Part shown: positions 1 through 22,811 of the stretch, piece after piece
How positions within the stretch are numbered: position 1 is the first letter of the stretch
How the letters are laid out: every line of letters starts with the position of its first letter
NCBI GenBank assembly: GCA_009781955.1
Contig: WQUT01000047.1
Coordinates: 1-22,811, forward strand
Source: Pseudomonadota bacterium
GTDB lineage: Bacteria; Pseudomonadota; Alphaproteobacteria; Rs-D84
Length of the DNA stretch: 22,811 bases
Direction of reading: 5' to 3'
Translations under genes and position numbers: made by a program
Notes under the pieces: generated by a model
Told to the model about the DNA's origin: nothing
Database searches by the model: none
Seen by the model: only the letters and a program-made list of their open reading frames with translations

Positions 1-593
1 TCGCCGGGGCGCTGAAATACGAACTGCGATACGGAAACATAAATTCTGACAAGCGGGATTCTTCCGCCGCGCATTCTTTTATGCTCGCGTTATTAATTTA
101 TTACACCGACGATTACTTTATAAAGAAAAAACAGTTGGATATAGATTTGTTTAAAGCAATAAAAATTGCTTTGATTCACGATCTGCCCGAGGCCATCGTT
201 TATGATACTCCGTTTTTTGAAATCTTTAAAACCTTGAACGCATCCCAAAAGCAAAAAAGCGCGCGGGAAGAGGCCGGCATGAAGGTCTTGGCGTCAAAAC
301 TGCCAAAGTCCCAAGGCTCTGAAACATACAAACTGTGGAAAGAATATGAAACCTGTTCTTCTGACGAGGCGAAATTTGTAAAGATTTTGGATAAGCTGGA
401 AGGCTCCTATACCTCTATGGCGATCGGCATAGGCCCGGGAAAGTTGGACGCGGACCCGATAGTTCATCATTCCGACAAGGGTTTTGGATGGTTTCCGGCG
501 ACCGACAAATTAATGAAATTAGTTCGCAAAGATTTTAAGAAATATTTTGCAGAAAATAAATTGGCTTGGAAACCTGAATATGATTTGCCATAA
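1..593 (+). CDS. HD-domain metal-dependent phosphohydrolase (YfbR-like 5'-deoxynucleotidase family); 5' end cut by the window edge
   Basis: The frame of the listed ORF (81..593) stays open back to position 3, so the gene starts upstream of the window. It carries the H...HD...D signature: AAHSF, IALIHDLPEA, FVKILDKLE. It is visibly AT-richer than its neighbours. Confidence 0.7.
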   Translation, partial: AGALKYELRYGNINSDKRDSSAAHSFMLALLIYYTDDYFIKKKQLDIDLFKAIKIALIHDLPEAIVYDTPFFEIFKTLNASQKQKSAREEAGMKVLASKLPKSQGSETYKLWKEYETCSSDEAKFVKILDKLEGSYTSMAIGIGPGKLDADPIVHHSDKGFGWFPATDKLMKLVRKDFKKYFAENKLAWKPEYDLP

Positions 594-615
594 TTGCGAT
601 GAAAGGCAAAAATAA

Positions 616-1365
616 ATGAATCTCACCGCGGAACTCTTTTACGAATTGGAACGGCGGCTACGGGCCATGGGAATGGATTCCGATGCTGAAAGTTTTGATA
701 CTATAAAGGCGCGATTGAGCAACAAAGAACCTTTGTCGCCGGATGATTTCGCGCGTCAGGCGATTTACGTAATCCTCGCCGGCGGGTTTTCGCAAAAGGC
801 CGCAAAAGCGATTCATAGAAAAATAATGAACGTTCTTGAACGGCCCAATGTAGGGGCAAAGAACCACCCACCAAAATCTGCGATTTTATCGGGGCCCGAT
901 AATTATTCGCCCCTACAAAGCGCGAGCCAAGAACAGGCATTATTCTCTGAACTTATAAACTTATTCAACAACAAAAACAAAATAAATGCGGTGGTAAAAA
1001 TTTGGTTGGGCCGCAAGAAATATCGCGACGATTATTATGCCCCGAAAGACAGCGATTTGGAAACAAAATTGAGCTATCTGTCCAAATTGCCCCATATTGG
1101 AAAAATAACCGCGAATCATCTGGCGCGGAATCTGGGCGAAGATGTTGTGAAATATGATATTTGGATCCAGCGGCTGGGCGTCGCATTCGCCGCCGGCGGC
1201 GAAGAATTGAAATCCAAAATAGACAACGGCAACCTGGATCCGGATGTGCGGGCGGCATGCGATAAAATGTTCGCGCATCTGGCGCGCGTTACCGGCCTGC
1301 CCCGCGGATACATTGACGTGGTGCTGTGGAAGGCATGCCAGAATCATATGATAGGGGGGATATAG
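616..1365 (+). CDS. Helix-hairpin-helix (HhH-GPD-like) DNA-glycosylase superfamily protein carrying an in-frame 67-bp repeat insertion
   Basis: A 249-aa ORF starting 22 nt after the HD gene. HhH-like segment LSKLPHIGKITANHLARNLGEDVVKYDIWIQRLG (hairpin G-x-G, followed by an Asp) and an N-terminal QAIYVILAGGFSQKAAKAI helix typical of the fold. Residues VGAKNHPPKSAILSGPDNYSPLQ are encoded by the repeat at 850..916. Confidence 0.5.
   Translation: MNLTAELFYELERRLRAMGMDSDAESFDTIKARLSNKEPLSPDDFARQAIYVILAGGFSQKAAKAIHRKIMNVLERPNVGAKNHPPKSAILSGPDNYSPLQSASQEQALFSELINLFNNKNKINAVVKIWLGRKKYRDDYYAPKDSDLETKLSYLSKLPHIGKITANHLARNLGEDVVKYDIWIQRLGVAFAAGGEELKSKIDNGNLDPDVRAACDKMFAHLARVTGLPRGYIDVVLWKACQNHMIGGI
850..916. 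repeat. 67-bp palindromic element (GTAGGGGCAAA ... TTCGCCCCTAC), copy 1, in-frame inside the CDS
   Basis: Near-identical to 2988..3054 (5 differences). The terminal arms equal the 28-bp perfect palindrome at 9820..9847. There is an internal hairpin AAAATC-tgc-GATTTT. Confidence 0.9.
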
Positions 1366-1368
1366 CGG

Positions 1369-2280
1369 TTGAACTATATAAGGAAGTTTATTTTCATTAT
1401 GGCGTTCGCGGGCCTTTGCTTTGCGGCAGATGCAGAGGAAACCCCGGATCGGGCCTTGGAGAACGCAGTTTTGATCGGGGATTACGCAAAGATCGCAGAG
1501 GCCATAAAGCTGGGCGCGGGCAACGCGAATTACTTGCTGGGCAAAGAGTCTGACAGATATGCTCCGCGGTATTACGTGATTCGCGCGCTGATGGAAGGCG
1601 GGGCGAAAACGGATACGAATCTGGCCGAGCGCGCGTTAGAGCGCATATGCCGCAGCGGCGACTGGGAGCAGTTCGGATTTCTTGATGAAAAGCCGCAGAT
1701 AGATTGGCTTATGCAAAAGCAGCCTTACAAAGAGATTCATCTTTGCGGAAACGATAATGATTATTCGTTTGAAAAATGCTGTTTGGAGGTTTATGAAATC
1801 TATGGCAAAGAGATGGATATATATTATATCGAATTGAATAATTTACGATCGTCCGCGGCCCGAAATAATGATGCAAAAATGATTTCATTGGCAGACGATA
1901 AGCTGGCGAAATTAAGGGCCAAATACAAAATTATAGAAATAAAAAAATCTGACCGCGATTCATTCATCGCGCGGGAAAAAGAATGCGACGCCGCGCTGAC
2001 CGCAGAAGGCACAACCCCAACCGCAGAGCGCGCCGCAGAGCTGATGAAAGATCACATAAGGTGTAGCGCAAAGATCGGCGGCGACATAATGGAAAAGTAT
2101 TACAAGGGTTTTGATATGCCGGATACGGCCGCCGCCGCGGAAATTGCGATAAGCTCTGCCTGCGCGGGCGACAAATGCGATACGAAAAAGCTTTCCGATT
2201 ATGCCAAGACCTTCAAAAGATCGGTATATGAATCGCTGGACAATTCCAGGACCACCATAATAATTATCACAAAGGATTAA
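1369..2280 (+). CDS. Secreted hypothetical protein (signal peptide; possible ankyrin-like N-terminal repeat)
   Basis: TTG start 3 nt after the upstream stop. N-terminus MNYIRKFIFIMAFAGLCFAADA looks like a Sec signal peptide. LENAVLIGDYAKIAEAIKLGAGNAN resembles an ankyrin repeat. The C-terminal Cys-containing helical region was not confidently assigned. Confidence 0.6.
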   Translation: MNYIRKFIFIMAFAGLCFAADAEETPDRALENAVLIGDYAKIAEAIKLGAGNANYLLGKESDRYAPRYYVIRALMEGGAKTDTNLAERALERICRSGDWEQFGFLDEKPQIDWLMQKQPYKEIHLCGNDNDYSFEKCCLEVYEIYGKEMDIYYIELNNLRSSAARNNDAKMISLADDKLAKLRAKYKIIEIKKSDRDSFIAREKECDAALTAEGTTPTAERAAELMKDHIRCSAKIGGDIMEKYYKGFDMPDTAAAAEIAISSACAGDKCDTKKLSDYAKTFKRSVYESLDNSRTTIIIITKD

Positions 2281-2283
2281 CAG

Positions 2284-2982
2284 ATGAACGTGAAAATTGA
2301 AGAATCTTGGAAGACCGCGCTTTCCAATGAATTTGAAAAGCCTTATTTCATTGCGCTGACTGATTTTGTCCGCAATGGGTATAACAAATGGGCCGGCGGC
2401 GGCGCGGCGATTTATCCGAAACCGGCCGAGATATTCGCGGCGTTTAATATGTGCCCCTATGAAAAGGTAGAGGTCGTGATAATCGGCCAAGATCCGTATC
2501 ATGAGCCGGGCCAGGCGCACGGGCTGTGCTTTTCCGTTCGCGACGGCGTCGCGCTGCCGCCGTCTTTGCAAAATATTTACAAGGAAATTCAAAACGATTT
2601 GGGGCATCCGTCGGCAATATCGCGGACCGCGGACGGCCATCCATCCGGCGATCTGACAAGATGGGCAGAGCAGGGCGTTTTGCTGCTGAATTCCACATTG
2701 ACGGTCCAGGCGCATCTGGCGGCAAGCCACGCCGGCAAGGGGTGGGAGCAGTTTACGGATGCGGTAATCCGCGCATTATCGCGGCGTTCCGGGATCGTTT
2801 ACCTGCTGTGGGGCAGTTACGCGCAAAAGAAAGCGGAAATCATAGACCCGACGCAGAACCTGGTCTTAAAGTCCGTTCATCCGTCGCCGTTGTCGGCATC
2901 GCGCGGATTTTTCGGCAATCACCAGTTTTCCCGCGCGAACGAATACCTGGAATCCCAGGGGAAACAACCGATAGAATGGTAA
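2284..2982 (+). CDS. ung: Uracil-DNA glycosylase (family 1)
   Basis: Family-1 UDG motifs [23 protein letters not shown] and HPSPLSA. Length is 232 aa. The ATG lies 3 nt after the upstream stop. Confidence 0.95.
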
Positions 2983-2987
2983 TTACC

Positions 2988-3054
2988 GTAGGGGCAAAGA
3001 ACCACCCACCGAAATCTGCGATTTCGTCGGGGCCCGGTAATTATTTGCCCCTAC
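2988..3054. repeat. 67-bp palindromic element, copy 2 (intergenic, 5 nt after the ung stop)
   Basis: gtaggggcaaagaaccacccaccgaaatctgcgatttcgtcggggcccggtaattatttgcccctac. The internal hairpin is GAAATC-tgc-GATTTC, a compensatory change relative to copy 1. Confidence 0.9.
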
Positions 3055-3099
3055 ATAATCCTTGATTTCCGCGTTCGGCATGTTATAATCAGCGGCGCC

Positions 3100-3173
3100 G
3101 CCCCAATAGTATAATGGTAGAACACGTCCTTGGTAAGGACGAGGCGCAAGTCCGATTCTTGCTTGGGGCACCA
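3100..3173 (+). tRNA. tRNA-Thr (anticodon GGU) with encoded CCA; atypical T-loop and D-stem
   Basis: Manual cloverleaf: acceptor GCCCCAA/TTGGGGC, discriminator A, CCA. Anticodon arm CGTCC-TTGGTAA-GGACG. T-arm GCAAG-TCCGATT-CTTGC. D-loop AATGGTA with GG. Oddities: C where U55 is expected, an A:A mismatch in the D-stem, and a 4-nt variable loop. Confidence 0.75.
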
Positions 3174-3334
3174 TCAATTTTCCCCGAACGAAGTGAGGAA
3201 TGGAAAATTGAGCGTCCTGCGAAGCCCTTGGCGAAGCGGGACTATTAAAGTCCCACTGACTTTGACACTGGGGCACCACCCTTTGCCCTGCGGGCTGGCA
3301 GGCCACGTCAATTTACCGCCACATCGGCGTTCGT

Positions 3335-4072
3335 CTAGTCCTGGCCCTGGCGCAGCGCAAACGTAATGGAAGATTCCGTTTGTTCCATAAGCAAGATACT
3401 GCCAATATCCTTCAAGGTCTCTACATGGGTTCCGCCGCACGGATTGGCATCGTATCCCTCTATAATCACAACGCTTACGCTTCCCTTTAATTCCCCTTTG
3501 CCCCGGAAAATATCTTTTGTCGCGCAGAATGCTTTTTCCATGGTTTCAAATTCCATGACCGACACTTTTTTGTCTTCGCCGATGACTTGATTGGCGATGG
3601 CGACGGCATCCGCCGCCGACTTGCCCGCTTTGTATGTCCCGGCAAAGCGTATGGCGCATGTTTCGCCGTCGGGGGCGATTTCTATGCCTTCGGGCCCGTA
3701 TCCGTCCGTCACGGCCTTGACGGCGCCCATCAATACATGCGCGGCCGTGTGCATGCGCGAATACCGGCGGCGGCGCTCTTTATCAATCTCAATTACGACA
3801 TCCGCGTCTTCTTTCAGACTATCCGCCTCGGGGGAATCAAAGGGCAGATCCAAAATCAAAAACAGCTGCCTGTCCAAAACAAGACCGCGCGCGATTGGGT
3901 ATTTTTTGCCGTCGGGCGCAACAAGGAATCCTTTGTCCTGGGGCTGGCCGCCGCCGCCGGGATAAAATATATTGCCGGACACCCACAAGGCGACGTTTCC
4001 CTGGACATTTCGTTTTTCAACGATATATGTTTCTTGGGTGGTTTTCCACGGTTCTTCTTGATAAGCGCGCAT
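3335..4072 (-). CDS. AlaX-type alanyl-tRNA editing protein (AlaRS editing / second additional domain homologue)
   Basis: Zinc and editing motifs HTAAHVL and CGGTHV, plus the N-terminal FYPGGGGQPQDKG segment typical of AlaX-M proteins. 245 aa. Confidence 0.8.
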   Translation of the reverse strand: MRAYQEEPWKTTQETYIVEKRNVQGNVALWVSGNIFYPGGGGQPQDKGFLVAPDGKKYPIARGLVLDRQLFLILDLPFDSPEADSLKEDADVVIEIDKERRRRYSRMHTAAHVLMGAVKAVTDGYGPEGIEIAPDGETCAIRFAGTYKAGKSAADAVAIANQVIGEDKKVSVMEFETMEKAFCATKDIFRGKGELKGSVSVVIIEGYDANPCGGTHVETLKDIGSILLMEQTESSITFALRQGQD

Positions 4073-4236
4073 AAATGCCTCTGTAATGTTCAGCTATTCT
4101 GCCCGGGATCGCATCAAAAATCCACAAAATTATTTTTAAGGGCCCCCGTATTCCTTGGCGGGCCTGATGCTGATGCCGGGCACTTGCATTTTTCTTTTTG
4201 TGCACTATTTCGTAATTACAGGAAATGGAGGATTGC

Positions 4237-4578
4237 ATGAAAAAAACTTTGTTGTTGCTGGTTATTGCGTTGGCGCCCATTGCGGCGGCCGCGCGCGTCG
4301 CGTCCGCGTCCGAACAGGCGGTTATGACGGTGGCGGGCGTTGGGAAATCGTGCGGGGAACATCCGATTGTCATCGGAGGCACGGTAGAGAAACATCCGAA
4401 GCAAGACAAATATCAATTCATTGATCAAACGGGTAAGGTGGTCGTTGAAATTGACGGCGATGATTGGCGCGATGCGGGGGCGCGGCCCAATGGCGCAGTA
4501 ATGCTGTTTGGCGAAACGGACGGCGATTGTCCCGGCAATATGACGGCCGCCGCGGGGCCAATCAGAATTATAACCTAA
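4237..4578 (+). CDS. Small periplasmic OB-fold protein (YgiW/BOF-like), signal peptide
   Basis: GGAGG lies 5 nt upstream of the second in-frame ATG (4237), so I prefer it to 4225. N-terminus MKKTLLLLVIALAPIAAAA is a signal peptide. YQFIDQTGKVVVEIDGDDWRD resembles the BOF/YgiW core. Confidence 0.6.
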   Translation: MKKTLLLLVIALAPIAAAARVASASEQAVMTVAGVGKSCGEHPIVIGGTVEKHPKQDKYQFIDQTGKVVVEIDGDDWRDAGARPNGAVMLFGETDGDCPGNMTAAAGPIRIIT

Positions 4579-4580
4579 GA

Positions 4581-4609
4581 AAAACCGGTCGGGCGACCGG
4601 TTTTTATTT
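4581..4609 (+). terminator. Rho-independent terminator after the OB-fold gene
   Basis: CCGGTC-gggc-GACCGG (4585..4600) followed by TTTTT (4601..4605), starting 3 nt after the stop. Confidence 0.8.
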
Positions 4610-4624
4610 CGCGCAATAATAAAG

Positions 4625-4652
4625 TTGATTTTCCGTTAAACTTAGATATAAT
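4625..4652 (+). promoter_or_regulatory. Candidate sigma70-type promoter for the aspS leader
   Basis: TTGATT (4625..4630), a 16-nt spacer, then TATAAT (4647..4652). This would give a leader of about 130 nt. It competes with the alternative that this segment belongs to the T-box leader itself. Confidence 0.4.
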
Positions 4653-4727
4653 TAGCGCGTTATTTTTACTTCGTGATGACACGATTGACAACCGGATAGC
4701 GAATAAAAGTAGCATAATAAGAACAAA

Positions 4728-4790
4728 GCAAGGTGGCACCGCGGTGGATCCCATCGCCCTTGCGCTGGAATTAAAAATAAAGAGGTGCCA
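4728..4790 (+). promoter_or_regulatory. T-box antiterminator/anti-sequestrator element controlling aspS
   Basis: AAGCAAGGTGGCACCGCGG matches the conserved T-box core GGTGGNACCGCG. It folds as GCAAGG (4728..4733), a 7-nt bulge TGGCACC, GCGGTG-gatcc-CATCGC, then CCTTGC (4758..4763). The bulge is complementary to GGTGCCA (4784..4790), which overlaps the SD and the spacer before the ATG. Confidence 0.6.
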
Positions 4791-4791
4791 G

Positions 4792-6570
4792 ATGATTTCC
4801 AATAAATACCGCACGCATACCTGTGGCGGGCTGAATAAATCCAATGTGGGCGCGACCGTCACCTTGTCCGGCTGGGTGCATCGCAAACGCGACCACGGAT
4901 CGCTGCTGTTCGTGGATCTCCGCGATAATTACGGCATCACGCAATGTGTGTTTGACCTGACCGATGCCACTGTCGCCGGCATAGACAAAATCCGTCCGGA
5001 ATCCGTGATTACGGTCGGGGGCCGCGTTGTCGCGCGCGACGCATCCGCAATCAACGGCAAAATCCCGACCGGCGAGATAGAGGTCAAAGCGTCGGATTAC
5101 AAGGTGCTGAGCGAGGCCGACGTCCTGCCGTTCCAAGTATTCGGCGAAGAGGACGTGTCCGAAGACCTGCGCCTGAAACACCGTTACCTGGACCTGCGCC
5201 GCGAACGCATGCACGGCAAAATACTATTCCGCAACCGCGTGATACGGGCGATGCGCGACAAAATGTGGGAACTGGGCTTTTCCGAATTCCAAACGCCGAT
5301 TTTGGGCGCGACATCGCCCGAAGGCGCGCGCGATTTCATCGTGCCGTCGCGGCTGCACCACGGCATGGTTTACGCCCTGCCGCAATCGCCCCAGCAATGG
5401 AAGCAGATGACCCAGATTTCCGGGTTTGACCGGTATTTCCAGATCGCGCCGTGCATGCGGGACGAGGATTTGCGTTCCGACCGCATGCTGGAATTCTATC
5501 AGCTGGATTTGGAGATGTCGTTCGTAGAGCAGAGGGATGTCCAGGAAGTGTGCGAGGCGGTCGTAGTTTCGCTGATAAAGCAGTTCTCGGATGCGGCCAG
5601 GCTGCATCCCGAAATCCCCCAGATACCGTATGATGACGCGATGCTGAAATACGGGTCGGACAAGCCGGACCTGCGCAATCCCATAATAATCAGCGACGTT
5701 ACCGAAATATTCCGCAATTCCGATTTCGGGGTATTCGCGAACGCGATCCGCGACGGCGCGGTCGTGCGCGCCGTGCCCGCGCCAAAATCGGTGGACAAGC
5801 CGCGCAGCTGGTTTGACAAGGTAGAGGGTTTCGCCAAGGACGAGCTGGGGCTCGCCGGATTGGGATACATAGTGTTCGCGGAAGACGGCCCGAAGGGCCC
5901 GGTCGCAAAGAAACTGACCCCGGAACAGATAGCCGCCATCCGCGTTGCCGCGGGCGCGGACGCGGGGGACAGCGTGTTCTTTGTATGTGCGGCGCCGGAC
6001 ATTGCGGCCAAGGCCGCGGGCAAACTGCGCACGCGTTTCGGCGAAGAGCTGGGCCTGGTCAATCCGGATGAATTCCGCCTGTGCTGGGTCATAGATTTTC
6101 CGTTCTTTGAACCGGATCCGGAGTCGCCCACCGGCATTGCGTTCGGGCATAATCCGTTCTGCCGGCTGCTGGACGATTCGCATGAACTGGATTTGTCCGA
6201 GCCGTTAAAGCTGAAAGCGTCGCAGTATGACTTTGTCCTGAACGGCCAAGAAATCGGCGGCGGATCTCTGCGCAATTACAATCCGGAGAACATGCTGAAA
6301 CTGTTCGCGGCGACCGGATACGGCGAAGACATTGTCAAACAAAAGTTTGGCGGGCTGTATACCGCGTTCCAATACGGCGCGCCGCCGCACGGCGGGCTGG
6401 CCATGGGGATAGAGCGCATAGTCTGCATATTGTTGGGCGAAGAAAATCTGCGCGAGGTTACGATGTTCCCGACGAACCAGCGCGGCCAGGACCTGATGAT
6501 GGGCAGTCCGAACACCCCGTTTGAACAGCAGCTGCGGGATGTGCATATCCAGTTCAGAAAGAAAAATTAA
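4792..6570 (+). CDS. aspS: Aspartate--tRNA ligase (bacterial type)
   Basis: The N-terminus MISNKYRTHTCGGL...VTLSGWVHRKRDHGSLLFVDLRD aligns to the AspRS anticodon-binding OB domain. Class II motifs FRDE-like (MRDEDLR), QLDLEMSF and GGLAMGIERIV are present. AGAGG lies 6 nt upstream of ATG 4792. The listed GTG at 4744 lies inside the T-box helix. Confidence 0.95.
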   Translation: MISNKYRTHTCGGLNKSNVGATVTLSGWVHRKRDHGSLLFVDLRDNYGITQCVFDLTDATVAGIDKIRPESVITVGGRVVARDASAINGKIPTGEIEVKASDYKVLSEADVLPFQVFGEEDVSEDLRLKHRYLDLRRERMHGKILFRNRVIRAMRDKMWELGFSEFQTPILGATSPEGARDFIVPSRLHHGMVYALPQSPQQWKQMTQISGFDRYFQIAPCMRDEDLRSDRMLEFYQLDLEMSFVEQRDVQEVCEAVVVSLIKQFSDAARLHPEIPQIPYDDAMLKYGSDKPDLRNPIIISDVTEIFRNSDFGVFANAIRDGAVVRAVPAPKSVDKPRSWFDKVEGFAKDELGLAGLGYIVFAEDGPKGPVAKKLTPEQIAAIRVAAGADAGDSVFFVCAAPDIAAKAAGKLRTRFGEELGLVNPDEFRLCWVIDFPFFEPDPESPTGIAFGHNPFCRLLDDSHELDLSEPLKLKASQYDFVLNGQEIGGGSLRNYNPENMLKLFAATGYGEDIVKQKFGGLYTAFQYGAPPHGGLAMGIERIVCILLGEENLREVTMFPTNQRGQDLMMGSPNTPFEQQLRDVHIQFRKKN

Positions 6571-6596
6571 AACACGGGGCTTGGCCCCGCGTTTTG
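6571..6596 (+). terminator. Rho-independent terminator after aspS
   Basis: CGGGGC-ttg-GCCCCG (6575..6589) followed by a TTTT-containing tail. Confidence 0.7.
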
Positions 6597-6683
6597 ATTT
6601 AAGATTTATGATTTACGGATTTAAGATTTGTTTTAATATGAAAAGATTTAAATCTTAAATCAGCAAATCTTAAATCCTAAATT
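6596..6683. repeat. GATTTAA-word periodic inverted-repeat element, copy A
   Basis: Left arm gatttaa-gatttat-gatttac-ggatttaa-gatttg faces the right arm aaatc-ttaaatc-agc-aaatc-ttaaatc-ctaaat. It shares the exact 21-mer gatttacggatttaagatttg with 16981..17001. Confidence 0.85.
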
Positions 6684-6746
6684 ATGAAAACCTTCTTATC
6701 GCATGATTTCCGGCCGCTGGGTTATAATACAGGCGGGGGAGAAGTC

Positions 6747-7121
6747 ATGCAGGAAGAAACGTCAGTCCAGATATCTATTGATAGAATCGTTTACAGACTG
6801 CATCTGTCGCCGTATCAGGCGTTCATTTTGTCCCAGAACGTGCACAAGTATAAACTGGACAAGCTGATAAAGCGCGGAGAATTGCTATACGCCCCTTACC
6901 GGTGCGATCCCTGCAACAACTGGCGCGAACGCGCGGCGAAGATGCTCTTGGGGCCGCGCGCGGATTTGATCGGATCTGACCAGGTTCTGGTCGTGGATCA
7001 GCGCGGAATAAAACTGTATTCCACCGGATTTTACAAAGCGGGCGACGGATATGGCCACGCGTATTACGCCGATTCCCAAGGCCATAAGATAGAAAGAGGC
7101 ATACTGGGCGGCGGGCGATAA
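6747..7121 (+). CDS. Hypothetical protein
   Basis: The ORF is open from 6684, but ATG 6747 is preceded by GGGGGAG at the right spacing, and 6684 abuts the repeat element. No motif recognised. The start is uncertain (6684 or 6747). Confidence 0.5.
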   Translation: MQEETSVQISIDRIVYRLHLSPYQAFILSQNVHKYKLDKLIKRGELLYAPYRCDPCNNWRERAAKMLLGPRADLIGSDQVLVVDQRGIKLYSTGFYKAGDGYGHAYYADSQGHKIERGILGGGR

Positions 7122-7145
7122 AAAACGCGGCGTGGCCGCGTTTTT
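7121..7145. terminator. Bidirectional rho-independent terminator between convergent genes
   Basis: AAAAA-CGCGGC-gtg-GCCGCG-TTTTT. The A-run and T-run flank the stem symmetrically. Confidence 0.8.
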
Positions 7146-7173
7146 AGAGTTGAGAGTTGAGATACAACTCTCT
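7146..7173. repeat. GAGTTGA-word hairpin (two tandem heptamers plus one inverted copy)
   Basis: agagttg-agagttg-agata-caactctc. The stem is GAGAGTTG/CAACTCTC. It ends 2 nt from the asmA-family stop codon. Confidence 0.8.
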
Positions 7174-7174
7174 G

Positions 7175-9760
7175 TTAAAACCTTTCATGCGTCGCCATGA
7201 ATTCATTCAAAAAATCCGGATCTATTTTGGATGAGATTTCAAACAGCGAATAATCGCGGGATCCGTCGGGGGCGATAGAAAGCCTTATCGGTTCCGGCAT
7301 CGGCGACGTCCCGCGCAGCGTTATGTTCAATTGCGCGGCCAGTTTTCCGCCGGCAATTTTCAGCATGCCGGCTATGTCCGAATGCGCGACGCGCAAAGCG
7401 AACGGCCGGACCGTTTCAAAGTTTCCGGCATCGTATTTTCCTATTATATGCATGGACTTGATTTGCGTCCGCCCGCCGGTCAGCATGGTCGCCACCGCGT
7501 CGCCCATCGTCGCCCGCGTTACAGAGTCCGCGCCCGCATAGAATTGATCAATCCCCAGGCCGGACAATATCCCGCCGTCAAACGCCAGGTCCAGGCCGCC
7601 CGACATATTCGCCCAGAAATCATGCGCGGTGACGCCGGATGTTTCCAATTCCGCCTGGGCGGTGATCATGGTGTCGCCAAGGTTCAGCCCGGCGTTGTTT
7701 TGCAAAATATTTCCGGCGATGCCGAACCTGTTGGCCTGCAACAACGCACTATAACGGGATCCGCGCTTGTCCAGCGCGAACAGAATGCTGCCCCGCGCCT
7801 TGTCCGTTATGGACATTTGCTGGGAATTATCTTTGATGGCATATACAAAGTTCGCGTATTCTTCCCCGTTATACCTTAACCTGTTGGCGGAAAGGGTCGC
7901 CGATATTCCCAACGCGAACGGAACGGTCAGCGGCTCTGCCGTGACGAACTGTTCGGAATCATAATTCTGGACATAAGACGCGTTTATAAACGAATCTATG
8001 TCCAGGACATCGGCGCGCAGGTCAAACGCGCGCCCGTCGTATTTGCCGGAAATCGCCGCGCGGCCGTCGTCAAAGAATGTTATGTTCAGGCCGGACGCGT
8101 ATGGCGGGCGATAAACGCCCGAAACCGCCATCGGTATATTGTTTTTCAGGAATTTTGTGTCCAGGCCGGGATAATACGCCCGCAAGAAATCAATCAGGTT
8201 CGCAGTCATCCGGAACGCCCCGTCGCGCGCGACGCCGATTGACCATGCGTCGCGCCCGTTGCGGAGAAAGCCGAACGCCACCAGCGCGCCGTTTTTGATT
8301 TCGGCCGACTGAATCGCGCCGACGGCCGTTCGCATTGACGCCGGCAGAACGTCAAAGATTGGATGTTTCGCGGGCATTGCGTCCAGAAAAGTATTCTTTT
8401 TGGAAAACGATATCGTGTAATCATCGCCGCTGATTTCCGCAACGCCCGTCGTGTCGGGAAAAGCGAATTCAATATATCCGATGCGGTCGCCGAAATAATC
8501 GCGCAAGGCCTTTAATTGCGCAAGCGCCGGCTCTGGATTGCCCGACCGGATGCGCAGCGCATATTCCAGCGGCAGAACGGATAGAGATCCCGCGGCCGCG
8601 AATTCGCGCGAGCTGAAAGTAAAATTATTGCATGCCCAGTTGGTCGCGTCGCCCTCAAACTCGCAATAAATATCGGCGCCGTCTTTTAATATCCTGGCCG
8701 AGAGTCGCGTGCCGCGCCCCGTTATTTCCCCGGATACCAGCGCGGAAATGCCGCCGCCCATGACGTTGAGGCCGTCTATCAGGACCCTGTCCGCCGCGCC
8801 CGTGGATTTCAGGCGGAATTTATTAAATGTTCTGTCCATGAAAGAGAGCCGCCCCGACAAATCCAAATCCAAGTCGGAATTCCTTAAAACCCCCGCGTTC
8901 TGCAACAGGAACGTCATATCGTAATTCAGATTGTCTGCGCGCAGCCGCACGGATCGCCGCGCGCCGGATAATTTTATCTCGCCGGAAAAGGCCGCGCCCC
9001 CGGTCGTTCCCGATATATCGTAAAATCTGAAATCGTCCCCGCCGTTCCATTCGTATTTCATGCTGACCGCGACCGATGAATTCAGCGCCGGCACGTCAAA
9101 TGCGAACCATCTGTTGATTTTGTCCGTTTCTATGGCCAGTGTGCCGGCGGCGGATACATTGCCGGCGCTGTCGGTGGCCAATGTTCCGGTAATAGTCAGG
9201 TTGACGTTGGGATTCCGTATTACGAATTCGCGCCCGGCCAAATCAAAGGTATATTTATGCTGGTCGGTGCGGACGGTCCCGGAAAACAGCCCGTCTTTCA
9301 GACGGCCGTTTATGTCGCCGTATGTCTTGCCCATGAAATGAATCGCGGAGTTTTCAATTATCAGCTGGCTGTTCAATGCCGGCGGCGAGAGGCTGGCGAT
9401 ATCCAAATCCGCGCCGTATATCGATATAGAGGCGGGAATCGGCGCCGTTGAAAGCGAAAATATTTTTGCGATGGGAACGCGAAAGCTGACGGTGTCTATG
9501 TGATTGGCCCCCGCATATTCCGCAACCGTAATGTCATGCGCGGATATTGTCGCCCGCCCCAACAGGGATATCCGGACGCGTCCGTTGATTTTTATATGCA
9601 TGCCGGTCTGGTTCAGGACGGACGTTTCCAGTCCGGGTTTCAGCCGGTCCAGATTTATCATCGGCGGGATTATTATGACAGAGAGCAGCGCCGCGGCCGC
9701 GGCCGCCGCCGTCCACCAGAAAAAACGCGCCAATTTCAAATGCGTGCGAAGTCTTGCCAT
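7175..9760 (-). CDS. AsmA-family outer-membrane biogenesis/lipid-transport protein
   Basis: 861 aa with an N-terminal membrane anchor (FFWWTAAAAAAALLSVIIIPP). This is followed by an AsmA-type N-domain (INLDRLKPGLETSVLNQTGMHIKINGRVRISLLGRATISAHDITV) and a long beta-rich repetitive body. Confidence 0.7.
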   Translation of the reverse strand: MARLRTHLKLARFFWWTAAAAAAALLSVIIIPPMINLDRLKPGLETSVLNQTGMHIKINGRVRISLLGRATISAHDITVAEYAGANHIDTVSFRVPIAKIFSLSTAPIPASISIYGADLDIASLSPPALNSQLIIENSAIHFMGKTYGDINGRLKDGLFSGTVRTDQHKYTFDLAGREFVIRNPNVNLTITGTLATDSAGNVSAAGTLAIETDKINRWFAFDVPALNSSVAVSMKYEWNGGDDFRFYDISGTTGGAAFSGEIKLSGARRSVRLRADNLNYDMTFLLQNAGVLRNSDLDLDLSGRLSFMDRTFNKFRLKSTGAADRVLIDGLNVMGGGISALVSGEITGRGTRLSARILKDGADIYCEFEGDATNWACNNFTFSSREFAAAGSLSVLPLEYALRIRSGNPEPALAQLKALRDYFGDRIGYIEFAFPDTTGVAEISGDDYTISFSKKNTFLDAMPAKHPIFDVLPASMRTAVGAIQSAEIKNGALVAFGFLRNGRDAWSIGVARDGAFRMTANLIDFLRAYYPGLDTKFLKNNIPMAVSGVYRPPYASGLNITFFDDGRAAISGKYDGRAFDLRADVLDIDSFINASYVQNYDSEQFVTAEPLTVPFALGISATLSANRLRYNGEEYANFVYAIKDNSQQMSITDKARGSILFALDKRGSRYSALLQANRFGIAGNILQNNAGLNLGDTMITAQAELETSGVTAHDFWANMSGGLDLAFDGGILSGLGIDQFYAGADSVTRATMGDAVATMLTGGRTQIKSMHIIGKYDAGNFETVRPFALRVAHSDIAGMLKIAGGKLAAQLNITLRGTSPMPEPIRLSIAPDGSRDYSLFEISSKIDPDFLNEFMATHERF

Positions 9761-9819
9761 TCCCCGTTCCCCTTGTATTTTGATTATAATGTTCTATACT
9801 GAGGCAGTAAAGTGAAAAT

Positions 9820-9847
9820 GTAGGGGCAAATAATTATTTGCCCCTAC
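9820..9847. repeat. 28-bp perfect palindrome GTAGGGGCAAATAA|TTATTTGCCCCTAC (core-less form of the 67-bp element)
   Basis: An exact palindrome equal to the two terminal arms of the elements at 850 and 2988. It lies 12 nt upstream of the uvrB ATG. Confidence 0.9.
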
Positions 9848-9859
9848 AAGTTGGTTAAA

Positions 9860-11974
9860 ATGAATAAGAAAATTTTTGATCTTAAAAGCGACTATAAACC
9901 CACCGGCGACCAGCCGCGGGCTATACGCGAACTTGTGGGCGGCCTCCGCGCGGGCGAACGGTCCCAGGTTCTGCTGGGCGTCACCGGTTCGGGCAAGACG
10001 TTCACAATGGCGAACGTAATCGCCGAAATGGGCCGGCCCGCCCTAATTATGGCCCCGAACAAGATTCTGGCGGCGCAGCTTTATACCGAGATGAAGGGAT
10101 TCTTTCCGAACAACCATGTGGAATACTTTGTTTCTTACTATGATTATTACCAGCCCGAGGCCTATGTTCCCACAACCGACACCTATATAGACAAAGATGC
10201 GTCAATCAACGACCAGCTGGACCGCATGCGGCATTCCGCCACGCGCGCCATGCTGGAAGAACGCGACGTGGTCGTCGTCTCGTCCGTATCCAGCATTTAC
10301 GGATTGGGCTCGCCGGAAACATACTCGGAAATGAAGGCGACATTCGCGCCGGGCGATCGGGTCGGCATGCGCGATGTAATGCGCGGGCTGGTTGATTTGC
10401 AATACAAACGCAACGATATAGGATTCAATCGCGGCGAATTCCGCGTCCGCGGCGACAGTCTGGATATTTTCCCCAGCCACAGCCAAGACCGCGGCTGGAA
10501 AATGTCGTTCTTTGGCGACGAGGTTGAAGAGATTTGGGAATTTGATATTTTAACCGGGCAAAAAATACGGCGGCTTGAACGCGCGGTGGTGTATCCGAAT
10601 ACACATTACGCCACGCCGATGCCCAGCATTTTGCAGGCCTTGAATGAAATCCGCAGCGATCTGGGGCCGCGTCTGGAATATTTTCACGATAATATGAAGT
10701 ATATAGAAGAGCAGCGTCTGCGCGAGCGGACAAATTTTGACATAGAGATGATGGAGGCGACGGGCACATGCCGCGGGATAGAGAATTATTCGCGTTATCT
10801 GTCCGGGCGCCGTGCGGGCGATCCGCCGCCGACACTGTTTGAATATCTGCCCAAAGACGCTATTTTATTTGTGGACGAGTCGCACGTGTCGGTGCCGCAG
10901 ATTGGCGGAATGGCGCGCGGCGACCGCGTGCGCAAGGAAACGCTGGCCCAATACGGATTCCGTTTGCCCAGCGCGATAGACAACCGCCCGCTGACATTTG
11001 ACGAATGGGACAGATTCCGCCCGCAAACAATATTCGTGTCCGCTACGCCGGCGGATTGGGAATTGGAACAATCGCGCGGCATAGTCGCGGAACAGGTGAT
11101 ACGCCCGACCGGCCTCTTGGATCCGGTTTGCGAAGTGCGCCCGACAAAGAATCAGGTGGATGATTTGCTGGGAGAAATGATCCCCCTCCTGCGGAGGGGT
11201 GCCGCGCCTGTATTGCGCGGCGGGGAGGGTTTTGGATCACGCGAACCCTCCCAGTCAATTTTGCCCGCAAACAAGCGCGGCAAAATTGCCACCCCTCCAA
11301 AGGAGGGGAATCCAGGTCGCGTCCTTATCACCACTCTCACCAAAAAAATGGCAGAGCAATTGACGGACTATCTGACCGAAAACGGCGTCCGCGCGCGGTA
11401 TCTGCACAGCGATATTGAAACATTGGAGCGCATAGAATTGCTGCGAGAGCTGCGCATGGGAAAATTTGACGTCCTGGTCGGAATCAATCTGTTGCGCGAA
11501 GGGCTGGACATACCGGAATGCGAATTGGTCGCGATTATGGATGCGGACAAAGAGGGATTTCTGCGCAGCGCGCGTTCGCTGATCCAGACAATCGGCCGCG
11601 CCGCGCGGAATATAAACGGCCGCGTGATATTGTATGCGGATAAAATTACGGATTCCATGCGCGTGGCGTTGGATGAAACCGCGCGGCGCCGCGAAAAGCA
11701 AATGAAGTATAACGCCGAGCATAAAATCACGCCGCGCGGAATCGTGAAAACCATATTTGAAGAGGTGAAAGACCGCGGGGAAAGAACCGATAAAAAGCGT
11801 CAATTCGTTTATTCCAAGACCGGCGTTATGGATGCGGAATCTTTGAAAAAAGAAATAGCGAAACTGACGAAAGAAATGCGCCGCGCGGCCGAAGACCTGG
11901 AATTTGAACGCGCGGCAGGGCTCCGCGATACGGTGCATAAATTGGAAGACGATTTGTTATTGCTGGGGGGCTAA
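9860..11974 (+). CDS. uvrB: Excinuclease ABC subunit B, with an in-frame hairpin-array insertion
   Basis: [10 protein letters not shown], Walker [29 protein letters not shown], the helicase motifs, and the C-terminal [14 protein letters not shown] domain. I prefer ATG 9860 (MNKKIFDL) to the listed TTG 9851. Confidence 0.95.
11182..11308. repeat. About 127-bp array of five consecutive hairpins inserted in-frame in uvrB
   Basis: H1 CCCCTCC-tgc-GGAGGGG (11183..11199). H2 GCCGCGC-ctgtatt-GCGCGGC (11201..11221). H3 GGGAGGGTT-n12-AACCCTCCC (11223..11252). H4 AATTTTGCC..GGCAAAATT (11257..11287). H5 CCCCTCC-aaa-GGAGGGG (11292..11308). It is translated as ...[46 protein letters not shown]... Confidence 0.85.
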
Positions 11975-11990
11975 AACCATGCGTGGGGTT

Positions 11991-12467
11991 TTACTTTTTG
12001 CGATTTAAATCCCTTAATTGGCCCAGTAAATGTATAATTTCCACGCTGGTGAGTTCTGTTGGTTTGCCTTTGTCCCATGAATAAGTTCCATTGCTGGCAG
12101 TAATTTTTACATCCGGATCTTCTATAATTTCGCGGATTTTTTCGGTTTCAGTTCCAGTTTCTAAAAATCCTTTGTTGATTCTGTCGGATCGCCCAAACCA
12201 TTTTGCATCGCCGTTTTCTTCCTGGTCGCGCAATTGCTTGCTGCGTTTCAGATTCATCATGGCATCCCAAAATTTCCCGCCGCTGCTTTGTTTCGCCCGC
12301 CAGCTTTCCGTTATTTTTTGAGATAAGTTTTTGTATTTGCCCAGGGCGAAAAGAACCTCTGCCAAATCTGCGATGACGATGCGCATATCGCTGTTTTCCT
12401 GACGTAGCCGTTTTATTTCTTGTTCTGCTTGCGCGGCTTTTTGCGCGGAAGTTTCTTTTGCTGGCAT
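11991..12467 (-). CDS. Hypothetical protein (N-terminal coiled-coil-like segment), AT-rich
   Basis: 158-aa ORF with AAGGA 8 nt upstream of the ATG. No motif recognised. It is preceded by the structured leader at 12488..12745. Confidence 0.6.
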   Translation of the reverse strand: MPAKETSAQKAAQAEQEIKRLRQENSDMRIVIADLAEVLFALGKYKNLSQKITESWRAKQSSGGKFWDAMMNLKRSKQLRDQEENGDAKWFGRSDRINKGFLETGTETEKIREIIEDPDVKITASNGTYSWDKGKPTELTSVEIIHLLGQLRDLNRKK

Positions 12468-12487
12468 GATTCATTCCTTTGTTTTAA

Positions 12488-12745
12488 TACAAAAACCGCC
12501 AAAGAATTGGCGGTCGGGGAGTTCAAAAAATCATAGTAAAGAATGACCCCGCCAGTTTTTGTCCGCTTTCGCTTTCGCTGCAGCGCGACTGTTTTATAAC
12601 CGACGGCTCCCCGACCTTGTGGCGGGGCGTGCCGATAAAACAAAAGGCGCGTGCCGCGCCACAAGTTTATCGGGCGGATACGGCGCTTTTTATTGCGTCG
12701 CTTTACTATGGGCTTTTTGAAGGCCCCGAACCCAAATCCCTTTGG
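12488..12745 (-). ncRNA. Candidate structured RNA: riboswitch/attenuator-type leader or independent sRNA of unknown class
   Basis: Bounded by an extended -10 promoter and the terminator above. A 22-bp interrupted closing helix pairs 12701..12727 with 12516..12540. Two helices cross in pseudoknot topology: 12616..12624 with 12657..12665 (9 bp) and 12632..12639 with 12666..12673 (8 bp). Several pairings that involve the terminator arm are mutually exclusive. Confidence 0.45.
12489..12513 (-). terminator. Intrinsic terminator on the minus strand, about 20 nt upstream of the start of the 158-aa gene
   Basis: Minus-strand RNA reads CCGCCAA-uucu-UUGGCGG followed by UUUUUG (plus strand 12496..12513, with the A-run at 12491..12495). 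Confidence 0.75.
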
Positions 12746-12755
12746 ATTCCTACAA

Positions 12756-12805
12756 ATTATACCAATTTTTTTAAGATTTGCAAAACAATTTATTTTGGAT
12801 AGAAT
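12756..12805. promoter_or_regulatory. Back-to-back divergent promoters sharing one palindromic -35 hexamer (TTGCAA, 12778..12783)
   Basis: Minus strand: TTGCAA, 16 nt, then TGgTATAAT (hexamer 12761..12756, TG at 12764..12763). Plus strand: the same TTGCAA, 16 nt, then TAGAAT (12800..12805), leading to tsaE. Confidence 0.5.
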
Positions 12806-12814
12806 CCAAATATA

Positions 12815-13405
12815 ATGGATGTTCGGATGCAAGAAATTAAATTAAAAAATGTTGGCGAAACGCGGGCCTGGGCGGCGGAATTCGCAAAGACCCTGTGTGC
12901 GCCGTGCGTTGTTGCCCTGCACGGCGATCTGGGAATGGGCAAGTCAGAAATCGCGCGCAGCATTATTCAAACTCTCTGCGGCGCGGACACGGTGGTTCCC
13001 AGCCCGACGTTCACGCTGGTGCAGAGTTATGAATGCTCCGTCGCATGCCCCCCCTCTTGGGGGGGGCTGTCGCGCCGTAGCGATAGCGAAGGCAGACTGG
13101 GGGGGGCTACTTCCGAAAAAAATAGTAATAAAAAGTCATTAAATGAAGAAGTCCCCCCTCGTCGCCCTTTGGGCGACACTCCCCCCCACCGGGGCCCCCG
13201 CGCGACAGAGCGGATTTCCCATTTTGACCTATACCGCATTACTGATGCGTCGGAATTGGAAGAAATAGGCCTGGGCCATGCATGTGCGAATGATATTACC
13301 CTGATAGAATGGCCGGAAATCGCCGCCGGTTTTCTGCCCGCCAATACTATTCATATTTATTTGGAAGAATATGAAGGTGGCAGAAAATTGGAAATGACAG
13401 AATGA
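12815..13405 (+). CDS. tsaE: tRNA t6A37 threonylcarbamoyl-transfer protein TsaE (YjeE-type P-loop ATPase) with an in-frame insertion
   Basis: LHGDLGMGKSEIAR (Walker A), SPTFTLVQSYE, HFDLYRI and LIEWPE are the TsaE hallmarks. The 196 aa exceed the usual length of about 150-160 aa because of the insert at 13047..13208. The start could also be ATG 12827. Confidence 0.85.
   Translation: MDVRMQEIKLKNVGETRAWAAEFAKTLCAPCVVALHGDLGMGKSEIARSIIQTLCGADTVVPSPTFTLVQSYECSVACPPSWGGLSRRSDSEGRLGGATSEKNSNKKSLNEEVPPRRPLGDTPPHRGPRATERISHFDLYRITDASELEEIGLGHACANDITLIEWPEIAAGFLPANTIHIYLEEYEGGRKLEMTE
13047..13208. repeat. About 160-bp G-run/C-run nested-hairpin element inserted in-frame in tsaE
   Basis: GCCCCCCC-tctt-GGGGGGGC (13047..13067). 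Outer inverted repeat CTGTCGCGC (13067..13075) with GCGCGACAG (13200..13208). GGGGGG-ct-ACTTC with GAAGT-CCCCCC around an A-rich centre. GTCGCCC-ttt-GGGCGAC (13161..13177). Confidence 0.85.
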
Positions 13406-13508
13406 CAAAGTGACAGAGTGACAGAGTTATTGCAACCGCGCACAAAGTGCGCGGTTATTATTTGTTGCGGCTTTGCCGCAACACCACAACTCTGTCACTT
13501 TGTCACTC
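13392..13508. repeat. TGACA-octamer periodic inverted repeat enclosing two terminator hairpins (convergent tsaE / ftsA-rpe ends)
   Basis: Four TGACA at 8-nt period (13395, 13403, 13411, 13419) face two TGTCA (13493, 13501). Inner hairpins are AACCGCGCAC-aaa-GTGCGCGGTT (13434..13456) and GTTGCGGC-ttt-GCCGCAAC (13464..13482). Confidence 0.85.
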
Positions 13509-15287
13509 TTTGCGCAGCAAAGATTGCACCGCCAATGGAAAATCCGCGGCATTGGCCAGATACGACGCGGACGCCAGGAAATCCGCGCCCGCGGCCCAGC
13601 ATAGTTTCGCCGTCGCCGGATTGATTCCGCCATCCACGCTGATTTTGAAACACAACCCATATTTCCGCCGGGTATTGGCAAGCGTTGAAATCCGATACAC
13701 TGCATCCGGCAGGAATTCTTGCCCGTTCGGGCCGGGGCGTATAGACATCACCAGAATTTCATCAACCTCTTTTAATATCGGTTTCAATATTTCCAGCGGC
13801 GAATCCGGGTGCAGCGCGATTCCCGCCCGCTTTCCCAATTCGCGTATCTTTTTCAGCGCCGCCCGCGCGCCGTTCGTGCCGGTTGATATTATTATGGTAT
13901 CCGCCCCGGCCGCCGCCGCCTGTTCCGCCCAGATTATCGGGTTTTCGGTCATCAGGTGAACATTCAAATGAGCGTTTGTGTGTTCGCGGATAAAGCGAAG
14001 CTCGTCCATGCTGCCGGTTATTCTGTTCACATAAAATCCATCCATCACGTCGCAATGAATCATGCTGATGCCGCCGGATTCAAACAGCTTGTAAGTCGTG
14101 GGGCTGCGCATATTAAAACCCTGGGTGCTGGGCATAATCGGAATAAAGGCCGGCGTTTTCGCGATCTTTCTGCGGCGGAATATTTTGGGAAGCCAGGATA
14201 ACAATCTGCCCCATTTTTCCCGGCGGGCGACATAGTGTTTCGCGCGCGCCGCATCGTTCTGCCAGATTTGTTTGGCGCAGGCGGCGACGGCGGCGTCCGC
14301 CCCCAGATTATGAACGGGCAGCCCGAACATCTCGCCCGCCAGATTTTCTATTCCGGGTATATTCGTGCCGCCGCCGGAAATATAGACTGCTGACGGCCCG
14401 TATTTTTCTATGTGCCGCGCCAATTCTGCCCGCGCCAGTTCCATGATTTCGCGCAATGCGGGCAGGCCCGCGTCGCACACGTCGGCGCGCGACAATTCGT
14501 AACCGGCGTCCGCGACAGCGAATCTGTCCATTTCGCTGGATGCGGCGACAAGGCTGGCCACCTTTATCTTTTCCGCGTCGGGGAAAGGAATGCGCAGCCT
14601 GTCGGCTATATCGTTTGTGATTTTAATCTGGCCCATCGGGATCTTTGACAGCGACACGATGCCGCGCGCGGTCCAGCATGACACGGTTGTCCATGCCGCG
14701 CCCAGGTCAATGAAGACGGCGGGCGCGGCGGATTTGCGCGCGGCCATCCCGATAAGCACCGCCGGGTCAAAAAAGCCCGCCGATTCTATGTGCGCGGTGC
14801 GCAATACGGATTGCGCCGAATGCATGTCTTCGCGCGAATAAGAGATGACATGGAACACCGACGACAGGGCGCAATCGGTCTGGCCGACCGGCAGCGATAT
14901 GTTCTTGAATCCGGGGATGTCATAGCGCAGCGGGATTATATGCAGCGGCGCCTCGTTCGCGTTCTGCAAATCAAACAATATTTCGGAAATCTGTTTGCCG
15001 ATGTCGTTCGCGGAAATCTTGCGCGCGCCGCCCCATTCCGTCGTTTTATTGATTATCGCCGACCGCGCGAATCCGAAATCGCCGGTGACATAGGCCGATT
15101 CAAAATGCTTTCCAAGTTGGGATTCCAGCTCGTCAACCGCGGTTTTAAGGGCGAACGCGGTGTCGGGCGATTCGCAGATTTTCAGAACGCTCTGCGCGAC
15201 GCGGCCGCCGCGCACGCGAACGCCCAGCGCGCGGACCGCAGAGGATCCCAGATCAAGGCAAAGAAAAGACGAGTCAATCAGGTTCAT
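13503..15287 (-). CDS. ftsA: Cell-division protein FtsA fused in-frame to ribulose-phosphate 3-epimerase
   Basis: N-terminal roughly 370 aa: actin-fold FtsA (LCLDLGSSAVRALGV, VFIDLGAAWTTV, ITNDIADRL, YISGGGTNIPGI), ending in an amphipathic helix KWGRLLSWLPKIFRRRK. The frame then continues without a stop into an Rpe domain (IHCDVMDG, NVHLM, LVMSIRPG, ISVDGGI). I prefer ATG 15287 (MNLIDSS) to 15311, which lies in the repeat. Confidence 0.8.
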   Translation of the reverse strand: MNLIDSSFLCLDLGSSAVRALGVRVRGGRVAQSVLKICESPDTAFALKTAVDELESQLGKHFESAYVTGDFGFARSAIINKTTEWGGARKISANDIGKQISEILFDLQNANEAPLHIIPLRYDIPGFKNISLPVGQTDCALSSVFHVISYSREDMHSAQSVLRTAHIESAGFFDPAVLIGMAARKSAAPAVFIDLGAAWTTVSCWTARGIVSLSKIPMGQIKITNDIADRLRIPFPDAEKIKVASLVAASSEMDRFAVADAGYELSRADVCDAGLPALREIMELARAELARHIEKYGPSAVYISGGGTNIPGIENLAGEMFGLPVHNLGADAAVAACAKQIWQNDAARAKHYVARREKWGRLLSWLPKIFRRRKIAKTPAFIPIMPSTQGFNMRSPTTYKLFESGGISMIHCDVMDGFYVNRITGSMDELRFIREHTNAHLNVHLMTENPIIWAEQAAAAGADTIIISTGTNGARAALKKIRELGKRAGIALHPDSPLEILKPILKEVDEILVMSIRPGPNGQEFLPDAVYRISTLANTRRKYGLCFKISVDGGINPATAKLCWAAGADFLASASYLANAADFPLAVQSLLRKE

Positions 15288-15296
15288 GGTTAGGCG

Positions 15297-15339
15297 CTGG
15301 GCACTGGGCACTGGGCACTAGTTACTAGTGCCCAGTGCC
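15297..15339. repeat. CTGGGCA-heptamer hairpin between ftsQ and ftsA
   Basis: ctgggca x3, then ctagt|t|actag tgcccag tgcc. A 16-nt perfect inverted repeat pairs 15307..15322 with 15324..15339. The right end overlaps the ftsQ stop codon. Confidence 0.9.
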
Positions 15340-16028
15340 TATTTTACAAATGTTCTTTCCGGATCGCGCAGATCCAGGACGCGGATATCGCGGGCGAGGA
15401 TGTCGGTTTTCTTGTCCAGCTCGGCCAGTCTGCGGATCGCGCCCTCTGCGTTATTTTCCGGCAGTTTGACGATGACGCCGGAATTCAGCGCCAAGTCCCA
15501 CCGCCGCCCGTCGGTCCATTCCAGATAGTTCAATTCGGCCATGATTTTTGGCGCGCGCGTCACGGCGCCCGCTATGCCGCCCAGATCGTTCGGCAAATCC
15601 CCGCGAAAGACCAGCGAGTTTTCCGGCCTCTGCCCCGACGGGCGGTTTATTTTCGTCCCGTCGGCGCCGATTGGATAATAATGCGTTCCGTCCGTCCAGG
15701 CGGCGATCGCGGTCCGCATTTGGACCTTGATTTTCAGCGTCCCGTTCGGCATGCGGCGCACGGACGCCGCGTCTATGTCCGGAATGGCGGAAATCCGCGC
15801 CAATACGTCGCCCAATTTCACCCGGTAAGTCGGCGTGCGCGGGGAAATGCCGATGGCCGCGGCGATGGCGGATTTGTCCGCCGCGCCGTTTCGCGAAGAA
15901 ACCGAGATGGCCCGTATATCGGCAAAGCCGCCGCGCCCCATGACCAGCATGGTCAGCCGCACGGAAAGATAGGTCGCGATTATAATGGCGAATGCGAAAG
16001 CCGCCCAAAAAAGAAAGGTTTTTCTCAT
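15339..16028 (-). CDS. ftsQ: Cell-division protein FtsQ (POTRA domain)
   Basis: 229 aa with a single N-terminal TM segment (FLFWAAFAFAIIIATYLSV). It has a POTRA-like segment and lies immediately upstream of ftsA on the same strand. Confidence 0.75.
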   Translation of the reverse strand: MRKTFLFWAAFAFAIIIATYLSVRLTMLVMGRGGFADIRAISVSSRNGAADKSAIAAAIGISPRTPTYRVKLGDVLARISAIPDIDAASVRRMPNGTLKIKVQMRTAIAAWTDGTHYYPIGADGTKINRPSGQRPENSLVFRGDLPNDLGGIAGAVTRAPKIMAELNYLEWTDGRRWDLALNSGVIVKLPENNAEGAIRRLAELDKKTDILARDIRVLDLRDPERTFVK

Positions 16029-16091
16029 AACCGGAATTATATCAGAAAAAGCGGAAAAGTGAAATAAAGAAACAGCGACAACGATTGCTTT

Positions 16092-16481
16092 TTACATAGC
16101 CCTCAGCAGATAGCCGCGGCTGAACATGCATCTGCGGTAAGATCCGACCGATTTGGATGTCGTGTTAGGCGGAACGGACATCAGCATGCGCTGGCCTATG
16201 TCTTGGTTTTCGTTGGATTGGAATGTTACCCACAGGCCCTCCCAATTAGGCATCTGGCTGGCGCCGCTGGGCATCAGCAGCTTGGCCGCGCGGGACCGCG
16301 GTATGTGCGCCGGCGCCGTTATACCCAGGCAGGCCCGGTGGTCGCGGACGAACTGCGCCAGGGTCACGTGATCGTTTTCCCAGTTAAGTATGGTCGCGTT
16401 GTCTATGCTGCCGCCGTTGGGGGACGAGCAGCCCCAAACCGTAAAAAACAAGGCGCAAAGCAGAAAAAAGGATTTTTTCAT
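16092..16481 (-). CDS. Hypothetical lipoprotein
   Basis: MKKSFFLLCALFFTVWGCSS: signal peptide with a lipobox-like VWG|C. 129 aa, no other motif recognised. Confidence 0.6.
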   Translation of the reverse strand: MKKSFFLLCALFFTVWGCSSPNGGSIDNATILNWENDHVTLAQFVRDHRACLGITAPAHIPRSRAAKLLMPSGASQMPNWEGLWVTFQSNENQDIGQRMLMSVPPNTTSKSVGSYRRCMFSRGYLLRAM

Positions 16482-16530
16482 AATTCCATTATAATTTAAT
16501 TGCGTTGACGGGGCAATAGTTTTTATAATG

Positions 16531-16636
16531 CCGGTGAATGGTAACTGGCGGCTGGTGATCCGTAATCGGAAACCATCTGGCGATATAAGTTATAATACCA
16601 ATCACCAGTCACCAGTTACCAACCACCAATCACTGC
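16531..16636. repeat. CACCAG-heptamer periodic inverted repeat in a divergent promoter region
   Basis: Left arm ccggtga-atggtaa-ctggcgg-ctggtga (16531..16558). Right arm tcaccag-tcaccag-ttaccaa-ccaccaa-tcactgc (16602..16636). The 43-nt spacer contains TATAAT (16591..16596). Confidence 0.8.
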
Positions 16637-16657
16637 GAGCGACCGGGGGGAGCGAGC

Positions 16658-16966
16658 ATGAACAATGTAAACAAATTCATACAGCTGGCGAATTTCTATA
16701 ACCAGATGCTGGCCGTCATGGCGGCCATATGCGTTCAAAAGGGCGGCATCCCGATAGAGCAATACGTCGGGCGATTCTTTGCCGCGGACGTTCTGGAATT
16801 CCTGGCCGAATACGGCGCAAAGCTGCAAACCGACGATGAGTCTGTCCAGCGCGTCGCCGCGCTGTTCAGGGCGGAATATGAAAAGGCGAAAGATCTGACC
16901 ACGCCCAGCCAAAAGCCGATATTTGAGATGACGCTGGAAGAATTTGAAAAAGTGATGAACATTTAG
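16658..16966 (+). CDS. Hypothetical protein (102 aa)
   Basis: GGGGGGAG lies 7 nt upstream of the ATG. No motif recognised. Confidence 0.55.
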   Translation: MNNVNKFIQLANFYNQMLAVMAAICVQKGGIPIEQYVGRFFAADVLEFLAEYGAKLQTDDESVQRVAALFRAEYEKAKDLTTPSQKPIFEMTLEEFEKVMNI

Positions 16967-17051
16967 GATTTAAGATTTAAGATTTACGGATTTAAGATTT
17001 GCGGATTTAAGATTTAAAAAATCAAAAATCATCGGTCTTAAATCTTAAATT
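16966..17051. repeat. GATTTAA-word periodic inverted-repeat element, copy B
   Basis: ggatttaa-gatttaa-gatttac-ggatttaa-gatttgc-ggatttaa-gattt faces aaaaatc-aaaaatc-atcggtc-ttaaatc-ttaaat. It starts at the stop codon of the upstream gene. Confidence 0.85.
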
Positions 17052-17064
17052 AAGCGGTGTTGAA

Positions 17065-18393
17065 ATGAAAAAAACGTTTTTGTGCTTTATGCTTTATGCC
17101 CTGTGCCTGGTCCCGCTTGCCGGTTGTTTGAAGGCGCCGGGGCAGCAGGGAGAGGTTCCGCCCTATGACACTGTCCAGGTCATAGACAATCTGGTCGTTG
17201 ACCAGAACTCGGTTCCGATTTTCCCGCGCAAAGCCGCGCTGACCACCGATACCGCGCGCCGGTTTTCCATAGAATTGCCGAAACGCTGCACCGTGGATTG
17301 GGATAACCAGACCATTTTGTCCGTCGTCCCAGAGACGCCGATGGAAATGACGCGGCTGGCGGTCGGCGACCCTCTGCCGGACTTTAACGTGGAAGATTAC
17401 TCGTTTGAAAAACTGACGGTCAAAGACGCCCTGCAAAAATTGTTAAAGGGGACGAGGATAAGGGTGATAGAGGACGAAGACCTGCCGGACAAAATCACAG
17501 GAACCATAAAATCGGGTTCGCTTTCCGACGCGGTTGAATTGATCGCGAAAATGGGCAAGGTCTATTATGCCTATGACGACAACGCGCGCCAGCTGCGCAT
17601 AGGGGCGCACGGCAAATGGCTGATTAAAATGCCGCGGGACCAGAATATGATAATGGCGCTGCTGGATGCGATGCGCGGCGCGGAGATGCGCAACCTGCTG
17701 GTCAACTGGGAAGACAAGACCGTTTCGCTAGAGGGCAATTTCCAGACCGAGCGCGATGTGAAAAAAATAATCGCGGACATGGGGTCGCGCAAATTCCTGA
17801 TCGCGTGGGACATGGACGTTTACCGCGTGTATCCGCGGACGGACAATCCGATAGTATGGATGAACATACTGCCCGCGATGGGGGAAAACAACGTGAAGAT
17901 GTCCATTCCCGGCGTCGTAGGGCGCCTGCTGCTGACCAGTCCGGAAATAAATACCAAGACTTTGCAGCAGTTCCTGTCGCAACAGGCGAATCTGGTCCTG
18001 ATTTCCCAGGGAACGTTCGTGATTCCGAACGGGTGGCAGTCGCGGTTTGACATCGGCCAGTGTTCGCGCGAAGAGCGTTTGGAAACAAACCTGATCGTCG
18101 GGGCCCAGGCCACATACGGCGACTATGCCGGAATGAAAAAACTGGATGCCAAGATTGTTCTGCGCACTAATTCCGGCGAAATATCGGCGTTCAACGTGCC
18201 GTCGGCTCTTGGCGACAACTATGTCATAATCGGGATACCCACGCATTCGTTCGTAGACACGCCCGAAACCCTTATATCGCCGTTTGCAGAGCTGGTGGTG
18301 TTCATGTCGCCCCGCATCATATCCATAGTCCCGCGGCAACAGAATTTCACGCCGGTTTCCGGCCAGGCCCTGCGCGATTATTTGGAAGAGTAA
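17065..18393 (+). CDS. Outer-membrane lipoprotein, possibly a divergent compact secretin
   Basis: Lipobox LAG|C (MKKTFLCFMLYALCLVPLAGC). An STN/N0-like segment (LTVKDALQKLLKGTRIRVIEDEDLP..GSLSDAVELIAKMGKVYYAYDDNARQLRI). The C-terminal AELVVFMSPRII resembles the conserved secretin C-terminal strand. The assignment is by eye only. Confidence 0.35.
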   Translation: MKKTFLCFMLYALCLVPLAGCLKAPGQQGEVPPYDTVQVIDNLVVDQNSVPIFPRKAALTTDTARRFSIELPKRCTVDWDNQTILSVVPETPMEMTRLAVGDPLPDFNVEDYSFEKLTVKDALQKLLKGTRIRVIEDEDLPDKITGTIKSGSLSDAVELIAKMGKVYYAYDDNARQLRIGAHGKWLIKMPRDQNMIMALLDAMRGAEMRNLLVNWEDKTVSLEGNFQTERDVKKIIADMGSRKFLIAWDMDVYRVYPRTDNPIVWMNILPAMGENNVKMSIPGVVGRLLLTSPEINTKTLQQFLSQQANLVLISQGTFVIPNGWQSRFDIGQCSREERLETNLIVGAQATYGDYAGMKKLDAKIVLRTNSGEISAFNVPSALGDNYVIIGIPTHSFVDTPETLISPFAELVVFMSPRIISIVPRQQNFTPVSGQALRDYLEE

Positions 18394-18394
18394 T

Positions 18395-19315
18395 ATGAAA
18401 TCGCGACTTTATATTCTTGCGCCGAACGGCAACGATTTCGCAGAACAACAAATGAGCGTTCTGAGTGGGGCGTATGACGAAGTTTTGCACATAAATAAAG
18501 TCATGCCTTTTTCCGATTTGCCGTTAATTGCCGATAATTGTGAAAAAGTTTTCGCCATAGATCCGGATTTCTGCGATTGGAATATTCCGAACTCCGCTTT
18601 GGATACGCGCGGGCTTTTGGCGGTATGCCTGGACACCACATCTTACAGCTGGATAGATTTGGAGTATGCGAAAGGCAAAGGCATATCCGTAACAAACGTC
18701 CGCGGATGGTCAACGGAAAGCGTCGCAGAGCAGAGTATTTTAATAGCCATGAATCTGGCGCGCAAGCTGCCGTTATTGTTGCAGAATAAAATGGAAATAA
18801 ATTTTGAAACGATGCGCGGCGCAGAACTGCGCGGCAAAACCGCCGGAATAATAGGATTGGGGAAAATAGGAACACGTATCGCCGAACTATGCGCCGCGTT
18901 TGGAATGAATGTTTGCTATTGGTCACGTAAATCACAGGATGACAGATTTGCAAAGACAGAACTGGCGGACGTTTTCAAAAATGCGGATTTTATATTCCCA
19001 GCATTATCTAAAAATAAAGATACGGAAGGCATAATAAAAGATTTACTGTTGAAATCTATGAAGTCGGGCGCGATTTTTACCGAAATAAGTGATAATTTTC
19101 TATACAATCATAACTTGTTGTTAGACATGGTTAAAAACAATAAAATTTATGGATACGGATTTGAAGAATTGCATCCGAAAAGCTATGAAGGGAATATTTT
19201 GGCAGTTCCGCCGGTTGCGTATTATACAACAGAGGCAATGAATAGAAATACGGCCCAATGGCTTGACTGCATAGTCGGCGTAAAAAACAGCGCGGCCATA
19301 AATAAACTGAATTAA
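18395..19315 (+). CDS. D-isomer-specific 2-hydroxyacid dehydrogenase homologue lacking the catalytic Arg and His (probable pseudoenzyme)
   Basis: Rossmann motif GIIGLGKIGTRIAELCAAFGMNV. Where the family has N-x-x-R-G and P-H-I-G, this protein has EISDN and VPPVAY. The start lies 1 nt after the upstream stop. AT-rich. Confidence 0.6.
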   Translation: MKSRLYILAPNGNDFAEQQMSVLSGAYDEVLHINKVMPFSDLPLIADNCEKVFAIDPDFCDWNIPNSALDTRGLLAVCLDTTSYSWIDLEYAKGKGISVTNVRGWSTESVAEQSILIAMNLARKLPLLLQNKMEINFETMRGAELRGKTAGIIGLGKIGTRIAELCAAFGMNVCYWSRKSQDDRFAKTELADVFKNADFIFPALSKNKDTEGIIKDLLLKSMKSGAIFTEISDNFLYNHNLLLDMVKNNKIYGYGFEELHPKSYEGNILAVPPVAYYTTEAMNRNTAQWLDCIVGVKNSAAINKLN

Positions 19316-19327
19316 ACGGGAATCAAA

Positions 19328-20581
19328 ATGTTGTTCACGAAACTGGAAAGAAAAATAGCGTTCAGATACCTGCGGGCCAAGGGCCGCGGGTTCGGCAGCG
19401 TTATATCATGGGTGTCATTGCTCGGCATCATGCTGGGCGTCGCGACGCTGATCGTCGTTATGTCCGTGATGTCCGGATTTCATCACGTATTGCTGAACCG
19501 CATAATCGGCATGAACGGCCATGTCGTGATTTATTACCAGGACGGCGCGATCAAGGACTATGATTTCCTGATTGATAAAATAAGGCAGAATAAAATCGTG
19601 GAACAAAACCTGGTCAGCATAATTCCGATCGCCGAAGGCCAGGTGATGATTTCCGCAAACGGAAACAATTCCGGCGCGATGGTTCGCGGGGTGCGCTTGA
19701 CGGATCTGGCTAACACCGCGGTTGCGAGCAAGATTTACGGGCGGCCCTTGGCAGAGGTAAAGGATAACGAGCTGGTGATGGGGATGAGCCTGTCGCGGTC
19801 GCTGCGCCTGACGCTGAACGACAGCGTGTCGCTGATATCCGCCAACGGCGGGACGGCCACGGCATTCGGCACCATGCCGCGCATCATGTCTTACCCGGTG
19901 GTGTCCAGTTTCTTTATGGGGATGTATGAATATGATTCCGGGTATGTGTTCATGTCCCTCTCCACCGCGCAGAAATACCTGAACATTCCTGACGGCGTGA
20001 CGCACATAGACCTGTTCCTGAAAGACCCGGAAAAAACAACCGCGGTGCGGACGGCGCTGTCTGACGCTCTGCCGGCCGGATTCGTGGTGCGCGACTGGCG
20101 CGACATGAACCGCGGGTTTGTCGGCGCGTTGCAGGTTGAGTCTAATGTCATGTTCCTTATCCTTATGCTTATTGTGATTGTCGCGGCGTTCAATATCGTT
20201 TCGTCGCTGGTAATGATGGTGAAAGACAAGTCCAAGGACATCGCGGTTCTGCGCACGTTCGGCGTGTCGCGGCGCAGCATGATGAAAATATTTATCCTTT
20301 CGGGCACATCCATCGGCGTTATCGGCGCGGCGGTCGGAACGGCGCTCGGCATCATAATCGCGGCATACATAGAACCGATACGCCAGTTTTTTCAATGGGC
20401 GACGGGTCGCGATTTATTTCCGGCGGAACTGTATTTTCTGTCCGAGCTGCCATCCGACATATCCGCGGCGTCCGTGGTCGGGATAGCGTTGACCGCAATC
20501 GCGCTGTCATTCCTGGCGACGCTGTATCCCGCGTGGCGCGCGTCAAAACTGGATCCGGTAGAGGTGTTGAGAAATGAGTAA
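19328..20581 (+). CDS. Lipoprotein-releasing ABC transporter permease (LolC/LolE family)
   Basis: 417 aa. FRYLRAKGRGFGSVISWVSLLGIMLGVATLIVVMSVMSGF matches the LolC/E N-terminus. There is a large periplasmic loop and a C-terminal FtsX-type 3-TM bundle ending ..YPAWRASKLDPVEVLRNE. Confidence 0.9.
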   Translation: MLFTKLERKIAFRYLRAKGRGFGSVISWVSLLGIMLGVATLIVVMSVMSGFHHVLLNRIIGMNGHVVIYYQDGAIKDYDFLIDKIRQNKIVEQNLVSIIPIAEGQVMISANGNNSGAMVRGVRLTDLANTAVASKIYGRPLAEVKDNELVMGMSLSRSLRLTLNDSVSLISANGGTATAFGTMPRIMSYPVVSSFFMGMYEYDSGYVFMSLSTAQKYLNIPDGVTHIDLFLKDPEKTTAVRTALSDALPAGFVVRDWRDMNRGFVGALQVESNVMFLILMLIVIVAAFNIVSSLVMMVKDKSKDIAVLRTFGVSRRSMMKIFILSGTSIGVIGAAVGTALGIIIAAYIEPIRQFFQWATGRDLFPAELYFLSELPSDISAASVVGIALTAIALSFLATLYPAWRASKLDPVEVLRNE

Positions 20582-21251
20582 GATCACTTTTGTTTTTGGC
20601 GCGAGTGGGGCGGGGAAAACAACGTCCATAATTCCCAAGATTATGGCGGAAATGGATGATCCGAAAGTTATTGAAATAGATGACATAAAGCGAGAATTGT
20701 CGTCAGAATTACCAGATGCCCAAAAGAACAAATTGAGAAATGCGCAGTTTAATGTAGCCATTAAAACTGCGATTTCAGAGAATAAAAATATTATTATTTC
20801 TTTCCCGTTCCTGATGCTGAACCCAAAACGAGTAATAGATATTTATAAGGCGGCCAAACTGAAAGAATATGATACAGAAGCGGTATTTGTTCCGGTCAGT
20901 TTCAAACGGTCAGAGCAAGGCGTTGATTACAGGTATGTTCAAACTTTACTGGGAGAGCCGACGGGCGAGGTACCGCGCAGATTGAAACCGTGGCGAAATA
21001 AAATCCTGCATCTGGCGGTACCTGTCACGCTCAAGATTTTGAAAGAGAGCAAGCAGGTAAACAGAATCAGACTGTTCAATCGCGATGGGACAGAGTTGCT
21101 TGATAATAAGATAAAGACATTCTTTGCGGAACAAAATCGTAAATTATCCAAAGAAGAACAAGAAGACTATTCTGAAAAGTTTAAGAAGATACAAAATTTT
21201 CTTAACGATCCGGAAAACAGAAAAATCTTTAACCAAAAGCTATATCAATAG
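20574..21251 (+). CDS. Zeta-toxin-like / AAA-type P-loop kinase family protein, AT-rich insert between lolC/E and lolD
   Basis: Walker A FGASGAGKTT, followed by VIEIDDIKRE (resembling the zeta-toxin D-x-D-x-x-R catalytic segment). Its ATG overlaps the end of lolC/E by 8 nt. It is visibly lower in GC than both neighbours. Confidence 0.45.
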   Translation: MSKITFVFGASGAGKTTSIIPKIMAEMDDPKVIEIDDIKRELSSELPDAQKNKLRNAQFNVAIKTAISENKNIIISFPFLMLNPKRVIDIYKAAKLKEYDTEAVFVPVSFKRSEQGVDYRYVQTLLGEPTGEVPRRLKPWRNKILHLAVPVTLKILKESKQVNRIRLFNRDGTELLDNKIKTFFAEQNRKLSKEEQEDYSEKFKKIQNFLNDPENRKIFNQKLYQ

Positions 21252-21285
21252 TTTAAGATTAAATCTAAATGACGTGGGGAAAAAA

Positions 21286-21996
21286 ATGAGCGGGATATTA
21301 AAATCTTTATCCAAGGCGAATGTCGGCGACGTGGTGCTTTCCGTCCGCGACATAGGCCGCACGTTTATAGAGGGCGGCCAGCCGCTGCATATCCTGAAAG
21401 GCGGCGGGTTTGACCTGCGCCGCGGCGAAATCATCACGCTGGTCGGGCCGTCGGGATGCGGAAAATCAACACTGTTGCAATGCGTGGGATTATTGGACAA
21501 GCCGACGCACGGGCAAATCGTGATAGACGGAATTCCCGTGCACAAGATGAACGATGAAGAGCGCACGTCCGTGCGCCGCAAAAAACTGGGGTTCGTGTAT
21601 CAGCGGCATAATTTGCTGGACGATTTCACGGCGATTGAAAATGTCCTGCTGCCCATGCTGGCGGATGGCGCGGACGAGGACGCGGCATTCGCGCGCGCGT
21701 CGCGTTTGCTGAAATCCGCGAACGTCCTGCACCGCGCGGGACACCGCCCAAGCGAAATGTCGGGCGGAGAGCAGCAGCGAACCGCGGTCGCACGCTCTCT
21801 CGCCAATAACCCCGATATATTGCTGGCGGACGAACCGACCGGCAGTTTGGATCCCATGCACGCGGCGACGGTGTTTGACCTGCTACTGGATCTGGTGCGG
21901 CGCAGCAAGATGGCGATGCTGTTTGTGACGCATGATATGTCGCTGGCCAACCGCGCCGATAAAGTTATTACCATAAAGAATGGTATTGTTGGATAA
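21286..21996 (+). CDS. lolD: Lipoprotein-releasing ABC transporter ATP-binding protein LolD
   Basis: Walker A GPSGCGKST, Q-loop, signature MSGGEQQRTAVAR, Walker B ILLADEPTGSLD and H-loop VTHD. GGGGA lies 6 nt upstream of ATG 21286. The listed longer ORF from 21124 overlaps the preceding gene. Confidence 0.9.
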   Translation: MSGILKSLSKANVGDVVLSVRDIGRTFIEGGQPLHILKGGGFDLRRGEIITLVGPSGCGKSTLLQCVGLLDKPTHGQIVIDGIPVHKMNDEERTSVRRKKLGFVYQRHNLLDDFTAIENVLLPMLADGADEDAAFARASRLLKSANVLHRAGHRPSEMSGGEQQRTAVARSLANNPDILLADEPTGSLDPMHAATVFDLLLDLVRRSKMAMLFVTHDMSLANRADKVITIKNGIVG

Positions 21997-21999
21997 ATA

Positions 22000-22161
22000 G
22001 ACTACCCCGGATTTCCATCGGCAACAAGTTGCCGGGAAATCCAACCCTTCTGAGAAGGGTATCTTCGTGCTCATTAGGTTAAAATTAATGAGCGCTAGTT
22101 CCCCTTCGCAGAAGGGGAGGAAAGCTTGGCAGCTATGCTGCCTTGGCTTTCCGGGGTAGTC
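22000..22161. repeat. 162-bp element with 12-bp perfect terminal inverted repeats enclosing five hairpins (MITE-like or structured RNA)
   Basis: TIR GACTACCCCGGA (22000..22011) with TCCGGGGTAGTC (22150..22161). Hairpins: GGATTTCC..GGAAATCC with inner GGCAAC/GTTGCC; ACCCTTC-tga-GAAGGGT; GCTCATTA-n9-TAATGAGC; CCCCTTC-gca-GAAGGGG; GGAAAGC..GGCAGC-tat-GCTGCC..GCTTTCC. Confidence 0.85.
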
Positions 22162-22184
22162 AATAAATCAAAAAGGAGGAAAGA

Positions 22185-22811
22185 ATGCCGAAAGAAACAT
22201 CAAAAAACGAACGCAAAATCAGCTGGCGATTTCTGGGCGGCTGGGGATGGATGATATATGTCGTTCTGGCCGTATTTTTCCTCGGCTGGTCGGTCGGACG
22301 CTTTGCGCATTCTGTCCATTATCATAAAACGATTATAGAGCAAAAGGTTGCCGCCGCCCAAAACACTAACGTTCCGGCGGCGCCGGCCGAAACGCCACCG
22401 GCGGGGGAAGGGGTAAAAACGCCCGAAACCGCGATGCCGGCAGAGCAAACTTGCGCCACGGTTGAAAAGCTTTTGCTGCGGCAATTGGGCGACACCGCAT
22501 TTTCCGAAGACCCGCGCGATCACTTTCACCGCGCGAACGTGTATTCCAAGGTCAGCCTGCGCGGCTGTCCGGAATCCAGCGAGAGGTTCCGCCGCTTGGC
22601 CCTGCGGGAACTGCAAATCGGATTTGCCCTCGGCGAAGACCGGATGGAAGAAAAAACCAAGGCAGAGGTCGCGGATACTTACAACAAGCTGGAAATGAAG
22701 GCAGATGCGGATAAGTTTTTTAACAAAATGAAACAGTTGACTGATCCGACGATTGACTTCATAATACAGGTGCAGAGAATTATAGAAGAGCCGCCGCAAC
22801 GGCAAAATTAA
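22185..22811 (+). CDS. Hypothetical membrane-anchored protein
   Basis: AAGGAGGA lies 6 nt upstream of the ATG. One N-terminal TM segment (GGWGWMIYVVLAVFFLGWSVG), followed by a Pro/Ala-rich linker. The stop falls at the last 3 nt of the window. Confidence 0.6.
   Translation: MPKETSKNERKISWRFLGGWGWMIYVVLAVFFLGWSVGRFAHSVHYHKTIIEQKVAAAQNTNVPAAPAETPPAGEGVKTPETAMPAEQTCATVEKLLLRQLGDTAFSEDPRDHFHRANVYSKVSLRGCPESSERFRRLALRELQIGFALGEDRMEEKTKAEVADTYNKLEMKADADKFFNKMKQLTDPTIDFIIQVQRIIEEPPQRQN

What the first reader, a model, noticed from the sequence alone, without database searches (positions are those of the whole stretch)
850..916. A 67-bp palindromic repeat sits in-frame inside a protein-coding gene; the three-copy family shows compensatory stem changes
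**Copies.** The same element (GTAGGGGCAAA - 39-bp core - TAATTATT[T/C]GCCCCTAC) occurs inside the HhH-like CDS (850..916) and in intergenic DNA after ung (2988..3054). A core-less 28-bp perfect palindrome lies upstream of uvrB (9820..9847).

**Frame.** The CDS copy does not break the frame; it adds about 22 aa (VGAKNHPPKSAILSGPDNYSPLQ). Reading the element by hand, only one frame per strand is free of stops: one of the other two forward frames hits TAG at the start and the other hits TAA near the end. The genic copy sits in exactly the permissive frame.

**Structure.** The two long copies differ at 5 positions. Two of these convert the A-T pair of the internal hairpin AAAATC-tgc-GATTTT into G-C (GAAATC-tgc-GATTTC). 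A third adds one more C-G pair. This is covariation that preserves a stem.

**Analogy.** The behaviour is the one described for Rickettsia palindromic elements (selfish repeats tolerated inside ORFs), but the sequence is unrelated to anything I recognise.
Basis: partly seen in the sequence, partly recalled or inferred. Interest (0 to 1): 0.75.

Follow-up and report, generated by a model that had tools for sequence, protein, structure and literature searches.

The report
Selfish palindromic repeat inside genes
The 67-base palindrome inside the gene is a copy of a known kind of selfish bacterial repeat (a "GTAG" REP element, spread by a RAYT transposase) that survives inside genes because one reading frame stays open, and here it carries a second small hairpin nested in its loop, which has not been described before.

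Summary
Two 67-nt copies (850-916 in a CDS, 2988-3054 intergenic) and a 28-nt palindrome (9820-9847) exist as described. Only one frame per strand is open, and one A-T to G-C compensatory change is real.

However, the sequence does belong to something known.
- The 28-nt palindrome is a GTAG-tagged REP. It is near-identical in many copies of the same MAG.
- It has no target-site duplication, and about half the copies lie in ORFs, read as [10 protein letters not shown].
- It flanks RAYT transposase genes in 15 of 110 loci fetched with it, including a RAYT on another contig of the source MAG.
- In-frame GTAG REPs were already described in 2013.

The new part is that the 67-nt form is composite. 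A 36-nt asymmetric hairpin with a covarying stem sits in the REP loop. The same module sits in the loops of at least five unrelated hairpin families that also exist "empty".

Orthologues of the host protein, which has a glycosylase-like fold, lack the 23 aa or carry other REPs at three loop hot spots. uvrB and tsaE in this window also carry palindromic inserts.

Verdict: a new variant of a known kind, of moderate interest.

The parts
616..1365 (+). Host CDS of 249 aa. It is an uncharacterised conserved protein with a helix-hairpin-helix motif and a predicted HhH-GPD DNA-glycosylase-like fold. It lies two genes upstream of ung (an unannotated 303-aa ORF at 1369-2280 sits between them).
   Evidence: - The ORF is listed and has no Pfam or NCBIfam hit.
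- It has 1704 homologues.
- The AlphaFold model has pLDDT 88 and is all-alpha.
- The top Foldseek PDB matches are AlkA, Ogg, EndoIII and MagIII. They are weak: E = 7e-3, TM about 0.5.
850..916 (+). Composite element, copy 1. It lies in-frame in the CDS and encodes aa 79-101 (with the next two bases, 69 nt = 23 codons).
   Evidence: - Sequence and frame.
- Absent from orthologues.
- Lies in the non-helical segment 75-102, where pLDDT falls to about 50 (aa 81-100).
- Carries three private pair-breaking transitions relative to L165/L207.
864..899 (+). Nested 36-nt core hairpin module inside copy 1.
   Evidence: The covariance model R1 scores it at 56 bits, E = 1.4e-13. Alignment A2.
2988..3054 (+). 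Composite element, copy 2. It is intergenic, 5 nt after the ung stop codon and 8 nt before the -35 box of the tRNA-Thr promoter.
   Evidence: - Sequence.
- Promoter-like site TTGATT-16-TATAAT at 3062-3089.
- tRNA-Thr at 3100-3173.
- The orthologous spacer in L122 is empty.
3002..3037 (+). Nested 36-nt core hairpin module inside copy 2.
   Evidence: R1 scores it at 64 bits, E = 4.7e-16.
9820..9847 (.). Basic 28-nt GTAG REP palindrome, GTAGGGGCAAATAATTATTTGCCCCTAC. It sits between the divergent asmA-like gene and uvrB, 3 nt before the uvrB ORF.
   Evidence: - Sequence and fold.
- The identical 28-mer occurs 62 times in the metagenome loci.
- It occurs 17 times in 193 kb of the same MAG.
- It flanks RAYT genes.

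Best explanation
The element is a non-autonomous, selfish palindromic repeat of the GTAG-tagged REP/REPIN kind.

**Basic unit.** The basic unit is the 28-nt hairpin GTAG-GGGCAAAT-AATT-ATTTGCCC-CTAC. With its conserved pyrimidine and purine flanks it measures 30 nt, which is 10 codons.

**Spread (inferred).** It is most likely copied as single-stranded hairpin DNA by a RAYT, an HUH/Y1 tyrosine transposase, encoded elsewhere in the same genome. This mechanism leaves no target-site duplication.

**Survival in genes.** Copies land anywhere. Inside genes, only those in the single stop-free frame, of a length divisible by three, and in surface loops survive. They are then translated as short extra peptides: [10 protein letters not shown] for the 28-mer and VGAKNHPPKSAILSGPDNYSPLQ for copy 1.

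**The 67-nt form.** This is a composite. A second repeat, a 36-nt asymmetric hairpin (CCACCC - 7-12 bp covarying stem - 3-nt loop - GGGGCCCGG), has been inserted into the loop of a 28-nt REP, with 3 extra bases. The composite has since been copied as a unit; at least four copies occur in this MAG.

**Shown versus inferred.**
- Shown: the anatomy, copy numbers, frames, absence from orthologues, lack of duplication, RAYT linkage, and the empty and filled hairpins.
- Inferred: that RAYT is the mobilising enzyme, that the inserts are translated and neutral, and how the core enters loops.
For: **REP anatomy and abundance**
- The element has a GTAG head and a GC-rich stem.
- 124 of 174 elements in 110 metagenome loci are 28-mers, and 62 are identical to the window's.
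- In 193 kb of the same MAG there are 35 elements, 20 of them 28-mers, of which 17 are identical. Same-MAG status rests on FWC61 locus tags for L207 and L202 and on the contiguous MCL233 protein accessions for the other loci checked; L131, L165, L177, L204, L224, L228 and L229 were not checked directly (L131 and L229 lie on contigs that were).

**No target-site duplication**
- Two-nt flank matches occur in 7 of 116 copies, as expected by chance.
- Position -1 is a pyrimidine in 85%, mirrored by a purine at +1.

**RAYT link**
- 15 of 110 loci fetched only by the palindrome hold a RAYT gene that is flanked by the palindrome. JGI names homologues 'REP element-mobilizing transposase RayT'.
- The source MAG has its own RAYT at L211 1700-2311. 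It matches NF047646 at E = 7.7e-15 and keeps the HIH and YIAGNP motifs. The exact 28-mer lies 192 nt downstream.

**In-frame tolerance**
- 77 of 179 elements lie in ORFs of at least 120 aa, nearly all in frame 0.
- Hosts include LigA, GyrB, a PD-(D/E)XK nuclease, MnmG, RsmE and a DNA methylase.
- Orthologues of the host protein carry other GTAG elements at three sites, confirmed at DNA level. All three sites are inter-helix loops.

**Composite nature**
- The core occurs about 30 times without the REP.
- It always sits in a hairpin loop.
- Its outer hairpins also exist empty, with 3-5 nt loops.
- In L190 it sits at another position of the same 28-mer, with a 3-nt ATT duplication.
- Its stem covaries.

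**Literature**
- GTAG REPs, HH dimers, intragenic copies and the RAYT link: PMC3733652.
- REPINs: PMC3116915.
Against: - No mobility was observed directly. There is no insertion polymorphism, excision product or transposition intermediate.
- The RAYT of the source MAG has the 28-mer on one side only. It carries a different REP subtype (GGGCGTAT stem) internally.
- All RAYT matches score below the NCBIfam cutoff of 80 bits, probably because of their internal inserts.
- The nested core has no GTAG tag, and nothing links it to RAYT.
- Translation of the insert is unproven.
- Exact insertion boundaries could not be fixed, because the host linkers are too variable.
- The genome is a binned MAG.
Confidence: 0.78

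Rival explanations
1. The hairpin is a functional RNA element, such as a terminator, stabiliser, attenuator or small RNA. Selection acts at transcript level, and its presence in the CDS is regulatory.
For: - The core stem covaries strongly.
- The core is strand-asymmetric. The full model matches one strand only.
- 10 of 18 non-Watson-Crick cells are A.C on the + strand, which is G.U on the - strand. All three private changes of copy 1 are of this type.
- PMC3733652 argues that many REPs act as RNA.
Against: - Copies occur in both orientations relative to their host genes: sense in window copy 1, L190 and L153, antisense in L165 and L216.
- There is no Rfam match even at E = 10.
- Copy 2 has no U-tract. 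The terminator-like reading of the 28-mer is on a strand with no upstream gene.
- Hairpins recognised as ssDNA by HUH transposases would covary in the same way.
Confidence: 0.08
2. The inserts have been co-opted. The extra peptides, or the DNA hairpins, modulate DNA-repair and replication proteins, as PMC3733652 speculated for REPs in uvr and rec genes. They are kept by positive selection.
For: - Host genes are rich in DNA-metabolism functions: an HhH glycosylase-like protein, uvrB, LigA (two inserts), GyrB, a PD-(D/E)XK nuclease (two) and a DNA methylase.
- The same three loops of the host protein are hit repeatedly in different lineages.
Against: - Inserts differ in sequence and length between orthologues at the same site, and many orthologues have none.
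- Hosts also include unrelated proteins: MnmG, RsmE, GT2, TsaE and T9SS proteins.
- Copy 1 is accumulating stem-breaking changes.
- The insert has low predicted order.
- No enrichment test against the gene background was done.
Confidence: 0.07
3. It is a classical MITE, a deletion derivative of a DDE-transposase insertion sequence. GTAGGGGCAAA would be the terminal inverted repeat, and the 28-mer would be an internally deleted copy.
For: - The termini are perfect 11-nt inverted repeats around a non-coding centre.
- The size is in the lower MITE range.
Against: - There is no target-site duplication.
- The 28-mer far outnumbers the long form under an equally stringent search.
- The centre occurs independently in other hairpins.
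- The termini flank RAYT genes rather than DDE transposases.
Confidence: 0.03
4. The 23 aa are an ancestral, lineage-specific linker of the protein, and the intergenic copies are fragments of the gene. Alternatively, the whole thing is an assembly artefact at a repeat.
For: The linker region is variable in the family.
Against: - The same DNA occurs in unrelated genes and spacers of the same MAG.
- The identical protein is recorded on two contigs and is held by NCBI, JGI and ENA.
- The segment is a perfect-ended palindrome.
Confidence: 0.02

Closest known systems
GTAG-tagged REPs (Di Nocera, De Gregorio & Rocco 2013, PMC3733652)
   Same: - A GTAG tetranucleotide lies next to a short GC-rich hairpin.
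- There are subfamilies with alternative complementary stems, singletons, and head-to-head dimers with GTAG on the outside.
- Copies are linked to RAYT genes.
- Copies occur inside genes and encode 7-30 aa, for example VGAG... in P. putida. Many of those hosts are replication or repair genes, including uvrB.
- Some of the published families have long self-complementary loops.
   Different: - I could not check whether the GGGCAAAT/GGGCGAAT stem family is one of the 24 published ones, because the consensus sequences are in a figure that is not held.
- The intragenic fraction here, about half, appears much higher.
- The long loop is a discrete module that also lives in non-REP hairpins.
- The identical 28-mer is shared by a Proteobacteria MAG and a Bacteroidales MAG.
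REPIN-RAYT systems (Bertels & Rainey 2011, PMC3116915)
   Same: - Near-identical populations of short palindromes occur within one genome.
- Inverted doublets form long hairpins. The 67-nt and 73-nt dimers in L122, L123 and L230 are examples.
- One RAYT gene was found in the sequence sampled (REPIN-RAYT systems typically have a single copy).
   Different: - REPINs are described as extragenic.
- The window's 67-nt element is not a REP doublet. It is one REP with a foreign hairpin in its loop.
Rickettsia palindromic elements, RPE (Ogata et al. 2000, 2002; as summarised in PMC3733652, otherwise from my own knowledge)
   Same: - Several families of palindromic repeats are inserted in-frame in many functional genes of one genome.
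- The inserts lie at loop positions.
- Three genes in this 22.8-kb window are affected.
   Different: - The host and the sequence family differ. According to PMC3733652, RPE-4 and RPE-6 are CGTC-tagged, not GTAG-tagged.
- No transposase has been assigned to RPEs, whereas a RAYT link is shown here.
- Sequence similarity to RPE consensus sequences was not tested.
REPs and BIMEs as insertion targets of IS elements (Tobes & Pareja 2006, cited in PMC3733652; IS1397/ISKpn1 from my own knowledge)
   Same: A second mobile sequence lands specifically in the central part of a REP palindrome. One junction (L190) shows a 3-nt duplication.
   Different: - The inserted sequence here is only 36-39 nt and non-coding.
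- It also enters terminator-like and other hairpin loops.
- Most junctions show no duplication.

Membership tests
GTAG-tagged REP / REPIN-RAYT | A GTAG tetranucleotide adjoins a short GC-rich hairpin with a stem of 5-13 bp. | tested here: met
   The unit is GTAG-GGGCAAAT-AATT-ATTTGCCC-CTAC. It folds at -18.6 kcal/mol, z = -5.5.
GTAG-tagged REP / REPIN-RAYT | Many near-identical copies are dispersed within one genome. | tested here: met
   There are 35 elements in 193 kb of MAG FWC61, and 17 of the 28-mers are identical. The sample is biased, because the loci were fetched by the repeat.
GTAG-tagged REP / REPIN-RAYT | A cognate RAYT (HUH/Y1 transposase) gene is flanked by the repeat. | tested here: met
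   15 of 110 loci hold a RAYT flanked by the 28-mer. The source MAG's RAYT at L211 1700-2311 has the 28-mer 192 nt downstream. The scores of 55-64 bits are below the 80-bit NCBIfam cutoff.
GTAG-tagged REP / REPIN-RAYT | Insertion leaves no target-site duplication. | tested here: met
   Two-nt flank identity occurs in 7 of 116 copies, which equals chance.
GTAG-tagged REP / REPIN-RAYT | The replicative unit is an inverted REP doublet (REPIN, or HH dimer). | tested here: inconclusive
   True doublets exist in the family, such as the 67-nt and 73-nt elements in L122, L123 and L230. The window's 67-nt element is one REP plus a nested foreign hairpin, and singletons dominate.
GTAG-tagged REP / REPIN-RAYT | The location is extragenic. 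| tested here: not met
   41-54% of copies lie inside ORFs. PMC3733652 already documents intragenic exceptions, so this does not exclude membership.
GTAG-tagged REP / REPIN-RAYT | RAYT binds and cleaves the hairpin, and mobility depends on RAYT. | not testable with these tools
   This needs biochemistry or genetics.
Rickettsia palindromic elements (RPE) | A palindromic repeat is inserted in-frame in intact protein-coding genes, at positions compatible with the fold. | tested here: met
   uvrB and tsaE in the same window are also affected.
Rickettsia palindromic elements (RPE) | The sequence is similar to the RPE-1 to RPE-8 consensus sequences. | not tested
PMC3733652 classes RPE-4 and RPE-6 as CGTC-tagged, unlike this GTAG element.
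DDE-type MITE | Terminal inverted repeats are accompanied by a target-site duplication, and a parent IS exists. | tested here: not met
   There is no duplication. The termini flank RAYT genes, not DDE transposases.
Intrinsic terminator | A GC-rich hairpin is followed by a U-tract downstream of a gene. | tested here: not met
   Copy 2 has no T-run after the full hairpin. The 28-mer has a T-run only on the - strand, where no gene ends.
Any Rfam RNA family | The sequence matches a curated covariance model. | tested here: not met
   Only the tRNA matches at the gathering threshold. Nothing matches at E up to 10 in 2940-3100.

The most novel reading that the evidence does not exclude
The 36-nt core (CCACCC - covarying stem - GGGGCCCGG) is an independent miniature mobile element that specifically colonises the apical loops of other DNA hairpins. 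It would be a 'parasite of palindromes'. Its hosts include REPs of at least four stem types, terminator-like hairpins and at least four other palindromic repeat families, and it has about 30 copies in this lineage. It could use single-stranded loop DNA as its target and an unidentified enzyme, possibly the RAYT. If so, it is a class of hairpin-loop-targeting micro-element that has not been described.
Probability: 0.35. Interest if true: 0.75.

Novelty: new variant of a known kind. Interest (0 to 1): 0.55.

Why it matters
**A second case of protein-coding palindromes.** Protein-coding palindromes were described as a peculiarity of Rickettsia. Here an uncultured Proteobacteria MAG shows the same phenomenon at high density. 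Three of about twenty genes in one 22.8-kb window are affected, and about half of the REP copies lie in ORFs. Unlike the Rickettsia case, a candidate enzyme (RAYT) is present in the same genome, which makes the mechanism experimentally testable.

**An annotation marker.** The 10-aa [10 protein letters not shown] signature is a practical marker for spotting such inserts, and the spurious ORFs they create, in metagenome annotation.

**A possible new behaviour.** The nested core, if mobile, would be a new behaviour for bacterial micro-repeats, namely targeting hairpin loops.

**An old puzzle.** The repeated hits in replication and repair genes echo an unexplained published observation.

Tried and rejected
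- **Rfam.** The gathering-threshold scan of the whole window and the E <= 10 scan of 2940-3100 found nothing beyond the tRNA.
- **Peptide census.** I searched 1.84 billion representative proteins with the 30-aa segment around the insert and got 0 hits. This is uninformative. The composite is rare, and clustering at 50% identity hides it.
- **Literature.** Searches for GTAGGGGC and for the peptides VGANN and GANNYLPL returned only unrelated papers.
- **Profile search of PDB sequences with the host family.** No meaningful hit. Only fold comparison gave the weak glycosylase resemblance.
- **First RAYT screen.** A two-motif regular expression found 2-3 RAYTs and missed most. An HMM built from three RAYTs with their REP inserts removed found 15 further loci.
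- **RAYT homologue search.** I looked for an alphaproteobacterial RAYT by name. The top hits are mostly Bacteroidota. The source MAG's RAYT was found through the loci instead.
- **GyrB boundary test.** I aligned GyrB from the source and from L122 (82% identity) to fix the insertion boundaries. The linker is too variable.
- **Target-site duplication.** Rejected for the 28-mer. For the core, only one junction (L190, ATT) and one near-match (GAA versus TAA in the window type) look like a 3-nt duplication. The other junctions show none.
- **CGTC-tag reading of the core.** Rejected, because CGTC is part of a covarying stem and is not conserved.
- **Viral contigs.** The core gave 0 hits and the 28-mer gave 2 contigs. 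Neither was followed up.
- **Not done.** Loci L086-L120 were not searched with the core model.
Full report
**1.

GTAGGGGCAAA, allowing one mismatch, occurs six times in the window, as three head/tail pairs. Shuffles predict 0.47 occurrences, and 0 of 100 shuffles reach six. The three elements are:
- a 67-nt copy at 850-916;
- a 67-nt copy at 2988-3054;
- a perfect 28-nt palindrome at 9820-9847, which equals the long form minus 39 nt.

The two 67-nt copies differ at five positions, all transitions.

Copy 1 lies in ORF 616-1365 and encodes VGAKNHPPKSAILSGPDNYSPLQ, aa 79-101. In both long copies and in the 28-mer, only frame 0 of each strand is free of stops. Frame 1 starts with TAG, and frame 2 meets TAA or TAG.

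The differences at positions 24 and 38 turn an A-T pair into G-C, and G39 adds a C-G pair in copy 2.

**2. The insert is an insertion, and the host family has been hit repeatedly**

The protein has 1704 homologues, mostly 215-220 aa, from Alphaproteobacteria-labelled MAGs. In an alignment of 27 of them, the 23 aa are absent from most.

Several orthologues carry their own inserts at three hot spots, after query aa ~77, ~143 and ~193. These begin with VGA and end with (A/S)PL(Q/H/R), which is the translation of GTA GGG GCx ... xCC CCT ACx.

DNA of two such orthologues confirms this.
- L122 holds a 28-mer and two 67-nt head-to-head REP dimers inside the gene.
- L123 holds a 73-nt and a 67-nt dimer.

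An AlphaFold model of the window protein (pLDDT 88) is all-helical. The insert occupies the non-helical segment 75-102, with pLDDT about 50. The other two hot spots are the loops at 142-147 and 192-195. The fold weakly resembles HhH-GPD DNA glycosylases, with Foldseek E = 7e-3 and TM about 0.5. No sequence family matches.

**3. What the termini are**

The hits are GTAG-headed hairpins and inverted doublets of them.

This is the published GTAG-tagged REP superfamily. That work describes 24 families, head-to-head dimers with GTAG on the outside, linkage to RAYT transposases, and in-frame intragenic copies. Many of those intragenic copies lie in replication and repair genes, including uvrB (PMC3733652). 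The doublets are what others call REPINs (PMC3116915).

**4. The 28-mer is the basic unit**

I scanned metagenomes with a pattern that accepts both the short and the long form with equally strict termini.
- Of 174 GTAGGGGC...GCCCCTAC elements in them, 124 are 28-mers.
- 62 of those are identical to the window's 28-mer.
- Only three are the window-type composite or its variant.

Flanks of 116 unique 28-mers show no target-site duplication. Two-nt matches occur in 7 of 116, as expected by chance. There is a pyrimidine at -1 in 85%, mirrored by a purine at +1. The conserved unit is therefore 30 nt, or ten codons, and the long form is 69 nt. This explains how palindromes of 28, 67 and 73 nt (all 1 mod 3) sit in frame.

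Of 179 elements, 77 lie in ORFs of at least 120 aa, with at least 60 nt of ORF on each side. Nearly all are in frame 0 and read VGANN(Y/H)(L/S)PL(Q/R/H/P). For unique 28-mers the fraction is 41%, against 77% for random positions.

Ten long hosts were scanned, and nine are recognisable genes:
- NAD-dependent DNA ligase, with two inserts;
- a PD-(D/E)XK nuclease, with two inserts;
- MnmG, a DNA methylase, RsmE and a family-2 glycosyltransferase;
- a 739-aa ORF with YbeY and Lnt domains;
- Bacteroidota T9SS proteins.

GyrB in L122 is a further host.

**5. RAYT linkage**

I built an HMM from three RAYTs found in the loci, with their REP inserts removed. It detected RAYT genes in 15 of the 110 loci that had been fetched only by the palindrome. 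In most of them the 28-mer flanks the gene on one or both sides, and another copy lies in-frame just after the HUH motif (MPNHVHGII...[10 protein letters not shown]...HGTSxTIGS).

They match NCBIfam 'REP-associated tyrosine transposase' at E = 1e-15 to 1e-17, but below the curated cutoff. JGI names their homologues RayT.

One of these loci, L211, belongs to the same MAG as the window.
- Its neighbouring protein, MCL2331286, falls inside the accession run MCL2330983-MCL2331848. The two proteins of that run whose locus tags were shown carry the prefix FWC61, like the host protein P0001; the window's ung (MCL2331403) lies in the same run.
- That RAYT (L211 1700-2311) keeps the HIH and YIAGNP motifs.
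- The exact 28-mer lies 192 nt downstream.
- It carries an internal dimer of another REP subtype.

In 193 kb attributed to this MAG there are 35 GTAG elements. Twenty are 28-mers, 17 of them identical. Four are window-type composites and one is a variant. Nineteen lie inside ORFs. The sample is enriched for repeats by construction, and seven of its loci (L131, L165, L177, L204, L224, L228, L229) were not checked for MAG membership directly, though L131 and L229 lie on contigs that were.

**6. The 67-nt form is a composite**

The central 36 nt, CCACCCAMCGAAATCTGCGATTTCGTCGGGGCCCGG, also occur without the GTAG palindrome.

I built a covariance model from 14 copies.
- Eight pairs change on both sides, and 91.9% of cells are paired, against 80.4% when shuffled. 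None of 500 shuffles reaches this, and structures slid by one to three columns collapse.
- The model finds about 30 distinct full-length copies in the loci of this lineage (GC 0.48-0.53).
- It finds nothing convincing in 85 loci from other phyla.

Matches are strongly one-stranded, so the module is asymmetric.

In every case the module sits in the apical loop of a larger hairpin. These hosts include:
- REP units with stems GGGCAAA, GGGCGAAT, GGGCGGC or GGGCGC;
- terminator-like AAAAAATCCCGC...GCGGGATTTTTT hairpins;
- at least four other palindromic families.

The same outer hairpins also exist empty, with 3-5 nt loops. Examples are CGTCGCC-ttc-GGCGAC (one copy at window 13149), CCGGCCCTTC-tga-GAAGGGC and AAAAAATCCCGC-aaa-GCGGGATTTTTT.

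In L190 the module lies at a different position of the same 28-mer, with a 3-nt ATT duplication. The window type has GAA where a TAA duplication would be expected. The long form is therefore a REP that received a second hairpin in its loop and was then copied as a unit. It is not a full-length element from which the 28-mer derives.

Copies in L165 (inside rsmE, in reverse orientation, read as VGANNYRAPTKSQILVGGSLPLQ) and L207 (intergenic) look like the master sequence. Copy 2 differs from them only by the two partners of one pair. Copy 1 differs by three transitions that break pairs on the + strand (G.U on the - strand).

**7. Mechanism**

The shown facts fit the REP/RAYT model. These are a hairpin with a GTAG guide-like head, no duplication, near-identical populations, and a RAYT in the same genome. 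In that model an HUH tyrosine transposase handles single-stranded hairpin DNA. This step is inferred from what is known of the family and was not tested here.

Survival inside genes follows from the single open frame, the 3n length and placement in loops.

How the core enters loops is unknown. Single-stranded loop DNA as a target is my conjecture.

An RNA-level role is less likely. Copies occur in both orientations within genes, no Rfam family matches, and the terminator criteria fail.

**8. Context in the window**

Copy 2 sits between the ung stop codon and the -35 box of a near-consensus promoter for tRNA-Thr. The orthologous spacer in L122 is empty. The 28-mer lies 3 nt before the uvrB ORF, between divergent genes.

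Two more genes in the window carry in-frame inserts of other palindromic families.
- uvrB has about 38 extra aa relative to E. coli UvrB, encoded by a region that folds at -88 kcal/mol.
- tsaE has its Pfam match split in two, with an insert of about 50 aa that contains an 'empty' member of one outer-hairpin family.

**9. Verdict**

The finding is real and correctly read as a selfish palindromic repeat tolerated in frame. It belongs to a known kind, the GTAG REP/REPIN-RAYT elements, whose intragenic copies were described in 2013.

What goes beyond the known:
- the nested loop-dwelling core module;
- the density of coding palindromes outside Rickettsia;
- recurrent hits at the same three loops of one protein family;
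- REPs embedded in RAYT genes;
- an identical 28-mer in MAGs labelled Proteobacteria and Bacteroidales.

Noticed in passing
window 11179-11312 (inside uvrB, 9851-11974): uvrB carries an in-frame insert of about 38 aa relative to E. coli UvrB, between DDLLGEM and RVLITTLTK. The DNA consists of two inverted hairpin units, GATCCCCCTCCTGCGGAGGGGTG and CACCCCTCCAAAGGAGGGGAATC, around a structured 88-nt spacer. The region 11170-11320 folds at -88 kcal/mol. This palindromic family is different from the one in the finding.
   Followed up: partly
window ~13040-13200 (inside tsaE, 12815-13405): TsaE is 196 aa, and its Pfam match is split into two stretches. The insert of about 50 aa contains G7/C7 runs and the hairpin CGTCGCC-ctttg-GGCGAC. 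That hairpin is an 'empty' member of a family that carries the core elsewhere (L202 4450). This is the third gene in the window with a coding palindrome.
   Followed up: partly
L036 6654-7178(-), L167 9017-9655(+), L162 11128-11703(-), L211 1700-2311(-), and P0124-P0243: RAYT genes carry their own REP in-frame at one conserved spot, right after the HUH motif. Examples are HIHFIIEI-VGAKYFSP and [22 protein letters not shown]. By a motif count, 69 of 120 RAYT homologues show such an xGA(K/N)N(F/Y)(S/L)P segment. This could be autoregulation or a local-hop hot spot. I know of no description of it.
   Followed up: partly
L162 (Ga0123355_10000504) versus window, L211 and other FWC61 loci: The identical 28-nt REP occurs with a RAYT in a contig labelled Bacteroidales (MCL2417093) and in the Proteobacteria MAG of the window. 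It also lies inside Bacteroidota-type T9SS proteins (L133, L157) and in two IMG/VR viral contigs (L236, L237). This suggests transfer of the REP-RAYT pair across phyla.
   Followed up: partly
L001-L120 (one genome per species): GTAGGGGCGAA-headed hairpins and doublets occur in very many phyla. One distinct 72-nt class, GTAGGGGCGAAGCATTTGC-34 nt-GCAAATGCTTCGCCCCTAC, has a variable centre. It is found in Brocadia, cyanobacteria, Chloroflexota and others.
   Followed up: no
window 6596-6690 and 16961-17050: Intergenic arrays of a GATTTAAGATTTxxG motif with a 15-nt period. The two sites are inverted relative to each other (43 nt, 86% complementary). Similar 'gatttaagatttaagattt' sequence was seen in L216.
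   Followed up: no
window 13399-13509 and 16533-16627: Two further long imperfect inverted repeats lie in intergenic DNA. One is GTGACAGAGTGACAGAG... around a GC hairpin, and the other is GGTGAATGGTAACTGGCGGCTGGTGA....
   Followed up: no
P0018, P0040, P0012, P0022, P0024 (alignment A1); L202 4025, L216 4235: Orthologues of the host protein carry other insert types at the same hot spots, for example ...NPESG...PDNxxAxxFRDD and SQKQSIE.... The first type appears to match another palindromic family (TCATCCCCGGAATTTCC...), which also hosts the core in some copies.
   Followed up: no
window 3262-3283: About 90 nt downstream of tRNA-Thr there is a second 'ctggggcaccaccc' that resembles the tRNA 3' end (cttggggcacca). 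It may be the remnant of an integration site.
   Followed up: no
alignment A1, hot spot 1 (query aa ~77): At least five orthologues have different GTAG elements at about the same position: a 28-mer, a ~48-nt dimer, the 67-nt composite, a 73-nt dimer and a longer one. Closer relatives have none. Either the site is targeted repeatedly, or a resident REP is replaced by others.
   Followed up: no

Follow-up and report, generated by a model that had tools for sequence, protein, structure and literature searches.

The aspS leader in the 22,811-nt stretch of alphaproteobacterial DNA analyzed here (contig WQUT01000047.1, hereafter the window) is, on in silico evidence, a real but stripped-down T-box. 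What computation establishes is a conserved sequence, a covarying secondary structure, a codon and discriminator pattern, and a conserved complementarity. We consider it likely that positions 4659-4794 form the 5' leader of aspS and belong, as a highly reduced member, to the T-box riboswitch family, and that the leader would act through the tRNA-sensing, translational mechanism proposed below; tRNA binding, discrimination between charged and uncharged tRNA, and the translational read-out are what we infer. The features of the locus are collected in Table 1.

Table 1. Features of the aspS locus, numbered from the first base of the window
Feature	Position	Strand	Basis or detail
Predicted sigma-70-type promoter (TTGATT, 16-nt spacer, TATAAT)	4625-4652	+	Predicted from consensus match only (10/12 matches)
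Ultrashort Stem I	4659-4713	+	MFE fold, alignment, covariation, independent RNAalifold consensus
Stem I basal helix	4659-4668 with 4704-4713	+	
Stem I C-stem	4670-4674 with 4699-4703	+	
Stem I K-turn	Bulge GAU 4675-4677 plus G4678 A4679, opposite U4697 A4698	+	
Stem I upper helix	4680-4683 with 4693-4696	+	
9-nt apical specifier loop, AUUGACAAC	4684-4692	+	GAC (Asp) at 4687-4689; conserved purine A4690
Single-stranded purine-rich linker, AUAAU AAG AAC AAA	4714-4727	+	Column conservation; comparison with the loci L070 and L078
T-box antiterminator/antisequestrator	4728-4763	+	Fold, covariation, RNAalifold, Rfam 3' alignment
Helix A1	GCAAGG 4728-4733 with CCUUGC 4758-4763	+	
7-nt bulge UGGCACC	4734-4740	+	UGGC (4734-4737) is the predicted partner of tRNA 3'-GCCA
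Helix A2	GCGGUG(G) 4741-4747 with (C)CAUCGC 4751-4757	+	
Ribosome-binding region	4780-4794	+	SD AAGAGG 4780-4785; box GGUGCCA 4784-4790; ATG 4792-4794
aspS (aspartyl-tRNA synthetase, 592 aa), the putatively regulated gene	4792-6570	+	Pfam tRNA-synt_2, tRNA_anti-codon, GAD; orthologues

Conservation and covariation of the leader

How widespread is this leader? Besides the window, 46 species-level genomes of uncultured gut Alphaproteobacteria (Ca. Enterousia-like) carry the same leader upstream of aspS. The 12-base core of this leader, GGTGGCACCGCG (4732-4743), is invariant before aspS in all 47 species, among which AspRS is 62 to 74% identical, and occurs once in the window versus 0.01 times expected by chance. 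The segment GGUGGCACCGCG at these positions folds as a T-box antiterminator composed of helix A1, the bulge UGGCACC, and helix A2; for 4722-4768, ViennaRNA predicts just this fold, which has an energy of -18.7 kcal/mol and makes up 82% of the ensemble. The longer T-box 19-mer reported in the initial annotation, AAAGCAAGGUGGCACCGCG, is present as described, with its start at 4725 rather than 4726.

Comparison among relatives gave strong evidence for the structure. The window scores 66.6 bits (E = 6.9e-16) against a covariance model from whose construction it was left out. Pairing holds in 90.2% of cells, compared with 35 to 56% when partners are slid, and compensatory changes are found in 14 of 22 pairs; none of 500 shuffles reaches these values. 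Both A1 and A2 covary, and RNAalifold independently recovers the same helices. The T-box-type antiterminator originally claimed ahead of aspS is thus recovered by folding and by comparative analysis, and the suggested alignment of relatives' leaders yielded both the shared motif and the covariation. Could the resemblance nevertheless be accidental and without function? The chance of this is negligible: an invariant core in 47 species with diverged AspRS, the strong covariation, and the held-out E value refute it, even though the Rfam score is sub-threshold (see below) and the single-sequence fold is unremarkable, the whole leader being no more stable than its shuffles (z = -0.7). Scanning the window and 571 kb of loci with covariance model R1 gave no further copies of the leader.

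The Rfam T-box leader model (RF00230) has a gathering threshold of 93 bits, and the window scores 23.8 bits on it, in permissive mode only, with the 3' half of the model aligning well to the core. At gathering thresholds, Rfam reports no T-box in the window or in any of 19 loci. We ascribe the sub-threshold score to missing domains, not to a missing element. The initial annotation had named the lack of a significant Rfam match as evidence that would count against it, and on this point the result is divided: the Rfam score speaks against the claim and the held-out family model for it. With 23.8 bits versus 93, the leader is overlooked by annotation pipelines, Rfam-based annotation and TBDB-style searches among them. 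The permissive Rfam alignment places the model's Stem I on the terminator of the upstream gene, a meaningless placement.

We also searched metagenomes. A strict pattern for this architecture, with a discriminator base other than C, gave no matches, a weak negative because the collection lacked a positive control. A loose pattern gave at least 120 matches, which were rejected as either ordinary terminator-type T-boxes or chance occurrences within coding DNA of high GC content; among the matches listed, the highest full-length R1 score was 33.9 bits.

Stem I, the specifier, and the absent domains

A convincing Stem I had seemed impossible to build from the sequence. Folding and covariation reveal one nonetheless, in the form of an ultrashort hairpin with a predicted kink-turn and the codon in its apical loop. 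Throughout the family, Stem I comprises a kink-turn, a helix of 2-4 bp, and a 9-nt apical loop; the K-turn has a 3-nt bulge and a covarying C-stem, with a 5' GA in 46/47 leaders and a 3' GA in 43/47. The window's own K-turn is imperfect (GA opposite UA, one of the two sheared pairs being replaced), and its upper helix, unlike that of the family, has only two Watson-Crick pairs. GUGAUGA (4673), put forward as a K-turn half, fits the K-turn in both the MFE fold and the alignment. Among the Asp codons listed as candidates, GACA at 4687 is the specifier. The other two were rejected: bases 4678-4679 of the earlier GACA are the GA of the K-turn, and GAUA at 4645 falls within the predicted promoter. 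That promoter implies a transcript start predicted near 4659. The hexamer CCGTTA (4633-4638), taken in the initial annotation for an F-box, lies between the -35 and -10 elements and is therefore probably not transcribed; it is not conserved among relatives, and the assignment falls. Leader-peptide attenuation was also considered and rejected, as the sole leader AUG (4676) opens a 7-codon frame that contains no Asp codon and is not conserved.

Which tRNA would such a loop read? Loop positions 4-6 are GAC in 39/47 leaders and AAC in 8/47, the base after the triplet is a purine in every one, and the G-to-A codon switches recur at least six times on the AspRS tree. G73 is common to bacterial tRNA-Asp and tRNA-Asn, their anticodons differ only at position 36, and a nondiscriminating AspRS charges both (PMC9976931). 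The C of the bulge predicts discriminator G73, and UGGCACC shows no variation in 47/47 leaders; the proposed fit between UGGC and tRNA-Asp is supported as a prediction, with G73 of bacterial tRNA-Asp taken from the literature (PMC9976931). No tRNA-Asp or tRNA-Asn gene was found in the window or in 48 loci.

The linker between Stem I and A1 stands where Stem II, the IIA/B element, and Stem III would be. Across the family this span measures 14-27 nt and is unstructured and purine-rich; by alignment and RNAalifold, it contains neither a Stem II S-turn nor a IIA/B pseudoknot. Instead of a Stem III helix with RRRxG...AA flanks, the family has purine runs only. The AAG and AAR runs of the linker are 96-100% purine by alignment column, and a 3-4 nt remnant lies between two conserved purine runs, at the site that the Stem III hairpin occupies in L070 and L078 (two gut alphaproteobacterial MAG loci). 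The distal double T-loop platform of Stem I, which binds the tRNA elbow, is likewise absent from the leaders aligned, Stem I closing with the 9-nt specifier loop. Furthermore, the A2 pair adjoining the bulge is G-C in 47/47 leaders (alignment pair 89-119; G4741-C4757 in the window), and none of them has a G-U wobble there. According to a review, the distal platform is dispensable in translational T-boxes, an antiterminator without Stem III does not bind tRNA appreciably on its own, steric sensing of the aminoacyl group falls primarily to the A2 G-U pair, and Stem III and the G-U pair are both central to aminoacylation sensing (PMC7583486).

The ribosome-binding region and the proposed read-out

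How might the leader control aspS? Control is probably translational, given that no terminator follows the core and that the ribosome-binding region has the bulge as its pairing partner. As had been noted, there is no U-tract terminator downstream: between the core and the ATG no terminator-like site was found, the only one detected being that of the upstream gene (4587-4602). GGUGCCA is the exact complement of UGGCACC and ends 1 nt before the aspS ATG; the MFE fold of the whole leader pairs 4734-4740 with 4784-4790. Taken alone, the bulge pairs with the ribosome-binding region at -12.8 kcal/mol, a value that none of 500 shuffles equalled. The canonical sequestrator, in which the 3' strands of A2 and A1 pair with the ribosome-binding site, found no support (-9.4 kcal/mol, equalled by 11% of shuffles). 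The original suggestion that the bulge itself, not the A1/A2 3' strands, is the partner of the ribosome-binding site is upheld by the shuffles and by conservation of the box in the closest relatives. When the alternative conformations were folded, the two states came within 1.5 kcal/mol of each other in the window, and SD accessibility differed between them (0.76 versus 0.32).

The box is kept in 40/47 leaders, and its forms in the closest relatives (GGUGCCA, GGUGUCA, and GGUGUUA) are G-U-compatible changes; it is missing in four short-form relatives. In the window's subgroup, 1-4 nt separate the end of the box from the ATG. In long forms the box lies 38-76 nt upstream, and a hairpin has a 3' arm that is complementary to the SD region and covaries with it. 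Across the family, SD accessibility (free versus antiterminator-forced, ON versus OFF) gave no uniform signal and was clean only in the window.

In the mechanism that we propose, the anticodon GUC of uncharged tRNA-Asp would pair with GAC, the specifier that the K-turn-based Stem I carries in its apical loop, and tRNA-Asn (anticodon GUU) may also pair with GAC by G-U wobble. A second duplex would join G73-C-C-A at the 3' end of the tRNA to UGGC in the 7-nt antiterminator bulge. Without that tRNA, UGGCACC would pair with GGUGCCA, and initiation would be blocked, since this box overlaps the SD and the spacer and stops 1 nt short of the AUG. With uncharged tRNA, the bulge would be occupied, A1 and A2 would form, the ribosome-binding site would be free, and AspRS would be made. 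More tentatively, and with somewhat less than even confidence, we suggest that no natural T-box architecture is smaller than this one, which measures ~105 nt between the foot of Stem I and the close of A1. Two duplexes (anticodon-specifier and NCCA-bulge) would suffice for it, along with a K-turn and a purine linker, dispensing with elbow contact, Stem II and its pseudoknot, the Stem III helix, and the G-U sensor; its bulge would double as an anti-Shine-Dalgarno element, and in many species it would read tRNA-Asn rather than tRNA-Asp. If true, reading of tRNA-Asn would connect, in a Gram-negative lineage, a nondiscriminating AspRS with the indirect Asn-tRNA pathway.

Does so reduced a leader still sense charging? 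It might be a T-box derivative that no longer tells charged from uncharged tRNA or needs a protein cofactor to do so, perhaps sensing the abundance of tRNA-Asp/Asn only, or act mainly as a structured operator of translation, its T-box parts retained for the sake of some other partner. Such a loss would fit the absence of Stem III, the replacement of the A2 G-U sensor by G-C in 47/47 leaders, and the lack of a distal Stem I platform or Stem II to strengthen tRNA binding. However, not one leader departs from the full UGGNACC bulge, conservation extends to the purine strings that in ordinary T-boxes border Stem III, and every codon matches one of the two tRNAs that are substrates of AspRS; together these argue that both tRNA contacts are still under selection, and we regard loss of sensing as unlikely.

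Control of transcription or mRNA stability (e.g., by Rho-dependent termination or RNase access), with the bulge-box pairing as a by-product, appears more improbable still. The leader has no intrinsic terminator, the box in the window's subgroup lies directly before the ATG, and the long-form hairpin arm covaries with the SD region it complements, although the nonuniform SD accessibility and the distance of the long-form box from the ATG both speak in favor of such control. In Escherichia coli, thrS has an autoregulatory operator that mimics tRNA and is bound by the synthetase. An AspRS-binding operator of this style would suit a site on the synthetase's own mRNA beside the ribosome-binding site, as well as an apical loop that resembles an anticodon loop (pyrimidine-U before the triplet, a purine after it). 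Yet the loop bears the codon GAC/AAC, not the anticodon GUC/GUU, and the invariant T-box core and Rfam-matching intermediates point to tRNA, not the enzyme; we give this reading very little credence and prefer a tRNA-sensing translational T-box.

Relation to known T-boxes

T-boxes are commonly regarded as a Gram-positive hallmark, and a conserved T-box on an essential synthetase gene in a clade of gut Alphaproteobacteria, where none had been known, would widen their range. The only proteobacterial T-boxes in the surveys consulted are those of Geobacter/Pelobacter leuA (2/125 genomes), which are described as typical and belong to a biosynthetic gene of delta-proteobacteria (PMC2494555; PMC3766115).

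The actinobacterial translational ileS T-box ("class II"; Mycobacterium tuberculosis and Nocardia farcinica) resembles the aspS leader in its ultrashort Stem I without a distal platform, its specifier in an apical loop above a K-turn, its UGGN bulge within an antisequestrator, and its exposed or masked SD with no terminator (PMC7583486; PMC12647780). In contrast to the aspS leader, it has all three of Stem II, the IIA/B pseudoknot, and Stem III, reported to be indispensable there (PMC7583486). The two also differ in the A2 pair (G-U in ileS, G-C in aspS) and in the partner of the ribosome-binding site (the A1/A2 3' strands in ileS, the 5' T-box bulge in aspS), and the aspS leader is set apart by its Gram-negative alphaproteobacterial host and Asp/Asn specificity. 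The glyQS T-box of Bacillus subtilis and Geobacillus kaustophilus, the smallest well-studied architecture, also naturally lacks Stem II and IIA/B, a loss of Stem II that the review ascribes to the strong GGC:GCC codon-anticodon duplex; unlike the aspS leader, it retains a long Stem I with an elbow-binding platform, Stem III, and a transcription terminator (PMC7583486).

Structural models hold that a truncated Stem I requires Stem II and that the antiterminator requires Stem III and the G-U pair for tRNA binding and charge sensing (PMC7583486). A natural family without Stem II, Stem III, or the G-U pair, in which both tRNA-contact sites are under strong purifying selection, would test how little a tRNA-sensing RNA needs, and the leader could offer a compact scaffold for engineered tRNA-responsive switches. 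The recurrent toggling between GAC and AAC is a natural experiment on specifier change, tied to the two substrates of a nondiscriminating AspRS.

Also comparable is the NT-box of Clostridium acetobutylicum (Saad et al., 2012 and 2013), reportedly an Asn/Glu two-codon T-box that controls a tRNA-dependent amidation operon. Judging from titles and citations, it ties tRNA-Asn status to the indirect Asn-tRNA pathway, and differs in being a canonical, long transcriptional T-box in a Firmicute host.

L070 and L078 share with the aspS leader the gene, the UGGC bulge, the K-turn, a 3-bp helix, and a 9-nt loop in which positions 4-6 hold the codon and A comes next. They differ in having kept Stem II, IIA/B (with an F-box-like CCCGUUA), and Stem III, in a U opposite the first A2 base, and in the specifier AAC. 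This combination of a shared Stem I design with the additional domains makes them intermediates linking the short form to ordinary T-boxes, and L078 scores 49.4 bits on the Rfam T-box model (E = 4e-10).

An alphaproteobacterial T-box-like leader upstream of aspS

On comparative sequence evidence, the aspS leader of the window (4659-4794) is a genuine, conserved and T-box-derived element, and it is most likely a translational switch responding to uncharged tRNA-Asp or tRNA-Asn. Its architecture is a new variant and its host group is new as well; tRNA binding, charge sensing and translational read-out are functions that we infer from sequence. In the surveys consulted, T-boxes are reported from Firmicutes, Actinobacteria, Chloroflexi and Deinococcus-Thermus, the proteobacterial examples being two delta-proteobacterial leuA cases, in 2 of 125 proteobacterial genomes (PMC3766115; PMC2494555). 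The TBDB search for translational T-boxes combined a custom model in Actinobacteria with Rfam hits having a truncated Stem I (PMC7778990). Our literature search found no paper linking T-boxes to this alphaproteobacterial lineage, in a limited collection where absence is not proof.

The sequence features upstream of aspS are present as the initial annotation described them, with one correction: the first base of the 19-mer it quotes is 4725 rather than 4726. The pattern GGTGGNACCGCG has a single match in the window (chance expectation 0.01), and a fold of 4722-4768 reproduces the claimed antiterminator, with helices A1 and A2 on either side of the 7-nt bulge (-18.7 kcal/mol, 82% of the ensemble). 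The leader is bracketed by a promoter-like site and the terminator of the upstream gene, and, also as claimed, no terminator-like site lies between the core and the aspS ATG. At 3100-3173 of the window a tRNA-Thr(GGU) gene precedes aspS, and most loci likewise have a copy upstream of the gene, which L004 and L033 carry on the opposite strand; a tRNA-Met is often close by.

Coordinates of features in the window and in related aspS loci
Feature	Position	Remark
Terminator of upstream gene	4587-4602	
Promoter-like site	4625-4652	TTGATT, 16-nt spacer, TATAAT
Apical loop AUUGACAAC	4684-4692	GAC at 4687-4689
Helix A1	4728-4733 with 4758-4763	fold
T-box core GGTGGCACCGCG	4732-4743	sequence match
Bulge UGGCACC, 7 nt	4734-4740	fold
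Helix A2	4741-4747 with 4751-4757	fold
Box GGUGCCA	4784-4790	exact complement of bulge
AspRS (aspS product)		592 aa
Inserted long-form hairpin, L008	1660-1732	example
Inserted long-form hairpin, L023	2921-2992	example
Fuller T-box, aspS leader, L070	1680-1830	gut alphaproteobacterial MAG
Fuller T-box, aspS leader, L078	2830-2975	gut alphaproteobacterial MAG

At gathering thresholds, Rfam returned only tRNA-Thr in the window and no T-box. Under permissive filters the T-box model reached 23.8 bits, where 93 are required, with the antiterminator alone fitting well and the model's Stem I deleted. The initial annotation had taken the lack of a significant match as refutation, and by that standard its proposal would fail; comparative evidence was therefore needed. 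The same threshold was passed by none of the 19 loci scanned.

Conservation, covariation and the putative specifier

Is the leader conserved among relatives? The closest AspRS relatives (62-74% identity) belong to uncultured gut and rumen Alphaproteobacteria, with database labels including Candidatus Enterousia, 'Rickettsiales' and 'Alphaproteobacteria bacterium'. In 46 of these loci, aspS is preceded at 60-140 nt by the core motif, on whose presence in related aspS leaders the initial annotation had made its reading depend, with C at the variable position in all. L070 and L078, which are more distant, have a fuller T-box there, and the remaining loci, mostly more distant, have plain short leaders. 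With the window held out, a covariance model (R1) trained on the 46 relatives scores window positions 4658-4769 at 66.6 bits (E 6.9e-16) and the relatives at 77-110 bits; neither the window nor 571 kb of loci contains a second copy.

In the alignment of all 47 leaders, a covarying C-stem is followed by a predicted kink-turn (3-nt bulge plus tandem G-A/A-G), an upper helix of 3-4 bp, a 9-nt apical loop, a purine-rich linker between Stem I and the antiterminator, and the antiterminator itself. Standard pairs occupy 90.2% of cells, versus 35-56% with slid partners. The covariation proposed as a check on the element is present, with compensatory changes in 14 of 22 pairs; these pairing and covariation values were matched in 0 of 500 shuffles, and unguided RNAalifold recovers the same helices.

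The bulge is UGGCACC in all 47 leaders, while apical-loop positions 4-6 read GAC in 39 and AAC in 8, invariably followed by a purine. G73 is common to bacterial tRNA-Asp and tRNA-Asn, whose anticodons differ only at position 36, and a non-discriminating AspRS charges both (PMC9976931). Because the triplet varies only between GAC and AAC, the only tolerated change switches between the enzyme's two possible substrates, which is the pattern expected of a specifier. The AAC leaders occupy at least six distinct positions on an approximate AspRS tree, and GAC could also be read by tRNA-Asn (GUU) through a G-U pair. Two scans of metagenomes for leaders of this architecture but with a discriminator base other than C gave nothing convincing among the matches listed.

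About 10 nt 5' of Stem I (alignment columns 7-13), GGGYGCG occurs in the flank of L005, L007-L010, L012, L014-L018, L021, L022, L038, L043, L045, L048, L049 and L063. It is complementary to a CCC that closely follows Stem I, as well as to CGCGCCC, the invariant sequence forming the 3' strands of A2/A1, and may provide an extra alternative pairing competing with the antiterminator.

Predicted pairing of the bulge with the ribosome-binding region

The claimed exact complement of the bulge is present, ending 1 nt before the aspS ATG (4792), and in the minimum-energy fold of the whole window leader the two pair while the A2 hairpin is kept. Folded as alternatives, the bulge-paired and antiterminator states are near-isoenergetic (-23.1 and -21.6 kcal/mol), with Shine-Dalgarno (SD) accessibilities of 0.32 and 0.76, respectively. 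The unusual choice of partner also held: bulge pairing to the ribosome-binding region (-12.8 kcal/mol) was as good in 0 of 500 shuffles, whereas 11% equalled the -9.4 kcal/mol obtained with the 3' strands of A2/A1, which are the canonical partner.

A bulge-complementary 7-nt box (G-U allowed) is found in 40 of the 47 leaders and is absent from four short-form leaders (L019, L024, L028 and L035). Within the window subgroup (window, L001-L004 and L020) it ends 1-4 nt before the ATG, and its variants GGUGCCA, GGUGUCA and GGUGUUA can all still pair with the bulge. Long forms carry a hairpin inserted between antiterminator and start codon, the box being its 5' arm. Its 3' arm complements the SD region and changes together with it, suggesting a three-step relay that links bulge, box, anti-SD and SD in that order. 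This relay we only infer, because long-form ensemble modelling gives no clear answer. On the AspRS tree, leaders with short and with long platforms occur at scattered positions.

Relation to known T-boxes and distribution among lineages

All 47 leaders lack the distal Stem I platform, Stem II and the IIA/B pseudoknot, and only 3-4 nt are left at the Stem III site, flanked by the conserved purine runs AAG and AAR. Among translational T-boxes, an ultrashort Stem I and a specifier in the apical loop are known features; glyQ T-boxes have no Stem II but keep a long Stem I (PMC7583486, a 2020 review). The A2 pair adjoining the bulge is G-C in 47 of 47 leaders, in contrast to the G-U pair described as the primary steric sensor of the aminoacyl group (PMC7583486). 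L070 and L078 follow the same Stem I design (K-turn, 3-bp helix, 9-nt loop), with AAC as the triplet. Unlike the minimal leaders, they have also kept Stem II, a Stem III hairpin and an IIA/B element resembling an F-box; both stay below the Rfam T-box threshold, L078 with 49.4 bits (E 4e-10). By their predicted architecture, the two link the minimal form to ordinary T-boxes.

Close AspRS relatives with no T-box leader (L027, L039, L042, L044 and L050) are interspersed among the T-box lineages on the AspRS tree, which implies repeated loss, or gain, of the leader. Six contigs labelled Muribaculaceae, Bacteroides fragilis or Lactobacillales are probably mis-binned: L001-L003 and L012 combine an AspRS of alphaproteobacterial type with the aspS leader and tRNA-Thr synteny, and L051 and L057 match on AspRS only.

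Elsewhere in the window, a strong hairpin, GUAGGGGCAAAUAAUUAUUUGCCCCUAC (9774-9853), stands directly before the start of uvrB (9851), where this gene and an asmA-like gene diverge; its match to R1 was weak and spurious (17.7 bits, no T-box bulge). On the minus strand, 13503-15311 is a single 602-aa ORF in which residues 199-334 form an FtsA-like domain and residues 408-585 a ribulose-phosphate 3-epimerase domain; either the fusion is an unusual one or the start was called wrongly.

Follow-up and report, generated by a model that had tools for sequence, protein, structure and literature searches.

Palindromic arrays of tandem heptanucleotide words occupy the same gene junctions with different words in related uncultured Alphaproteobacteria

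We show that related species of an uncultured bacterial lineage carry arrays of different short words at the same gene junctions, and this is the main interest of the arrays. Their architecture itself is already known from Xanthomonas, a Nostoc punctiforme plasmid and IMG/VR contigs. They belong to an STRR-like class, i.e. palindromic insertions of tandem heptanucleotide, sometimes octanucleotide, repeats whose words fall into a few dispersed families. The DNA analysed, here called the window, is a stretch of 22,811 nucleotides (contig WQUT01000047.1, assembly GCA_009781955.1). The samples are presumably from termite gut. The host is an uncultured metagenome-assembled genome labelled Pseudomonadota, its relatives being labelled Alphaproteobacteria or Rickettsiales (NCBI MAG records). 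The analysis covered about 32 kb of the window genome and, for each relative, 3-20 kb, so that genome-wide statements are extrapolations. Loci are given below by L numbers.

Results

Anatomy and density of the arrays

The six sites at which a sequence-only reading of the window had described a word array facing its inverted copy are all present (Table 1), with period 7 at five loci and period 8 at one (TRF and our own scan). Their placement is likewise as described, the arrays abutting or containing stop codons, one lying between ftsQ and ftsA and one in a 5' leader. Site 2 is the weakest of the six and, taken alone, unremarkable.

Table 1. Word arrays and associated features in the window (folds in kcal/mol).
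Site	Position	Strand	Feature	Fold	Context
1	6596-6683	.	GATTTAA/GATTTAT heptad array and inverted copy, 20-nt spacer, one 8-nt unit GATTTACG; 4.7 units vs 4.9 inverted ones, 33-nt arms with 88% complementarity	-28.8 (z -6.3)	aspS intrinsic terminator (6575-6589) on one side, conserved leader/promoter-like region of a 124-aa ORF (6747-7121) on the other
2	7146-7173	.	AGAGTTG mini-array x2.4 vs a single inverted unit (CAACTCTC)	-11.6	Bidirectional terminator (7126-7141) on one side, asmA-like stop (7175-7177, minus strand) on the other
3	13392-13512	.	Whole structure	-63.5 and -65.8 (two strands)	
3, left arm	13392-13429	.	Octamer array (A/G)A(A/G)TGACA x4 (4.1 units)		tsaE stop TGA (13403-13405) inside
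3, core	13434-13482	.	Two inner GC hairpins (13434-13456, 13464-13482) between the octamer arms		13434-13456 called terminator-like for tsaE by the scan
3, right arm	13487-13512	.	Inverted octamer array nnnTGACA (x2.6)		ftsA-rpe fusion stop (13503-13505, minus strand) inside
4	15291-15341	.	GGCACTG heptad palindrome, ~3-3.9 units vs 2, centre CTAGTTACTAG	-33.5	ftsA start codon ATG (15287, minus) on one side, ftsQ stop codon TAG (15339-15341, minus) on the other
5	16531-16636	.	GGTGAAT/GGTAACT/GGCGGCT/GGTGATC array (GGTnnnn x4) vs ACCAATC/ACCAGTC/ACCAGTT (ACCAnTC x5.3)	-44.3	Insertion of ~100 nt, conserved promoter-like block on one side, RBS of a 102-aa ORF (16658-16966) on the other
6	16961-17051	.	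GATTTAA array x7.9 vs 2 clean inverted units and decayed ones; two 8-nt units give a 15-nt super-period	-24.4	First unit contains the stop of the 102-aa ORF (TAG, 16964-16966)
	17079-17099	+	Direct heptad array TTTATGC x3, no inverted partner		5' end of a 434/442-aa ORF
	21252-21269	.	One-unit palindrome TTTAAGATT/AAATCTAAA, GATTTAA family remnant, read directly in the sequence		Separates zeta-like and ABC-ATPase genes

Strict detection returned four loci in the window and none in each of 30 dinucleotide shuffles. Under lenient detection array loci number 26 per 100 kb in the window, an inverted partner accompanying 22 of these; the corresponding densities in unrelated metagenome loci (768,607 bp) are 1.2 and 0.0 per 100 kb. 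The pattern is real and non-random. The window scan found no arrays of period 5, 9, 10 or 11, and those of period 6 never had an inverted partner. Of the 14 gaps between genes that measure 50 nt or more, six contain an array hairpin, and all array sites fold into near-perfect hairpins (-12 to -66 kcal/mol, z-scores of -4 to -10).

A terminator scan (GC stem, 3-8-nt loop, U-tract) recognised the aspS and the tsaE inner hairpin and never an array stem, and no T-run follows the arrays. The stems show no sense-strand bias, with 12 G-U pairs on the sense and 15 on the antisense strand and similar energies on both. At gathering score, Rfam returned tRNA-Thr only, the array sites giving chance-level matches to miRNA precursors (E ~0.7-0.9). 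The sequence-only reading had also raised stems that pair in shifted registers for regulation. Such shifts are physically possible, helices displaced by one period retaining, at several of the sites, ~60-90% of the stability of the best register, but a regulatory role is unsupported, given a copy number fixed in four independent assemblies of one relative, hairpins that are not canonical terminators and the lack of G-U bias on the sense strand.

No array hairpin carries a REP-type GTAG/CGTC head. Separate GTAG-headed palindromes in the window (9819-9848, 2988-3054) fit REP better than the array hairpins do, the GTAGGGGCAAA palindromes having a GTAG/CGTC-type head.

Words form dispersed families

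At least seven different words occur within 32 kb. They had been taken to be specific to their loci; instead they belong to dispersed families, GATTTAA being found at two loci plus the remnant, GGCACTG at two, the second copy lying 9 kb upstream of the window (L005 1749-1800) with the same centre and loop as site 4, and GGTCGKT at three loci in two genomes. The words share no common core, the distances between them being those of random heptamers, and none contains a G3 tract as needed for a G-quadruplex. Kinship to heptamers described elsewhere, such as STRR1-3 and TAACTGA, each at most one substitution away from a word found here, was dropped as chance because 55% of random heptamers also lie within one substitution of the word set; TTGGTCA in L006 is the exception to the chance-level likeness to STRR1-3. 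An omega-type heptad operator (WATCACW with an RHH gene) was considered as well and rejected, the words being unrelated, no RHH gene being found and the zeta-toxin-like ORF standing without partners of the omega or epsilon type. Rare unit variants (AGAAACC, TAGTCTT, GGTCATT and the 8-nt unit of site 1) recur at paired positions of both arms, and unit numbers can differ between the arms (8 vs 2; 3 vs 2).

Arrays overlap gene ends and enter reading frames

Both stop codons at the tsaE and rpe ends lie within array words, and 13 of 17 gene-end arrays have a stop-capable word (31-44% expected). In L006, FtsQ is lengthened by ~13 array-encoded residues (LQVTSNQKPVTSKR). Arrays are also found in frame within proteins. 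A loop of UvrB carries a heptad array in L026 and an in-frame array hairpin (-36.6 kcal/mol) in L130, the same loop in the window holding a 123-nt non-heptad palindromic element that amounts to a 41-aa insertion. Likewise, heptad arrays lie in frame in a loop of TsaE in L025 and L026, the same loop having palindromic insertions of 50-57 aa in L006 and the window (57 aa in the window). Further N-terminal in-ORF arrays like the TTTATGC array are present at L005 1035-1063 and L130 6094-6114.

Pre-existing GC hairpins are enclosed by or lie next to the arrays at sites 1-3 and in L015 and L018. Some words resemble putatively ancestral local sequence: AGTGACAG resembles ...CAG TGA CAG at the rpe stop of L019, GATTTAT resembles AATTTATGA of L127 and ATTTAGG the stop region of the 102-aa ORF, these matches being short (6-9 nt) so that they could be coincidence or a product of the array itself. 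In L130 (12155-12290) the palindrome runs on into unique sequence and folds at -78.8 kcal/mol.

The same junctions in relatives

Five lineages have an array at the ftsQ-ftsA junction, each with a different word (GGCACTG, AGTAACC, TAGTCTA, GGATAAC or AGAGTAG), and eleven others have none; two words were found at the junction of the 124-aa ORF with asmA and three at the rpe/tsaE junction. At the latter, L006 and L024 have related ATGACAAA arrays with a short loop and L015 has the word GAATTAT. The equivalent of site 2 is a large TAGATAC/TAGATAG array hairpin in L131/L132 and a gap of only ~10-12 nt in L124 and L127. These two relatives lack the site 1 array in the orthologous gap, L127 having a terminator followed by the word-like TTTTAATTTATGAAAACC. 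Alignment of site 5 with L006 shows flanks conserved at ~95% and the insertion in the window only, and at the position of site 6 L006 has a 16-nt GC hairpin in place of the array. The empty-site alignments of sites 5 and 6 reveal no target-site duplication, the arm ends being ragged.

The arrays are restricted by lineage. They were seen in the window genome, L006, L015, L019/L131 and L130, more weakly in L129 and L021, and not in L010, L012-L014, L016-L018, L020 and L023, where the same junctions measure 3-30 nt. FtsA-Rpe of the window is 88% identical to that of the L006-type organism and 65% identical to that of array-free L010. At seven comparable junctions the window has arrays at six and L006 at three, two positions being common and one of these having a related word. 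Relatives found by AsmA among GTDB genomes (36-37% identity) have no arrays and are too distant for use. Strain comparison had been proposed as a means of detecting unit-number polymorphism and gave none: the four independent assemblies L006, L007, L008 and L009 are separated by 2-6 SNPs per 1-3 kb and 0 gaps, their arrays being identical, and those of L131 and L132 show no difference.

Discussion

Origin of the arrays

As the best explanation we propose, with evenly balanced confidence, that the arrays are selfish or mutational palindromic repeat DNA arising by slippage and fold-back and kept at permissive sites, with effects of the RNA hairpins being incidental. Slippage would reiterate a 7-8-nt unit beside a gene end or a stable hairpin, the unit often being seeded from local sequence including the stop codon. 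Fold-back synthesis (snap-back or template switch) would then copy the array, sometimes together with adjacent unique sequence, across the hairpin or regulatory core, resulting in two mirrored arms and outward growth of the palindrome. Occasionally copies might spread to other loci, and survivors would be found only where tolerated, i.e. at gene junctions, in 5' leaders and in tolerant surface loops of proteins. Gene junctions may be permissive as stop-containing words would terminate any reading frame, and transcribed arrays would fold into RNA hairpins of great stability, with possible incidental effects on transcript ends, processing or stability. Unequal arm lengths are expected from partial copying, and polymerase stem-loop extension is able to make inverted-repeat insertions (PMC11292364). 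The sequence-only reading had listed replication slippage acting on hairpins among its explanations, which comes close to this model; overall, its interpretation is partly supported.

Several points weigh against this model. It leaves the 7-nt step unexplained, and the independent gain of arrays at ftsQ-ftsA in five lineages could equally fit selection for a hairpin there. Copies with the same word and loop at distant loci require a dispersal step beyond slippage, and the equal copy numbers in four L006-type and two L131-type assemblies indicate that slippage is not rapid on short timescales.

It is possible, if unlikely, that the arrays are selected cis-acting RNA elements, i.e. intercistronic or 3'-end stem-loops that set the boundaries of transcripts, their processing by RNase III or the stability of the mRNA, comparable to REP/BIME stabilisers in that the stem matters and the sequence drifts freely. 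Their position at transcribed junctions (ftsQ-ftsA, gene 3' ends, the 5' leader), their very stable folds (z-scores of -4 to -12), the unrelated words at one junction in five lineages and the array at 16967 standing in place of the small GC hairpin of L006 are all consistent with this, as is the finding that Nostoc heptamer repeats alter reporter expression (bioRxiv 10.1101/2022.06.06.494920). However, the arrays have no U-tract and none is called a terminator, canonical terminators already lie beside or inside sites 1-3, and neither G-U pairs nor energies are biased to the sense strand. Moreover, presence and absence vary between 88%-identical relatives, the in-frame uvrB and tsaE copies are hard to reconcile with regulators, and the tandem periodicity is unaccounted for. 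At L005 5269-5529 and L021 487-626 the array arms flank a promoter-like core so that both arms would not be in one transcript, which also counts against an RNA element.

More doubtful are MITE-like non-autonomous elements with terminal inverted repeats consisting of transposase-binding word arrays, the transposase being encoded elsewhere in the genome. These would account for the distant copies sharing word, centre and loop (GGCACTG at 15291 and L005 1749), for GATTTAA at 6596 and 16961 with a common 15-nt super-period, and for insertion polymorphism and multiple copies among relatives. Arms can flank cargo such as terminators, promoter-like cores or, in N. punctiforme, a four-helix-bundle gene; L018 has a dispersed 70-nt hairpin element ending in (CATTATT)n at two loci, and a viral contig shows one conserved array hairpin between most genes. 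Against mobile elements of this kind stand the missing target-site duplication at sites 5 and 6, for which an empty site could be aligned, the free variation of arm length and unit number, and the absence of a transposase from the 32 kb and the relatives' loci; at least seven words in 32 kb would need many transposases or one lacking sequence specificity.

With still less confidence, we consider that heptad palindromes may be written by a dedicated activity (polymerase, nuclease or mobile-element enzyme combining a 7-nt step with fold-back) or read by a heptad-periodic binding protein. Either activity could be common, perhaps through horizontal transfer, to otherwise unrelated lineages rich in heptamers, i.e. 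Nostocales, Xanthomonas, Beggiatoaceae, certain phages and the alphaproteobacterial family described here. If true, the syntenic series of array-bearing and array-free relatives would make the responsible gene findable by phylogenetic profiling. A reading in which the arrays are binding sites for a protein of 7-nt period (an omega-like RHH protein of pSM19035, a cold-shock/S1 domain or a HutP-like ring) and their orientations organise a nucleoprotein complex appears quite improbable. The 7-nt period equals that of the omega heptad operators, which function in direct and inverted orientation. One cold-shock domain binds per heptamer (cited in PMC4679880), and a binding protein has also been proposed by the authors studying Beggiatoaceae and Nostoc heptamers (PMC4679880; bioRxiv 10.1101/2022.06.06.494920). 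Nevertheless, words without a common core would call for numerous paralogous readers, none of the arrays has a candidate gene nearby, and in-frame coding copies and fast word turnover are left unexplained.

That the pattern consists of common terminator hairpins and chance microsatellites, or is an assembly artefact, has a practically negligible probability even though site 2 alone (2.4 units and one inverted) looks ordinary and real terminators adjoin some arrays, as this reading is refuted by the shuffles without one strict locus (0/30), by 769 kb of unrelated loci without any inverted-partner array and by the same arrays in independent ENA, JGI and Logan assemblies.

Knowledge of heptanucleotide repeats in bacteria goes back to 1990, and they are over-represented in several phyla. 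This lineage adds an unusually clean series for comparison, in which synteny is conserved, some relatives are free of arrays, and the same junctions and protein loops are repeatedly targeted by different words, allowing a search for gene presence, or gene loss, that tracks the arrays. The arrays act as fast-turnover palindromic insertions, not as conserved regulators. Of note for annotation, arrays overwrite stop codons, extend proteins and occur in frame within housekeeping genes.

Comparison with known systems

The STRR heptanucleotide sequences of heterocystous cyanobacteria, reportedly described by Mazel et al. in 1990 and by Vioque in 1997, have the canonical words CCCCAGT, TTGGTCA and CAACAGT. 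They are an apt comparison, as the sequence-only reading had held: both consist of tandem heptanucleotide units in several dispersed word families per genome and are mostly intergenic, but the window host is not a cyanobacterium and its words resemble STRR1-3 at chance level. Rickettsia palindromic elements, said to have been described by Ogata et al. in 2000 as 100-150-bp families with conserved unique sequence, are likewise palindromic selfish DNA of an alphaproteobacterial lineage, lying between genes and in frame in permissive loops of housekeeping proteins. They contain no tandem heptads, however, the in-frame uvrB and tsaE likeness being one of architecture. REP/REPIN elements, mobilised by RAYT transposases, are imperfect palindromes of 20-40 nt with a conserved GTAG/CGTC head and a unique stem. 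They resemble the arrays as short intergenic palindromes, often in inverted pairs, in transcribed gaps and in species-specific families, and differ in having no tandem words and in the head that array hairpins lack.

In Geobacter metallireducens, multicopy elements of 4-5 tandem heptanucleotides (GGGACCG, MTYCTGA) occur between and within genes (PMC2700814), differing in copy number and word being fixed per family and read by the authors as regulator sites or RNA elements (PMC2700814). TAACTGA repeats of Beggiatoaceae, cyanobacteria and Bacteroidetes are intergenic and patchy with 2-6 or more copies (MacGregor 2015, PMC4679880); as in our lineage, relatives have shorter repeat-free gaps and the forward orientation contains stop codons, whereas this single word is nearly always direct (1 inverted in 170) and located just upstream of starts (PMC4679880).

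The sequence-only reading had stated that no described system combines word arrays with inverted copies at many loci, which does not hold. In Xanthomonas, 70-75 convergent inverted intergenic array pairs of GGGAATC per genome are capable of forming stem-loops or cruciforms (Rehm et al. 2015, PMC4692102), the repeat type being conserved and the length varying by species (PMC4692102). Two opposite-strand arrays of one heptamer lie close together in both cases; Xanthomonas uses one G-rich, G-quadruplex-capable word, the window many words of which none is G-rich. IMG/VR contigs hold inverted array pairs of the same architecture, and those viral contigs with GATTTAA arrays have no sequence in common with the window. 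A link to the four-helix-bundle (23S IVS protein) gene, array-flanked in N. punctiforme and with heptamers in the Coxiella IVS, was considered and dropped, none being present among the hypothetical ORFs of the window. In 50 kb of the Nostoc PCC 7120 plasmid alpha we found direct arrays only. On the N. punctiforme plasmid pNPUN01 (50 kb), four of six array loci face inverted copies, with the words AGGAGTC, TTATCAG, GAGTAAT and AGGCAGG, which is exactly the architecture of the window at a density of 8 compared to 22 inverted-pair loci per 100 kb.

Array hairpins in a housekeeping region

All six intergenic tandem-word sites described in the sequence-only reading were recovered by sequence reading, Tandem Repeats Finder and an inverted-repeat search (table below). 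A strict scan, which required a 7-8-nt array and its reverse complement at most 120 nt away, detected four loci in the window and none across 30 dinucleotide shuffles. A scan of periods shows the inverted-partner behaviour being limited to periods 7 and 8; period-6 arrays exist but never with an inverted partner. With a lenient detector the density in the window, per 100 kb, is 26 for all array loci and 22 for those having an inverted partner; the corresponding values for 768,607 bp of unrelated metagenome loci are 1.2 and 0.0. Tested against both shuffles and unrelated DNA, the arrays are non-random, and chance or assembly artefact as their source is excluded. All sites fold as long, near-perfect hairpins (-12 to -66 kcal/mol, z-scores -4 to -10), and, of the window's 14 intergenic gaps measuring 50 nt or more, six carry an array hairpin.

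The window forms the end of a 56-kb contig (ENA metagenome assembly ERZ27257338), of which we also analysed the 9.4 kb upstream (L005). It is a housekeeping chromosomal region with the gene order aspS, a 124-aa ORF (hyp124), asmA-like, uvrB, tsaE, an ftsA-rpe fusion, ftsQ, small conserved ORFs and lolC-/lolD-like genes. The FtsQ entry in NCBI, MCL2331413.1, belongs to a MAG named 'Pseudomonadota bacterium', and the MAGs with homologues of the 124-aa ORF are labelled Alphaproteobacteria or Rickettsiales. A single 594-aa ORF encodes FtsA joined to ribulose-phosphate 3-epimerase, the fusion (572-594 aa) being kept in all sampled relatives down to 42% identity. A zeta-toxin/AAA-like ORF overlaps the lolC-like gene end and precedes the lolD-like ATPase, with neither an epsilon nor an omega partner in the window.

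Many arrays touch gene ends. The stops of tsaE and of the convergently oriented rpe both fall within TGACA words, the first ATTTAGG unit contains the stop of a 102-aa ORF, and the first base-pair block of the GGCACTG stem is the ftsQ stop TAG. Stop-codon-containing words are found in 13 of 17 gene-end arrays versus 31-44% expected (P ~2e-4 to 7e-3, the cases not all being independent). Sites 1 and 2 begin immediately past canonical terminators and the arms of site 3 enclose two GC hairpins. A terminator scan of the window sites gave neither a U-tract nor a terminator call at the array stems, and an Rfam search of the array sites returned no family match.

Coordinates of arrays, insertions and neighbouring features in the window, its upstream DNA (L005) and further loci
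Feature	Locus	Coordinates	Description
GATTTAA array palindrome (site 1)	window	6596-6683	
AGAGTTG mini-array (site 2)	window	7146-7173	small; 2.4 units vs one inverted unit
nnnTGACA octamer array pair (site 3)	window	13392-13512	
GGCACTG palindrome	window	15291-15341	arms 3 vs 2 units
GGTnnnn array facing ACCAnTC units	window	16531-16636	~100-nt insertion; promoter-like block (~95% conserved) on one side, ribosome-binding site of the 102-aa ORF on the other
GATTTAA array palindrome	window	16961-17051	arms 8 vs 2 units
Second GGCACTG palindrome	L005	1749-1800	same CTAGTTACTAG centre; directly after stop codon
~10 GGTCGGT units and inverted copies	L005	5269-5529	around 180-nt AT-rich, promoter-like core upstream of gyrB
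TGGTCGG array	L005	1035-1063	N-terminal coding region of secreted protein
Extended palindrome	L130 (relative)	12155-12290	-78.8 kcal/mol
uvrB palindromic element	window	11180-11302	123 nt, in frame; CCCCTCC...GGAGGGG ends
Same family, intergenic	L005	4545-4653	
TsaE 57-aa in-frame insertion	window	~13040-13215	inside tsaE (12827-13405)
TsaE 50-aa insertion	L006 (close relative)	4742-4890	20-nt inverted repeat, 95% complementary
FtsA-Rpe fusion	window	13503-15287	minus strand
Zeta-toxin/AAA-like ORF	window	20574-21251	
GTAG-headed palindromes	window	9819-9848, 2988-3054, 822-944	TGTAGGGGCAAATAA/TTATTTGCCCCTACA
440-nt non-coding gap	window	12387-12826	between 131-aa ORF and tsaE
Sub-threshold sRNA-Xcc1 match	window	12504-12616	minus strand
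Nested inverted repeats	window	21997-22184	outer arms GACTACCCCGG...CCGGGGTAGTC; inner hairpins GGGTATCT/CCCTTC-type
CCCCC...GGGGG hairpin elements	L124 (L006-type organism)	3150-3407	in aspS-hyp124 gap
~70-nt element, two hairpins	L018 (relative)	~16950-17076, ~19460-19595	dispersed; ends in (CATTATT)n array
AGGAGTC array pair	L096 (plasmid pNPUN01)	1559-2001	
Repeated hairpin element	L113 (phage-like contig)	2935-13017	GC 0.39

Turnover of words at orthologous junctions

Relatives were retrieved with three probes, i.e. FtsQ, the FtsA-Rpe fusion and the 124-aa ORF. As they largely keep the gene neighbourhood, with L130 being rearranged, the junctions can be compared one by one. The ftsQ-ftsA junction carries five different words in five lineages: GGCACTG in the window, AGTAACC in the L006 type (88% FtsA-Rpe identity), TAGTCTA surrounding an inner GC hairpin in L015, GGATAAC in L019/L131 and AGAGTAG in L130. 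In 11 other lineages, including L010 (65% identity), this gap is array-free and 3-30 nt long (L129: 142 nt). At the rpe/tsaE junction the window has TGACAGAG, L006 the related ATGACAAA and L015 GAATTAT, and at the hyp124/asmA junction L131/L132 carry a large TAGATAC/TAGATAG hairpin where the window has its GAGTTGA mini-array and L124 and L127 have no array. Among seven comparable junctions arrays occupy six in the window versus three in L006; two array positions are common to both, only one of these with a related word. The L006 array overruns the ftsQ stop so that FtsQ gains LQVTSNQKPVTSKR.

Over short timescales the arrays are unchanged. Four assemblies of the L006-type organism (one from ENA, two from JGI, one from Logan) are separated by 2-6 SNPs, none of which falls within an array, and show no gaps; unit-number polymorphism was not seen, copy numbers being identical. 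The L131 and L132 arrays are likewise identical.

Other repeats were seen as well. In L124 the aspS-hyp124 gap has no heptad arrays, and its CCCCC...GGGGG hairpins, compared with heptad arrays, indicate different hairpin families in the same gap of sister species. L018 is, apart from its (CATTATT)n loci, a relative without inverted arrays. The GTAG-headed palindromes, REP/REPIN-like in appearance and including one perfect palindrome of 30 nt in the promoter region from which asmA and uvrB diverge, are a family separate from the heptad hairpins, and the nested repeats downstream of the ABC ATPase gene are not heptad-based. The 440-nt gap next to tsaE, missing in L006, has several terminator-like hairpins and the Rfam match to sRNA-Xcc1 (37 bits versus a gathering score of 53, E 0.0013).

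In-frame copies in protein loops

One UvrB surface loop carries three different insertions by lineage: a heptad array in L026, an in-frame heptad/octad array hairpin encoding TNKGQRTKGQVPDKCPSVHLSICPSS in L130 (-36.6 kcal/mol), and in the window the palindromic element of another family. The latter adds 41 residues missing in the L012 and L013 orthologues, has an intergenic family member in L005, and behaves like the Rickettsia palindromic elements. A TsaE loop, between the motifs TFTLVQ.Y and ISHFDLYR, likewise received in-frame heptad arrays in L025 and L026; at the same point L006 and the window have in-frame insertions of 50-57 aa that contain nested inverted repeats.

Origin of the arrays

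Rare unit variants come in the same order in both arms, as seen for AGAAACC, GGTCATT and AGTCGTT (L006), TAGTCTT (L015) and the 8-nt GATTTACG unit of site 1, and the extended L130 palindrome runs on into non-repetitive sequence. This means that one arm is the inverted copy of a multi-unit segment in the other, the two not having expanded independently; arm lengths are sometimes very unequal. Three words resemble ancestral local sequence at the array boundary: AGTGACAG is similar to CAG-TGA-CAG of L019, GATTTAT to AATTTATGA of L127, and ATTTAGG to the stop region of the 102-aa ORF.

Best supported, and given an even chance by us, is a model according to which the arrays are selfish or mutational palindromic repeat DNA. 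Slippage would reiterate units beside gene ends or stable hairpins, fold-back (template-switch) synthesis would copy the array onto the opposite side, copies might spread between loci now and then, and only insertions at permissive positions would persist. Polymerases have long been known to elongate repetitive oligonucleotides by hairpin-driven extension. For Pol theta, stem-loop extension yields inverted-repeat insertions (PMC11292364). The slippage/fold-back model accounts for the mirroring of the arms and their unequal lengths, and for arrays that enclose terminators or promoter-like cores. It likewise explains why target-site duplications, U-tracts and strand bias are absent, the stop-codon overlap, in-frame copies in tolerant protein loops and the patchiness across the phylogeny. 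Left unexplained by it are the seven-nucleotide step and the arrival of same-word, identical-centre copies at distant loci.

The main rival, in which the hairpins are stem-loops selected for transcript processing or stability, has its best argument in the five-fold recurrence at ftsQ-ftsA. We consider it unlikely: neither G-U pairs (12 versus 15) nor folding energies show a sense-strand preference, and there is no sign that any particular transcript is under selection. Pairing in registers shifted by one period, as the earlier reading had proposed, is physically correct, the shifted helices at several sites retaining ~60-90% of the energy of the best register. A MITE model, with no target-site duplication at the two insertions whose empty sites are available, is rather improbable, and a heptad-reading protein acting on the arrays is very improbable.

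Comparison with known heptanucleotide repeats

Heptanucleotide arrays are an old yet unexplained feature of some bacteria, the STRR repeats of heterocystous cyanobacteria being one example. TAACTGA repeats occur in Beggiatoaceae, cyanobacteria and Bacteroidetes (PMC4679880), Geobacter has heptanucleotide elements of four to five units (PMC2700814), and Xanthomonas carries 70-75 convergent, inverted pairs of GGGAATC repeats per genome (PMC4692102). In the first 50 kb of the N. punctiforme plasmid pNPUN01 we found six array loci, four of them opposite inverted copies and using four different words; the three arrays in 50 kb of Nostoc 7120 plasmid alpha are all direct. A further inverted array pair of pNPUN01 brackets a 'four helix bundle protein' gene of the 23S IVS-protein family, which is also encoded by the Coxiella IVS with its tandem heptamers (PMC4990558), and there may be a wider association of this family with heptad arrays.

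Scanning IMG/VR for (GATTTAA)3 revealed contigs full of heptad array hairpins. In the phage-like contig L113 one conserved element lies between nearly all genes (seven copies in 14 kb), composed of GATTTAA/GATTTAT (GATTTAW) arrays, a ~50-nt conserved loop and inverted arrays; it is also present in L110 and L112, and the IMG/VR UViGs concerned are 3300036766_000602 and 3300032163_001985. Another IMG/VR contig has array hairpins with many words. The architecture, for which the sequence-only reading knew of no described system, is therefore not new, being shared by the Xanthomonas pairs, pNPUN01 and the IMG/VR contigs. The novelty lies in the host lineage, in how densely the arrays occur, in the turnover of many words at orthologous junctions and in copies that sit in frame. 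The window arrays are a real, non-random variant within a known but poorly understood class, and are of interest chiefly for comparative work on how heptanucleotide repeats come about.

Follow-up and report, generated by a model that had tools for sequence, protein, structure and literature searches.

An in-frame insert in an alphaproteobacterial uvrB gene belongs to a dispersed family of hairpin modules associated with DUF559 nuclease genes

REP and REPIN sequences are short extragenic palindromes with a GTAG head, paired in inverted orientation, scattered over the genome and flanking one Y1 transposase gene (RAYT), and the GC clusters and double-hairpin elements of fungal mitochondria are short G+C-rich hairpins that have spread in the genome, also into coding regions. 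Bacterial MITEs include Correia, ERIC and Nezha (reviewed in PMC10969869), and Rickettsia palindromic elements (RPEs), as that review summarises them from Ogata et al. (2000, 2002), are palindromes of ~100-150 bp that lie in frame in unrelated alphaproteobacterial housekeeping genes. Vsr-like free-standing homing endonucleases were described in connection with "fractured genes" by Dassa et al. 2009 (PMC2677866), and I-Bth0305I has been grouped with VSR/DUF559 (PMC3424549).

The stretch of DNA analysed here (the window; 22,811 nucleotides, G+C ~52%) comes from a contig of a Pseudomonadota bacterium and contains a uvrB gene with a palindromic insert (Table 1). The uvrB ORF encodes 707 aa from a TTG start at 9851, and the identical public protein P0001, named excinuclease ABC subunit UvrB, has 704 aa, implying an ATG start at 9860. 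Alignment to solved UvrB structures is interrupted over query residues 446-488, a stretch that corresponds to ~5 residues in the solved proteins; the insert separates the first helix of helicase domain 3 from the strand that follows it, and the rest of the protein is normal. Outside the insert, the ORF is 76-83% identical to relatives labelled as Alphaproteobacteria or Rickettsiales MAGs. The five-hairpin core, 11183..11308, is exactly 42 codons long and stop-free in the uvrB frame, with a peptide reading PLLRRG...PKEG and then NPG; the element is open in five of the six reading frames. In the predicted structure of this UvrB, residues 450-486 have pLDDT <50 and no secondary structure, between a helix at 435-448 and a strand at 490-495; because this model is of no more than moderate quality, with a mean pLDDT of 62 and 50 sequences in its alignment, the disordered surface loop is to be read as a prediction. 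The first-pass annotation had placed about 40 extra residues between this helix and strand and had held that the reading frame was kept through them, and both statements agree with the break in the alignment and the uninterrupted ORF. Its description of uvrB as essential does not hold, as this is a repair gene that is normally non-essential.

The insert is 126-132 nt long, has the ends ATC-CCCCTCC ... GGAGGGG-AAT, and is an inverted pair of ~45-nt modules of the form ATTCCCCTCC-nnn-GGAGGGG-TG-(variable hairpin)-GGGGTGG. Its central hairpin, P3, occupies the place that a DUF559 gene takes in long members of the family. All five consecutive stems are perfect and the first and last are the same, as had been noticed in the first pass; the span given there, 11182-11308, captured a real insert, the limits of which shift to ~11180..11311 when set by the conserved family ends ATT...AAT. 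An RNA fold of 11170-11320 reached -88.3 kcal/mol vs -56.7 +/- 4.3 for shuffles (z -7.3, with 0 of 200 shuffles as good), the DNA fold of the insert region gave z -8.0, and H1 pairs with H5 in the minimum-energy fold, enclosing H2 to H4 in a shape like a cloverleaf. The sequence CCCYYCNNNGRRGGG occurs five times in the window vs 0.04 expected.

Table 1. Features of the uvrB insert, its host gene and related elements. Positions without a locus handle (L) refer to the window.
Feature	Position	Strand	Basis or remark
uvrB host gene	9851..11974	+	solved-UvrB match E 5e-237; P0001 identity 100%
Short non-autonomous hairpin-module element, in frame in uvrB	11180..11311	+	ends set by alignment with siblings L130 and L133:4542-4656
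H1, CCCCTCC / GGAGGGG	11183-11189 / 11193-11199		perfect stem
H2, GCCGCGC / GCGCGGC	11201-11207 / 11215-11221		perfect stem
H3, GGGAGGGTT / AACCCTCCC	11223-11231 / 11244-11252		perfect stem
H4, AATTTTGCC / GGCAAAATT	11257-11265 / 11279-11287		perfect stem
H5, CCCCTCC / GGAGGGG	11292-11298 / 11302-11308		perfect stem
Left module: P1 CCCCTCC-TGC-GGAGGGG, TG, P2 GCCGCGC/GCGCGGC, GGGGAGGG	11178..11230	+	R1 44.1 bits, E 5e-11, full model
Right module, inverted: P1' CCCCTCC-AAA-GGAGGGG, P2' AATTTTGCC...GGCAAAATT, CCCTCCC	11245..11313	-	R1 40.7 bits, E 6e-10, full model
Central hairpin P3, GGGAGGGTT/AACCCTCCC, 12-nt loop	11223..11252	+	sequence and fold
Sibling copy, intergenic, after T2SSF gene	L133:4542-4656		same 56-kb contig as window
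Sibling copy	L130:122-271		other contig
Sibling copy, after argS stop codon	L129:2450-2502		other contig
Sibling copy in relative	L003:12255-12414		
Sibling copy in relative, after UDG gene	L001:492-656		
Diverged intergenic relative	22000..22161	+	R1 matches, fold z -12
Palindromic insert of tsaE (12815..13405), also in frame	13046..13215	+	Pfam TsaE match split in two

The family to which the uvrB segment belongs was defined by an alignment (A2) and a covariance model (R1) built solely from loci in other genomes and phyla. R1 recognises both halves of the insert over the full model length and in inverted orientation, with scores inside the 24-65 bits spanned by 180 family members at 100 other loci, and the insert has the family layout of a P1 with a 3-nt loop, a variable P2, and a GGGG(T/A)GG arm pairing with a distal CC(A/T)CCCC. 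P2 covaries in the family, with 172 cells changed on both sides vs 60 +/- 6 in shuffles and a covariation score of 0.19 vs 0.03-0.05 for slid partners. A pattern scan of a genome collection placed the module in at least 12 phyla and at least 120 loci; copy numbers and the phylum list are lower bounds, and the source genome is absent among the matches listed. Members reside in frame in many genes, and verified hosts of short and long forms in other phyla are HsdR, HsdS, Type ISP enzymes, an N6/N4 methyltransferase and an MFS transporter.

Sibling copies exist at other loci, and R1 also matches the two halves of the intergenic element at 22096-22161 (+; 24.8 bits, E 6e-5) and 22000-22064 (-; 18.5 bits, E 0.006), where the modules stand back to back so that their GGGGTAG/CTACCCC ends form the closing stem. 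The P2 of this element (CTTGGCAGCTATGCTGCC) is common to L003:12349-12414. The recurrence of the module at the intergenic element, and a shared modular hairpin family colonising coding sequence, had both been proposed from the window alone; R1, the siblings and the in-frame copies in other phyla bear this out, and the copies at L133:4542-4656 and 22000..22161 place the modules elsewhere in the same genome. The many-phylum spread of the family and the nuclease gene of its long forms lie beyond the reach of the first-pass annotation.

At the Rfam gathering score, the window and ten loci returned no family for the module, the only matches above threshold being tRNA and the unrelated Flavo-1, which in L044 sits away from the module; a permissive Rfam search with the element and two copies from other phyla gave chance-level matches to microRNA-like hairpins only. 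Literature searches with the DNA motif, the module-encoded peptides and DUF559 turned up no account of such elements or of the DUF559 link, and a blastn search of a plasmid collection with two elements found no match, a result of low weight with such short queries. The family is apparently undescribed.

At the uvrB site itself, the insert is missing from 113 of the 120 closest UvrB proteins, and most close relatives have 662-671 aa. Six relatives carry different, unrelated palindromes at the same site, and the extra residues there are palindromic inserts, not the long non-palindromic loop that had been considered as an alternative; the view that the segment is not protein-like is likewise supported by the fit to a structured-repeat model from unrelated genomes and by the many relatives that lack it. 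Random insertion followed by selection does not obviously account for palindromes in six relatives at one site. The uvrB inserts of L003-L007 have no R1 match and that of L001 a weak one (10 bits); these, together with the tsaE insert of the window (9.1 bits, E 5), are not counted as family members. The tsaE insert has the layout P1-P2-P3-P2'-P1' with C7/G8 stems and a fold z of -4.8, and TsaE is 196 aa long here vs 125-140 aa in relatives. It goes with a C6/G6 variant that is also seen at uvrB and argS of the L001/L129 organism. A separate family of GTAG-headed hairpins is found in the window at 850-917, 2988-3055 and 9819-9849.

The flanks of the uvrB insert, GAAATGATC and AATCCAGGT, show no clear direct repeat, and a near-identical empty site was not found; the insertion event is therefore reconstructed rather than observed. 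The likeness of AATCAGGT (11150) to AATCCAGGT (11309) was considered as a vestigial target duplication and rejected because it spans 9-10 nt with an indel and is possibly due to chance. Two members have long duplications at their flanks, of about 50 nt in L001 and 390 nt in L046, which would predict nicks set far apart.

The modules are associated with DUF559. An ORF of this family (PF04480, E 1e-27) lies between left and right modules in 12 of 120 module loci among the matches listed, and DUF559 is the sole gene found between the same module ends. The units in other genomes are bounded by GGGGTGG and CCACCCC, and the DUF559 C-terminus runs into the right module, reading ..NHPALxGTPPxEGN. A protein search with one such unit retrieved 3220 proteins at E <= 1e-10, and module-encoded peptides are present in 95 of the best 120. 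In the long forms L085, L019 and L046 the host ORF is continuous. No DUF559 copy was found in ~32 kb of the source contig and ~90 kb from relatives, and nothing shows current mobility in the source lineage.

Taken together, these observations suggest that the uvrB segment is, with good probability, a non-autonomous copy, ~130 bp long, of a dispersed hairpin-module element, and that it entered the gene in frame where the first helix of helicase domain 3 ends. Such an element would consist of two inverted ~45-nt modules, each with P1 (CCCCTCC/GGAGGGG), a variable P2 and a GGGG(T/A)GG arm, closing on the central hairpin. Its persistence may be explained by a length that is a multiple of three and a G+C-rich sequence that is stop-free in the uvrB frame. 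The insert is presumably translated, and its 42-44 encoded residues would be tolerated by UvrB, which could still fold because the prediction places them in a disordered loop that joins one secondary-structure element to the next; nothing suggests a benefit to UvrB. Full-length forms carry a nuclease gene of the DUF559 type (Vsr-like PD-(D/E)XK) between the same two modules. The short forms most likely arose from these by internal deletion and are mobilised in trans or spread when a nick or break at the conserved hairpin ends induces copying. Whether the DUF559 nuclease is the mobilising enzyme we consider an even call: a nuclease of ~110 aa would not by itself make a transposase, and its functional tie to the hairpins is putative. 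We put forward more tentatively, and at rather less than even confidence, that modules and DUF559 constitute an undescribed class of selfish element across bacterial phyla, in which a ~0.45-kb unit has a Vsr-like nuclease between composite hairpins, inserts into genes that are read through without intron or intein, and gives rise to nuclease-less derivatives of ~110-190 bp.

A different account, which we regard as possible though on the unlikely side, is that the modules are REP-like structured repeats, either used by the host as terminators, protein-binding or recombination sites or propagating themselves, with DUF559 as a passenger or secondary invader and the short elements spread by another enzyme or by recombination. 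The low share of listed module loci with a DUF559 gene would fit this, as would the lack of DUF559 in the source-lineage sequences covered, the many Chryseobacterium loci with a single pattern match (counting exact matches only), and copies that directly follow stop codons (L129, L133 and L001). A terminator role is impossible, however, for modules within coding regions, and across units from many phyla the place of the DUF559 ORF is constant and its frame continues into the right module, which argues for a co-evolving unit and not for random invasion. It is also conceivable, if improbable, that the uvrB site generates or replaces palindromes locally, by template switching, hairpin-primed synthesis or nested insertion in an older palindrome, so that there was no single transposition hit. 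The six relatives with different palindromes at one position point this way, as do many palindromes of the clade with arms of tandem 7-8-nt units, in which architecture but not sequence is conserved, and the L003 element, which lies within the loop of a larger palindrome. Yet the insert studied here has no outer palindrome around it, fits a cross-phylum model rather than being idiosyncratic, and can be aligned over its whole length with copies at unrelated loci.

That the insert has been co-opted, either as an RNA or DNA structure tuning uvrB expression through translational pausing or mRNA stability or as a new functional protein loop, is quite improbable in our judgement: the very stable fold inside a coding region, the preserved frame and the five open frames would be in keeping with it, but the same kind of element occurs in intergenic DNA and unrelated genes, most relatives do without it, and its peptide is predicted to be disordered. 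We give hardly any credence to the segment being absent from the protein, as an intein, a translational bypass, an excised intervening sequence, or an assembly artefact or pseudogene. Strong structure within an ORF recalls known bypass and intervening elements, a resemblance only, and the ORF is intact. An intein was ruled out on the lack of Cys/Ser/Thr or His-Asn junctions and of a nucleophile behind them (the insert starts with Pro and ends with Gly, followed by Asn-Pro-Gly), and ribosome bypass because a hop from ATC to ATC (11180 to 11310) would land out of frame with a conserved stretch of 14 residues and straight reading is in frame. Assembly artefact and pseudogene were ruled out by the same protein on two contigs and from several sources, and by the same phenomenon in relatives.

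In-frame selfish palindromes in genes have so far been treated as a peculiarity of Rickettsia, and here a different family, with a module common to at least 12 phyla, behaves likewise, invading uvrB, restriction-modification genes and transporters. The link to DUF559 offers a concrete, testable hypothesis for a large domain family without known function; if true, DUF559 would have a role in mobility, as a nuclease whose targets are hairpin or cruciform ends. The link further suggests a form of mobility that relies on a nuclease and is compatible with coding sequence although no splicing takes place. In practice, annotation can use the module model to mark such inserts, and the model can account for low-complexity loops (SPPxEGW, TPPxEGN, FPSxGGV) that look odd in predicted proteins as well as for contig breaks in metagenome assemblies.

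Among the described systems, the GC clusters of fungal mitochondria differ from the module family in being organellar, in belonging to other sequence families and in having no associated nuclease gene of the DUF559 type. REP/REPIN sequences share with it the paired inverted palindromes, the dispersal and the one dedicated enzyme gene flanked by repeats, but the module has no GTAG head and the associated gene is DUF559 rather than a Y1 transposase, which sets it outside REP/RAYT. In fractured genes, too, a small Vsr-fold nuclease gene lies within protein-coding hosts and hairpins adjoin the nuclease ORF; there, however, split inteins or an intron rejoin a host gene that has been interrupted, and the hairpins regulate translation from the 5' side (PMC2677866). 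The host ORF of the module family is instead continuous and the unit presumably read through, the same module is inverted on both sides and there are nuclease-less short forms; uvrB accordingly is one continuous ORF with an insert that has no nuclease ORF.

The insert works like a MITE or an RPE; its mode of movement is inferred. Like a MITE, the uvrB element is small, multicopy and without a transposase gene, has terminal inverted repeats, lies in frame in a host ORF, as MITEs occasionally do, and has a longer form with the same ends (PMC10969869). In contrast to MITEs, the longer form encodes a Vsr-like nuclease and no recognised transposase that could serve as a parent, each inverted repeat is a composite of hairpins, one stem of which covaries, and no clear short target-site duplication was seen. 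From RPEs, as the same review describes them, the family would be distinct in its G+C-rich CCCCTCC/GGGGTGG modules, and it differs in its presence in many phyla instead of one genus and in long-form ends that flank DUF559. With RPEs as portrayed there (PMC10969869), the uvrB insert nevertheless shares the form of a palindromic repeat of ~100-150 bp in frame in a protein-coding gene, presumably read through as an extra peptide where the protein fold permits and with both intergenic and intragenic copies.

The ORF at 9851..11974 (+) is an otherwise ordinary uvrB: it aligns to solved UvrB proteins at E 5e-237, a public protein identical to it is annotated as UvrB ('MAG: Proteobacteria bacterium'), and the next relatives, at 76-83% identity, are labelled as Alphaproteobacteria or Rickettsiales MAGs. 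Alignments to solved UvrB are interrupted exactly at residues 446-488, where those proteins have ~5 residues, and the insert is absent from 113 of the 120 best UvrB matches, which are 662-671 aa long. An in-frame insertion made of consecutive perfect hairpins had been proposed here in the first-pass annotation from sequence alone, and both parts of that description hold: the core comprises 42 stop-free codons in the uvrB frame (5 of 6 frames are open in this copy), and 11183..11308 consists of five hairpins in a row with perfect stems of 7, 7, 9, 9, and 7 bp, the first and fifth having the common stem CCCCTCC/GGAGGGG. The region folds much more strongly than its shuffles as RNA (z -7.3), with a z of -8.0 as DNA, and in the minimum-energy fold the terminal hairpins pair mutually to give a cloverleaf-like structure enclosing the three inner hairpins. 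The string CCCYYCNNNGRRGGG occurs 5 times in the window, where 0.04 occurrences would be expected. In an AlphaFold model of this UvrB, of moderate overall quality (mean pLDDT 62), the insert lies after helix 435-448 and before strand 490-495; because residues 450-486 have pLDDT below 50 and no secondary structure, it is predicted to form a disordered loop just ahead of that strand. The uvrB copy is probably translated and would be neutral for UvrB.

The terminal hairpin CCCCTCC-nnn-GGAGGGG (P1) is also found between genes in two relatives (loci L003:12255-12414 and L001:492-656), with the common layout ATT-P1-TG-P2-GGGG(T/A)GG ... CC(A/T)CCCC-P2'-P1'-AAT, in which P2 is a second hairpin and the primed elements belong to an inverted right module. 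We scanned one genome per species for ATTCCCCTCCNNNGGAGGGG and recovered at least 120 loci; those listed contain 193 pattern matches representing 147 distinct modules, in which conservation reaches past the search pattern to include TG, a hairpin of variable sequence, and GGGGTGG. Going by record titles, hosts among the matches listed include Chryseobacterium, Flavobacterium, cyanobacteria, Clostridia, Planctomycetaceae, Gammaproteobacteria, Patescibacteria, Acidobacteria, Cloacimonadales, Fibrobacteres, Anaerolineaceae, and Rickettsiales. In an alignment of 80 sequences, 172 cells of P2 were changed on both sides compared to 60 +/- 6 in shuffles, and the covariation score was 0.19 compared to 0.03-0.05 with slid partners. 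P2 is thus under selection as a nucleic-acid structure rather than as a peptide.

A covariance model built from module sequences of other genomes matched the uvrB insert twice, in inverted orientation, with 44.1 and 40.7 bits, inside the reference range of 24-65 bits (180 members, 100 other loci). The same model gave 24.8 and 18.5 bits on the intergenic element at 22000..22161, where recurrence of the module had been proposed, and the leftward extension of the source contig contains a compact 110-nt copy from the insert's own subfamily, which starts at a T2SSF gene's stop codon (L133:4542-4656). The module corresponds to no Rfam family. Scanning metagenomes for P2 of the insert yielded two further copies (see table), and alignment with sibling copies places the ends of the uvrB copy at ~11180 and ~11311. 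One Planctomycetaceae MAG carries identical extended module ends on six contigs. The uvrB insert is a member of a shared family with conserved ends and a structurally selected hairpin, of which many copies are scattered through single genomes.

The family also lives inside ORFs, as the first-pass annotation had suggested in speaking of elements that colonise coding sequence: 32 of 197 P1 hairpins at the pattern loci listed fall within open frames 900 nt or longer, and the intragenic cases that we checked are real genes interrupted in frame. Several frames and both orientations are represented among the modules. Between 57 and 73 of 80 modules are open per frame, compared to 48-56 in composition-matched shuffles, so that stops are somewhat rarer in modules. 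Restriction-modification genes (HsdR, HsdS, Type ISP/MmeI-like, DNA methyltransferase) are strikingly frequent among the checked hosts, a bias for which targeting, tolerance, and selfish-element conflict are alternative explanations. Many module-rich MAGs of different phyla (e.g. those of L017, L021, L033, L039, L040, and L047) have one isolate-naming style (Cd354_bin.., Nm470_bin.., Im510_bin.., Cyl330_bin..), which suggests one study or habitat. These may be a termite-gut MAG set; if so, the module family may be shared within one community.

Locations of module copies, intragenic hosts, and other palindromes
Feature	Location	Observation
Complete element	L130:122-271	downstream of lpxA-like gene; aligns end to end with uvrB copy
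Single module	L129:2450-2502	directly after argS stop codon
HsdR host	L085:1010-4921	single 1303-aa ORF with five modules and DUF559
HsdS host	L079:1776-3137	Methylase_S match in two stretches
Type ISP/MmeI-like host	L019:2508-4175	Type_ISP_C split by DUF559
Type ISP/MmeI-like host	L046:684-3539	DUF559 within N6_Mtase/MmeI-type ORF
N6/N4 methyltransferase host	L060:1-1680	module inside continuous ORF
MFS transporter host	L126	MFS_1 match in two stretches
Tandem-unit-arm palindromes	window 6596-6689, 16961-17018, 13406-13509, 16533-16627, 15295-15340	
Tandem-unit-arm palindromes, outside window	L133:1745-1800; L003:12200-12470; uvrB inserts of L004-L007	
GTAG-headed hairpin family	window 850-917, 2988-3055, 9819-9849; L001:716-745	

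Within this clade, the uvrB site itself is a hot spot. Of the 120 closest UvrB proteins, seven exceed 680 aa, and in every one of them the additional residues fall at this single position; in the six others (L001, L003-L007) the DNA there is strongly palindromic (z -4.3 to -8.4) and unrelated in sequence, whereas L008, which has no insert, is unstructured at the site. A non-palindromic, lineage-specific loop, the competing reading raised at first pass, thus does not describe these relatives. The inserts of L004-L007 have arms of tandem 7-nt units, with common arms (CAGAGCG units) in L005 and L006. That of L001 is a C6/G6 variant whose protein, P0008, is also encoded on a second contig, L002; its insert peptides (VNCSPLGGSR..., TPPKGGVV) reappear in an in-frame insert in ArgRS of L129 (L129:643-2451), a locus from the same JGI metagenome as L002 (JGI20166J26741). 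Because these inserts share peptides, a second palindromic family is present in at least two housekeeping genes. Three explanations of the hot spot are possible: the site may be targeted repeatedly, it may be selected as the sole loop that tolerates inserts, or one ancestral insert may have turned over. Elements may also have nested in hairpins already present, as suggested by the L003 element, which lies within the loop of a larger palindrome.

A second in-frame palindromic insert of ~56 codons (~13046-13215), with five hairpins and C7/G8 stems, splits the Pfam match of tsaE (window 12815-13405) in two; TsaE is 196 aa here compared to 125-140 aa in most relatives, and that of L005 is also long (206 aa). 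Many palindromes in the window and relatives have arms in which a 7-8-nt unit is repeated two to four times in tandem (GATTTAA, GTGACAGA, GGGCACT, GGTGAnn, CAGAGCG, TTCGGGA, CGTCAyT, GTGATyT), an architecture that recurs with a unit sequence differing from copy to copy; two GGGCACT-type copies are present on the source contig. Distinct from these is a hairpin family, GTAGGGGCAAA...TTTGCCCCTAC, with a GTAG head like that of REPs. Two of its copies, each 68 nt long, share 93% identity, and one copy immediately upstream of uvrB consists of a perfect 13-bp stem. Among other genes, a single ~600-aa ORF (window 13503-15311, -) has FtsA and ribulose-phosphate 3-epimerase Pfam matches, an apparent fusion also seen in relatives (L003:14893-16671, L005:4591-6369). 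A Zeta_toxin-like ORF (window 20574-21251) lies between FtsX-type permease and ABC ATPase genes, overlapping the permease end; the same protein occurs in an independent Logan assembly (L132) as well, and no such gene lies between the permease and ATPase genes of L003.

The family includes a nuclease-bearing long form. In 12 of 120 pattern loci among the matches listed, a ~110-codon ORF lies between left and right modules, occupying the place of the central hairpin's loop, and encodes DUF559 (PF04480, E 1e-27), with the endonuclease-like protein 3hrl as nearest solved structure; its C-terminus runs on into the right module (...NHPALxGTPPxEGN). VSR, DUF559, and the homing endonuclease I-Bth0305I form one group in a survey of PD-(D/E)XK nucleases (PMC3424549). 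With one DUF559 unit as protein query, 3220 proteins were matched at E <= 1e-10, under the names 'DUF559 domain-containing', 'endonuclease domain-containing', or 'very-short-patch-repair endonuclease'; module-encoded peptides (such as SPPxEG[WC], FPSxGGV, and TPPxEGN) occur in 95 of the top 120, a ranking that favours such matches given the module-encoded tails of the query. The short elements are probably deletion derivatives of the DUF559 unit, whose nuclease would act on the modules. Host sequence is duplicated around the L001 element (~50 nt of the UDG gene 3' end including the stop, L001:441-490 and 657-708) and around the L046 module pairs (~390 nt of a Type ISP gene segment, L046:3935-5713), and such long direct repeats differ from the short target duplications that ordinary transposons leave. 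Speculatively, they could stem from nicks made far apart and then filled in, which would suit a Vsr-type nickase.

Overall, the initial observation is confirmed and its interpretation supported. Literature searches of partial coverage found no description of the module or of its DUF559 link, and an earlier description is possible. Among known systems, Rickettsia palindromic elements are closest in behaviour to the uvrB element, together with MITEs that make in-frame fusions (PMC10969869). We do not class the family as a strict MITE, since the one gene found between its ends encodes a nuclease and not a transposase. Vsr-like homing endonucleases of 'fractured genes' depend on split inteins (PMC2677866), whereas the host ORFs of the module family are read straight through. 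The uvrB insert is a further example of a known phenomenon, and the module family looks like an undescribed, widespread variant of it.

Follow-up and report, generated by a model that had tools for sequence, protein, structure and literature searches.

The gap of 347 bp (12468-12814) that separates a 158-aa gene on the minus strand from tsaE on the plus strand raises the question of what a highly structured region of about 260 nt is doing directly ahead of this gene. The gap lies in the window, that is, the whole stretch of 22,811 nucleotides that was analysed, and its length, like the AAGGA SD (12479-12475) and the ATG (12467) of the gene, agrees with an earlier note on this DNA. On balance, the region is probably the leader of a small self-contained expression module, which has been inserted between uvrB and tsaE. 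The features on which this explanation is built are the following.

12756..12783, minus strand: promoter, with -35 TTGCAA (12783-12778), a 16-nt spacer and an extended -10 TGgTATAAT (12764-12756); consensus match 10/12
12728..12749, minus strand: 5' hairpin GAAUCCAAA-GGGA-UUUGGGUUC, helix 1, 82% paired, its pairs covarying
12710..12727, minus strand: segment a (GGGG) and the local hairpin H2 (GGGC-CUUCAAAAA-GCCC), its stem covarying (GC against AU)
12721-12713, minus strand: R1 (UUCAAAAAG), carried in the H2 loop and pairing with R1'
12701..12710, minus strand: R2 (CAUAGUAAAG), the 5' side of the inner closing rod, pairing with the R2' of the same locus
12681..12700, minus strand: hairpin HP1 (CGACGC-AAUAAAAA-GCGCCG), 96% paired, 4 of 6 pairs changed on both sides
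12632..12673, minus strand: T1, an internal terminator-like hairpin (GGCGCG-GCA-CGCGCC, then UUUUGUUUUAU), from the terminator scan
12616..12627, minus strand: segment b (CCCCGCC...), which resembles d in sequence and can pair with c (b:c hairpin)
12607..12616, minus strand: segment c (GGUCGGGGAG), 5' strand of helix P1 in the Xcc1-like fold, aligning to P1 of RF02221
12549..12606, minus strand: hairpin HP-A, with outer stem CCGUCGGUU/AACUGGCGG and internal loop UAUAAAACA / AAAAA, 89.7% paired
12522..12547, minus strand: hairpin HP-B (GUCAU...AUGAU), with covariation, its loop and 3' arm carrying R2' (CUUUACUAUG, 12541-12532)
12530-12522, minus strand: junction J, which is R1' (UUUUUUGAA), 3' of HP-B and pairing with R1
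12512..12521, minus strand: segment d (CUCCCCGACC), of which CCCC pairs with a (rod) or all 10 nt pair with c
12490..12515, minus strand: intrinsic terminator T2, GACCGCCAA-UUCU-UUGGCGGUU then U5, from the terminator scan
11991..12479, minus strand: the SD and the 158-aa orphan gene, directly preceded by the leader
11975..12814, no strand assigned (.): the entire insertion between uvrB and tsaE, made up of gene, leader and promoter, from adjacency in relatives

The inserted module and its transcription signals

The module, of ~840 bp (promoter, leader and 158-aa orphan gene), is an insertion: in 5 related genomes uvrB and tsaE are co-oriented neighbours and the module is absent. At the family locus L002, a homologous module sits between other genes, and comparison of these settings suggests that promoter, leader and gene move together as a single unit. 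The 158-aa protein has only 2 homologues in a search among 5.8 billion clusters, Pfam and PADLOC searches with it give no match, and its sole match against PHROG, to a coiled-coil, is not significant (E = 0.037). Likewise, blastn of the region against plasmid and phage collections gives no match.

The minus-strand promoter proposed in the earlier note is borne out by the consensus match with its TG and by the family of related leaders described below, in which 39 of 40 members have, directly 5' of the 5' hairpin, a -10 hexamer that agrees with the consensus in 5 or all 6 positions; the TG extension is present in 19 of those 39. Judging from the promoter position, transcription would start at about 12751-12749. 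The promoter scan lists no other promoter-like site on the minus strand between this promoter and the ATG, and a candidate promoter for the divergent tsaE matches 9/12 of the consensus. The clean terminator that had been described just before the gene is confirmed as T2, and a terminator of this type is present in every family member, as the search pattern had demanded. In the family members the start codon usually follows T2 after 15-40 nt. The own promoter, the co-oriented ORF at this distance and the joint movement suggest that the leader works in cis with the downstream gene.

The family of leaders and its two folds

A pattern scan of metagenome contigs, with a pattern that required T2 and fixed d, yielded 66 loci, of which 65 are homologous across the full leader: their helices come in the same order, preceded by a -10 promoter and followed by an intrinsic terminator, with a start codon nearby. 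Compensatory changes are found among these leaders both in the closing helix and in the c:d helix, so that homology and covariation speak for the structured RNA which had been proposed from the window alone. A covariance model built from the type A members alone recovers the window at 12755-12491 with 36.1 bits (E = 1.4e-7). Rfam at its gathering thresholds gives no match in the region, and neither does the family pattern against 2.9 million viral contigs. The hosts are uncultured gut, rumen and termite-gut Alphaproteobacteria, and the length of the leader varies from 175 to 260 nt, with ~260 nt in the window. The family is apparently large and undescribed, and not captured by Rfam 15. On these comparisons, the ~260-nt structured leader is real and conserved, with a predicted promoter and terminator of its own.

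The genes which follow the leaders are unrelated and mostly encode secreted or orphan proteins. Among 48 downstream proteins scanned, most have no Pfam domain, being Cys-rich secreted or orphan proteins, and most have signal peptides; the Pfam matches are scattered (Flg_new repeats in 6, an autotransporter, an HTH protein) and the mean column identity is 6%. Several copies may occur on one contig, before different genes, and tandem arrays or domains are also met with. In some cases (L095, L098) the copies are arrayed in tandem or have no clear ORF behind them, which suits a stand-alone RNA no less than a leader.

The region folds with an MFE of -112.6 kcal/mol, against -84.6 +/- 5.0 for 200 shuffles (z = -5.63), none of which folds as well. 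In the rod fold the 5' part of the leader pairs with the 3' part and T2 forms alongside. The long interrupted closing helix to which the earlier note had pointed is present in the MFE fold, as 4 + 9 + 10-12 bp, and has many compensatory changes. In the 5' hairpin, 7 of 8 pairs covary in the type A alignment. Within the rod, R1:R1' shows the compensatory exchanges AU/CG/GC/UA, and 6 of 8 pairs covary in R2:R2', whose complementarity averages 8.6 bp within the same locus versus 5.1 bp across loci. The rod fold is favoured in all 39 members folded, by a median of 8 kcal/mol, and the default state would therefore be termination.

Other hairpins accompany the rod. Pairing in the T1 stem stands at 92.6%, 4 of its pairs covary, and T1 together with its clamp is found only in the longer members of the family. 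HP-A, in which 5 pairs are changed on both sides, aligns to hairpin 1 of RF02221 and carries at its tip an inserted 29-nt module (12561-12589). The b:c hairpin is found in all members, with 99% pairing in type A, type B having been judged by eye. A leader peptide was also considered: in L002 an AUG lies 8 nt past the GGAGG of segment c and opens a 12-codon ORF, and the idea was dropped because this start codon is not conserved in the other members.

Two perfect helices, with strands interleaved in the order CCGAUAAA, CUUGUGGCG, UUUAUCGG, CGCCACAAG, had been read as a pseudoknot. Both are present where they had been placed, and they do interleave. The 8-bp helix CCGAUAAA/UUUAUCGG recurs in relatives in shifted registers and is better read as the foot, or clamp, of T1. 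The 9-bp helix CUUGUGGCG/CGCCACAAG, whose 3' strand falls within segment b, is kept only in the nearly identical L091 and is 60% paired among 9 relatives, slightly above slid controls; the pseudoknot reading is thus left without comparative support.

In the alternative, Xcc1-like fold, c pairs with d over the 10 bp abutting the terminator whose complementarity had already been noticed in the window and now proves to be conserved and to covary. This pairing captures the foot of T2, which is also formed by the last 4 nt of d. The c:d helix is 100% paired with one compensatory G-C/U-A pair, and its segments change together between types A, B and C; inside each type they are nearly invariant, partly because the search pattern fixed d. 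Replacement of GGUCGGGGAG by GGUCCCCGAG in segment c would break c:d. Covariation specific to the Xcc1-like fold is sparse, at 1-2 covarying pairs for each helix: GC/AU in the H2 stem, AU/UA in the HP-B stem and GC/UA in c:d. Forcing c:d in the folding reduces T2 from 9 to 5 bp and detaches it from its U tract. The overlap between d and T2 is 4 nt in the window and 1-2 nt in L013, so short that antitermination through c:d may be partial.

The rod and c:d are mutually exclusive, since both need the CCCC of d, and neither any of 500 shuffles nor any slid control attains the observed covariation score. Covariation thus supports two exclusive folds, the rod and a three-way junction. Of the riboswitch or attenuator platform which had been claimed for the region, the alternative pairings involving the terminator stand; the specific alternative pairing of UGGCGGGG is not conserved, this segment being the 3' arm of the covarying hairpin HP-A.

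Likeness to sRNA-Xcc1 and to phage c4 RNA

The earlier note had matched the region to no RNA family. This holds at the Rfam thresholds, but below them a weak match to sRNA-Xcc1 (RF02221) is found at 12616-12504 on the minus strand, with 37.1 bits against a gathering threshold of 53 bits (E = 5.9e-5 in a 501-nt search and 0.0027 in the entire window). The alignment is full-length (model positions 1-87), with the tail GCCA in the window. Seven family members score 32.5-50.2 bits, always in register, whereas the true E. coli sRNA-Xcc1 scores 79.6 bits; L002 gives no match to RF02221. In the other direction, the type A covariance model misses the E. coli Xcc1 leader at E <= 1, so that the case for homology of the complete leader to Xcc1 is built on architecture and on scores below threshold.

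The architecture in common comprises a closing helix of 9-10 bp, two hairpins (the first with an A/U-rich internal loop), a U-rich junction of 6-7 nt (UUUUGAR) and a 3' strand followed by RCC. The hairpin-1 internal loop is similar in composition, not identical (AAUACAAUA ... GGGAAUA in Xcc1, UAUAAAACA ... AAAAA in the window, GAAUAUAUUGAAUAA in type A). In the E. coli Xcc1 locus, too, the loop of an upstream hairpin is complementary to the junction and a further strand to the hairpin-2 loop. The settings are also alike, in that the RNA is found on inserted DNA, close ahead of a gene that runs in the same direction. Known sRNA-Xcc1 copies lie in Xanthomonas integron cassettes and in prophage or island regions of E. 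coli, Hamiltonella (APSE) and Xylella, and the literature places them ahead of symE and ORF6N genes, among them the toxin gene symE in Xanthomonas integrons (bioRxiv 10.1101/2025.06.18.660453). A copy in an E. coli prophage (leader at L004 2395-2610) is separated by 40 nt from the ORF6N gene that follows it. On the other hand, the conserved loop sequences differ from those of sRNA-Xcc1, and the leader of the window has a separate canonical intrinsic terminator. The host clade of gut Alphaproteobacteria and the secreted or orphan downstream genes are new with respect to sRNA-Xcc1, which Rfam and the literature consulted treat as a trans-acting sRNA of ~88 nt, unlike the two-state leaders of 175-260 nt described here.

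The topology of the three-way-junction fold is that of c4 RNA of the P1/P7 immI operon (RF01695, RF03163). In P7, c4 measures 87 nt and has, besides its closing helix, two hairpins, a junction and a tail resembling CCACC; IsrK (RF01394) matches the same P7 stretch below threshold. The layout ahead of it is also as here, with an upstream pair of hairpins, one loop of which pairs with the junction of the downstream RNA (in the P7 control, the b1 loop UUAGCAG with the junction CUGCUAA), then an internal hairpin and a U run, as in T1. Moreover, the antisense elements of c4 are the hairpin-2 loop and the junction, exactly the positions held by R2' and R1', and c4-like upstream complementarity is found here within the same transcript, as R2:R2' and R1:R1'.

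The C4 model (RF01695) gives no match in 12400-12900 at E <= 10. The c4-a1b1 model matches L002 with 17.3 bits against a threshold of 46.7 (E = 0.05), and neither c4 nor c4-a1b1 (clan CL00128) matches among 20 other family members, so that homology to c4-a1b1 was set aside in favour of analogy. No c4-type downstream targets were found in the 80 nt or 60 nt searched (7.9 vs 8.1 bp and 6.0 vs 6.0 bp, own versus across loci). P7 c4 has such targets, of 14 and 10 bp, over the icd ribosome-binding site, where the leaders described here have a terminator instead. Unlike c4, the leader in the window is not in a phage immI context (no icd, no ant), its neighbours being uvrB and tsaE.

Proposed mechanism and rival readings

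The reading that we favour, with a little more than even confidence, is that the leader is a cis-acting transcription attenuator of the c4/sRNA-Xcc1 type, which would gate read-through into the inserted accessory gene. In the OFF state, R2' in the HP-B loop and R1' in the junction would pair with their 5' partners R2 and R1, and these pairings, together with GGGG:CCCC, would build the long rod, with c sequestered in the b:c hairpin. T2 would form right after the rod and transcription would halt ~20 nt upstream of the ribosome-binding site. In the ON state, the 5' elements would fold locally (H2), HP-B would form and c would pair with d to give the three-way junction, which would take the foot of T2 and uncouple T2 from its U tract; the polymerase would consequently read into the gene. 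As in transcriptional attenuators, a promoter-proximal structured leader with exclusive, covarying folds has its terminator before the ribosome-binding site. It differs from known attenuators in that the anti-antiterminator is an unusually long rod joining 5' and 3' parts, the inner part of which is locus-specific.

Since no metabolic theme unites the downstream genes, our best guess for the trigger that may flip the two folds is a macromolecule. This might be the RNA itself, a terminated or processed copy of which would act in trans on R1/R2 of the nascent leader in the manner of c4 and IsrK; alternatively, it might be a protein binding the conserved HP-A loop. A wider reading, possible rather than probable, is that of a portable self-addressed switch, in which the gene would travel with its promoter and a c4-like RNA, the locus-specific R2/R2' address would block cross-talk between paralogues, and terminated or processed copies would flip the nascent leader in trans, thus setting an autoregulatory threshold for each gene; Xcc1 would be the 3' domain of such a leader. 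Just as novel, the junction might serve an orphan riboswitch as the aptamer for a signal from the host or the gut.

Among the alternatives, the one which survives best, unlikely as it seems to us, is a stand-alone trans-acting sRNA, either the ~260 nt up to T2 or a processed 3' domain of ~90 nt, with targets elsewhere and with the downstream gene expressed incidentally. The strong promoter and terminator, the tandem arrays without intervening genes and the antisense role of the homologous positions in c4 are all as expected of such an RNA, and sRNA-Xcc1 itself accumulates as a discrete 88-nt RNA in Xanthomonas (PMC2996969) and is abundant in EHEC, with low ribosome coverage (PMC5331693). But the window and most members abut a co-oriented ORF without its own promoter, RNA and gene have been inserted together, and the only detectable partners of the antisense-like elements lie within the same leader; besides, a discrete RNA of this kind is compatible with the attenuator model.

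Second-messenger riboswitches are known to occur in multiple copies before different genes and as tandem domains, and the copies observed here on single contigs recall them. Accordingly, the three-way junction (c:d, HP-A and HP-B) might be the aptamer of a small-molecule riboswitch, whose ligand would have to supply ~8 kcal/mol against the rod. The conserved junction and HP-A loop (GAAUAUAUUGAAUAA or UAUAAAACA.../AAAA) and the tie between two exclusive folds and the terminator would suit this reading. The small-molecule riboswitch is nevertheless rather improbable: the 48 downstream genes scanned have no common enzymatic or transport theme, and this heterogeneity argues against a metabolite ligand and sets the leader apart from classical riboswitches, whose genes have a common pathway. 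Furthermore, the relatives of the fold, Xcc1 and c4, are antisense-type RNAs of phages and integrons, and the locus-specific R2 is an RNA-RNA addressing feature, needless for an aptamer.

ToxIN-type loci have the order promoter, RNA, terminator, gene, and a type III-like toxin-antitoxin or defence module, in which the structured RNA would be the antitoxin and the gene behind it the toxin, would place the same order on a small mobile module, as does Xcc1 before symE in the integrons of Xanthomonas; this is very improbable for a leader without a tandem-repeat array or conserved protein partner, followed across the family by unrelated proteins that mostly have signal peptides and match no toxin family, and in the window by the 158-aa protein, which has no PADLOC, Pfam or significant PHROG match. 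Equally improbable is a selfish palindromic repeat (MITE/REP/RPE-like) devoid of regulation, with the closing helix as its terminal inverted repeat, for although the genome bears hairpin-rich insertions, some in frame within tsaE and uvrB, and the family is multi-copy, the window holds no second copy (the 29-nt module common to the leader and the tsaE insertion is the sole similarity in its self-comparison), no target-site duplication was seen at the insertion junctions, the helix strands differ at each locus yet stay complementary, as in RNA-type covariation and not in transposase-type ends, and promoter, terminator and orientation towards the ORF are conserved.

As for the meaning of the attenuator reading, the leader defines a candidate class of regulatory RNAs in uncultured gut, rumen and termite-gut Alphaproteobacteria, backed by covariation across more than 60 loci. 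As it fronts genes for fast-evolving secreted or surface proteins, it is likely to offer a handle on the control of the accessory repertoire, and promoter, leader and gene can enter a housekeeping operon as one unit of ~0.8 kb. The architecture links sRNA-Xcc1, c4/a1b1 and terminator-based attenuators, and would make the 88-nt "trans-acting" sRNA-Xcc1 a single domain of a leader with two states, a link which is directly testable in E. coli prophages and Xanthomonas, where genetics exist. If the self-addressed switch is true, the sRNA-Xcc1 that is now an orphan in phages and integrons would turn out to be the 3' domain of a leader of this kind.

Signals and architecture of the leader

The minus-strand region preceding the 158-aa gene was interpreted in an earlier note as a leader running from its own promoter to an intrinsic terminator and offering alternative pairings. 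This core reading has proved right, and the feature is both real and conserved. The promoter and the terminator were recovered by a consensus scan, which listed no further minus-strand promoter-like site upstream of the ATG, and the translation signals lie within about 20 nt 3' of the terminator:

12783-12756 (-), promoter: TTGCAA, 16-nt spacer and TG-preceded TATAAT, 10 of 12 positions
12515-12490 (-), terminator T2: GACCGCCAA-UUCU-UUGGCGGUU, then a U run
12479-12475 (-), SD AAGGA
12467 (-), ATG of the 158-aa gene

The 263-nt transcript has a minimum free energy of -112.6 kcal/mol, versus -84.6 +/- 5.0 for dinucleotide shuffles (z = -5.6), and the minimum-energy structure contains the interrupted closing helix previously proposed; all other helices of that proposal were also located, each where it had been placed, including two perfect ones that interleave. 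The order of elements, from 5' to 3', is: 5' hairpin, strand a (GGGG) opening hairpin H2 with loop R1, R2, hairpin HP1, T1, strands b and c, hairpin HP-A, hairpin HP-B (loop R2'), junction J (R1'), strand d, T2, SD and start codon. T1, present in long forms only, is an internal GC hairpin with a U tract on its 3' side, its foot being the CCGAUAAA/UUUAUCGG helix already noted. Two of the proposed pairings did not stand up to comparison: the 9-bp helix CUUGUGGCG/CGCCACAAG is retained only in the almost identical L091 and is 60% paired over nine relatives, while UGGCGGGG is the HP-A 3' arm, which covaries with CCGUCGGU, and its suggested pairing with the terminator arm shows no conservation.

The HP-B 5' side, UCAUUCUUU (12538-12546 (-)), could form 9 bp, one of them G-U, with the SD region of the 158-aa gene, AAGGAAUGA (12471-12479 (-)); this complementarity is comparable in L091 (7 bp), and is not general.

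The leader family and its two folds

The leaders of the window and of L002, another locus, have only the 3' end in common. A degenerate form of this end (strand d plus terminator), used as search pattern, matched once in the window, never in 100 shuffles and in 66 stretches of the metagenome collection, 65 of the 66 matches being homologous across the entire leader; 2.9 million viral contigs gave no match to it. Two main types can be distinguished: type A, like L002, with d = CCUCCAACC and about 175 nt, and type B, like the window, with d = CUCCCCGACC and 220-260 nt, the nearest relatives being L091, L102 and L132. Both occur together on one contig in L134 and L136. A covariance model built from 30 type A leaders only recovered the window leader at 12755-12491 (36.1 bits, E = 1.4e-7), and also detected, in L013, an Alphaproteobacteria MAG, a third type whose c/d pair is different again. 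Its total over the 66 metagenome loci was 77 copies, some of them arranged in tandem arrays or present as a second copy on one contig. In 39 of 40 family members, a -10 hexamer with at least 5 of 6 matches abuts the 5' hairpin on its upstream side, and it is TG-extended in 19 of them.

The type B 5' hairpin (12728-12749 (-)) has loop and closing pairs (AAAGGGAUUU in the window, ACAGGGAUGU in L132) which putatively resemble the consensus of high-affinity CsrA/RsmA hairpins, whereas the loop of type A leaders is GWGUU. The HP-A tip at 12561-12589 (-) is a 29-nt module, GTCGCGCYGYAGCGAWAGCGAARGCRGAC, with a second copy within the tsaE insertion at 13069-13097 (+). Absent from the closest leader relatives L091, L102 and L132, with a similar one in L120, it has the appearance of a very small mobile hairpin.

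Sequence comparison supports both of two folds. The rod fold, which joins the 5' and 3' parts, consists of a:d, R1:R1', R2:R2', b:c and T2, and in the type A alignment it is 93% paired, versus 39-53% in slid controls, with R1 pairs swapping among AU, CG, GC and UA. The sequence of R2/R2' varies at almost every locus, whereas complementarity is kept (8.6 bp within a locus versus 5.1 bp between loci; at least 7 bp in 90% versus 10%). Among type B leaders, the nine nearest sequences also show two-sided changes in the rod, HP1, T1 and HP-A. The alternative fold is composed of H2, HP-B and the closing helix c:d. Its H2 stem shows a GC to AU exchange, and its HP-B stem an AU to UA exchange as well as CAAUU/AAUUG, CUAU/AUAG and UCAU/AUGA variants. 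The c:d helix is 100% paired, exchanges G-C for U-A at positions outside both rod and T2, and changes jointly on both strands between types A, B and C.

The folds are mutually exclusive: the CCCC of d has a as its partner in the rod and c in the alternative fold, R2' overlaps the HP-B 3' arm, and c itself can be joined to either b or d. The four basal pairs of the window's T2 also draw on d, and enforcing c:d leaves T2 with 5 of its 9 bp, detached from its U tract. Energies computed at the decision point, where the T2 3' arm is not yet made, favour the rod in 39 of 39 members; the median advantage is 8 kcal/mol, and that of the window 6.2 kcal/mol.

Genomic setting of the module

The window derives from an uncultured alphaproteobacterium. 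Full-length relatives (45-54% identity) of the unusual FtsA-Rpe fusion adjoining the region are encoded in seven MAGs, by title four Alphaproteobacteria, one Muribaculaceae and two "uncultured proteobacterium". In five of them uvrB and tsaE are immediate neighbours on one strand, tsaE coming second after about 0-55 nt. The window has about 840 bp (11975-12814) between the two genes, holding the 158-aa gene, leader and promoter, and the module is therefore an insertion. The surroundings also contain:

850-917 and 2988-3055, 68-nt repeat, 93% identical copies, with 3' palindrome GTAGGGGCAAATAATTATTTGCCCCTAC; one copy is about 45 nt upstream of tRNA-Thr (3100-3173), and the palindrome alone recurs at 9818-9849, just upstream of uvrB
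4578-4764 (+), weak full-length T-box leader match (23.8 bits, threshold 93, E = 0.11), probably chance, just upstream of and overlapping the start of the aspartyl-tRNA synthetase ORF (4744-6570)
6596-6692 and 16961-17020, intergenic blocks of GATTTAAGATTT-type short repeats, partly inverted copies of each other (86-91% complementary)
9851-11974 (+), uvrB, with an in-frame hairpin-rich insertion at about 11180-11320 (CCCCUCC-UGC-GGAGGGG, GCCGCGC...GCGCGGC, CCCCUCC-AAA-GGAGGGG); relatives are about 41 aa shorter across the aligned span
12815-13405 (+), tsaE, with an in-frame insertion of about 55 aa at 13040-13215
13399-13509, 44-nt imperfect inverted repeat of GTGACAGAGT units between the convergent tsaE and ftsA-rpe ORF ends, with a GC hairpin and T run at 13434-13456; possibly a bidirectional terminator
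13503-15311 (-), FtsA-Rpe, a single 602-aa ORF with an FtsA-like N-terminal part and a ribulose-phosphate 3-epimerase domain

The tsaE insertion is a chain of C7/G8-run hairpins (CCCCCCCUCUUGGGGGGGG, GGGGGGGGCUACUUC...GAAGUCCCCCC, GUCGCCCUUUGGGCGAC), reminiscent of the in-frame palindromic elements of Rickettsia. It splits the Pfam TsaE match, and the TsaE of L009/L010 align only to residues 5-73 and 122/129-194. The divergent tsaE promoter suggested earlier (TTGCAA-16-TAGAAT, 12778-12805 (+)) matches at only 9 of 12 positions and ends 10 nt short of the annotated ATG. Because the alignment of relatives begins only at residue 5-6, translation may in fact start with the ATG at 12827, and tsaE may need a promoter from the module's edge because the insertion separated it from uvrB.

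Judged by its sequence, the 158-aa protein is nearly an orphan, with two homologues in 5.8 billion protein clusters, one being the same contig. The other (74% identity) is in L002, between a ybeY-lnt fusion and ftsK, a wholly different neighbourhood, and there too an extended -10 promoter, a structured leader of about 175 nt (z = -4.7) and a terminator precede the gene. Throughout the family, the ORFs after the terminator usually start 15-40 nt downstream and are mutually unrelated (mean column identity 6%), most of them with signal-peptide-like N-termini and Cys-rich. A Pfam scan of 48 downstream proteins gave six with Listeria-Bacteroides repeats, one autotransporter and one HTH protein, most being without family, so the leader looks like one serving accessory genes and not a metabolic regulon.

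Relatives and probable mode of action

At curated thresholds, no Rfam model matched the leader region. At permissive thresholds, the c-to-d domain aligned end to end with sRNA-Xcc1 (RF02221) at 37.1 bits, below the threshold of 53, and such matches, always in register, were found in 7 of 20 family members (32-50 bits). A genuine E. coli prophage Xcc1 (79.6 bits) precedes an ORF6N-domain gene by 40 nt. Its upstream hairpin, GGUG-CUCAAAA-CACC, has a loop matching the junction UUUUGAG, its upstream strand GCAAGUAG matches the hairpin-2 loop, and it adopts the same rod as its minimum-energy fold, so that the gut family described here is not alone in having the extended two-state leader. Xcc1 has been published upstream of an ORF6N gene in APSE phages, adjoining C4 and IsrK in Xylella, and upstream of symE in Xanthomonas integron cassettes (bioRxiv 10.1101/2025.06.18.660453).

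The topology is also common to the c4 antisense RNA of phage P7, with its closing helix, two hairpins, 7-nt junction and CCACC tail. In P7, an a1/b1 hairpin pair lies upstream, the b1 loop UUAGCAG pairing with the c4 junction CUGCUAA, and downstream the icd ribosome-binding site is covered by target sites with which the c4 hairpin-2 loop and junction pair (14 and 10 bp). The positions of R2' and R1' are precisely those of these two antisense elements; however, a search for downstream partners of R1'/R2' in the gut family found none, and a terminator stands at that place. We class the leader with the sRNA-Xcc1/c4 kind, as a new and divergent form of it, and not as a member of RF02221.

The repeat-element and toxin-antitoxin readings were rejected on the tests that define them; in particular, self-comparison of the window revealed no second copy of the leader, contrary to its being just another dispersed repeat. 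A role as stand-alone sRNA, which we regard as unlikely, would accord with the 88-nt RNA of Xanthomonas (PMC2996969) and with the tandem arrays of Xcc1-like domains in L095 (5178-5570 and 5610-6018) and L098 (895-1320). No terminators separate the units of these arrays, each strand d also serving as strand b of the unit after it; two complete leaders follow, and the arrangement recalls the five tandem Xcc1 copies reported from Xylella (PMC12189769).

The best-supported reading, and a reasonably probable one, is that of a cis-acting attenuator. The rod with b:c would allow T2 to form, transcription stopping by default, while the Xcc1-like fold would take away the foot of T2 and let the polymerase read through. 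The analysis establishes conservation, covariation of both folds, the signals, the energetics and the insertion, from which the effect on read-through and the nature of the trigger are inferred. A macromolecular trigger is favoured over a metabolite on three grounds: the leader's kinship with antisense RNAs, the locus specificity of R2, and the lack of a common pathway among the regulated genes. Candidates would be a processed or terminated RNA copy acting on R1/R2 as they emerge, or a protein that binds the conserved loop of HP-A. The main interest of the leader lies in the size and coherence of its family, and in its connecting an orphan 'sRNA' with a two-state leader.

What the first reader, a model, noticed from the sequence alone, without database searches (positions are those of the whole stretch)
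13047..13208. tsaE carries an in-frame ~160-bp G-run/C-run nested-palindrome insertion
**Location.** TsaE/YjeE proteins are usually about 150-160 aa, and the SPTFTLV..Y strand is followed shortly by the HFDLYR motif. Here about 55 residues are inserted between them (CSVACPPSWGGLSRRSDSEGRLGGATSEKNSNKKSLNEEVPPRRPLGDTPPHRGPRATERIS).

**DNA structure.** The insert is a nested palindrome:
- GCCCCCCC-tctt-GGGGGGGC.
- A 9-bp outer inverted repeat, CTGTCGCGC with GCGCGACAG.
- GGGGGG..ACTTC pairing with GAAGT-CCCCCC around an A-rich centre.
- GTCGCCC-ttt-GGGCGAC.

**Significance.** The reading frame stays open. This is the third conserved gene in about 23 kb with such an insert, so the density of coding-sequence colonisation is high. 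The 7-8-nt homopolymer G and C runs inside a CDS are also potential slippage sites.
Basis: partly seen in the sequence, partly recalled or inferred. Interest (0 to 1): 0.7.

Follow-up and report, generated by a model that had tools for sequence, protein, structure and literature searches.

The report
Selfish palindromic DNA inside tsaE gene
An essential tRNA-modification gene (tsaE) of an uncultured termite-gut-type alphaproteobacterium carries an in-frame 177-bp copy of a hairpin-forming repeat that also sits in-frame in lpxB of the same genome. This is a Rickettsia-like case of selfish DNA being translated as part of proteins, seen here in a different bacterial lineage.

Summary
tsaE (12815-13405) is intact but split. 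Alignments to solved TsaE structures and to Pfam/NCBIfam models place about 57 extra residues between SPTFTLVQSY and ISHFDLYR. In 72 of 123 close homologues that turn is 2 residues long.

The insert is a 177-bp copy (13035-13211, slightly wider than reported) of a dispersed palindromic element. A 213-bp copy with perfect 11-bp terminal inverted repeats lies in-frame in lpxB on another contig of the same MAG (155 nt, 88% identical, no gaps, E 1e-52).

Both element lengths and both length differences between the copies are multiples of three. Both copies are read in the same one of only two stop-free frames.

The 22 substitutions between the copies never break a predicted base pair, and four pairs are doubly compensated. 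Most of them do change the peptide (12 nonsynonymous vs 4 synonymous codons). The constraint is therefore on the hairpins, not on the protein.

AlphaFold gives a confident TsaE core and a disordered insert. Related gut alphaproteobacterial MAGs carry unrelated palindromes or tandem repeats in the same turn. uvrB and ORF 616-1365 in the window also carry in-frame palindromes.

Best reading: an RPE-like selfish element tolerated in a permissive loop. The enzyme that moves it is unknown, no target-site duplication is seen, and slippage at the G/C runs is untested.

The parts
12815..13405 (+). tsaE coding sequence, 196 aa. Public annotation starts at 12827 (192 aa, MCL2331411.1).
   Evidence: ORF found. 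Pfam TsaE E 4.8e-28. NCBIfam TIGR00150 scores 82.4 against a cut-off of 60.1. All 50 invariant family columns are kept. The AlphaFold core matches 1htw_A and 6s84.
13035..13211 (+). 177-bp (59-codon) palindromic repeat element inserted in-frame. Its first base is codon position 2 of codon 74.
   Evidence: 155 nt are 88% identical, without gaps, to L098 2912-3066 inside lpxB of the same MAG, E 1e-52. The alignment with flanks defines the ends. DNA fold is -41.2 kcal/mol, z = -3.7.
13035..13044 (+). Left terminal inverted repeat, GCTCCGTCGC.
   Evidence: Identical to the left end of the lpxB copy (L098 2901-2910). It is the reverse complement of that copy's right end, CGCGACGGAGC.
13202..13211 (+). 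Right terminal inverted repeat, GCGACAGAGC. It has one mismatch to the complement of the left repeat.
   Evidence: Relative to the lpxB copy, 42 nt are missing just inside it, between CGCGAC direct repeats.
13047..13067 (+). Hairpin A: GCCCCCCC-tctt-GGGGGGGGC.
   Evidence: 8-bp perfect stem. The 23-nt string TGCCCCCCCTCTTGGGGGGGGCT recurs exactly in a separate mini-insert in lpxB, L098 3199-3221.
13069..13097 (+). 'Module B' hairpin: GTCGCGCC-GTAGCGATAGCGAA-GGCAGAC.
   Evidence: 28 nt are identical in four unrelated low-GC metagenome contigs. Variants with covarying stems occur in related genomes and at window 12565-12593 on the minus strand.
13099..13158 (+). Central hairpin: G8-CTACTTC (13099-13113), an A-rich loop (13114-13147), and GAAGT-C6 (13148-13158).
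   Evidence: In the lpxB copy the stem is a perfect 13 bp, GGGGGGGCTACTT/AAGTAGCCCCCCC.
13161..13177 (+). Hairpin F: GTCGCCC-ttt-GGGCGAC.
   Evidence: 7-bp perfect stem. The lpxB copy has GGCTGAC-ttc-GTCAGCC at the same place, so 4 of 7 pairs are changed on both sides and still pair.
13178..13201 (+). Right arm with the C7 run and CCGGGGCCCC.
   Evidence: Pairs with the G runs of the left arm (pairs I3, I7, I17). 23 of 24 nt are identical to the lpxB copy.
12777..12805 (+). Promoter-like site upstream of tsaE.
   Evidence: Consensus scan, 9 of 12 matches. This is a consensus match only.
13434..13456 (+). Terminator-like hairpin downstream of tsaE, inside the intergenic palindrome 13399-13509.
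   Evidence: No terminator-like site lies inside the insert.

Best explanation
Positions 13035-13211 are one copy of a small, non-autonomous, dispersed palindromic repeat. It has terminal inverted repeats and several internal GC-rich hairpins, and it has landed in the codons for the beta-hairpin turn between the SPTFT strand and the HFDLYR strand of TsaE.

**Shown:**
- The element exists in at least two places in this genome, tsaE and lpxB, with no similarity in the flanks.
- Both copies are read through in the same stop-free frame.
- The copy lengths (177 and 213 nt) and the length differences between them (+6 and -42 nt) are all multiples of three.
- Sequence differences between the copies keep the hairpins but not the amino acids.
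- The TsaE core and all its motifs are intact, and the inserted 59 residues are predicted to be a disordered loop.

**Inferred:**
- The element spreads as selfish DNA, moved in trans by an enzyme not identified here. A hairpin-recognising, single-strand type of transposase would fit the lack of target duplications.
- In essential genes, only insertions survive that are in-frame, stop-free and in a surface turn that tolerates extra residues. That filter would explain why this particular turn has collected unrelated palindromes and tandem repeats in many related genomes.
- The translated peptide is a passenger with no function of its own.
For: **Insert relative to solved TsaE structures and family models.**

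**The turn in relatives.** It is 2 aa in 72 and 6 aa in 19 of 123 close homologues. The window, at 61 aa, is the longest. About 50 species-level genomes read Q(N/S)YDG-ISHFDLYR.

**Second copy.** A 6-frame peptide search found only LpxB P0124. It belongs to the same MAG: locus-tag prefix FWC61, accessions MCL2331411 and MCL2331727. The DNA is 136/155 identical with no gaps, E 1e-52. The lpxB copy has perfect 11-nt terminal inverted repeats and spans 213 nt. Its fold is -65.3 kcal/mol, z = -8.0.

**Reading frames.** Only frames +0 and -0 are stop-free.

**Substitution pattern.** Of 22 substitutions, 11 are in unpaired columns, 8 are compensated, 3 keep a wobble pair and 0 break a pair. Differing codons are 4 synonymous and 12 nonsynonymous.

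**Structure prediction.** AlphaFold gives core pLDDT 90-96 and insert pLDDT 45-54, with no secondary structure between strands 69-73 and 133-138. The core matches 1htw_A and the T. maritima TsaBDE complexes.

**Independent inserts at the same turn in relatives:**
- L083: a roughly 150-nt palindrome, z = -9.6.
- L084: a 95-nt GTAGGGGC...GCCCCTAC element, z = -8.8.
- L086: arms made of heptamer repeats.
- L042: a hairpin.
- L003, L016 and L005: tandem repeats.

**Other in-frame palindromes in the window.** uvrB and ORF 616-1365. All of the window's palindromic repeat types except 12501-12742 have further copies in this genome.

**Published precedent.** RPEs in Rickettsia (PMC10969869, PMC3767692).
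Against: - Only two full copies and one fragment were found in the roughly 46 kb of this genome that could be read.
- No further copy turned up in 1.4 Mb of related loci, in 1.84 billion representative proteins, or in the plasmid and phage collections. The family may be very small.
- No target-site duplication is visible at either copy.
- No transposase or RAYT gene was seen in the accessible sequence.
- The consensus structure used to classify the substitutions was predicted from the same two sequences, so that test is partly circular.
- Function of the insert-bearing TsaE is inferred from conservation and a model, not measured.
Confidence: 0.8

Rival explanations
1. The palindrome was built in place, by tandem-repeat expansion plus hairpin-templated copying (template switching), and is not a mobile element.
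For: The same turn in relatives holds pure tandem repeats: (GGCAAAT)x4 in L003, a repeated AATCAGA unit in L016 and a 12-mer x2 in L005. L086 holds a hairpin whose arms are heptamer repeats. Hairpin F is perfectly complementary in both copies despite four changed pairs, which palindrome-correcting copying would produce.
Against: A 155-nt stretch is 88% identical, without gaps, inside an unrelated gene on another contig. It is bounded there by perfect 11-nt inverted repeats and shows no flanking similarity. In-place growth cannot explain that.
Confidence: 0.07
2. The extra 59 residues are an ordinary lineage-specific functional loop of TsaE that evolved as protein sequence.
For: The frame is open and the gene is otherwise well conserved.
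Against: - The loop is absent from all relatives. The nearest relative (89% core identity) has a different palindrome at the same site.
- The same DNA occurs in lpxB.
- Differing codons between the copies are 12 nonsynonymous against 4 synonymous.
- The insert is predicted to be disordered.
- Pfam finds no extra domain.
Confidence: 0.03
3. The insert is an assembly artefact, or the homopolymer lengths are wrong and the gene is really frameshifted.
For: The insert contains G/C runs of 6-8 (four of them 7-8 nt), which are error-prone in sequencing. The source is a metagenome assembly.
Against: - Two different assemblies give the same TsaE protein: a 56.3-kb ENA contig and a 23.1-kb JGI/NCBI contig.
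- Both halves of TsaE continue in frame across the insert.
- The lpxB copy has the same two G8 runs and is also in frame.
Confidence: 0.03
4. The G/C runs make tsaE (and lpxB) phase-variable through slipped-strand mispairing, so the insert acts as an on/off switch.
For: Runs of 7-8 G or C inside a coding sequence are the classic substrate for slippage.
Against: - There is no length difference in the G8 runs between the two copies or between the two assemblies.
- The only C-run difference between the copies is a substitution.
- By general knowledge, tsaE and lpxB are normally essential housekeeping genes, which makes them poor candidates for switching.
Confidence: 0.03
5. The element has been taken over by the host as a structured RNA signal inside the mRNA, for example for stability, translation pausing or RNase processing.
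For: Hairpins are maintained between the copies. The structure is strong in the lpxB copy (z = -8.0).
Against: - No Rfam family matches; only sub-threshold generic hairpin hits appear.
- Relatives do without any insert.
- Hairpin maintenance is equally expected for the element's own propagation.
Confidence: 0.04

Closest known systems
Rickettsia palindromic elements (RPE-1 to RPE-10; also Wolbachia palindromic elements)
   Same: - Short palindromic repeats in an alphaproteobacterium.
- Dispersed copies are found both between genes and inside unrelated housekeeping genes.
- Intragenic copies keep the reading frame, encode a family-specific peptide and sit in solvent-exposed parts of the proteins.
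- Different elements can occupy the same site in orthologues.

Sources: PMC10969869 and PMC3767692, compared.
   Different: - The host's relatives are gut MAGs labelled Alphaproteobacteria, 'Rickettsiales bacterium' or Ca. Enterousia (order Rs-D84), not Rickettsia or Wolbachia (PMC12306168).
- The element is longer (177-213 nt against 100-150) and GC-rich, with G/C homopolymer stems.
- It is built of several separable small hairpins.
- Similarity to the RPE models could not be tested.
Bacterial MITEs (e.g. Correia/CREE, ERIC, Coxiella QMITE1, Anabaena MITEs)
   Same: The element is small, has terminal inverted repeats, carries no transposase gene and is multi-copy. It can create in-frame fusions with host ORFs (PMC10969869).
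   Different: No target-site duplication is seen at either copy. No parent insertion sequence with the same ends was found in the accessible sequence. The interior is a chain of hairpins rather than a deleted transposase gene.
REP/REPIN elements moved by RAYT transposases
   Same: Both are hairpin-based repeats that insert without target duplications and whose stems show compensatory changes (my own knowledge of the family). A neighbouring repeat family in this genome starts with GTAG (GTAGGGGC...GCCCCTAC), as many REPs do.
   Different: The tsaE element does not start with GTAG. It is 5-10 times longer than a REP and lies inside genes. No RAYT gene could be looked for in the whole genome.
Mobile GC clusters and double-hairpin elements of fungal mitochondrial genomes
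   Same: GC-rich hairpin modules are scattered in a more AT-rich genome, and some are inserted in-frame in protein genes (my own knowledge; not checked in a paper here).
   Different: These are organelle genomes with far shorter units. No sequence relationship was tested.

Membership tests
TsaE / YjeE (host gene) | Match to the curated family models above their cut-offs, with the P-loop and the SPTF and HxDxYR motifs present. | tested here: met
   Pfam PF02367 scores 98.1 bits against a cut-off of 26.6. TIGR00150 scores 82.4 against 60.1. GDLGMGKS, SPTFT, HFDLYR and IEWPE fall in invariant columns. The fold matches 1htw_A.
Rickettsia palindromic elements (RPE) | A palindromic repeat of about 100-150 bp able to form a stable hairpin. 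| tested here: met
   The copies are 177 and 213 nt, somewhat longer than the definition. DNA fold z-scores are -3.7 and -8.0.
Rickettsia palindromic elements (RPE) | Dispersed copies, including in-frame copies inside unrelated ORFs at surface-exposed positions. | tested here: met
   Copies lie in tsaE and lpxB in the same frame. The insert forms a low-confidence loop between two strands of the model. Total copy number is unknown.
Rickettsia palindromic elements (RPE) | Sequence similarity to an RPE family consensus or HMM. | not testable with these tools
   No RPE models or sequences are available here. Rfam has no hit. The GC-rich composition makes homology unlikely, but that is an inference.
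Rickettsia palindromic elements (RPE) | Host belongs to Rickettsia (or Wolbachia for WPEs). | tested here: not met
   The closest TsaE loci come from gut MAGs labelled Alphaproteobacteria, Rickettsiales bacterium or Ca. Enterousia. Ca. Enterousia is placed in order Rs-D84 (PMC12306168).
MITE | Terminal inverted repeats. | tested here: met
   GCTCCGTCGCG / CGCGACGGAGC are perfect in the lpxB copy. The tsaE copy matches 10 of 11 positions at each end.
MITE | Target-site duplication flanking each copy. | tested here: not met
   The flanks are ATGAAT|...|GGATTT in tsaE and TTGCGG|...|AAACCA in lpxB. No direct repeat is present.
MITE | Small size with no transposase gene. | tested here: met
   The copies are 177-213 nt. 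Translations in all six frames match nothing except the two host proteins.
MITE | A parent insertion sequence with the same ends in the genome. | not testable with these tools
   Only about 46 kb of this MAG could be read. The 11-mer occurs nowhere else in it.
REP / REPIN (RAYT-mobilised) | Short (20-40 nt) extragenic palindrome with a conserved 5' GTAG. | tested here: not met
   The element is 177-213 nt, lies inside genes and begins GCTCC. GTAG occurs only in the loop of internal module B.
REP / REPIN (RAYT-mobilised) | A RAYT (TnpA-REP) gene in the same genome. | not testable with these tools
None appears among the genes called on L001, L002 and L098.
Intein, intron or other excised insert | Hint/intein domain, or a group I/II intron RNA structure. 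| tested here: not met
   Pfam finds only TsaE. Rfam finds no intron family.

The most novel reading that the evidence does not exclude
Termite-gut relatives of the reduced-genome order Rs-D84 host their own radiation of modular hairpin elements, possibly still active and unrelated to RPEs. Small hairpin modules, such as the 29-nt GTCGCGCC-GTAGCGATAGCGAA-GGCrGAC unit, nest inside larger palindromes. Specific protein turns such as the TsaE Y-D/E|x-I-S turn would be true insertion hot spots rather than merely permissive sites. That would make this lineage a second natural system, besides Rickettsia, in which selfish DNA repeatedly writes new segments into essential proteins.
Probability: 0.3. 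Interest if true: 0.7.

Novelty: new member of a known kind. Interest (0 to 1): 0.55.

Why it matters
In-frame 'protein-coding palindromes' have been treated as a peculiarity of Rickettsia and Wolbachia. Here the same phenomenon appears in a different, gut-associated alphaproteobacterial lineage, with its own GC-rich repeat families.

One turn of an essential protein has been hit repeatedly in related genomes. That offers a natural series of alleles for asking three questions:
- How do such elements choose or survive at their sites?
- What keeps their hairpins intact?
- Do the translated passengers ever become useful protein segments?

There is also a practical point. The inserts pull conserved genes below annotation cut-offs: lpxB of this MAG is annotated 'hypothetical'.

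Tried and rejected
- **More copies in the organism's own contig.** BLAST of the insert against 32.5 kb found none.
- **More copies in related genomes.** BLAST against 1.4 Mb of 80 related tsaE loci gave only weak hits to the 29-nt module B.
- **Metagenome scan.** An exact scan with a 20-mer from the insert did not find the organism's own contig. It returned 7 chance hits in high-GC coding regions and 4 contigs that share only module B.
- **Genome collection.** It holds relatives but not this MAG.
- **Protein-level searches.** Peptide searches found only LpxB P0124. The second hit of the representative search, P0133, is an unrelated repeat protein.
- **Plasmid and phage collections.** No match.
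- **Rfam.** Nothing above threshold.
- **Fetching the lpxB DNA.** The look-up through P0124 failed; it succeeded through its cluster mate P0125.
- **Extending the contig.** The look-up with ORF 81-593 failed.
- **Hairpin density.** A crude count of perfect hairpins did not single this genome out from its relatives, so I do not claim an exceptional overall hairpin density.
- **Other readings considered and rejected.** I rejected intein, intron, integron attC site, CRISPR repeat and terminator. No T-run follows any hairpin inside the insert.
- **Minus-strand ORF.** ORF 13027-13344 is a by-product of the palindrome. Its frame was included in the query and matched nothing.

Full report
**What is at the coordinates**

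The ORF 12815-13405 (+) encodes a 196-aa TsaE. Public annotation starts it at 12827 (192 aa, MCL2331411.1). Five of the window's eight G or C runs of 6 or more lie within 13048-13187. As single-stranded DNA the region folds at -43.1 kcal/mol against -31.9 +/- 3.5 for shuffles, and none of 200 shuffles folds as well.

**It is an insertion in a conserved protein**

phmmer against solved structures aligns residues 31-74 to HI0065 34-76 and residues 132-194 to HI0065 79-142, so about 57 residues stand where HI0065 has two. Pfam TsaE and NCBIfam TIGR00150 both match in two stretches and both exceed their cut-offs.

Among 123 close homologues, the stretch between SPTFTLVQxY and ISHFDLYR is 2 residues in 72 and 6 residues in 19. 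A long tail follows, and the window (61 residues) is the extreme. In 80 species-level genomes about 50 read Q(N/S)YDG-ISHFDLYR. All 50 invariant columns of the family alignment, including GDLGMGKS, SPTFT, HFDLYR and IEWPE, are intact.

AlphaFold gives pLDDT 90-96 for the core and 45-54 for residues about 74-132, which have no secondary structure and sit between strands 69-73 and 133-138. The model's core matches 1htw_A and the T. maritima TsaBDE complexes.

**It is a copy of a dispersed repeat**

No second copy exists in 32.5 kb of the organism's own contig or in 1.4 Mb of related loci. A protein search with all six translations of the insert found one other protein, P0124. It is an LpxB homologue carrying SVAPSWGGLSRRSDSEGGLGGATSEKNSNNKS...HRGPRAT. 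Its accession (MCL2331727.1) and locus tag (FWC61_04280) place it in the same MAG as the window's genes (FWC61_02595, MCL2331411/12).

The lpxB DNA (L098, same ENA assembly) matches window 13052-13206 at 136/155 positions with no gaps, E 1e-52. Aligning both copies with their flanks gives these facts:
- The lpxB copy spans L098 2901-3113, which is 213 nt or 71 codons.
- It has perfect 11-nt terminal inverted repeats, GCTCCGTCGCG and CGCGACGGAGC.
- The tsaE copy spans 13035-13211, which is 177 nt or 59 codons.
- Relative to the lpxB copy, the tsaE copy has 6 extra nt near the left end and lacks 42 nt near the right end, between CGCGAC direct repeats.
- Similarity stops at the element ends, and neither copy is flanked by a direct repeat.

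The lpxB copy folds at -65.3 kcal/mol (z = -8.0) and the tsaE copy at -41.2 kcal/mol (z = -3.7). The tsaE copy therefore looks like a partly decayed derivative.

**Why the frame stays open**

Only two of the six frames of the element are free of stop codons. Both genic copies begin at codon position 2 and are read in the same frame. The two lengths and both length differences are multiples of three. This is what selection on essential host genes would leave behind; that step is an inference.

**What is conserved is the hairpin, not the peptide**

The two copies differ by 22 substitutions. Eleven lie in unpaired columns, eight form four doubly compensated pairs and three keep a wobble pair. None breaks a pair. 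The four compensated pairs all lie in hairpin F: GTCGCCC-ttt-GGGCGAC in tsaE against GGCTGAC-ttc-GTCAGCC in lpxB. In the reading frame, 12 differing codons change the amino acid and 4 do not.

One caveat applies: the structure was predicted from these same two sequences. Three causes remain open for the pattern in hairpin F:
- selection on the hairpin for the element's own propagation;
- palindrome-correcting copying;
- exchange of a nested module.

**The element is modular**

- The 23-nt string TGCCCCCCCTCTTGGGGGGGGCT of hairpin A recurs exactly in a separate, shorter in-frame insert of lpxB (L098 3199-3250). There it is read in another frame.
- The 29-nt hairpin at 13069-13097 (GTCGCGCC-GTAGCGATAGCGAA-GGCAGAC) is identical over 28 nt in four unrelated low-GC metagenome contigs, where it lies inside a different repeat.
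- Variants of that hairpin with covarying stems occur in related genomes and at window 12565-12593 on the minus strand.

**Surroundings and relatives**

The closest TsaE loci come from termite-gut and herbivore or human gut MAGs labelled Alphaproteobacteria, Rickettsiales bacterium or Ca. Enterousia. Enterousia belongs to order Rs-D84, whose members have reduced genomes (PMC12306168). The synteny asmA-uvrB-x-tsaE is shared with these relatives.

The same turn of TsaE carries unrelated inserts in relatives:

| Locus | Insert at the turn |
|---|---|
| L083 (nearest relative; 89% aa and 84% nt core identity) | palindrome of about 150 nt, z = -9.6 |
| L084 | 95-nt GTAGGGGC...GCCCCTAC element, z = -8.8 |
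| L086 | hairpin with (GGGACTN)n / (CCCCAGT)n arms |
| L042 | hairpin that shares its right end with L083 |
| L003, L016, L005 | tandem 7-mers or 12-mers |

All insertion points fall within about 4 nt of one another, between the Y-D/E codons and the x-I-S codons. A filter for a permissive loop explains this most simply. A real target preference is not excluded.

Other genes in this genome also carry in-frame palindromes:
- uvrB has an in-frame insert of about 43 aa at residues 446-488, equal to the palindrome 11179-11312.
- ORF 616-1365 carries an in-frame GTAGGGGC...GCCCCTAC copy whose sisters at 2988-3054 and L098 13584-13650 are intergenic.
- lpxB holds at least three inserts and drops below its NCBIfam cut-off.

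Seven of the eight palindromic repeat types I queried from the window have further copies in this genome; the one at 12501-12742 has none. A crude count of perfect hairpins per kb is not unusual compared with relatives.

**Transcription context**

A promoter-like site lies at 12777-12805 and a terminator-like hairpin at 13434-13456. No terminator-like site lies inside the insert. Rfam has no family for the insert.

**Comparison with what is known**

The behaviour matches Rickettsia palindromic elements. These are 100-150-bp palindromic repeats often found in-frame in unrelated genes, at solvent-exposed positions, sometimes with different elements at the same site in orthologues (PMC10969869, PMC3767692).

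Membership in the RPE families is not established. The host is not Rickettsia or Wolbachia, the element is longer and GC-rich, and no RPE model was available to test. As a MITE it meets the criteria of terminal inverted repeats, small size and absence of a transposase gene, but it shows no target-site duplication. It does not fit REP/REPIN criteria, although a neighbouring repeat family begins with GTAG.

I therefore file it as a new family of the known kind 'in-frame protein-coding palindromic repeats', in a new host lineage.

**What remains open**

- The mobilising enzyme.
- The genome-wide copy number.
- Whether the G/C runs ever slip. The only evidence is indirect: two assemblies give the identical protein, and both copies have the same G8 runs.
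- Whether the insert-bearing TsaE is fully functional.

Noticed in passing
window 11179-11316 (inside uvrB, 9851-11974): uvrB carries an in-frame insert of about 43 aa (residues 446-488 relative to 9gy7_E). It is made of five consecutive small hairpins and is unrelated in sequence to the tsaE element. Its modules recur upstream of the window and in L098.
   Followed up: partly
window 850-916, 2988-3054, 9820-9847; L098 13584-13650: A GTAGGGGC...GCCCCTAC repeat family (67 nt, plus a 28-nt short form). One copy is in-frame inside ORF 616-1365 and the others are intergenic. The same family fills the tsaE turn in a related genome (L084) and occurs in L003.
   Followed up: partly
window 6595-6682, 16961-17050, 15291-15341, 16533-16627, 13399-13509: Intergenic hairpins whose arms are short tandem repeats: heptamers GATTTAN and GGCACTG, and the octamer GACAGAGT. 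All have further copies in this genome. The one at 13399-13509 spans the stop codons of the convergent tsaE and ftsA-rpe ORFs and contains a terminator-like hairpin.
   Followed up: partly
window 12504-12616 (-): Sub-threshold Rfam match to sRNA-Xcc1 (RF02221; 37.1 bits against a gathering score of 53; E 5e-5) in the spacer upstream of tsaE. Its first hairpin holds a variant of the 29-nt module that also sits in the tsaE element.
   Followed up: no
window 13069-13097; L087, L090, L095, L096; L013, L081, L084 15794-15918; L036/L039/L057: A 29-nt hairpin (GTCGCGCC-GTAGCGATAGCGAA-GGCrGAC) is identical over 28 nt in unrelated metagenome contigs. It appears with covarying stems in several related genomes, once nested in a GTAGGGGC element and once next to a tRNA gene. 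It may be a tiny mobile module in its own right.
   Followed up: partly
window 13503-15311 (-): A single 602-aa ORF joins an FtsA-type domain (residues 199-334) to a ribulose-phosphate 3-epimerase domain (residues 408-585). NCBI annotates it as a hypothetical protein.
   Followed up: no
L098 2246-3730 (lpxB of the same MAG): lpxB holds the 213-nt sister element, a 50-nt mini-element, an N-terminal palindromic insert (2385-2450) and a CACCAG-type repeat. It scores 182.9 against the NCBIfam cut-off of 190.25 and is annotated 'hypothetical protein'.
   Followed up: partly
L083 818-973 and L042 10208-10270: The tsaE-turn inserts of two different relatives share their right end (CCGGGATGACACCA). 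They may therefore be long and short forms of one family. [quoted passage not shown]
   Followed up: no
window 3100-3170 (+): A tRNA gene (Rfam, 63.1 bits) lies about 45 nt downstream of the GTAGGGGC element at 2988-3054.
   Followed up: no
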